In this document: in pieces, positions 1 through 32,282 of the stretch
How positions within the stretch are numbered: position 1 is the stretch's first letter
Layout: each line of letters starts with the position of its first letter
Assembly: GCA_031372565.1 (NCBI GenBank)
Contig: JANMLN010000053.1
Span: forward strand, 1-32,282
Length of the DNA stretch: 32,282 nt
Direction: 5' to 3'
DNA from: Gemmatimonadota bacterium
GTDB lineage: Bacteria > Gemmatimonadota > Gemmatimonadetes > Gemmatimonadales > Gemmatimonadaceae
Position numbers and translations under genes: made by a program
The notes under the pieces: generated by a model
Told to the model about the DNA's origin: nothing
Database searches by the model: none
The model's input: only the letters and a program-made list of their open reading frames with translations

Positions 1-358
1 CCGGCTGGCGGTCGAGCGTGAACGAGAGCTTGAGCTGCGCCAGCAGCTGGAGCAGGCTCGCGTGCCAGCGCCGGCCGAGGGCCCGCGTGGCACCTTCGAC
101 GAGCCGGGTGACCACGTCGGCGGGGGTCGCGGCGGTCCAGAGGTCGAGGAGGATGACCGGGTGCCGGGTGCGGCCGAGGTCGGCCGCCACCTGCGCCAGC
201 AGCGACGACTTGCCGATGCGACGTGGCCCGGCGAGGAGGACGAAGCCCGGCGCGGCGGTGAGCGCCCGTCGGAGGGCGCGGCGTTCCTCGGCCCGGTCGG
301 TGAACGCCGGCCCGGTCACGATGCCGCGGGCCGCAAAGGGGTTGCCGGGAAGGTTCAC
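1..358 (-). CDS. Archaeal-type/AAA P-loop ATPase, N-terminal part (runs off the window edge)
   Basis: Not in the ORF track; translated by hand from GTG at 358: MNLPGNPFAARGIVTGPAFTDRAEERRALRRALTAAPGFVLLAGPRRIGKSSLL. Shows the NPF..G..V.G..F.DR..E pattern and Walker A GPRRIGKS; the frame is open to position 1. Confidence 0.8.
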   Translation of the reverse strand, partial: MNLPGNPFAARGIVTGPAFTDRAEERRALRRALTAAPGFVLLAGPRRIGKSSLLAQVAADLGRTRHPVILLDLWTAATPADVVTRLVEGATRALGRRWHASLLQLLAQLKLSFTLDRQP

Positions 359-373
359 GGTGTGGTCTGTCTG

Positions 374-424
374 TGGAACTTCCAATAATGGAACAAAACA
401 CTATCCCAATCTGGGAACTTCCAA
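374..424. promoter_or_regulatory. Paired 11-bp direct repeats GGAACTTCCAA, each with a palindromic core; candidate operator
   Basis: GGAACTTCCAA at 375-385 and 414-424, with a partial GGAAC at 390-394, in an AT-rich gap directly upstream of the ATPase start. Confidence 0.5.
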
Positions 425-436
425 CATCAGACGCAA

Positions 437-1387
437 CTAGTCCGACCGGCCCGCCTCCCCCCGCCGTACGCACCCCGCCGGCAGCGGCGGCTTGGTCGGC
501 CCCAGGTCCTGCAGCACCTTGCGCAACCGGTCCGGATAGTCGGTGAACATCCCGTCGATCCCGTCGCGGGCGAGCTGCCGCATGTCGGTCTCGAGGTTGA
601 CCGTATACGGATGCACCACCAGACAGCGGGCGTGGGCCAGCTGGATGAACGTGGCCGTCGCGTCCACGCGGTTCGGCCCGACCCCCTGCGCGTAGCGCGC
701 GACCGAGTCGAGCAACGCGCCGACGTCCCGTCCAGCACCCACGCGGTCGAGCAACTGTACCAGCACCAGCTTGCGGTCCATCGTGCCCATGAGCTGCAGC
801 GATCGCGCGCTGAAGCTCTGCAGCAGCACCCGACCGTCGTGCGCCGCCGACCGCAGCCCATGCCGGTCGAGCGTCTCGAGCAGCTGCCGCTCCATGCCCG
901 GCGCATCCTCCGGGTTCTTGGTCTCGATGTAGTAGCGCACCGTGTCCCGGTAGCGGTCCAACAGCTCGTCGAGCGTCACCACACGCTCCCGCGCAAACAT
1001 CGCCTGTGCCTTGCCGGCATTGCGCTCGTTGAACCAGCTCCCGGCATCGCACCGCTTGAGCTCGGCGAGCGTGCGCTCGCTCACCTTGCCCTGACAGCCG
1101 GTGCCACGGAGCGTGCGGTCCATCGTCTCGTCGTGCAGGATCACCAGCACCGAGTCTTTCGTGCGCTGCAGATCCTGCTCGATGAAATCGGCGCGGAGGC
1201 TCAGCGCGAGGTCGTAGGCCGCCACCGTGTGCTCGGGGGCCCACCCCGACGCCCCCCGATGGGCGACGATCGCGACATCGCTGGTATACGGGACGGTCAT
1301 CCCGGCAGGGCGGGGCGCCGCGCAGCTGGCGCTCGTCACGAGCAGGGCACCGAGCAGGGTGCGCGAACCGGCAGTCATCGTGGGCAT
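437..1387 (-). CDS. Glycerophosphodiester phosphodiesterase (GDPD), probable lipoprotein
   Basis: Motifs IVAHRGASG, PEHT, IEQDLQRTKD, VILHD, YIETK, YTVN and GMFTDYP; N-terminal hydrophobic stretch ending SASC. The start may be the ATG at 1378. Confidence 0.92.
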   Translation of the reverse strand: MPTMTAGSRTLLGALLVTSASCAAPRPAGMTVPYTSDVAIVAHRGASGWAPEHTVAAYDLALSLRADFIEQDLQRTKDSVLVILHDETMDRTLRGTGCQGKVSERTLAELKRCDAGSWFNERNAGKAQAMFARERVVTLDELLDRYRDTVRYYIETKNPEDAPGMERQLLETLDRHGLRSAAHDGRVLLQSFSARSLQLMGTMDRKLVLVQLLDRVGAGRDVGALLDSVARYAQGVGPNRVDATATFIQLAHARCLVVHPYTVNLETDMRQLARDGIDGMFTDYPDRLRKVLQDLGPTKPPLPAGCVRRGEAGRSD

Positions 1388-1524
1388 GCCGAACGCTCGC
1401 TCACCGGACAGGCGCGGCGCAATGCCGCGCTCGTCACCGGGGCGTCACCGGGCGCCGATCCCGCACGCCACCACAACGAAGCGCTTGTCTCCGGTGCCCG
1501 GCGCGAGGCAGCTTTCCCCGGCCT

Positions 1525-2088
1525 GTGCGCCTCTTCCTCGCCCTCTCCCTGCCCGACGACGTGCGCGCTGCGCTCGCGGACGCCACCGCGCCGCTGCGCG
1601 CGGCGGCCCCCGCGCTGCGATGGACCCCGCTCGACAAACTGCACATCACCGTGCGCTTCCTCGGCGAACAGCCGGATGACTTCGTGCCGCGTGCCGTGGC
1701 TGCCATGACCGCGTCCGCCGCACACACCGAGCCGTTGACGCTCCAGCTCAAGGGCCTGGGCGCCTTCCCGACCTGGCCGCGTGCGCGGGTCGTTTGGGCG
1801 GGTGTGGGGTATGATCCACGGGTGGAACTGCTCCATCATGACCTCGAGCTCGCCTGCATGTCGCTTGGTCTCGAGGTCGAAGGACGGCCGTTCCGTCCGC
1901 ACGTGACGCTGGCCCGCCTCGAGCCGTCGGGAGGCGAACCGGCGCGCGCCGTCCGGCTCGCCGCCCGCTCCTGTCGCGTTCGCGCGACCTTTCCCTGTAC
2001 GCATGTGGACCTGATGCAGAGTATGCCCAGTCCGGCCGGGCACGCCTACCGCACGCTCGCGGCCATTCCCCTCGGGAGGACCCGCTGA
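1525..2088 (+). CDS. thpR: RNA 2',3'-cyclic phosphodiesterase (2H phosphoesterase, LigT/ThpR)
   Basis: MRLFLAL start, two HxT motifs (LHITVRFLG, FRPHVTLAR) and GAFP..RVVW. Confidence 0.92.
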   Translation: MRLFLALSLPDDVRAALADATAPLRAAAPALRWTPLDKLHITVRFLGEQPDDFVPRAVAAMTASAAHTEPLTLQLKGLGAFPTWPRARVVWAGVGYDPRVELLHHDLELACMSLGLEVEGRPFRPHVTLARLEPSGGEPARAVRLAARSCRVRATFPCTHVDLMQSMPSPAGHAYRTLAAIPLGRTR

Positions 2089-2735
2089 TGTTCGGCTGTG
2101 TCGGCCGTCTCGTCGTCCTCGGCGTCGTGCTCGCGGCAGGCGTCCTCGCCTGGTTCACGCGTGATCGCTGGCTCGGCCCGACCGTGGTGCCCGCACCGGC
2201 CGCCGCCACCAGCGAATGGCGGCCGCTCACCGACACGGCGGGTGCACCGGTGCAGGCGCAGCTCCGCGCGCTCGGCACGCGAAGCGGTAAGGCCTACGTG
2301 AACGTGAAGGCCGCCGATCTGCTCGCGTACGTCATCGGGTCGCTGCGCGGCGTGCTCCCCGCCGGTTCGACGGGGGTGCAGGCGCGCGTGGCGGGTGATC
2401 TCCTGATGGTCCGCGGCGAGGTGAACATCGCCGAGATGGGCGGCGCCAAGGTGTTGGGCCCGCTGGCCGGGATGCTGAACGCCCGCGACACGGTCGAAGT
2501 CGGTGGCACGCTGGAACTGCTCACGCCCGGCATCGCGCAGCTCCGCGTCAAGTCGGTGCGCATCAAGGAACTCGCGATTCCATCCCGGATGATTCCGTCG
2601 CTCATGGGGCAACTGCGCCGCGGGCCGCGCCCGGACGGCCTGAGCGATGACGGCGTCGCCCTCGTGCTGCCAGCCAACATCGGCGACGTGCGCGTCAAGG
2701 ACGGCAAGATCACCGTGTACGGAGCCCAGCCATGA
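2088..2735 (+). CDS. Hypothetical membrane-anchored protein
   Basis: N-terminal hydrophobic helix, typical codon usage, and overlaps with both neighbours (2088 and 2732-2735). Confidence 0.75.
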   Translation: MFGCVGRLVVLGVVLAAGVLAWFTRDRWLGPTVVPAPAAATSEWRPLTDTAGAPVQAQLRALGTRSGKAYVNVKAADLLAYVIGSLRGVLPAGSTGVQARVAGDLLMVRGEVNIAEMGGAKVLGPLAGMLNARDTVEVGGTLELLTPGIAQLRVKSVRIKELAIPSRMIPSLMGQLRRGPRPDGLSDDGVALVLPANIGDVRVKDGKITVYGAQP

Positions 2736-4102
2736 GCGCGCGCCGCATTCTGGTCGTGGACGACGAGCAGGGGATTCGTGCGGCGCTCTCGCAACTGCTC
2801 GAGTTCGAGGGCTACGAGGTGCGCACGGTCGCGGGGGCGGCACCGGCCTTCGAGGCGATCGCGCAGTGGCGGCCCGACCTGGTCTTCCTCGATGTGAAGA
2901 TGGCCGGCATGGACGGGCTGGAGGCGCTGCGGGAGATCCGGACGAAGGATCCCCAGGCGCTTGTCGTGATGATCTCTGGCCACGCGACGATCCAGACCGC
3001 CGTGGAGGCCACGCAGCTGGGGGCGTACGACATTCTGGAGAAGCCGCTCGACACGGACCGGATTCTCGTGCTGCTGCGCAACGCGCTCGCCACGCGGGCG
3101 CTGCGCGAGGAAGTGACCACGCTGCGCGCCAGGATCGAGTCGCGGTGGGCCATCGTGGGCACCTCGTTTGCCGTGCGCGCACTGCTCGAGCAGATCGAGC
3201 GGGTGGGGCCCACGCAGGCGCGGGTGCTCATCACGGGCGAGAACGGCTCCGGGAAGGAGCTGGTGGCACAGGCGCTGCACAAGCGCAGCCCCCGCGCCGC
3301 CGCGCCGTTCGTCGAGGTGAACTGCGCCGCCATTCCGTCCGAGCTGATCGAGAGCGAGCTCTTCGGTCACCTCAAGGGCTCCTTCACGGGCGCGACGCAG
3401 GATCGCGCCGGCAAGTTCGAGCAGGCGAACGGCGGCACGATCTTCCTCGACGAGATCGGCGACATGGCGCAGGCGGCACAGGCCAAGGTGCTGCGAGTCC
3501 TCGAGGACGGCGAGGTGACGCGCATTGGCGGCGCGAAGTCGCGCACGATCGACGTGCGCGTGCTGGCCGCCACCAACAAGGATCTGCAGGCCGAGATCGC
3601 GGCGGGGCGGTTCCGCGAAGACCTGTACTATCGGCTCAACGTGGTGCCCATCCACCTGCCGCCGCTTCGCGAGCGGCGGGAGGACATTCCCCTGCTCGTG
3701 CAGCATTTCATCGAGCGACTGGCCGAACGCGAGGGTGGTGCGCCACGCCCGGTCTCCGCCGATGCGCTCGACGCGCTCGCCCGGCTCGACTGGCCGGGCA
3801 ATGTGCGCGAGTTGCGCAACACGGTGGAGCGGCTCCTCATCCTGACCGCGGGTCCGCAGGTCACGCTCGCCGACGTGGAGCGGCTCACCGGACGCCGCGC
3901 CGCAGACGCGGGCGGCCTGGGCGCACTCGCGGACGCGGGCACGTTCGAGGAGTTCAAGCATGCGGCCGAGCGCGCGTACCTGCTGCTCAAGCTGCGCCAG
4001 TACGACTGGAACGTGAGCGAAACGGCGCGGGCGATCGACATGCCGCGCTCCAACCTGTACAAGAAGATCGAGCGCTATCGCCTCGTGCGCGAAGGCGCCT
4101 GA
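2732..4102 (+). CDS. Sigma54-dependent response regulator (NtrC/NtrX family; REC-AAA+-Fis HTH)
   Basis: ILVVDDE, FLDVKM, Walker [23 protein letters not shown], Walker [30 protein letters not shown] and a C-terminal HTH. Confidence 0.95.
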
Positions 4103-4152
4103 GCGCCGCGCACTCCCGATTGCCGCGAGACTCGGCTACACTCCGCAGTACA

Positions 4153-4596
4153 ATGGCCGACCGCAACTGGGATCAGGAACTCTCGAAGATCGACAAGCAG
4201 CTCGAGTCGGTCTCCGACGCGGCGCTCTTTCCCGCACCGACGAAGGCGAGCGCCGCGCAGCAGGCCGTCGTTGGCGAGAAGCGAGCGTCGACGCGCACCT
4301 GGGGCGCCTTCCTCCGACTGGCGCTCTCCAGTGCGGTGGGCGTCGGCATGCTCTTCTGGCCCTATCCGGCGCGCTGCGGCATGGGCCTCGCGTTCTATCT
4401 GCTCGCCGTGGCCGGCGTGATCACCGGCGGCGTGTGGAGTGCGGTCTGGACGTGGAAGCACCAGACGCCGCGCGCGCACGCGCTCTCGCTCGTCCTCGTG
4501 GCGTGGGGGCTCATCCTCGGCGCGGCCGAAGTCCTGCCACGTGTCGGCTACGCGATTCCCACCACGGCGCATCCTGCGCAGTGGGCCTGTCCCTGA
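4153..4596 (+). CDS. Hypothetical membrane protein (about 3 TM helices)
   Basis: The coding-like C-terminal part of track ORF 2647-4596, starting MADRNWDQELSKIDKQL at ATG 4153; three hydrophobic segments. Confidence 0.75.
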   Translation: MADRNWDQELSKIDKQLESVSDAALFPAPTKASAAQQAVVGEKRASTRTWGAFLRLALSSAVGVGMLFWPYPARCGMGLAFYLLAVAGVITGGVWSAVWTWKHQTPRAHALSLVLVAWGLILGAAEVLPRVGYAIPTTAHPAQWACP

Positions 4597-4641
4597 CCTC
4601 GCGCAGGCGCCGTCGTCGGCGCGTGCTCCCAGCCTGATCCC

Positions 4642-6138
4642 ATGGAATTCCGCAACTTCATCAACGGCCAGTGGGTGCCCGCCGTGTCGGGTGCCACGTT
4701 CGAGAACCGCAATCCGGCCGACACGCGCGACCTGATTGGCACCTTCCCACGGTCCGGCGCGGCCGACGTCGATGCCGCCGTGGCGAGCGCGACGCGCGGC
4801 TTCGCCGTCTGGAAGGCGACCCCCGCACCGGCGCGCGGTGACGTGCTCCGCCGTGTTGGCGAGATCATGTTGCGCCGCAAGGACGAGATCGCCGACCTCA
4901 TGACGCGCGAGATGGGCAAGCCCGTGGCCGAGACCAAGGGCGACGTGCAGGAGGGCATCGACACCGCGTTCTACGCGGCCACCGAAGGACGGCGGCTCTT
5001 CGGTCACACGGTTCCGAGCGAGCTGCGCGACAAGTGGGCCATGAGCTTCCGCCGGCCGATCGGCGTCGCGGGGCTCATCACGCCGTTCAACTTTCCGCTC
5101 GCGATCCCGACGTGGAAGGCGTTCCCGGCGCTGCTGTGCGGGAACAGTGTCGTGCTCAAGCCGGCCGAGGACGTGCCGCACACGGCCACCGTGCTGGTCG
5201 AGATCCTGCTCGAAGCGGGCTTGCCGAGCGAGGTCATCCAGCTCGTGCACGGCATGGGCGAGGATGTCGGCAAGGCGCTGGTCGAGCATCCGGATGTCCC
5301 GGTCATCTCGTTCACCGGTTCAACGGAAACGGGGCGGCTGGTCGGCGAGACGTGCGGGCGCATGCACAAGCGGCTCTCGCTCGAGATGGGGGGCAAGAAC
5401 GCACAGATCGTGCTCGATGATGCGGATCTCGAGCTCGCGCTCGAGGGGGCGCTGTGGGGCGCCTTCGGCACCACCGGACAGCGCTGCACGGCCACGTCGC
5501 GCCTTATCGTGCAGGCGGGCATTCACGACCGGCTGGTCGCGGAGCTCGAGTCGCGCACCCGGGCGCTGCGCCTGGGCGACGGGCGACGCGCGGGCACCGA
5601 TGTCGGCCCGCTGGTGCACGAGGCCTCGCGCGAGAAGGTCGAGCGCTACGTCGGCATCGCGCGCGAGCAGGGGGGGACGATCGTGACGGGTGGACGTCGC
5701 GCCACGGGCGGCGCGCTCGACCATGGCTTCTTCTTCGAGCCGACGATCGTCGCCGGCGTCGATCGCACGCATCGCGTCGCGCGCGAGGAGATCTTCGGCC
5801 CCGTGCTGTCGGTCATCCGCGTGCGGGACGCCGACGAAGCCTTCGCGATCAACAACGAGGTGGCGTACGGCTTGTCATCGTCGGTGTACACGCGCGACGT
5901 GAACACCGCCTTCCGCGCGCTCACGCTGCTCGACAACGGCATCACCTACATCAATGCGCCGACGATCGGCGCCGAAGCCCACTTGCCGTTTGGCGGCGTG
6001 AAGGCCACCGGCAACGGTCACCGCGAGGGCGGCTGGGAGGTCTACGAGTTCTACTCGGAAACCAAGGTGGGCTACGTCGACTTCTCGGGCAAGTTGCAGC
6101 GCGCACAGATCGACAACTATCCCGCAGCGGCCACGTGA
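4642..6138 (+). CDS. NAD(P)-dependent aldehyde dehydrogenase
   Basis: ITPFNFP, VLKPAE, SFTGS, LEMGGKN (catalytic Glu), GQRCTA (catalytic Cys), EEIFGP and PFGG. Confidence 0.96.
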   Translation: MEFRNFINGQWVPAVSGATFENRNPADTRDLIGTFPRSGAADVDAAVASATRGFAVWKATPAPARGDVLRRVGEIMLRRKDEIADLMTREMGKPVAETKGDVQEGIDTAFYAATEGRRLFGHTVPSELRDKWAMSFRRPIGVAGLITPFNFPLAIPTWKAFPALLCGNSVVLKPAEDVPHTATVLVEILLEAGLPSEVIQLVHGMGEDVGKALVEHPDVPVISFTGSTETGRLVGETCGRMHKRLSLEMGGKNAQIVLDDADLELALEGALWGAFGTTGQRCTATSRLIVQAGIHDRLVAELESRTRALRLGDGRRAGTDVGPLVHEASREKVERYVGIAREQGGTIVTGGRRATGGALDHGFFFEPTIVAGVDRTHRVAREEIFGPVLSVIRVRDADEAFAINNEVAYGLSSSVYTRDVNTAFRALTLLDNGITYINAPTIGAEAHLPFGGVKATGNGHREGGWEVYEFYSETKVGYVDFSGKLQRAQIDNYPAAAT

Positions 6139-6238
6139 TGATCGTGGCGCCCCGCTTGCATTTGCGCCCGCACCCGGATTCAATTGCAGGGAGTCCCCGT
6201 CGTGACGTTCGCACGGGGCGTCGTCCTTCAGTCCGAGC

Positions 6239-7015
6239 ATGAGCGAGAACAGCGCCCCCGATCCGCGCCCGGTCATCACCGAGGAACAGCGCGCTGCGGT
6301 GCTCGAGCGGGTCAACCGCCCGCGCTGGCGCGTGTGGCGCGCCGCGATCGAGTGGGCCAAGAGCTTCCAGATCGCGATCCTGCTGGCGCTCTTCGTGCGC
6401 GCGTTCTTCGTCGACGCCTTCAAGATTCCGTCGGGCAGCATGGAGCACACGCTGCTCGTGGGCGACTTCCTGCTGGTGAACAAGCTCGCCTACGGCGCCG
6501 AAGTCCCGTTCACGGGCAAGCACCTGCCGGCGCTCCGCACGCCGAAGCGGGGCGAGGTCATCGTCTTCCTGTATCCCGACGATGTCTCGAAGAACTACGT
6601 GAAGCGCCTGATCGGACTGGCGAACGACACGATTGCGATGCAGCGCGGCGCCCTGCGCGTCAACGGCGTCACGCTCTCCGAGGCGTACGTCGAGCACACC
6701 ATGCCGTGGGATGATCGCGGGGCGGAGGAGTTCGAGTGGCAGCGTCGATATCTCGCGCTCGATTCATCGGCCGCGCGACGCTATCGACCGACCCGTGACA
6801 ACTGGGGCCCGATCATCGTGCCGGCCGGCCACATGTTCGTGCTGGGGGACAATCGCGACAATTCGTCGGACAGCCGGTACTGGGGTTTCGTCGCCGACTC
6901 CCTGCTGCGCGGCAGTCCCCTCTTCGTATACTACAGTTATCAGCCCGACTCCACGCGCCCGATGTCCTGGCTGACCCGCATTCGCTGGGGCCGCCTCGGC
7001 GAGCGCATCGAGTGA
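6239..7015 (+). CDS. lepB: Signal peptidase I
   Basis: A TM helix followed by IPSGSM (Ser), GDFLLVNK, YVKRLIG (Lys) and GDNRDNSSDSRYWG. Confidence 0.95.
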   Translation: MSENSAPDPRPVITEEQRAAVLERVNRPRWRVWRAAIEWAKSFQIAILLALFVRAFFVDAFKIPSGSMEHTLLVGDFLLVNKLAYGAEVPFTGKHLPALRTPKRGEVIVFLYPDDVSKNYVKRLIGLANDTIAMQRGALRVNGVTLSEAYVEHTMPWDDRGAEEFEWQRRYLALDSSAARRYRPTRDNWGPIIVPAGHMFVLGDNRDNSSDSRYWGFVADSLLRGSPLFVYYSYQPDSTRPMSWLTRIRWGRLGERIE

Positions 7016-7971
7016 GCACTCCGCCAGACAAGGTTCCCACCACGCCCCATGACGGCATGACGAGCCCGACCCCTCAGGAGCACGCCGACCCGGCGGCCCC
7101 GGCGCCCGCCGCACCGCGACGGCGCACTCTTCGACGCTCCGGCTTCGAAGAGGGATCGCTCGATCAGTACCTGCGCGACATCAGCGCGTACCCGCTGATC
7201 TCGCGCGACGAGGAAGTGCGGCTCGCGCAGCGCATCCGCGTCAATGACCAGGAGGCGCTCGACAAGCTCGTGCGCTCCAACCTCCGCTTCGTCGTCTCGG
7301 TTGCCAAGAAGTACCAGAATCAGGGCGTCTCCCTCTCGGACCTGATCAACGAAGGCAACCTCGGCCTCATCCGCGCGGCCCACAAGTTCGACGAGACCAA
7401 GGGGATCAAGTTCATCTCCTACGCGGTCTGGTGGATCCGGCAGGCCATTCTGCAGGCGCTCGCCGAACAGTCGCGCATCGTGCGGGTGCCGCTCAATCGC
7501 GCCGGGACGCTCCATCGCATCGGCAAGCGCGCCAACGCGCTCCTGCAGGAACTCGGCCGTGAGGCCACGCACGCCGAGATCGCCGAAGGGATGGACATCA
7601 CCGTCGAGGAAGTCGCCAAGACGATGTCCATCTCGATGGGACACCTCTCGCTCGACGCGCCGCTCACGCCGGGCGAAGACAACAAGCTGCTCGACTACCT
7701 GCCCGACAACCTCAATCCGACGCCGGACGAGCAGACCTTCGAGAAGGCGCTCACCGAGTCGATCGAGGAGGCCCTCGCGTCGCTCAAGGAGCGCGAGGCC
7801 AAGATTCTCCGCCTCTACTTCGGGCTCGACGCCGCCGAGCCCATGACGCTCGAGGAAATCGGCTCGCGCCTTGGCATCACCCGCGAGCGCGTGCGCCAGA
7901 TCAAGGAGAAGGCGCTCTCCCGCCTGCGCCACGTGAGCCGCGCCCGCGCGCTCGAGTCCTTCCTCGGCTGA
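7012..7971 (+). CDS. RNA polymerase sigma70 factor, RpoD/SigA family (no region 1.1)
   Basis: LDQYLRDI, SNLRFVVSVAKKY, DLINEGNLGL, KFISYAVWWIRQAI and TLEEIG..GITRERVRQI. The start is uncertain (GTG 7012 or a later ATG). Confidence 0.93.
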   Translation: MSTPPDKVPTTPHDGMTSPTPQEHADPAAPAPAAPRRRTLRRSGFEEGSLDQYLRDISAYPLISRDEEVRLAQRIRVNDQEALDKLVRSNLRFVVSVAKKYQNQGVSLSDLINEGNLGLIRAAHKFDETKGIKFISYAVWWIRQAILQALAEQSRIVRVPLNRAGTLHRIGKRANALLQELGREATHAEIAEGMDITVEEVAKTMSISMGHLSLDAPLTPGEDNKLLDYLPDNLNPTPDEQTFEKALTESIEEALASLKEREAKILRLYFGLDAAEPMTLEEIGSRLGITRERVRQIKEKALSRLRHVSRARALESFLG

Positions 7972-8002
7972 CCGGCGCCGCACGCGGCGCGTTCCCCACT
8001 GT

Positions 8003-8503
8003 ATGGCCCAACTCAATTCATTCGACGTCACCACGGGCGTGGACCTGCAGGAGGTCGACAACGCCGTGAACCAGGCGCAGAAGGAAGTCGCGCAGCGCTA
8101 CGACTTCAAGGGCGCCACCGCCACCATCGAGTTCAAGCGGGTGGAAGGGCTGCTCAACCTCCACGCCGATTCCGACTTCCGCATGCAGCAACTGTGGGAT
8201 GTCGTGCAGACCAAGCTCATCAAGCGCCAGGTCCCGGTGAAGAACCTCGATGTCGGCAAGGACATCTCCGCCGGCGGCGACACGGTCAAGCGCGAGATCA
8301 AGCTCAAGATGGCGCTCGATGGCGACACGGCCAAGAAGGTGGCTGCCGCAATCAAGGAAGCCAAGATCAAGAAGGTGCAGGCGGCCATCCAGGGCGATCA
8401 GGTACGCATCTCGGGACCGGATCGCGACGACCTGCAGCAGGCCATGACCTTGCTCCGCGGCCAGGACTTCGGCGTGGAACTGAAGTTCGGGAACTACCGC
8501 TGA
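8003..8503 (+). CDS. yajQ: YajQ family nucleotide/c-di-GMP-binding protein
   Basis: SFDVTT..DLQEVDNAVNQA.KE..QRYDFKG, KVQAAIQGDQVRISG, RDDLQ and C-terminal FGNYR. Confidence 0.95.
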   Translation: MAQLNSFDVTTGVDLQEVDNAVNQAQKEVAQRYDFKGATATIEFKRVEGLLNLHADSDFRMQQLWDVVQTKLIKRQVPVKNLDVGKDISAGGDTVKREIKLKMALDGDTAKKVAAAIKEAKIKKVQAAIQGDQVRISGPDRDDLQQAMTLLRGQDFGVELKFGNYR

Positions 8504-10734
8504 CCGTCGGGCCCCGCCGTCTGCTGGTAGCGGTGCTTGCAGCGATCGGGCTGTGCGGCGCCAGCGCCCGAGCACAGGACGCGACCGGTACCGTCCGCAT
8601 CGTGGTGACAGCGCAGGACGCAGCCGTGCGCGGGGCCACGGTGCGCTCCGGGCGCGTGGGAGTGCGCACGGATTCCTCCGGCATCGGCCGGCTGACGCTC
8701 CCCGCGGGACGCGCGCGGATCGTGGTGCGCCAGATCGGCTTTCGGCCCGAGACGCTGTTTGTCGACGTTGCGTTGGGCGGCGCCGCCGAGCAGCGGGTCG
8801 CGCTCCGGACCGTGGCCGCCGCCGCCGCAGAGATGGACGACATGGCCGGTATGCCGGGAATGCCGGGCATGTCGCCGGCCATGAGCATGGCGACCATGGG
8901 CGACGTCCGCGTGACGGCCACGCGTTCCGAGCGCCGGATCGAGGATGAGCCGCTGCGCGTCGAGGTCATGTCCGGTGCCATGCTCGCAGAGCAGACGCAG
9001 ATGCGCCCGCGCGACATCACGATGACGCTGGCCGAGATGGGCGGCGTCCGCATGCAGCAGACGTCGGGCGCGCTCGGGGGCACGCGCTTGCGCATCAATG
9101 GCCTGCGCGGACAGTACACGGGCCTTGTCTTCGACGGCCTCCCGCTGTTCGGCGCTTCGCCGGATGGCTTCTCGTACCTGCAGGTGGCGCCGCTCGACCT
9201 GCAGCAGGTCGAGATCATCAAGGGCGCCTCGACGGCGCTCTACGGTCCCTCGGCTCTTGGCGGTGTGCTCAACCTCGTCTCGCGCCGGCCGGATGATACG
9301 CGCGAGCTGCTGAGCGACCTGACGACGCGTGGTGGCTCTGACCTTGCGTACTGGCAGGGAGCGACGCTCGGCGACGGCTGGGGCTGGTCGCTGGCGGCGA
9401 ATGGGCACCGACAGCCGGCCTACGACGAGGACGGCGATGGGTGGGCCGACTTTCCGTTCGCCGCGCGCGCGTCAGTCCGGCCACGCCTGCACTACGAGGG
9501 CGCCGGTGGTGCGGCGCTCTACGCCACGGTCGGTGTGCTCCTCGAGGATCGTGCGGGCGGCGGGCTCTGGCCACCCGCGGTGGGCTACACCGAAACGCTG
9601 CACACGACCCGTCTCGACGGCGGGCTGTCGTGGCACCAACCGATCGACGACTCGACCCGCATCGTGTTCAAGGCGAGCTTGGCCGAGACGCGTCGCGACC
9701 AGGTCTTTGGCGGCAGCCCCGATCGCCGACGTCGACTCACGGCCTACGGCGAAGTGGCGTGGGCGGCGCAGCGCGGAGCCGCGGAATGGCTGCTGGGCGG
9801 CGCGTGGCAGCACGACGCGCTCGACGCGCGCGATGCCGCGGCACTGGGTTTCGCCTTTGACGCGCCCGCCGTGTTCGCGCAGCACACGTGGACCCCGTCG
9901 GGCGCCTGGGCAACACAGGTGAGCGCACGGTGCGATGCGCACAGCGCCTACGGACTCCAGTGTGCACCGCGCGCGTCGGTGCGGTGGAAGCCGGTCACCG
10001 GCTGGAGCACGCGGCTCTCGGTGGGAGAAGGGTGGTTCGCGCCGACGCCCCTCACCGACGAGAGCGACGCGGTCGGGCTGTTGCGTATCGATCCCTCGAC
10101 GGTGAGCGCCGAGCGCGCACGCACCGTCTCGCTCGACTTCGGCGGCCAGCCGCTCGGGATCGAGATGAATCTCACGCTCGCATTGTCGCGGATCGACAAT
10201 CCCGTCCTCGGCGTGCCGGTCAGCGTCGGTGGCGTGGGCAAGCTGCGGTACCTGAATGCCTCCGGGCCTGCCACCACGCGCGCCGTGGAGTTCTTTGCCG
10301 AACGCCGCGTGGGTGCATGGGGCGCGCGCGTTCTCTACGGCTTCCTCGATGCCACGTTCGTCGATCCGATCGATGCGATGGGCAAGACGGCCGCGCTCGT
10401 GCCGCGTCACTCTGCCGGCGCGGGGCTCGAGTACGAGCGTGAAGGCGGAGCGCGCCTGAGCCTCGACGCGTACTACACAGGGACGCAGCGCCTCGAGGGG
10501 CATCCCACGCGCACGGAGAGTCCGCCGTACACGCTGGTCTGTCTGCTGTGGGCGCAGCCGTTGCGACCCGGGCTCGAACTCTGGATCAACGGGGAGAATC
10601 TCGTTGACGCCCGCCAGACGAACCTCGATGGCGTGCGGCTTGTCGCCCCCGACGCGCTGGGCCGGCGCACGCTGCCGGTGTGGGGACCGCTCGAGGGACG
10701 TGTGCTTAGCGTCGGGCTGCGTGCACGCTGGTAG
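8500..10734 (+). CDS. TonB-dependent outer-membrane receptor with an N-terminal extension and a Met-rich linker
   Basis: Signal peptide ending ARA-QD, an N-terminal beta domain, TonB-box-like VRVTATR, plug motifs (RINGL, QVEIIKGASTALYG..ALGGVLNLVS) and barrel end GRVLSVGLRARW. The start is uncertain (CTG 8500 or GTG 8533). Confidence 0.9.
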   Translation: MTVGPRRLLVAVLAAIGLCGASARAQDATGTVRIVVTAQDAAVRGATVRSGRVGVRTDSSGIGRLTLPAGRARIVVRQIGFRPETLFVDVALGGAAEQRVALRTVAAAAAEMDDMAGMPGMPGMSPAMSMATMGDVRVTATRSERRIEDEPLRVEVMSGAMLAEQTQMRPRDITMTLAEMGGVRMQQTSGALGGTRLRINGLRGQYTGLVFDGLPLFGASPDGFSYLQVAPLDLQQVEIIKGASTALYGPSALGGVLNLVSRRPDDTRELLSDLTTRGGSDLAYWQGATLGDGWGWSLAANGHRQPAYDEDGDGWADFPFAARASVRPRLHYEGAGGAALYATVGVLLEDRAGGGLWPPAVGYTETLHTTRLDGGLSWHQPIDDSTRIVFKASLAETRRDQVFGGSPDRRRRLTAYGEVAWAAQRGAAEWLLGGAWQHDALDARDAAALGFAFDAPAVFAQHTWTPSGAWATQVSARCDAHSAYGLQCAPRASVRWKPVTGWSTRLSVGEGWFAPTPLTDESDAVGLLRIDPSTVSAERARTVSLDFGGQPLGIEMNLTLALSRIDNPVLGVPVSVGGVGKLRYLNASGPATTRAVEFFAERRVGAWGARVLYGFLDATFVDPIDAMGKTAALVPRHSAGAGLEYEREGGARLSLDAYYTGTQRLEGHPTRTESPPYTLVCLLWAQPLRPGLELWINGENLVDARQTNLDGVRLVAPDALGRRTLPVWGPLEGRVLSVGLRARW

Positions 10735-10755
10735 GGCGCGTCGCGTCCGGACATT

Positions 10756-10865
10756 GTAGGATTGTGACATGCCCGAAGCCCGACTCCGCATCCGTCCCGG
10801 CGGCCCCGAGGATCACGCCGCCGTCCTCGAGATGGCGACCCGACTCTCCGACTTCCCCGTGCCGT
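10756..10865 (+). pseudogene. Truncated duplicate of the GNAT 5' end (upstream bases plus 32 codons)
   Basis: Matches 21484-21593 over 110 bp with 3 mismatches by eye; encodes the identical MPEARLRIRPGGPEDHAAVLEMATRLSDFPVP. Confidence 0.92.
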
Positions 10866-11150
10866 ATGCAGCAACTGTGGGATGTCGTGCAGACCAAGCA
10901 CATCAAGCGCCAGGTCCCGGTGAAGAACCTCGATGTCGGCAAGGACATCTCCGCGGGCGGCGACACGGTCAAGCGCGAGATCAAGCTCAAGATGGCGCTC
11001 GATGGCGAGACCGCAAAGAAGGTGCAGGCGGCCAGCCAGGGCGATCAGGTACGCATCTCGGGGCCAGATCGCGACGACCTGCAGCAGGCCATGACCTTGC
11101 TCCGCAGCCAGGACTTCGGCATCGCACTCAAGTTCGGGAACTACCGCTGA
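10866..11150 (+). pseudogene. yajQ: 5'-truncated, internally deleted yajQ copy
   Basis: Aligns to 8183-8503 with about 13 substitutions and a 36-bp deletion between AAGAAGGTG direct repeats; ends in the same FGNYR stop. Confidence 0.92.
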
Positions 11151-11225
11151 TCGCCCGCTGGCCGGCGTCCTGCCTGCGGGGCCGGCCATGCGGTCATCCA
11201 TTTCTCGCTCGCATCGGATGTGATC

Positions 11226-11600
11226 ATGACACGCCTCTTCCGCACCGCGCTGACTGCGTTCGTGCTCGTCCCCTTCGCGGTCGCGCCCGCGCACCCGAAG
11301 TTGCTGTCGTCAGTGCCGGCAGCCGGCAGTCGTGCGGCCGCGCCTCGCCAGCTCTCGCTCACCTTCAACGAGACCGTCACGCCGGCATTGAGTCGCATCG
11401 CCCTCACCAACGAGCGGCAACAGGTGATCGAGCTGGGCGCGGTGCGCGCGGACGCCGCCAATGATCACGTGCTCCTCGCCGACGTGAAGGGCGCGATGGC
11501 CAATGGGCGCTACACGGTGCGCTGGCAGGCGACGGGAGGCGACAGCCATCCGCTGCGCGGCTCGTACGCCTTCGAGGTTACCGCCGCACCGGCGCCCTGA
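11226..11600 (+). CDS. copC: Periplasmic copper-binding protein CopC
   Basis: Signal peptide ending APA, mature N-terminal His (HPKLLSSVP), LTFNE, YTVRW and DSHPLRGSY.F; directly upstream of copD. Alternative start GTG 11220. Confidence 0.9.
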   Translation: MTRLFRTALTAFVLVPFAVAPAHPKLLSSVPAAGSRAAAPRQLSLTFNETVTPALSRIALTNERQQVIELGAVRADAANDHVLLADVKGAMANGRYTVRWQATGGDSHPLRGSYAFEVTAAPAP

Positions 11601-12583
11601 TGCCCGGTGCCGCTCCGCAGGACAGCGCCGAGTCGGCGGTCTTCGGAGTCGAGTCGTCGCTCTACGTCCTGATCCGCATCGCGCATCTGGCCGCGGTGAT
11701 GACCCTCTTCGGTGCCATCGTGATGCGACTCGTCGTCGCTCCCCGGGCGGCACGACGGTCGGCCGTCTCGGCGTCGTTCGCCGCCGCGCTCGCTCATCGG
11801 CTGGACCGGACAATGTTCTCGGCGTCGCTCGCGCTGGCCGTGATCACGGTGGTGCGGCTCGCGGCGCAGCACGCCGCCCTGTTCGGGGTCGGGGAGTCAT
11901 GGACGGGCGACTCCCTCGGCGCACTGCTGTGGCACTCCGCGTGGGGGCGTGGATGGTGCCTCGCGTGGCTCGGCGTCGTCGCCGGGTTGGGAGGCGCGCG
12001 GATGTCCGGACAGCTGCAGCGGTGGGGGCTGCTCGTTGTTGCCATGGTGGCCACCGCCGTGAGTCTCGGCTACTCGGGACACCCCGCCGGCGCGCCGTCC
12101 CCGCTGATCGCGATCTTCGTGGATGCGCTGCATGTGGCCGGCGCCGGCGCTTGGCTGGGTGGTGTGGGCGGCCTCGTCCTCATCGGGGTCCCGCTCGCTC
12201 TCCACTGGAGGGAGGATGGCGGGCATCCGGCGCTCGCGGATCTGGTGGCCGCCTTCACGCCGGTCGCGCTCGCGGGCGCCGCGTTGGTCGGGGTCTCGGG
12301 GAGCGTCGCCGCATGGCGCAACGTCGGGTCGGTCGACCTCCTGCTGGCGAACCCATACGGACGCTGGCTGCTCGCCAAGCTTGCCGCGCTCGTCGCCGCC
12401 GCCTCCCTGGGCGCCTACAACTGGCGGCGGGTCGGTCCGTCGTTGGGTGATGCGCCCGGCACGCGCCGACTGAGGCGCGTCGCGAGTCTGGAGCTGGCGG
12501 CCATGCTGGTGGCGCTGCTCATCACGGCCGTGCTGGTGGCCACGCCGCTCCCTGAGGACTTCGCGGTCACGCGTACACCATAG
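11600..12583 (+). CDS. copD: CopD family inner-membrane copper protein
   Basis: About 8 TM helices, SGHPA, DALHV.GAGAWLGG and PYGRWLLAKL; overlaps the copC stop. Confidence 0.85.
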   Translation: MPGAAPQDSAESAVFGVESSLYVLIRIAHLAAVMTLFGAIVMRLVVAPRAARRSAVSASFAAALAHRLDRTMFSASLALAVITVVRLAAQHAALFGVGESWTGDSLGALLWHSAWGRGWCLAWLGVVAGLGGARMSGQLQRWGLLVVAMVATAVSLGYSGHPAGAPSPLIAIFVDALHVAGAGAWLGGVGGLVLIGVPLALHWREDGGHPALADLVAAFTPVALAGAALVGVSGSVAAWRNVGSVDLLLANPYGRWLLAKLAALVAAASLGAYNWRRVGPSLGDAPGTRRLRRVASLELAAMLVALLITAVLVATPLPEDFAVTRTP

Positions 12584-12622
12584 CTTCAGGAAAGCGGTTC
12601 CTCGCGGCTGGGAGCGCGTCCA

Positions 12623-14698
12623 ATGGAGCATGAGCATGAGCATGCGCGTGACGCGCACGGCGCGCACGGCGGGCACGCCGCGCACGCCGCGCACGCCGCG
12701 CACGCCGCGCACGCCGCCCACGACGCACACGCCGGACACTCCGTCGCGATGTTTCGCGACAAGTTCTGGATCACCGCTGCGCTGACGATCCCCATACTCG
12801 TGTGGGGCAGCATGCTGCCTCATGCGCTTGGCTTCGCGCCGCTCCACTTCCCGGGCTCGGCGCTGCTGTCGCCCGTGCTGGGCACCATCATCTTCGCCTA
12901 CGGAGGCTGGCCGTTCCTCCAGGGCGCCGTGCGTGAACTGCGTGAGCGCGCGCCCGGCATGATGACGCTCATCGCCATCGCGATCTCCGTCGCCTTCGCC
13001 TTCAGCATGGCCGTGGCCTTCGGCTTTCCGGGCATGCCGCTCTGGGAGGAGCTCGCCACGCTCGTGACGATCATGCTCCTCGGCCACTGGCTGGAGATGC
13101 GCTCCGTGTCGCAGGCGCAGGGGGCGCTCGGCGAGCTCGCCAAGCTGCTTCCGGCCACGGCCGTTCGAGTCACCGGTGCGCTCGATGCGGAGCACGCCGA
13201 GGACGTACCGGTGACGGACCTTCACGACGGCGAGACGGTCCTCATTCGCCCGGGCGCGGCGGTGCCTGCCGATGGCACGGTCCTGACCGGCGAGAGTGCG
13301 GTCAACGAGTCGCTCGTCACCGGCGAGTCGGCGCCCGTGGCCAAGACGGTTGGCGCGGCCGTCATCGCCGGCACCGTCAACGGCGCGGGCTCGCTGCGCG
13401 TGAAGGTCACCGGCACCGGCGATCATACGGCGCTCGCCGGCATCATGCGCTTGGTGGCCGCCGCGCAGGCCTCGCGTTCGCGTGCCCAGATGCTGGCCGA
13501 CCGTGCGGCGTTCTGGCTCACCTGGATCGCACTGGGATCCGGTGCACTGACCTTCGCGGCGTGGATGCTCTCGGGCGCGGGCGCCGCCGCGTCCATCGAA
13601 CGTCTCGTGACGGTACTCGTGATCGCGTGCCCGCATGCGCTCGGCCTCGCGGTGCCGCTCGTGCTCGCGATCTCCACCACCTTGGGCGCACGCAACGGCC
13701 TCCTGGTGCGTGACCGGCGCGGGTTGGAGGAGGCACGCAACCTCACCACGGTCGTCTTCGACAAGACCGGCACCCTCACGCTCGGCGCGCACCGCGTCGT
13801 CGGCATGCGCACCGTCGGCGGGCTCGCCGAGGATGACGCGCTGCGTCTCGCCGCCGCGGTGGAGCGCGACGCGGAACATTCGGTCGCGCGCGCCATTGTT
13901 GCGACGGCGGAGGAACGCAAGCTCGCCGTGAGCGCATCCACCGGCTTCGAGGCGATCCCGGGGCGCGGCGCACGGGCCATCGTGGACGGGCGGACGTTGT
14001 CTGTCGGCGGCCCCAACCTGCTCGCCGATGGATCCGTCACCCCCGCACCCGAGCTGGCCACGTTCGCCGCCGAGGCCGCCACGCGTGGTGAGGGCGCTCT
14101 CTATCTCCTGGAGGAGGGCCATACGCTGGCCGCGTTCTCTGTCGCGGACGCGATCCGTCCCGAATCCGCCGAAGCGGTGAAGCGGCTCCACGATGCCGGC
14201 ATCGAGGTGGTGATGATGACGGGGGATGCCGAGGCCGTCGCGCAGGCCGTGGCGCGAACGCTCGGCATCGAGGTGGTGCTGGCGCAGGTGCTTCCCGACG
14301 GGAAGGCCGCGCGCATCGAGGAGTTGAAGGCCAAGGGCAAGCGCGTCGCGATGGTCGGCGACGGGGTGAACGACGCCCCGGCGCTCGTCACGGCGAATGT
14401 CGGCATCGCGATCGGCGCCGGCACGCAGGTGGCCGTCGAGGCGGGGGACATCGTCCTCGTGCGCAGTGACCCGCGTGACGTCGCGCGCATCATCACGCTC
14501 TCGCGCGCCACGTATCGCAAGATGGTCCAGAACCTCTGGTGGGCCGCGGGCTACAACGTCGTGGCGATTCCGCTCGCGGCCGGGGTGCTCGCACCGTGGG
14601 GCATCGTGTTGACGCCGGCCGTGGGCGCGGTGCTCATGTCCTGCAGCACGATCGTCGTCGCGATCAACGCGCAGCTGTTGCGACGGGCTCGGCTGTAG
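12623..14698 (+). CDS. copB: Copper-translocating P1B-type ATPase, CopB/P1B-3 subtype
   Basis: His-rich N-terminus, TGES, CPHALGLA, DKTGT, GDGVNDAP, YN and MSCST. Confidence 0.92.
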   Translation: MEHEHEHARDAHGAHGGHAAHAAHAAHAAHAAHDAHAGHSVAMFRDKFWITAALTIPILVWGSMLPHALGFAPLHFPGSALLSPVLGTIIFAYGGWPFLQGAVRELRERAPGMMTLIAIAISVAFAFSMAVAFGFPGMPLWEELATLVTIMLLGHWLEMRSVSQAQGALGELAKLLPATAVRVTGALDAEHAEDVPVTDLHDGETVLIRPGAAVPADGTVLTGESAVNESLVTGESAPVAKTVGAAVIAGTVNGAGSLRVKVTGTGDHTALAGIMRLVAAAQASRSRAQMLADRAAFWLTWIALGSGALTFAAWMLSGAGAAASIERLVTVLVIACPHALGLAVPLVLAISTTLGARNGLLVRDRRGLEEARNLTTVVFDKTGTLTLGAHRVVGMRTVGGLAEDDALRLAAAVERDAEHSVARAIVATAEERKLAVSASTGFEAIPGRGARAIVDGRTLSVGGPNLLADGSVTPAPELATFAAEAATRGEGALYLLEEGHTLAAFSVADAIRPESAEAVKRLHDAGIEVVMMTGDAEAVAQAVARTLGIEVVLAQVLPDGKAARIEELKAKGKRVAMVGDGVNDAPALVTANVGIAIGAGTQVAVEAGDIVLVRSDPRDVARIITLSRATYRKMVQNLWWAAGYNVVAIPLAAGVLAPWGIVLTPAVGAVLMSCSTIVVAINAQLLRRARL
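12626..12739 (+). repeat. Coding microsatellites in the ATPase N-terminus: (GAGCAT)x3 and (CACGCCGCG)x4 plus degenerate units
   Basis: GAGCAT x3 at 12626-12643; CACGCCGCG x4 at 12674-12709 followed by CACGCCGCC. Confidence 0.9.
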
Positions 14699-17600
14699 TT
14701 CTCGCACGCACGAGCTGCCGTTCGCGCCACAGCGAGTAGACGGCGGGAATGACGACGAGCGTGAGCACGGTGCTGGAGATCATGCCGCCGACCATCGGCG
14801 CGGCGATGCGGCGCATCACGCTGCTGCCGGTGCCCGAGCCCCAGAGGATCGGCAGCAACCCGGCCATGATCGCTGTCACGGTCATCATCTTCGGTCGTAC
14901 GCGCTCCACCGCGCCCTCGACGATCGCCTCGCGGAGGTCGGCCACCGAGGGTACGCGCCCCGCGCCCGAGCGCGCCTTCCAGGCGTGGTCCAGGTACAGC
15001 AGCATGACCACGCCCGTCTCGGCGGCCACGCCGGTGAGCGCGATGAAGCCGATCGCCACCGCGACCGACCAGTTGAAGCCGAGCGCCCACGTGAGCCAGA
15101 GACCGCCGACCAGCGCGAACGGCAGCGACAGCATCACCAGCAGCGCCTCGCCCACGCTGCCGAAGTTCAGGAACAGGAGGAGGAAGATGAGGGCGAGCGT
15201 CGCAGGCACCACCACGCGCAGTCGCGCCTTCGCCCGCTCCATGTACTCGAACTGCCCGCTCCACTGGAGCGTGTAGCCCGCAGGCAGCACCACCTGCGCC
15301 GCGACCGTGCGCTGCGCGTCGGCCACGAACGCGCCGATGTCGCGACCGGTCACGTCCACGTACACCCACGCGGTCGGCTGCGCCCCCTCCGTGCGGACGA
15401 CCATCGGTCCGGCCACGCGGCGAATCGTCGCGACCTGGCCGAGGGGCACGTACGCCGTGCGCGGAGAAGCTGACGTGCGCGGCGTGGCGCCCTCGTTCAT
15501 GGAGCTGCTGCCTGGCGCCGCCCCCATGGCCCCCCCGACGCCGTGCAGCACCGGCACCAGCACATCTTCGAGGCGCTCGGGCGTGTCGCGCAACTCCTGC
15601 GGGTATCGCACCCGCACGGCATACCGCTCCCGCCCCTCGACCGCCTGCGTCACCGTCATCCCGCCGACCGCGGCAGCGATGACCGTCTGCACGTCGCCGA
15701 CGTTGAGTCCATGCTGCGCGGCGGCCGCGCGATCGATCGTGATGTCGAGGTAGTAGCCGCCCGCCGCGCGCTCCGCGAACGCGCTCCGCGTCCCCGGCAC
15801 GGCCTGCACCGCCGCCTCGACGAGCCGCGCGATTCGCTCGAGTTCCGCCAGGTCCGGGCCATACACCTTGATCCCCACGGGCGTCCGGATTCCTGTCGCC
15901 AGCATGTCGATGCGCCCGCGAATCGGCTGCGTCCACGCCGTGCGCACGCCCGGCGAGCGCACCGCGGAATCCATCTCGGCCACGAGCCGTTCGGACGTCA
16001 TGCCCGCCCGCCACGCTGCGGGCGGTCGCAGCACGATCGTCGTCTCGAACATCTCGAGTCCCGCCGGGTCCGTGGCCGTGCCCGCGCGCCCGGCCTTGCC
16101 GAACACGCTGGCCACCTCGGGAAACGATTTCAGGATCGCGTCCTGCTGGCGCAGCAGTTCGCGGGCACGCGCGATGCTCACGCCGGGCATCGTCGTCGGC
16201 ATGAAGAGCAGCGTCCCCTCGTCGAGCGGCGGCATGAACTCGCTGCCCACGCGCTGCCACGGGATCCACGAGAGGAGGAGCACCACCGCAGCGCCGCCGA
16301 TCACGGCCCATCGCCGCGCGAGCACCATCGCGATCACCGGCCGGTAGAGCCCGACCAGCGCGCGGTTGACCGGGTTGTCGCGCTCGGCGCGGATCCGCCC
16401 GCGAACGAGCAGCCCCATGGCCACCGGCACGAGCGTCACGGACAGCAACGCCGCCGAAGCCATGGCGAGCGTCTTCGTGAGCGCCAACGGCGTGAACAGC
16501 CGTCCTTCCTGTCCCTCGAGGGCGAAGACGGGCAGGAAGCTCACCGTGATGATCAGCAGCGAGACGAACAGCGCCGGGCCGACCTCGGCGGCCGATTCGC
16601 CCACCACGCGCCAGCGCGTGGTCGCATCCAGCCGCCCGATGTCGAGTCGGCCCCCGTCGCCCGACTCTGCGGGGAGCGCCACGAGGACGCGTTCGAGGTG
16701 CTTGTGCAGGTTCTCGATCATGACGATGGCCGCATCGATCATGGCGCCGATCGCGATCGCGATGCCGCCGAGCGACATGATGTCGGCGCCGACACCGGCC
16801 ACGCGCATGCCGGCGAAGGCCAGCAGGATGCCCACCGGCAGTGTCAGGATCGCGACCAGCGCACTCCGGGCATGCAGCAGGAAGATGATGCAGACGAGCG
16901 CCACCACGAGCGATTCCTCGAGCAGCGTGCGGCGCAGCGTGCCGATGGCGCGCTCGATCAGCTCCGACCGATCGTAGACCGCGCGGACCACGACGCCCGG
17001 TGGGAGGCTGGACTGCACCTCGGCGAGTCGCGCGCGCACGCGCTCGATGGTCGCGAGCGCGTTCTCTCCCTGCCGCATGATCACGATGCCACCCACGACG
17101 TCGCCGCGGCCGTCGAGATCGGCGAGGCCCCGCCGCGCGGCCGGGCCGATCGTCACGCGCGCAAGGTCCGCCACGCGGATGGGCGTTCCCGCTTCCGTTG
17201 CGCCGACGACCACATCCTCGATATCCCGCATGCCGTGCAGGTAGCCGAGTCCGCGCACCATGTACTCGCGCTCGCTCAGCTCGAGCACCATCGCGCCGAC
17301 GTCCGCGTTGCCATTCGCGATCGCCGCCATCACCTGCCCGATCGCGAGCCCGTACGCCTGCAGCCGGTCCGGATCCACGTCCACCTGGTACTGCTTCTCG
17401 AATCCCCCCACGCTCGCGACTTCGGCCACGCCCGGCACGGCGGTCAGCGCGTAGCGCAGCGACCAGTCCTGCAGCGATCGCAGCTCCGCGAGATCGCGAC
17501 GCCCGGTCGTGTCCTCGAGCACGTACTGGAACACCCACCCGAGGCCGGTCGCATCGGGGCCGAGGCGCGGTGACGCGCCCACCGGCAGGCGCTCGCGGAT

Positions 17601-17948
17601 GCCGCTCAGCGTCTCCGTGACGCGCGTGCGCGCCCAGTAGAGATCCGTGCCGTCCGCGAAGATCACGTACACGAACGAGACGCCGAAGAACGAGTAGCCG
17701 CGCACCGTGCGCGCGCCGGGCACCTTGAGCATCTCCGCCGCGATCGGATACGTCACCTGGTCCTCGACGATGCGCGGCGCCTGCTCGCCGTACGGCGTCT
17801 CGACGATCACCTGCACGTCGGAAAGGTCGGGCAGCGCCTCCAGCGGAGTGTGCCGAAGCGCCCACACGCCGCCAGCGCAGCCGGCCGCCGTCAGGAACAG
17901 CACGAGCAGGCGATTCCGCAGCGACCAGAGAATGAGGCGGCTCAACAT
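14664..17948 (-). CDS. cusA: CusA/CzcA heavy-metal RND permease, Cu(I)/Ag(I) type
   Basis: ALPDLSDVQVI, LGPDATGLGWV, GAMIDAAIVM, CusA-like Met positions (EFMPPLDEG, LEMFET, IDMLATG) and RVRPKMMT. Confidence 0.94.
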   Translation of the reverse strand: MLSRLILWSLRNRLLVLFLTAAGCAGGVWALRHTPLEALPDLSDVQVIVETPYGEQAPRIVEDQVTYPIAAEMLKVPGARTVRGYSFFGVSFVYVIFADGTDLYWARTRVTETLSGIRERLPVGASPRLGPDATGLGWVFQYVLEDTTGRRDLAELRSLQDWSLRYALTAVPGVAEVASVGGFEKQYQVDVDPDRLQAYGLAIGQVMAAIANGNADVGAMVLELSEREYMVRGLGYLHGMRDIEDVVVGATEAGTPIRVADLARVTIGPAARRGLADLDGRGDVVGGIVIMRQGENALATIERVRARLAEVQSSLPPGVVVRAVYDRSELIERAIGTLRRTLLEESLVVALVCIIFLLHARSALVAILTLPVGILLAFAGMRVAGVGADIMSLGGIAIAIGAMIDAAIVMIENLHKHLERVLVALPAESGDGGRLDIGRLDATTRWRVVGESAAEVGPALFVSLLIITVSFLPVFALEGQEGRLFTPLALTKTLAMASAALLSVTLVPVAMGLLVRGRIRAERDNPVNRALVGLYRPVIAMVLARRWAVIGGAAVVLLLSWIPWQRVGSEFMPPLDEGTLLFMPTTMPGVSIARARELLRQQDAILKSFPEVASVFGKAGRAGTATDPAGLEMFETTIVLRPPAAWRAGMTSERLVAEMDSAVRSPGVRTAWTQPIRGRIDMLATGIRTPVGIKVYGPDLAELERIARLVEAAVQAVPGTRSAFAERAAGGYYLDITIDRAAAAQHGLNVGDVQTVIAAAVGGMTVTQAVEGRERYAVRVRYPQELRDTPERLEDVLVPVLHGVGGAMGAAPGSSSMNEGATPRTSASPRTAYVPLGQVATIRRVAGPMVVRTEGAQPTAWVYVDVTGRDIGAFVADAQRTVAAQVVLPAGYTLQWSGQFEYMERAKARLRVVVPATLALIFLLLFLNFGSVGEALLVMLSLPFALVGGLWLTWALGFNWSVAVAIGFIALTGVAAETGVVMLLYLDHAWKARSGAGRVPSVADLREAIVEGAVERVRPKMMTVTAIMAGLLPILWGSGTGSSVMRRIAAPMVGGMISSTVLTLVVIPAVYSLWRERQLVRARTTAEPVATAAR

Positions 17949-17958
17949 GCGATGATCC

Positions 17959-19263
17959 TCATGGCTGGCGCCGCTTGGTCGGCGTCGCGGGGCGAACGGC
18001 CTTGGCGGGTTCGCGCGGGGCCACGGGCATGCTCATGTCCATGCCGGGCATGTCCCCCATGCCGCCGAGCACGGTCCCGAGATTCGACTCCGCATCGAGG
18101 AGGAACGTCCCCGAGGCCACCACCGTGTCGCCCGCGGAGAGGCCGCTGAGGATCTCCACGAGGTGTTCGCTGGACGCGCCCAGCGTGACGAGATGCGGTA
18201 CGAGCATTCCGCCCTCGCCCTTCACGAAGACGAGGCTGCGCTCGCCGGTGGTCAGGACGGCGCTGCGCGGCACGCTCACCACGCGCGCCGTGCCGGGCGA
18301 CTGGACACGCAGCGTGGCCACCATGCCGGGCTTGAGCTGGCCATCCGCATTCGCGAACTCGGCGCGCACCCGGGCGGTGCGCGTGGCAGGGTCGAGCGTG
18401 GGGTAGATGTAGCGGACTGAGCCGCGCAGTTGCTCACCGGGGCGTGATCGGAATTCGGCCGTCACGCGCTGGCCGACATGCACGCTGCCGAGGTCCTGCT
18501 CGAACACCGCCCCCTCCACCCAGACCACCGAGAGATCAGCGACGCGGAAGAGCGGCTGCCCGGCCATCACCTGCTGGCCGGCCACCACGTTCTTCTCGAT
18601 CACCACGCCGCTGGCCGGCGCCGCGAAGGGCACCGCGCGGATCACGCGGCCCGTCTCCTCCACGCTCTGGATCGTCGCGTCGCTCACGTCCCACTGGCGC
18701 AGCCGGCGACGGGCGCCGTCCACGAGCGCCTGCGCGCCCGCGCGCGCGTCCTGTCCGCCGGCCGGGGTCGCCGGGCTTCCCGCGAGCGAGGTGCCGAGTC
18801 GGAGCGCGAGCAGCAACTCCTCCTGCGCGCTCACGAGCATTGGCGAGTAGAGGGCGAGCATCGGCTCGCCGCGGCGCACCGGGCGGCCGGTGAAGTCGAG
18901 CGCAAGCGACTCCACCCAACCGTCCACCTTGAGCGAGAACACGCGCTGCCGCGTCTCGTCCACGCGCACGTCACCGACGAGGCGGATCTCGCGCGTCACC
19001 GGCGCCGCGGATGCCACGGCAAACGTGACGCCGATCCGCTGTGCGTCGCCCGCGCCCAGCTGCACGGAGCGCGGCACGTCGCTCGGCGTGCTGCCGCCCA
19101 TGGTCGCATGATCGTGTCCGCCCGCTGCGCTGGTGTCGGGCGCTGCGGCTGGCGCCGCGCCCGGCGTGCGCGAGAACCACCACACCGCGCCGCCCGCGAC
19201 CGCGAGCACGACGGCAAACCGAGCGAGTGCGCGCGGCGAGAGGCGATCCGTGTTGTCGCTCAT
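17959..19263 (-). CDS. cusB: RND periplasmic adaptor (CusB-like membrane fusion protein)
   Basis: N-terminal TM, GWVE, YSPMLVSAQEE, ADLSVVWV, IYPTLD..TRT, LKPGM and FLLDAES; lies between the OMF and the permease. Confidence 0.9.
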   Translation of the reverse strand: MSDNTDRLSPRALARFAVVLAVAGGAVWWFSRTPGAAPAAAPDTSAAGGHDHATMGGSTPSDVPRSVQLGAGDAQRIGVTFAVASAAPVTREIRLVGDVRVDETRQRVFSLKVDGWVESLALDFTGRPVRRGEPMLALYSPMLVSAQEELLLALRLGTSLAGSPATPAGGQDARAGAQALVDGARRRLRQWDVSDATIQSVEETGRVIRAVPFAAPASGVVIEKNVVAGQQVMAGQPLFRVADLSVVWVEGAVFEQDLGSVHVGQRVTAEFRSRPGEQLRGSVRYIYPTLDPATRTARVRAEFANADGQLKPGMVATLRVQSPGTARVVSVPRSAVLTTGERSLVFVKGEGGMLVPHLVTLGASSEHLVEILSGLSAGDTVVASGTFLLDAESNLGTVLGGMGDMPGMDMSMPVAPREPAKAVRPATPTKRRQP

Positions 19264-20672
19264 CGCAGTTCCTCCTCGGTCGTCAGGCGGGAAGCCGCGT
19301 TCACCAGCGCGCGGCCCGTCAGCATCTCCAGTTCCGCCACGGCCTTGCCTTCGCTCGCGCGGAGGGCGTACCCCTCCTGGCGGATCCGGTTCGTCGTCAT
19401 GTGCGCCTCAAGCAGCGTCATGAAGTCCACGCTGCCGCTGCGATACGCGGCCGTCGCGGCGTCGCGGGCGGCGATCGCCTGCGGGAGCAACGTGCCCGCG
19501 TAGAGGGCGCGCAGGGCACGGCTCTGTCGCAGCATCGCCGTCGCCTCGCGCAGCAACGAGCGGCCCTCGACCTCCATCGCGCGCACGTCCGCCTCCGCCA
19601 TCGTGCGCATCGCGCTGGCCTCCGTACGCATCGCGCCCGTTCGACCGAACAGCGGCAGGCTGGCGCCGACCATCGCGCTCGTCATCCACTCCGCACTCCC
19701 GCCCATCCCGGCCGGCGCGGCGCTGGGTGGACGACGCGCGAGCTGCACGCCGAACTCGAGGTCCGGCCACCGCTCGCGGCGGGCGAGCGTCTCCGATTCG
19801 GCGGCGGCTACGGCCTCGTGCCGTCCGGCCACCAGCATCGGGCGCGTCGCCGTGGCGCCCGGCGCGAGACTGTCCGGCACGAGGTCGAGCCGCGGAATGC
19901 GCAGCACGAGCGTATCCGCGTCCACGTCGAGGGCGAGCCACGCGCCGAGCCGCGCCGCCAGCGTGGCGCGCATGCTCTGCATGCGGATCACGTCCTCGGC
20001 CATCCGGGTGATCTCCATCTGCGCCCGGAGCACGTCGGCCTGGCGGCCCTGACCGACGCGGTACATCGCGGCCGCGGCGTCGGCGGCTTGGGCGAGCAGC
20101 GCCTGTGTCTCGCGCGTGACCGTGAGCTGACGTTCGAGCGCCCACAGGTCGTAGAAGGCGATCGCGGCGTCGCGCCGCGCGTCCCACCACCGCGCGTCGG
20201 CGCGCGCGCGGGCCGACGAAACGCGCGCTTCGGCGACGCGCTCCGCGTTGCCGCGCTTGCCCGCCAGGGGAAACATCTGCATCACCTGAAGCTGGTCCAT
20301 GCCGAGCGTTTCCATCGGGCGAAGCGATGGCAGCTCGCGGTTCATCGCGCCGAGCTGCACACGGGGGTCCGGAAGCGCGGTCGCGATCGGCACGCGGGCG
20401 GCTGCCACGTCGACAGCGGCGCGAGCGGCCGCCAACTGCGAGTTGTGCGAAGCAAGTCGCAGAAAGACCCGATCGAGCGAGAGTCCCGCAGTGTCAGCCG
20501 TGAGCGGCGCACCGGGAAGCCCGGGCGGCGCTTGGGCACGAGGCGACTGGCTGGCCAGCGGTCCAGCCGCGGCAAGCGACGCGAGGAGGCCGCCTACGGC
20601 CAAGACACGCGAGCGACGACTTGCCGGAAAAACGGCAGGGGAACGGAAGAGAAGGTCAAACAGGGGCGACAT
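19260..20672 (-). CDS. TolC-family outer-membrane efflux protein (CusC-like)
   Basis: Signal peptide, LPDP, QMFPLAGK, YRVG..DVLRAQ and AYRSGSVDF..LL; overlaps the cusB start. Confidence 0.9.
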   Translation of the reverse strand: MSPLFDLLFRSPAVFPASRRSRVLAVGGLLASLAAAGPLASQSPRAQAPPGLPGAPLTADTAGLSLDRVFLRLASHNSQLAAARAAVDVAAARVPIATALPDPRVQLGAMNRELPSLRPMETLGMDQLQVMQMFPLAGKRGNAERVAEARVSSARARADARWWDARRDAAIAFYDLWALERQLTVTRETQALLAQAADAAAAMYRVGQGRQADVLRAQMEITRMAEDVIRMQSMRATLAARLGAWLALDVDADTLVLRIPRLDLVPDSLAPGATATRPMLVAGRHEAVAAAESETLARRERWPDLEFGVQLARRPPSAAPAGMGGSAEWMTSAMVGASLPLFGRTGAMRTEASAMRTMAEADVRAMEVEGRSLLREATAMLRQSRALRALYAGTLLPQAIAARDAATAAYRSGSVDFMTLLEAHMTTNRIRQEGYALRASEGKAVAELEMLTGRALVNAASRLTTEEELR

Positions 20673-20812
20673 GAGTCACACGACTCCAAGGCAGGCGGGG
20701 CCACGTGGTGAACGCGGACGATCCGTGACGGCCGCACGGCCCGCCGCGCACGAACGGCGCGGACGGGGGAGCGGTCACGGGAAGTGCGCAAGACCGTCGG
20801 CACGTTCACCGC
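20673..20812 (-). promoter_or_regulatory. Structured intercistronic RNA: a long imperfect hairpin plus an RBS-pairing hairpin
   Basis: Plus-strand coordinates: GGTGAACG (20707-20714) with CGTTCACC (20803-20810), and CCGTGAC (20723-20729) with GTCACGG (20774-20780). On the mRNA, GAGTC-GTGT-GACTC overlaps the GGAG SD and abuts the ATG. Confidence 0.55.
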
Positions 20813-20830
20813 CCGGTGTTGCGCGAGGCC

Positions 20831-21265
20831 TCAGGCCTTGGGAGGGGGGGTGCTCGGCGGCTCGAGAAAGCTCCGCGGTGCGGAGGCGTTCCGCATCGCG
20901 GGGGCTACGCGCAGCACGGCGACCACCGGCCAGGTCGCGCCCGAGGCGGGCATGCCGAGACCGTTCCCCATCGTTGCGCAATGCGCGATGGTCCCCGGCA
21001 TGCTGCCGTCACAGGGATCATCGGTGTTCGTGCGCGTCGTCCGTTGCGTGGCCGGCACCGCGTCGGATACGACGGCGGACATGCCGTCGGAGGGCGCGCC
21101 CATCGACATCATGGCGTGTGCATCGCCGACGTCGGCGCCGACCGTCATGGCGGCGACGATCTCGCGCTGCGTGCACCCGCCGTCAGCCTGGAACGCCTGT
21201 CGCGCGAACGTGCACAACAGGAGGAGGTTGATGGCAATGCGAAAGAAGCGACGAGGACTGGCCAC
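20831..21265 (-). CDS. Small exported Met/Cys/His-rich protein with a Pro-rich C-terminus (CutF/CruR/CzcI-like leader)
   Basis: From GTG 21265: MASPRRFFRIAINLLLLCTFARQAFQA signal-like segment, HAMMSM, C-x10-C (HCATM) and terminus EPPSTPPPKA; first gene of the efflux operon. Confidence 0.65.
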   Translation of the reverse strand: MASPRRFFRIAINLLLLCTFARQAFQADGGCTQREIVAAMTVGADVGDAHAMMSMGAPSDGMSAVVSDAVPATQRTTRTNTDDPCDGSMPGTIAHCATMGNGLGMPASGATWPVVAVLRVAPAMRNASAPRSFLEPPSTPPPKA

Positions 21266-21324
21266 GGTGAATCGAGTCTGGGCAGGCGGTTGCAGGACGC
21301 CGGGGCGGATCGCGGTGTGTACAG

Positions 21325-21351
21325 GGACTACCCGACAGTCCGAGTATAGCA
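21325..21351 (-). promoter_or_regulatory. Candidate extended -10 promoter with overlapping inverted repeats
   Basis: Minus-strand TGcTATACT (21351-21343); GGACT-N7-AGTCC (21325-21341); TACCCG-N6-CGAGTA (21329-21346). Confidence 0.5.
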
Positions 21352-21496
21352 CACGCTGGCTCAACCGGGGTCGGGCGGCGCCTCAGCGCGTGTAGGTGAG
21401 TCGCCACCCCCGCGCGTTCCCCGGGACCGGGCGCTGCGTCTAGCCCCTGCCGGATGGCTGGGGCGCGAACGGCACCATGGTCAGTATGATTGTGGC

Positions 21497-21970
21497 ATGC
21501 CCGAAGCCCGACTCCGCATCCGTCCCGGCGGCCCCGAGGATCACGCCGCCGTCCTCGAGATGGCGACCCGACTCTCCGACTTCCCGGTGCCGTCGTGGCG
21601 AACCGCGACGGAGATTTCGCGCGCCGACGACCAGTTGCTGCTCGAGCAACTGTACGCGCCGCGCGTGGACCGCGTGTTGCTGGTGGCCGAGTTCACGGCC
21701 GCGCAGGCCAAGGGGATGATCATGGTCAGCACGCGCATCGACTACTTCACGCAGCAGCCGATCGCACACATCGAGGATCTGGCCGTGGCGCTCGACGCCG
21801 AGCGACAGGGCATCGCATCGGCGCTCATGTCGGCCGCCGAGGAGTGGGCGCGTGCGCGCGGCGTGACGCGCATGGGGCTCACCGTCTGGGAAGCGAACGC
21901 CCGGGCGCGCCGCTTCTACGACCACAGCGGCTACCGCGCCGAGACGATTCACTACCTCAAGGAACTCTGA
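21497..21970 (+). CDS. GNAT family N-acetyltransferase
   Basis: AHIEDLAV, ERQGIASALM (acetyl-CoA motif A) and LTVWEANARARRFY..GY. Confidence 0.92.
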   Translation: MPEARLRIRPGGPEDHAAVLEMATRLSDFPVPSWRTATEISRADDQLLLEQLYAPRVDRVLLVAEFTAAQAKGMIMVSTRIDYFTQQPIAHIEDLAVALDAERQGIASALMSAAEEWARARGVTRMGLTVWEANARARRFYDHSGYRAETIHYLKEL

Positions 21971-23166
21971 CCGCGGACGCGGTGCTTGAACGGCCGCGTG
22001 GTTCCCCCGGAGCCCGGCGCGGAGAGCACGGGGCGCCACCGGGCCACCAGGTCGCGAAAGAGCTCCCCCACCGGCTTGAGCGCGCGCGTCCCCTCGGCGA
22101 GTCCGATGTCCTCCATGACGCGAGGGCCAGGACCCAGTCGAGGCGCGTCCGTGAGCGGCGCCCAGCCGAACCCCGCGACCTCGATGCCGGCCGCGCGGAG
22201 CGAGAGCACGTCGTCCCACTGCTGCTTGAGCCAGGCGCGTGCGTGGCGGGCCGGCGCGTGCGTCTCGGCGCACAGCAAGGGCAACCCGTAGCGTTCGTGG
22301 AGCCGGGCCCCGAGGTGGCGGAGACCGAGTCGCTGCACCACGGACGTCTCGCGTCCCGCCGACGTCAGGCGACGCTCGGTGTCGGGCGCCCAGGCGACGC
22401 TCAAGACGCGCCGGGCCATGCGCGCACCACGCGCGTCGGCAAGGAAGTGCATCGCGCTCTCCGGCACGCCGGCGTTCAGGAGCGACGTGCGCGTGGCGTC
22501 GCCGACGTCGTGCCCGAGACAGAGATCGAGCCCCAACCAGCGCCGGGCGTTGCGGCGCTCGGCTTCCGCGCGCGCGCCCTCGCCTGCGGCGTGCGCATGC
22601 GCGGCCGGCGCGCTCATGACGATCGTGGCATCGGGGCGCTCGGCGCGAATGGCCGCGACGGCGAGCTCATGCGCGCGCGCCATGTTGGCGATCGTGCGCA
22701 GGAGGTCGGCGTCGCTGGCGCGTGCCTCGTTCCAGCGTCCGTGCAACGCGCTGGCCTCGGCGGTCTCGAGCAGCGAGCGCACCGGCGCGTAGTGGGTGAT
22801 CCACGGAAAGCGTCGGGCGAACGCCTGCGCATACTCCGCGAACAGGTCGGGGAAGCGGGGATCGCCGACGCCGCTCATCCACCTCGGGACCCCGGCGTGC
22901 GCGAGATCGGCGATCGGCATGATGCCGAGCAGTCGCAGCCGCTCCATCGGCTCGGCGCACGTATCCCAGTCGTAGTGCCCTGGGCTGACGTGGGACCGGT
23001 AGTAGGCGGGTCCGTAGAAGATCGCGTCCAGGCCCACGCGGTGCGCCAGCGCGAAATCGTCTTCCCAGCGGGCGTAGTGGCCCGACCGATCCAACTGGTC
23101 GGCGCGCTCCCCGCCGGCGAGGGCGGGGGCGCGGGTATCGATGCCGGAGACGAAGAGAAAGGACAT
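21952..23166 (-). CDS. Glycoside hydrolase family 1-like protein
   Basis: F.F.SGID start, HYARWEDDF.LA, YDWD, IADL.H.GVP.W, YAQAFARRFPWI..Y.P, ERYGLPL..AET and GFGW.PLTD. Likely start ATG 23166. Confidence 0.75.
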   Translation of the reverse strand: MSFLFVSGIDTRAPALAGGERADQLDRSGHYARWEDDFALAHRVGLDAIFYGPAYYRSHVSPGHYDWDTCAEPMERLRLLGIMPIADLAHAGVPRWMSGVGDPRFPDLFAEYAQAFARRFPWITHYAPVRSLLETAEASALHGRWNEARASDADLLRTIANMARAHELAVAAIRAERPDATIVMSAPAAHAHAAGEGARAEAERRNARRWLGLDLCLGHDVGDATRTSLLNAGVPESAMHFLADARGARMARRVLSVAWAPDTERRLTSAGRETSVVQRLGLRHLGARLHERYGLPLLCAETHAPARHARAWLKQQWDDVLSLRAAGIEVAGFGWAPLTDAPRLGPGPRVMEDIGLAEGTRALKPVGELFRDLVARWRPVLSAPGSGGTTRPFKHRVRGQSSLR

Positions 23167-23380
23167 GGTGGTGAGCAAATAGACGATCCACAACACGAAG
23201 CGTCAACGCGGCGGCATATTGTGGACAAACGGTGTAAGGCGATGCAGGAGAAAGTGATGCCGACGCATCACAAAGATGACGCTAGGTCAAGCCTCGAGAC
23301 GGCCAGCGGCACGGTCTGCGGCGCGTGCTCGCCGTGTTAGTTTTGCGCCTTCGGTTGCGGCTCCTCGTCATCCTGCTCAC

Positions 23381-24763
23381 GTGAAAGTCGGTCTCATCAC
23401 TCTCGGCTGCGACAAGAACACCGTCGACAGCGAGCGCTACCTCGCCCAGCTCACCGCGATCGGTGCCACGGCCGTCGACGACTTGCGCGAGGCGGAGCTC
23501 GTGATCGTCAATACCTGCGGCTTCATTGACGCGGCCAAGAAGGAATCGCTCGACGCCATCGTCGACGCCGGACGTCTCAAGGCCGAAGGGACGCTTCAGG
23601 GGCTGGTCGCGGTCGGGTGCATGGTCGAGCGACACAAGGGCGAACTCCTCGAGGCGCTGCCGGAGGTCGACCTCTTTCTTGGCGCGTCCGAGACGGACCA
23701 GCTGATTCCGGCCTTGCAGGCGCGCGGATTGATCGGCGACGCCCCCGTGCTGCATCCGGGCGATCGTCTTCCCGTGAGCGACCGGGTGCATGTGCGGTAT
23801 CTCAAGGTGAGCGAGGGATGCGACCACGGCTGCGCCTTCTGCGCCATCCCGCTCATGCGCGGCAAGCATCGCTCGTTTGCGGCCGACGAGGTGGTGCGCG
23901 AGGCCCAGCTGCTCGAGATGCAAGGCGCGCGCGAGGTGAACCTCGTGGCGCAGGATCTCGCCCATTACGGGCGCGACCGGCGCGATGGCACCGGGTTGCC
24001 CGAGCTGCTCGAGCAGCTGGTCGCACAGACCACGATCCCGTGGTTTCGCCTGCTCTACCTGTACGGAGCGGGGCTGACGCCCAAGCTGCTCGACGTCGTC
24101 GCTCGCAACCCGCGCATCCTTCCGTATCTCGACATGCCGATCCAGCATGGCGCCGATGCCGTCCTGCAGCGCATGCGCCGGCCCGAGCGCGGCCTCTCCA
24201 TTCGTGATCGCGTCGCGCGGGTGCGCGGTGCGGTGCCTGATGTCACGATCCGCACGACCTGCATCGTCGGCTTTCCGGGCGAGACCGACGCCGACTTCGA
24301 CACGTTGATGACGATGCTCGAGGAGGTGCAGTTTGATCGCGTCGGCGCCTTTACCTACTCGGCGCAGGAGGGGACCAAGGCGTTCGAACTCGTCGATGAC
24401 GTCCCGGAGTCGGTCAAGCGCGCGCGGCTCGAACAGCTGCTCGCTGTTCAGCGCGACATCACGGCGCAGCGCTACGAGCGGCATGTCGGGCGCGAGGCCA
24501 TCTGCCTGGTCGAGGAACACGATGACGCGGGGGCGGTGGCCCGCGCCCCGTGGCAGGCCGACGATGTCGATGGCGTGGTCCGGCTCGATGGCGACGCCCC
24601 CGTGGGCGCCTTCGTTCGCGTGCGCATCACCGATGTCGAAGACGACATCGACTTTGTCGGTACCCTGCTCGGGATCGAGACGCCGCCGCTGGTGCTCGCG
24701 CCGGTCACCACGCGCCGCTTGCCCCTTGCCCACGCCCCCACCATCGGAGCCTTCGGTCGATGA
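23381..24763 (+). CDS. rimO: Ribosomal protein S12 methylthiotransferase
   Basis: TLGCDKNTVDSE, VNTCGFI..AKKES, GCM, radical-SAM CDHGCAFC, YLDMPIQH and a TRAM domain; start GTG 23381. Confidence 0.93.
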   Translation: MKVGLITLGCDKNTVDSERYLAQLTAIGATAVDDLREAELVIVNTCGFIDAAKKESLDAIVDAGRLKAEGTLQGLVAVGCMVERHKGELLEALPEVDLFLGASETDQLIPALQARGLIGDAPVLHPGDRLPVSDRVHVRYLKVSEGCDHGCAFCAIPLMRGKHRSFAADEVVREAQLLEMQGAREVNLVAQDLAHYGRDRRDGTGLPELLEQLVAQTTIPWFRLLYLYGAGLTPKLLDVVARNPRILPYLDMPIQHGADAVLQRMRRPERGLSIRDRVARVRGAVPDVTIRTTCIVGFPGETDADFDTLMTMLEEVQFDRVGAFTYSAQEGTKAFELVDDVPESVKRARLEQLLAVQRDITAQRYERHVGREAICLVEEHDDAGAVARAPWQADDVDGVVRLDGDAPVGAFVRVRITDVEDDIDFVGTLLGIETPPLVLAPVTTRRLPLAHAPTIGAFGR

Positions 24764-26052
24764 GCCGTCAGACCGCGCGGTCGCATGACATCATGGCGCG
24801 TTCCCGCCAGCTCTTTCCTGGCGGCGTCAACTCACCCGTGCGCGCCTTCGGTGGCGTCGGCGGCGAACCGGTGGTGGCGGAGCGCGGCAAGGGCGCTCGC
24901 TTCTGGGATGCCGACGGAAACGAGTACCTCGACTACGTACTCTCCTGGGGGCCACTCGTCCTCGGGCATGCACCGGCCGCCGTCCTCCAGGCGATCGAGC
25001 GCACGATGCAGAACGGGACCTCGTTCGGCATGCCCACGGGACTCGAGGTCCAGCTCGCCGAGCGCGTGATCGAGCGGATGCCGCACGTCGAGATGCTGCG
25101 CTTCGTCTCGAGCGGCACCGAGGCCACGATGAGCGCGGTGCGCGTCGCCCGCGCGATGACGGGCCGCGATTTCATCCTCAAGTTCGACGGCCACTATCAC
25201 GGGCACGCCGACTCGTTCCTCGTGCGCGCGGGCTCCGGCGTCGCCACGCTCGGACTGCCGAATTCGCCCGGGGTGCCGGCGATGCTGGCCGCGTTGACCC
25301 TCACGGCGCCGTTCAACGACCTCGATGCCACGCGGGCCATCGCGCGCGGACACGCGCCGCAGCTCGCCGCCATCATTGTCGAGCCGGTGTGCGGGAACTG
25401 CGGATTCATTCCGCCCGAGCCCGGTTTTCTCGACGGGCTCCGGGAGCTCGCCGACGAGACGGGCGCGCTGCTCATCTTCGACGAAGTCATGACCGGTTTC
25501 CGCGTTGCGTACGGCGGAGCCGTCGAGGCGTTCGGCGTGACGCCCGACCTCACGACCCTCGGCAAGGTCATCGGTGGCGGACTGCCGGTCGCCGCGTACG
25601 GCGGGCGCGCCGAGATCATGAAGCAGGTCGCGCCAGCCGGCTCGGTGTATCAGGCCGGCACCCTGTCGGGCAACCCGCTGGCGATGGCGGCTGGCATGGC
25701 CACGCTCGACGCGCTCACGCCGGCGGTGCATCGGGCCATCGTCCAGCAGACGGACCGCCTCGTGCGCGGCCTGCAGGCGATCGCGGACCAGAAGGGCGTA
25801 CCCTTCAGCGCGGCGCACGTCGGGAGCATGTGGGGCTTCTTCTTCCTGGGCCGATCGCCGCGCAATTTCGGCGAGGCGAAGGCGGCGGATGTCGCCCTGT
25901 TCCGTCGCTTCTTCCACGCGGCGCGTGAACGAGGGGTCTACCTCGCCCCGTCGCAATTCGAGGCGGCGTTCATGTCGTCGGCGCACGGAGCGCGCGAGAT
26001 TGACGAAACCCTCGACCGACTGGACGGGGCACTGACCGCGGCGATCGCGTAG
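24760..26052 (+). CDS. hemL: Glutamate-1-semialdehyde 2,1-aminomutase
   Basis: PGGVNSPVRAF, SWGPL.LGH, SSGTEATMSA, YHGHAD, FDEVMTGFR, LGKVIGGG and YQAGTLSGNP; ATGA overlap with rimO. Confidence 0.96.
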   Translation: MSRQTARSHDIMARSRQLFPGGVNSPVRAFGGVGGEPVVAERGKGARFWDADGNEYLDYVLSWGPLVLGHAPAAVLQAIERTMQNGTSFGMPTGLEVQLAERVIERMPHVEMLRFVSSGTEATMSAVRVARAMTGRDFILKFDGHYHGHADSFLVRAGSGVATLGLPNSPGVPAMLAALTLTAPFNDLDATRAIARGHAPQLAAIIVEPVCGNCGFIPPEPGFLDGLRELADETGALLIFDEVMTGFRVAYGGAVEAFGVTPDLTTLGKVIGGGLPVAAYGGRAEIMKQVAPAGSVYQAGTLSGNPLAMAAGMATLDALTPAVHRAIVQQTDRLVRGLQAIADQKGVPFSAAHVGSMWGFFFLGRSPRNFGEAKAADVALFRRFFHAARERGVYLAPSQFEAAFMSSAHGAREIDETLDRLDGALTAAIA

Positions 26053-26055
26053 CGG

Positions 26056-27405
26056 ATGCAGGCTGCGCGGCGCCTCCTCCTGCTGGCGCTCGTAGCCAGC
26101 TGTTCGGGAGGCGTACCGCGCCCTGAGGAGCCGGCGGCTCGCTCGACGGTCGGCGGGGTGGTGGCGCCGGAACCTGTGCCGCGCGATTCGATCAGTGTCC
26201 TCATCGAACGTGCGGCCGAGCGCGACCGGGAGTCCAGCGTCCCGCTGGACGAAGCACCGACGGTCGTTCCGGATGGAGGCCGCCGGATCCGCGTCGCGCT
26301 GGGCGTCGCGCGCGGTGAAACGGCGCTCTCGTCCACGGGACCCTGGCGGCTCACCGACGAGAGCGGCGGAACGCTCGCGCGGGTCGCGACCGATGTGACC
26401 TGGCGCATCGAGCAACGGGGGGATCGCGTGCGCGGCATCCAGGGGACGTTGATCACGGCCGCGCGCAGCGGTGGGGCGATCGCCACCCCGGATCCCGGAG
26501 CGGTGCTGCGCTGGGGTGGCCGTCGCTACCGCGGAACGCTTCGCTTCGTGCCCACCGACACGGGGCTGCTGATCGTCAATCACGTGCCGTTCGAACAGTA
26601 TCTGCGCTCGGTTGTCGCTGGGGAGATTGGCAAGCGGACGGAGGCCGAACACGCCGCGGCGGAAGCCCAGGCCGTGGCCGCGCGATCGTACGCCTGGGTC
26701 AAGCTTGGCGCAGGGCGTTCGCGGCCGTTTGATGTCGTGGCGACGGTGCTGGACCAGGTGTACGGTGGCGTGGAGGCCGAGTCGCCCGTGGCCGACGCGG
26801 CGGTACAGTCGACGGCCGGGCTGGTGCTGACCTACGCCGGCCGCGTGGTGAACGCCCCCTACCACGCCGCCTGTGGAGGCACCACCGCCGAGCCGCCCGA
26901 CGTGTGGCGCTCCGGTACCGAACCGTACCTCCGCCGCGTGAGCGATCGGATACCGGGTTCGACGCGCAGTTGGTGCGACATCGCGCCCCGCTTTCGCTGG
27001 AGCACCACGTTCACGGGCGACGAGGTCGAACGGCTCGTGTCGCGCTACCTCGCGAACGGTGCGTCGGTGCGCGTGCGCGGCATCGCCGTCAGCGGGCTCA
27101 CCCCCGGCGGCCGAGCGGCGGGCGTCACCCTCGAGACCTCGCGCGGCCAGATCGAGGCGCGGGGAAACGAGCTGCGGTTTGTGCTGCGAAAGGGCGGGGA
27201 ACTGCTGAACAGCACCTGGGTGGAACTCGAGCCCCGCATGGGGGGCGACGGACAGGTGGACGGCCTCACCGTCCGTGGACGGGGCTACGGTCACGGCGTG
27301 GGGATGTGCCAGTGGGGCGCGATCGGCCGGGCGCGGGGGGGGCAGGACTATCCGGCGATCCTCGCGGCGTACTACCCGGGCACGCAGCTGCGCCGCGTCG
27401 AGTAG
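26056..27405 (+). CDS. SpoIID/LytB domain lipoprotein (lytic transglycosylase-like)
   Basis: Lipobox LVASC, YRG, EQYLRSVV..E, AQAVAARSY, DQVYGG, GYGHGVGMCQWGA and IL..YYPG. Confidence 0.92.
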   Translation: MQAARRLLLLALVASCSGGVPRPEEPAARSTVGGVVAPEPVPRDSISVLIERAAERDRESSVPLDEAPTVVPDGGRRIRVALGVARGETALSSTGPWRLTDESGGTLARVATDVTWRIEQRGDRVRGIQGTLITAARSGGAIATPDPGAVLRWGGRRYRGTLRFVPTDTGLLIVNHVPFEQYLRSVVAGEIGKRTEAEHAAAEAQAVAARSYAWVKLGAGRSRPFDVVATVLDQVYGGVEAESPVADAAVQSTAGLVLTYAGRVVNAPYHAACGGTTAEPPDVWRSGTEPYLRRVSDRIPGSTRSWCDIAPRFRWSTTFTGDEVERLVSRYLANGASVRVRGIAVSGLTPGGRAAGVTLETSRGQIEARGNELRFVLRKGGELLNSTWVELEPRMGGDGQVDGLTVRGRGYGHGVGMCQWGAIGRARGGQDYPAILAAYYPGTQLRRVE

Positions 27406-27488
27406 GACCTCGCGATGCGTGGCGCGCCCCGCGCGCTCACCGCTAGCTTTCGCGCGCCACCACCCGCCCTCCCGCTCTTCTCCCGGTC

Positions 27489-28493
27489 ATGAGCGCACCT
27501 CTTCGGCTCGGCATCGTCGGCACCGGCGCGATCGCGCAACTCGCGCACCTTCCCGTTCTCTCGAAGCTCAAGGGCGCCGAGCTCGTGGCGGTGTGCGACA
27601 ACGACATCGTGAAGGCGCGGGCGTTGGCCGATCGCTTCGGCATCCCGGACGCGTTCTCCGACATCGACGAGCTGCTGGAGTTCGATGCGCTCGATGCGGT
27701 CGTCATCGCCACGCCGAATCACCTGCACGAGCCGCACACGCTCACGGCGCTGTCGCACGGCGTGCACGTGTTGTGCGAGCGTCCGCTGGCGCTCACGCCC
27801 AAGGGGATCGAGCGGATCATCGCCGCATCGCAGCGCGCGGACAAGAAGGTCGTCGTGGGCAACAATCACCGGTTCCGCACCGACGTGCAGGCACTGGCCG
27901 GCTTCCTGCGGGGCGGCGAGCTCGGCAAGCTCACCGGCGTCCGCGCGGGCGCGTATCATCCGCCCGCATCGGTGGCCGGGTGGCGGCGCAACCGTCCGGA
28001 AGCGGGCGGCGGCGCCTTTCTTGAACACGGCTTCACGCAGCTCGATCTCGCGCTCTGGCTGGCCGAGTTCCCGGATCCCGTGCGCGTGAGTGCCTACATG
28101 GACCGTCCGCGCGGCGCCAAGGCGGTCGAGGAGAGCATGCTGGTGGTGCTCGAGTCGGCGGGCGGTATCACCTGTACCTTCGACATTTCGTGGTCGTACG
28201 TGGGGCAGGAAGAGCGCTGGTGGTTCGAGGCGCTCGCCACGCGCGGCAGTGCGCGGCTGGCCCCGCTGCGGGTCAGCAAGGAGATCAACGGGCGTCCTGT
28301 CGACGTGTCACCGGCGGGGGCATCGACGCGCGAGAGTGCGACGCTGCAGAGCTACCGCGCGCAGGACGCACACTTCCTCGCGGTCGTGCACGGAACGTCG
28401 CCCTACAAGCCGCCGACCGACCAACTCGTCCTCCACAAGACCCTCGACGCCATCTACAAGGCGGCGAACGAGGAGAAAGAGATCCGTCTGTGA
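27489..28493 (+). CDS. Gfo/Idh/MocA family oxidoreductase
   Basis: LGIVGTGAIA Rossmann motif, AVVIATPNHLH, HVLCERP and GGGAFL. Confidence 0.9.
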   Translation: MSAPLRLGIVGTGAIAQLAHLPVLSKLKGAELVAVCDNDIVKARALADRFGIPDAFSDIDELLEFDALDAVVIATPNHLHEPHTLTALSHGVHVLCERPLALTPKGIERIIAASQRADKKVVVGNNHRFRTDVQALAGFLRGGELGKLTGVRAGAYHPPASVAGWRRNRPEAGGGAFLEHGFTQLDLALWLAEFPDPVRVSAYMDRPRGAKAVEESMLVVLESAGGITCTFDISWSYVGQEERWWFEALATRGSARLAPLRVSKEINGRPVDVSPAGASTRESATLQSYRAQDAHFLAVVHGTSPYKPPTDQLVLHKTLDAIYKAANEEKEIRL

Positions 28494-29785
28494 GCGGCTC
28501 GCTCTGGCGCGCGGCCGCCTGGCGCGCGCTGGTCGCGACCGCGCTGGTCGCGCGCCACGCGACCGTGGCGGTCGCGCAGCCCGCCGCCGGTGCGCCGAGC
28601 GTGCCCGTCGACACCGGGATCACCGTCGACCTGCTCACGATCGGGCAGGGCGAGTACATCTTCGAGAAGTTCGGGCACAATGCGCTGGTCGTGACCGACC
28701 GCGCCAAGGGAACATCGGTCGCCTACAACTGGGGCGTCTTCGATTTCAACCAACCGAACTTCATCGGCCGCTTTCTCTCCGGTGACACCAAGTACTGGGT
28801 CGCGGCCTTCCCCACGGGCGCGTCGATCGAGTTCTACAAGTCCGGCAACCGGACGGTGGAATCGCAGCGGCTCCGCTTGTCTCCCGCACAGGTGCTCGCG
28901 CTCGTGAACCTGGCCGAGCGCAACCTGCTCGAAGAGAACAAGTACTACCGCTACGATTACTTCCGGGACAATTGCTCGACGCGCGTGCGGGACATGCTCG
29001 ATCAGGTGCTGGGCGGCGCGCTGCGCCGCGCCACCGAGTCGGCGCCCGGCACCGGGTCTTTCCGTTCGCACGTGCAGCGGCTCGTCGAGTCCAACGTGGC
29101 CACATATGCCGGCATCACGCTGGCGCTCGGCCGACGGGCCGACTCCACGCTCTCGCGCTGGGACGAGGCGTTCATCCCGATGAAGTTGCGTGACCAGGTG
29201 CGCGACCTGCAGGTACCCGGCGAGGGCGGCGCGCTCGTGCCGCTGGTGGTGCAGGAGCAGGTGCTGTTCACCGCCACGCGCACGCCGGAACGCGCCGAAC
29301 CGCCGCGCTGGACCGGCGCATTCTTCGCGCTCGGTGCGGTGGTCGCCGCGCTCGTGCTGGCGCTGGCGCGGAGTGCGCCAACGAATCGCGGCGCGCGTGC
29401 AGCGCTCATCACGGTCGGCGCCGGATGGGGAACGCTCACCGGTGTGCTCGGTGTGGTGCTGCTGCTGGCCGCCACCATCACGCGCCATGTGTACTGGCAG
29501 CAGAACGTGTCGCTTGCGCTGCTGCCACCGACCGGACTGCTGTTCGCGCCGCTCTGGTGGCGATGGCTCACGCGCGGGCCGCCCGGGCTGCCGACGACGC
29601 TCGGCTTCGCGGCGTTCCTCGCGCCGCCGATGATTGGAACGCTGCTGGCGTTCGCCGATGGCGGGTGGCGCGGGGCGCTGCCGATCATCGCCTGTGCCCT
29701 GCCCGTACACGCGGCGTTCGTGGCATCGCTCACGCTCGTGGCCGCGCGTGATCGCGTCCGCGCGCTGCGCTTCTCCGCGCGATGA
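28490..29785 (+). CDS. DUF4105 / Lnb-like membrane protein
   Basis: LLTIG, FGHNAL, YNWGVFDF, YRYDYFRDNCSTRVRD and C-terminal TM helices; GTGA overlap at 28490. Confidence 0.8.
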   Translation: MSGSLWRAAAWRALVATALVARHATVAVAQPAAGAPSVPVDTGITVDLLTIGQGEYIFEKFGHNALVVTDRAKGTSVAYNWGVFDFNQPNFIGRFLSGDTKYWVAAFPTGASIEFYKSGNRTVESQRLRLSPAQVLALVNLAERNLLEENKYYRYDYFRDNCSTRVRDMLDQVLGGALRRATESAPGTGSFRSHVQRLVESNVATYAGITLALGRRADSTLSRWDEAFIPMKLRDQVRDLQVPGEGGALVPLVVQEQVLFTATRTPERAEPPRWTGAFFALGAVVAALVLALARSAPTNRGARAALITVGAGWGTLTGVLGVVLLLAATITRHVYWQQNVSLALLPPTGLLFAPLWWRWLTRGPPGLPTTLGFAAFLAPPMIGTLLAFADGGWRGALPIIACALPVHAAFVASLTLVAARDRVRALRFSAR

Positions 29786-31710
29786 TGCGCGCGGTCGGCG
29801 TCGATGTGGGCGGCACCTTCACCGATCTCGTCAGCGTCGGGACCGATGGCACCGTCGAGGCGCGCAAGGTGCTGTCCACCCCCGACGACCAGAGCCGTGG
29901 CGTCGAGGCGGCGCTCGCCGCACTGGCCGCCGATCCCGCCAGCGTGGATCGCGTGGCCCACGGAACCACCGTCGTCACCAACGCGCTCCTCGAGCGGCGC
30001 GGAGCGCGCGTCGTGCTGTGCGCCACGGCCGGCTTCACCGATCTGCTCGAACTGCGCCGGCAGGAGCGCGCGGCGCTCTATGATCTGACGCGGCATCATC
30101 CGCCACCGCTCGTGGCCGCGCTCGACACGATCGGCGTCGCCGAGCGCATGCGCCCCGCCGGTGTCGGTCTCGCGCTCACCCCCGATGCCGTTGCCGACAC
30201 CGTGGCCGCGGTGCGCGCGCGCGCGCCCGAGGCCGTTGCCATCTGCCTGCTGCACGCGTACGCGCATCCCGCGCACGAGTTTGCCCTCACCGCGGCGCTG
30301 CGCGCCGCGTTGCCCGGCGTCGAGATCGTGCCGTCGAGCGACGTGCTCCCCGAGATTCGCGAGTACGAGCGCACATCCACGACGGTGGCCGAGGCCTACG
30401 TGCGCCCGCTCGTGTCGCACTACCTGCGCCGCCTCGGGGAAGCGTTGGCGGCGGGAGGCTATCCCGCTCCCGGCGTGGTGACCTCTGCGGGCGGCGTACT
30501 CCCCGCGTCCGAGGCGGCTCGTCATGGCGCCGCGCTCGCGCTCTCCGGCCCAGCCGGCGGTGTCACGGGCGCGGCACTCGCAGCCAGAGCCGCCGGCTTC
30601 GAGCTCGCGCTCTCGATCGACATCGGCGGGACGAGCGCCGACGTCGGCCTCATCGAAGGTGGCGAACCGCTCGTCGAGCCCGGTGGCGCCGTGGCCGGCG
30701 TCCCGATCGCGCTGCCGCGCGTCCTCGTCGACACCGTCTCGGCGGGCGGCGGCTCGATCGCATGGATCGACGACGGCGGCGCGCTGCGCGTCGGTCCGCG
30801 GTCGGCGGGCGCTCGCCCGGGTCCGGTCGCATTCGGATTGGGCGGCACGGAACCCACCGTCACCGATGCGCATCTCGCGCTCGGCACGATTCACTCTGCG
30901 CGCTTCACGGGTGGCGTGCGCCTCGACCTCGAGGCGGCGCGGGTGGCCATCGCGCGCCTGGCCGATCGTCTCGGCGCGACCCCCGAGCGCACGGCGCAGG
31001 CAATCGTCGCCACGGCCGACGCCGAGATGGCGCGCGCCTTGCGGCGGGTCAGCGTCGAGCGCGGGGTCGATCCGCGACGCGCGGTCCTGGTCGCCTTCGG
31101 CGGCGGTGGCCCGTTGCATGCCTGCGGGCTCGCCGATCGTCTCGGCATGCGCACGGTCCTGGTGCCACCGTGGGCGGGCGTCCTCTCCGCGTTCGGTTTG
31201 GCGGTGGCTGCCGAGCGGCGCGAGGCGATTGCGAGCGTGATGGCCACGACCGATGCGCTCGATGCCGCGACGCTTGCCACACAGCTGAACGCGTTGGCAT
31301 CGGGAGTACGCGATCCGGAGCCGGGCGCGGCGCGCCGCTGGTGGATGCGTGCGCGGTACGTCGGGCAGGGGCATGAACTCGAAGTCCCGTGCACGCCGGG
31401 CGAGAGCGGCGCCGAGCTCGCCGCACGTTTTGCCGAACGGCATCACCAACGCTACGGCTTCACGCTGGACGCACCCGTCGAGTGCGTGAGCGCGCGCCAT
31501 GCGGCCATCGGCGCCGCGCGGTCGGCCGAGTTCGCACGCCGCGGAACGTCGGCGTGGGATCCGTCGCGGCGCGAGGATGATGGCGGCGCCTTCGAGGCCA
31601 CGGTGCGCGGCCCGGCCAGCATCGCGCTCCCCGATGCGACGCTGTACGTGGCGCCCGGGTGGACGGCGCGTGCCCTCGCGACCAGCGGCTGGCTCGTGGA
31701 GCGCACATGA
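29782..31710 (+). CDS. Hydantoinase A / oxoprolinase family subunit
   Basis: [54 protein letters not shown] and [10 protein letters not shown]. Confidence 0.94.
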
Positions 31711-32282
31711 CCGACGCCACGTTCGATCCGCTCGAACTCTCCGTGTTGTCGCACGCCGTGGCGATGGTCGCGGAGGAGATGGGCAGCGTGCTCGAGCGCG
31801 GCGCCCTCTCGCCCAACATCCGCGAGCGACGCGATGCCTCGTGTGCGCTGTTCGATGCCGATGGGCGCATGGTCGCGCAGGCGGCGCACATCCCCGTGCA
31901 CCTGGGCGCGATGCCCGAGTCGGTGCGCGCCTGCATGGCGCGCGGGCCGAACCCCGGCGACCTGTTTCTGCTCAATGATCCGTATCACGGCGGGTCGCAT
32001 CTGCCCGACCTGACGATGGTGTTGCCCATCGATGACGCCGGCACGATCGTCGGCTACGCCGCGGTGCGTGCGCACCACGCCGACGTCGGCGGCATGAGCC
32101 CCGGCTCGATGCCGCAGGGCGCGACGGAACTGTTTCAGGAAGGACTGATCGTGCCACCGGTGCGTCTCGCGCGCGGTGGCGTGCTCGATGAGGAGCTGCT
32201 CGCGCTCGTGCTCGCCAACGTGCGCACGCCGGCCGAGCGGCGTGGCGACCTCGCGGCGCAGCGCGCGGCCTGCGAGGCGGGG
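31707..32282 (+). CDS. Hydantoinase B / oxoprolinase family subunit (partial, runs off the window edge)
   Basis: Translated by hand from ATG 31707: [63 protein letters not shown]. Confidence 0.92.

Follow-up and report, generated by a model that had tools for sequence, protein, structure and literature searches.

How did a chromosome come to hold, between one pair of neighbouring genes, two unrelated cargoes side by side and a broken copy of each neighbour between them? We address this for a 32,282-nucleotide contig of a Gemmatimonadota MAG (the window), in which the order reads yajQ, TonB-dependent receptor (TBDR), GNAT 5′ piece, joint, yajQ 3′ piece, copper cluster, intact GNAT (Table 1). 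A preliminary description had proposed this tandem yajQ–[cargo]–GNAT order, and repeat searches, alignments and Pfam and NCBIfam gene identities uphold it to the base. Two direct repeats, each recovered by repeat search and pairwise alignment, define the locus: yajQ 8170–8506 recurs at 10853–11153 (91–93% ungapped; 272 of 285 aligned bases, 95.4%, with a 36-bp gap allowed), and 10756–10865 recurs at 21484–21593 (107 of 110 bases, 97%). The repeats interleave: the first GNAT copy ends at 10865, and the second yajQ copy follows directly from 10866; the GNAT copies bracket the yajQ piece and copper cluster, and the yajQ copies bracket the TBDR and GNAT piece. Only the 285-bp and 110-bp ends recur between the units, the TBDR and copper cluster being unrelated. 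Cargo boundaries are clean, homology between the two versions ending at the yajQ stop codon and restarting 13 nt before the GNAT ATG. Both edges are recognizable throughout the genus, intact yajQ sharing 83–97% amino-acid identity with same-genus orthologues and intact GNAT 74–87% with those in all five same-genus genomes; the 13 nt of upstream sequence within the GNAT piece include a TAnnAT element conserved in four of these (G001–G004).

Table 1. Features of the stacked locus, in window coordinates
Feature	Position	Strand	Evidence or remark
Intact yajQ (YajQ family cyclic-di-GMP-binding protein, DUF520), slot left edge	8003–8503	+	Pfam PF04461 2e-58; NCBIfam NF003819 195 bits vs cut-off 146
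10-mer TCCGACTTCC inside yajQ	8171–8180	+	One of only two 10-mers common to yajQ and GNAT
TBDR, probable resident, cargo 1	8533–10734	+	Pfam CarboxypepD_reg, Plug, beta-barrel domains
GNAT 5′ fragment	10756–10865	+	13 nt upstream sequence and first 97 coding nt
Illegitimate joint 10865/10866 plus shared 10-mer just upstream	10847–10868	+	Pairwise alignments, 10-mer comparison
yajQ 3′ fragment (285 nt), codon 61 to stop codon	10866–11150	+	Pfam DUF520 positions 55–161
copC, cargo 2 left half	11220–11600	+	NCBIfam NF033814 CopC 93.7 bits, slightly below cut-off 95
copD, cargo 2 left half	11600–12583	+	NCBIfam NF033808 79.9 bits, far below cut-off 195
Copper P-type ATPase, cargo 2 left half	12623–14698	+	TIGR01511 567.6 bits vs cut-off 397
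cusA/czcA-type RND pump, cargo 2 right half	14664–17948	-	TIGR00914 1167.6 bits vs cut-off 701
cusB-like adaptor, cargo 2 right half	17959–19263	-	Pfam HlyD_D23
TolC-like outer-membrane factor, cargo 2 right half	19260–20672	-	Pfam OEP
Unannotated right end of cargo 2	20673–21483	.	Candidate ORFs, e.g. 20831–21364 (-)
Intact GNAT acetyltransferase and 13-nt upstream element, slot right edge	21484–21970 (gene 21497–21970)	+	Pfam PF00583 1.3e-16
GH1-like ORF, downstream backbone	21952–23196	-	
rimO, downstream backbone	23276–24763	+	NCBIfam TIGR01125 RimO 413.7 bits vs cut-off 357; synteny in relatives

The second cargo fills 10,333 bp (11151–21483) between the yajQ 3′ piece and the element upstream of intact GNAT, and is the sole close set of such genes in the MAG. 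Its copD has Pfam support (CopD, 63.6 bits against a cut-off of 32.1). Two same-genus genomes (G005 and G003) keep copper genes at other loci, at 35–76% amino-acid identity (CopC/CopD 48–54%, ATPase 76%, CusA 72% in G005 and 35% in G003). We regard the cluster as a probable accessory gene set. The candidate ORFs at its right end gave no Pfam or NCBIfam match, and tblastn recovered them neither from 11 family cus loci nor from the rest of the MAG.

An assembler that concatenated the alleles of two strains could produce such an order, a danger that had been raised from the outset, and the window does sit in a 201-contig MAG (95.85% complete) with 2% estimated contamination; moreover, the runs that contain it all come from one study, possibly its source. 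Assemblers, however, join at shared words; only a 10-mer is common at this joint, which is offset from it, so no assembler k-mer could have made the joint. The yajQ piece is truncated, deleted and decayed, and so is not a second intact allele. A Logan contig from a different assembly pipeline, which may share source samples with the MAG, covers 10210–10900 across the joint with 0 mismatches (sample X2; 656 nt to the left and 35 nt to the right, a further 241 nt being unplaced among the matches listed). Perfect-match contigs place the TBDR and copper genes at similar depth in three samples (7.3–8.7 against 6.5–11.2 in X1, 4.4–5.9 against 4.2–6.0 in X2 and 5.0 against 3.3–5.1 in X3), rough values with one figure per contig. 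An artefact of assembly or binning can hence be set aside as scarcely credible.

The interval between yajQ and GNAT had been predicted to be a variable slot, and comparison with relatives agrees. A TBDR lies directly upstream of GNAT in four of five same-genus genomes (G001–G004; 69–74% amino-acid identity when read in the correct frame), giving a receptor-only state in G001, G003 and G004 and, in part, G002; in G005, yajQ stands 35 bp from GNAT with neither cargo. The slot takes three states within the genus, and the TBDR allele, seen in most of it, is probably the resident one. Two of the predicted states, receptor-only (yajQ beside one cargo and GNAT) and neither, therefore exist among the relatives; the third, copper-only, was found in 0/5 same-genus genomes. 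Family-wide, yajQ and rimO are adjacent at 39 of 65 loci, separated by 67–338 bp at five and by inserts of 395–7128 bp at the remaining 21. A Pfam scan of the 40 longest of the 45 ORFs in these gaps returned no integrase or transposase domain, 20 of the 40 having no Pfam match at all, and no conserved boundary motif was seen in independent insertions; Gemmatimonadaceae appear poor in mobile elements at the yajQ locus.

The same holds for the window, as the preliminary description had it: no integrase or transposase domain occurs in the 45 of its ORFs that were scanned (Pfam, E ≤ 1e-5), and a search of the window for tRNA genes returned none. Three inverted-repeat pairs with arms of at least 40 nt (70–71% complementary) neither bracket the cargo nor coincide with its boundaries. 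We accordingly rejected an integrase-borne genomic island, there being no recombinase domain in the 45 ORFs and no tRNA, and a composite transposon or IS-bounded unit, given the lack of boundary inverted repeats and of a transposase domain. The C12 island of the same MAG, by contrast, holds an rve integrase copy. An unrecognised site-specific or mobile element, with its recombinase supplied in trans or encoded within 20673–21483, would suit the tight slot boundaries, the roughly 0.8 kb at the right end of the cargo without family match and the 20 of 40 gap ORFs at other loci without any Pfam match. We consider it very improbable: besides the missing integrase, transposase, tRNA and bracketing inverted repeats, the joint has coding sequence on both sides and sits at a fortuitous 10-mer, not at a conserved attachment site, and the candidate ORFs do not recur next to other cus clusters.

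The joint itself links GNAT position +97 to yajQ position +181. The 10-mer shared by the two genes has its second copy at 10847–10856, inside the GNAT piece, and stops 2 nt short of the yajQ breakpoint (8183) and 9 nt short of that in GNAT; when the 50-nt windows at the breakpoints are shuffled, they seldom share a 10-mer (P = 0.0023). Lying beside one of only two such words, the joint suggests illegitimate recombination guided by microhomology. Past the joint, the yajQ piece has a 36-bp in-frame deletion between two 10-nt direct repeats (CAAGAAGGTG), which we read as slippage, and 13 substitutions relative to the intact gene, of which six are derived on the fragment, three on the intact gene and four ambiguous. 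Five of the six fragment-derived changes are non-synonymous and fall at sites invariant in five species; all three on the intact gene are synonymous. Judged from these changes, the fragment is one that decayed after the event. It is closer to the yajQ of its own genome (95.4%) than to that of four other species (81–87%), so the partner was conspecific or near-conspecific. The divergence between the two copies fits zero pre-existing difference equally well, and therefore does not by itself require a second genome.

On balance we favour, with some reserve, the merger of two alleles of one slot within one lineage, by an illegitimate joint combined with a single homologous exchange. The slot would extend from the yajQ stop codon as far as the element that immediately precedes the GNAT start. 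Its resident form would have been yajQ–TBDR–GNAT, and the other allele, from a conspecific or near-conspecific genome, yajQ–copper cluster–GNAT. We infer both that this copper-only allele existed and that it was the incoming partner. An ordinary double homologous exchange would swap the cargoes, whereas here the incoming DNA would have been added. One of its ends would have been anchored through homologous recombination within flanks common to both alleles (homology for a crossover is present in GNAT and downstream, or in yajQ and upstream) and the other closed by the illegitimate joint of GNAT +97 to yajQ +181, aligned by the shared 10-mer. The donor may have been linear, as in homology-facilitated illegitimate recombination (HFIR), or a fragment circularised at the joint and then integrated through a single crossover within the 110-bp GNAT or 285-bp yajQ homology; both topologies would yield the same product, in which the redundant GNAT 5′ and yajQ 3′ pieces would then decay in place. 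A ComEC-family gene is present in the genome; such genes are common and are no proof of competence. Addition rather than exchange, by a homologous flank and an illegitimate joint, had been suggested before: the joint stands, with its microhomology, but strict HFIR is not borne out, the anchor being duplicated.

Several observations weigh against such a merger. The arrangement yajQ–copper–GNAT alone is missing not only from the five same-genus genomes but also from 80 family yajQ loci, none with a copper gene within 10 kb, and from JGI metagenome contigs, which gave no close match (one CopC match, 28% identical). Among 121 family genomes the best DNA match to the cluster is partial and at most 78%. 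The duplicated anchor is unlike the deletion outcome of textbook HFIR, as given in PMC3240628. Identity at the exact joint is 0–3 nt only, with the 10-mer offset on both sides, and no Ku gene for end-joining or circle closure was found in the MAG, at its 95.85% completeness. The chief competitor, possible but distinctly less probable, begins with a RecA-independent tandem duplication from yajQ +181 to GNAT +97 at the same microhomology, giving yajQ–TBDR–GNAT′/′yajQ–TBDR–GNAT, whose second TBDR was later replaced by the copper cluster through double homologous exchange with a copper allele or through insertion–deletion. Tandem duplication classically leaves an end-to-start joint at a short direct repeat, which is what the locus presents, with the 10-mer at both breakpoints and a yajQ piece that could have started out identical to the resident gene. 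This course nevertheless takes two events, and the clean boundaries still demand a yajQ–copper–GNAT donor; the sequence upstream of the copper-side GNAT is only weakly like the TBDR–GNAT spacer of relatives (4–6 of 500 shuffles reach its score, uncorrected for multiple tests), no TBDR remnant lies beside the yajQ piece, and tandem duplications are unstable unless selected. An ancestor with both cargoes in the slot, duplicated in tandem as a whole segment and then losing a different cargo from each copy, would leave the same joint signature, yet it calls for three precisely bounded events, copper genes occupy the slot in 0/5 same-genus genomes and copy 1 retains the relatives' TBDR–spacer–GNAT arrangement; we hold it to be most unlikely.

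Under the merger of two alleles, the copper cluster appears to have been gained beside the usual resident gene and not in its place, with the two broken gene pieces as its probable scar. A 10 kb metal-resistance cluster could then join a chromosome with nothing more than housekeeping recombination functions, here in a phylum that has received little study. The preliminary description went further, proposing a general route for accumulating metal-resistance cargo; that is not supported, this being a single case, with a second yajQ piece in 0/85 related loci. We likewise think it improbable that the stacking was not a neutral accident but a selected, element-free gain of a large adaptive cluster at a family-wide hotspot without loss of the resident gene. 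Were it so, the duplicated GNAT upstream element (a leaderless-type TAnnAT box), upstream of the yajQ piece, copC, copD and the ATPase gene, could rewire copper-gene expression, and additive stacking of alleles would contribute generally to the growth of islands in Gemmatimonadaceae. Integrase-free turnover hotspots are common, but the recombination that creates them can seldom be read from the sequence afterwards. At this locus, dated and decayed remnants of both parental flanks frame a joint resolved to the base at a microhomology, a concrete natural structure on which to test models of HFIR, circle integration and duplication first. Integrase-free gene gain of this kind is already known, and the locus is a clear natural example of it in an uncultured Gemmatimonadaceae genome; with one event and an unobserved donor allele, its value is that of a clean example and not a new principle.

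Tandem segmental duplication at short direct repeats shares the novel end-to-start joint beside a 10-mer, but its units would be homologous throughout, and those found here are not, carrying a TBDR and a copper cluster. HFIR, known from Acinetobacter baylyi, Streptococcus pneumoniae and Pseudomonas stutzeri (PMC5361080, PMC2884548, PMC3240628), pairs, as the proposed merger would, a homologous anchor with an illegitimate joint at short GC-rich microhomology, and brings in foreign DNA with no function supplied by a mobile element. It is expected to delete recipient DNA (PMC3240628), whereas here 110 bp of GNAT, like 285 bp of yajQ, occur in duplicate; natural transformation is putative in this organism; and the proposed donor, near-conspecific and homologous on both flanks, could also have undergone plain replacement. 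For E. coli conjugation, PMC3240628 attributes a duplicated-anchor outcome to one crossover with a circular molecule. Direct duplications flank the insert in both cases, of 109–950 bp there and 110 or 285 bp here, and a direct duplication bracketing the inserted DNA, as in Campbell-type single crossover, is present at our locus; the circle there was a partly deleted plasmid, whereas here a chromosomal fragment would have closed at the GNAT′/′yajQ joint. Hotspots without mobile elements (Oliveira et al. 2017, PMC5635113) show the same variable content between conserved core genes, without integrase or tRNA, and their turnover is ascribed to recombination in the flanking core genes; that model is one of double homologous exchange, hence replacement, whereas the present locus is additive and has an illegitimate joint. 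The displacement arrays of Vibrio cholerae T6SS effector–immunity and Rhs/CDI C-terminal modules (PMC5361080) share HFIR-like addition at a conserved locus, with the older module kept alongside and gene remnants left behind. Those arrays are recurrent, have one constant flank and carry toxin–immunity genes, whereas the locus described here would record a single event, bears scars from both flanks and joins a nutrient receptor to a metal-efflux cluster.

The stacked locus lies on contig C33, whose full 32,282 bp make up the window, one of the 201 contigs of its metagenome-assembled genome (MAG; completeness 95.85%, contamination 2.01%) and is built on two interleaved direct repeats, one of yajQ and one of the GNAT gene. 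Pairwise alignments place the GNAT/yajQ switch at 10865/10866, with the first 97 nt of GNAT plus 13 nt of upstream sequence on the left, and on the right yajQ, beginning with codon 61 and ending with the stop codon (11148–11150). Repeat search, alignments and family annotation reproduce every coordinate of the layout in the preliminary description. From a GTG at 10764 the yajQ frame runs uninterrupted to the end of the fragment at 11150 (128 aa); the fragment's first codon is exactly Met61 and its 36-bp deletion is in frame. Reading from the GNAT start at 10769 passes through the fragment in another frame, producing an ORF at 10769–11464. GC content is 0.66–0.75 throughout the window, base composition marks neither cargo as foreign, and promoter and terminator scans stayed at chance level. 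A miaB-like identity for the gene downstream of the locus was rejected, its MiaB score being under the NCBIfam cut-off and its RimO score over its own.

Features of the stacked locus and its downstream flank
Feature	Position	Repeat copy	Identity	Basis and remarks
yajQ repeat, part 1	8170–8357	10853–11040	91%	repeat search
yajQ repeat, part 2	8369–8506	11016–11153	93%	repeat search
GNAT repeat	10756–10865	21484–21593	97%	repeat search
YajQ/DUF520	8003–8503			Pfam and NCBIfam
TonB-dependent receptor (TBDR)	8533–10734			Pfam and NCBIfam
CopC, CopD, copper-type P1B ATPase	11220–14698			Pfam and NCBIfam
CusA/CzcA pump, CusB-like adaptor, TolC-like factor	14664–20672			Pfam and NCBIfam; strand opposite to copC-copD-ATPase
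Interval of ~0.8 kb between TolC-like factor and GNAT				no Pfam or NCBIfam match
GNAT	21497–21970			Pfam and NCBIfam
RimO	23276–24763			NCBIfam RimO 413.7 bits (cut-off 357); under MiaB cut-off

Three lines of evidence establish that the stacked arrangement is real DNA. The longest word common to yajQ and GNAT is a 10-mer from which the joint is offset, so no assembler word could have made it. Nor can the yajQ piece pass for another complete allele: besides being truncated, it differs from the intact gene at 13 of its 285 aligned bases, and in that gene the 36 bp it lacks are bounded exactly by two copies of a 10-nt direct repeat. Three sequencing runs of one freshwater-sediment study contain 0.59–0.90 of the sampled window words and, since runs X1–X3 may include the MAG's own source, serve as an assembly check only, not as independent biology. 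Reads across 10865/10866 had been proposed as a check, and a 932-nt Logan contig from run X2 does cross the joint, spanning 10210–10900 with 0 mismatches and reaching 35 nt beyond it (34 common to both yajQ copies, the last fragment-specific); 241 of its 932 nt are not placed among the matches listed. In each of the three samples, perfect-match contigs have similar depth over the TBDR and the copper genes, and no single-cargo junction occurs among the read-contig joints listed (104 further joints exist). Besides the bridging contig, the listed joints have short sides of 20–29 nt and are probably from other organisms. A second study's run, X5, contains only 0.10 of the words, in pieces with mismatches, and gives no independent support. 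In X1 (depth 16.7) and X2 (depth 9.7), contigs link sequence resembling the 3' end of GNAT (window 21927) to sequence resembling the copC 5' region (11273), with 9 other letters between, which may be another organism's GNAT–copC adjacency or a spurious short-sided joint.

A GNAT orthologue is present in all five other species of the genus (G001–G005; 74–87% amino-acid identity). The slot between yajQ and GNAT takes the order yajQ, small extra ORF, TBDR, GNAT, GH1-like gene, rimO in G001, G003 and G004; G002 shows TBDR–GNAT on a contig cut inside the TBDR, and in G005 yajQ lies 35 bp from GNAT. The relatives' TBDRs are 69–74% identical to that of the window and are thus orthologues, which rules out the window TBDR as a different receptor allele. 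Relatives had been expected to carry the receptor only, the copper cluster only or neither; the receptor-only and empty (G005) states were found, and copper genes occupy the slot in none of the five. This genus pattern favours the TBDR as the resident cargo, on which structure alone does not tell. The small ORF of G001, G003 and G004 (for example, L034:5014–5460, minus strand, with equivalents in L035 and L036) encodes ~145–155 aa rich in Met, His and Cys, ending in PPPKA, PPPNA or PPPRA. Its Met/His-rich stretch, which resembles copper-binding motifs, hints that the resident module may also be metal-related. The window lacks this ORF, with 30 bp from yajQ stop to TBDR start; a minus-strand ORF at 20831–21364 that likewise ends in PPPKA was rejected as a relative (BLASTP E = 54, no homology).

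The copper cluster is the sole close set in the MAG: the best paralogues reach 41.5% (ATPase) and 36.5% (CusA), and CopC, CopD, CusB and CusC have none in the MAG at E ≤ 1e-10 and coverage above one half. G005 and G003 keep copper genes at other loci, with CopC 52–54%, CopD 48–49%, ATPase 76% and CusA 72% (G005) or 35% (G003) identical to the window's, far less similar between species than core genes (yajQ 83–97%); the cluster is therefore accessory and its location species-dependent. Homology between the two slot versions ends at the yajQ stop codon and restarts 13 nt before the GNAT start, at a TAnnATTnnGnCATG element conserved in G001–G004. With such clean boundaries the copper cluster sits exactly in the TBDR module's place, as expected of an alternative allele. 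A TAnnAT box 7 nt upstream of the GNAT ATG (window 10757–10768 and 21485–21496), conserved in G001–G004, suggests a leaderless-type start; it was duplicated with the GNAT fragment, and one copy now stands upstream of the truncated yajQ–copC–copD–ATPase. Upstream of the copper-side GNAT there is only a weak hint of a TBDR remnant, 4–6 of 500 shuffles reaching the score.

At the joint itself, yajQ and GNAT have only two 10-mers and no 11-mer in common. One of them, TCCGACTTCC, stops 2 nt short of the breakpoint in yajQ and 9 nt short of that in GNAT; a shared 10-mer arises in shuffled 50-nt breakpoint windows with P = 0.0023, and for breakpoints drawn at random in the two genes the chance that both lie within 25 nt of a shared 10-mer is P = 0.025. 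Identity at the exact switch is 0–3 nt, and from its sequence the joint looks like an illegitimate, microhomology-aligned one. Every scenario that accounts for the clean cargo boundaries needs a yajQ–copper–GNAT allele. Given that presumed allele, the most economical history combines a single illegitimate joint with a single homologous exchange, which would yield the stacked product identically from a linear donor, as in homology-facilitated illegitimate recombination (HFIR), or from a circularised fragment by a single crossover. According to PMC3240628, apparent HFIR products in E. coli that duplicate 109–950 bp of the homologous locus were single crossovers of circular molecules in 56 of 60 clones; together with the duplicated anchor seen here, this argues against strict HFIR. 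Of the HFIR route first proposed, the illegitimate microhomology joint is thus supported and the strict form appears doubtful. Alternatively, a tandem duplication at the 10-mer may have come first and allelic exchange then have replaced one copy; this uses the same joint as a merger of alleles, and we give it a lower, still appreciable probability. The MAG has a ComEC-family gene, and no Ku gene was found in it at 95.85% completeness.

The duplicated pieces bear on the partner and on age. The yajQ fragment is 95.4% identical (aligned columns) to the window's own yajQ and 81–87% to those of G001, G003, G004 and G005; the partner therefore belonged to the window's own species-level lineage or was this genome itself. 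Polarised with four outgroups, six of the 13 differences are derived on the fragment, five of them non-synonymous (L72H, I129S, G153S, V158I and E159A) and located where all five species agree; three arose on the intact gene, all synonymous, and four are ambiguous. Between the intact window yajQ and that of G003, 27 codons differ synonymously and 4 non-synonymously. The fragment has thus drifted free of constraint since the event, by roughly 2–3% per site, and the arrangement is not recent; zero initial difference between the copies fits the data as well as a few allelic differences. In the GNAT piece, 107 of 110 positions match the intact copy; of the three that do not, two fall in the 13 nt upstream and one is a synonymous change.

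A yajQ–copper–GNAT allele was not found in the five same-genus genomes, 121 family genomes, 80 family yajQ loci or a metagenome scan. A donor search with CopC in metagenomes gave one match (28% identity), copper-cluster DNA matched the 121 family genomes only partially at ≤78% identity, and 85 related loci contain no second yajQ piece. Comparing the MAG with itself revealed no further interleaved scar. Its sole exact abutment (contig C12) was rejected as a second scar: at C12:21084–21215 and 25839–25970 a 132-bp copy of a CitMHS transporter gene 3' end abuts, to the base, a ~870-bp segment 93% identical to C161:1155–1927, which carries an rve integrase-core ORF. With ~4.6 kb of cargo in between (HTH protein, ThiF-family protein, unknowns), the arrangement resembles an ordinary integrase- or IS-associated island. 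On contig C149, a ~80-bp direct repeat (21355–21437 and 24443–24520, 88% identity) surrounds one M14-peptidase-like gene of 3 kb, whose neighbours are genes for an M16 peptidase and a methionine sulfoxide reductase.

Across the family we examined the best 80 of 562 yajQ relatives from a scan of genome contigs, all but three labelled Gemmatimonadota or lower ranks; these loci were typed for copper genes, and TBDR presence in the five same-genus genomes. The backbone keeps its order (sigma-54 activator, aldehyde dehydrogenase, signal peptidase, sigma-70 factor, yajQ, rimO, sometimes an aminotransferase, then SpoIID and a Gfo/Idh/MocA oxidoreductase), and no copper gene lies within 10 kb of yajQ in these best 80 loci. 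Among them, 65 have both yajQ and rimO: adjacent in 39, separated by 67–338 bp in 5 and by 395–7128 bp of extra DNA in 21. What the gaps encode varies widely: Ig-like proteins, 2-hydroxyacid dehydrogenases, GH1-like proteins, a GGDEF/HD protein, a solute-binding protein, DUF4153, a PLP enzyme and a MarR–GNAT fusion. A Pfam scan of 40 of the 45 gap ORFs (all but the five shortest) found no integrase or transposase domain, 20 of the 40 having no Pfam match at all. With three states in the genus and these family inserts, the preliminary description was right to call the gap a variable slot, and the variable contents without such domains make the yajQ–rimO site a hotspot of the kind in Oliveira et al. 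2017 (PMC5635113), which reports that mobile elements are missing from many hotspots and puts the turnover down to recombination in flanking core genes. The sigma-70–yajQ gap is also enlarged in eight loci (L057, L059, L060, L064, L067, L078, L099 and L124), where sigma-70 starts 3.3–7.8 kb upstream of yajQ rather than the usual ~0.9–1.4 kb, so variable spots appear on both sides of yajQ. Short tandem or inverted repeats of ~80–140 bp occur at the yajQ–rimO boundary (L085:3836–4015, L112:16062–16259 and L094:10490–10631).

The stacked locus is a single instance of an event type already known, its donor unobserved; it is real and neatly preserved, in a slot that is truly variable. Its closest natural analogues are the T6SS immunity arrays of V. 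cholerae and Rhs C-terminal displacement, cases that PMC5361080 accounts for by HFIR-like addition.
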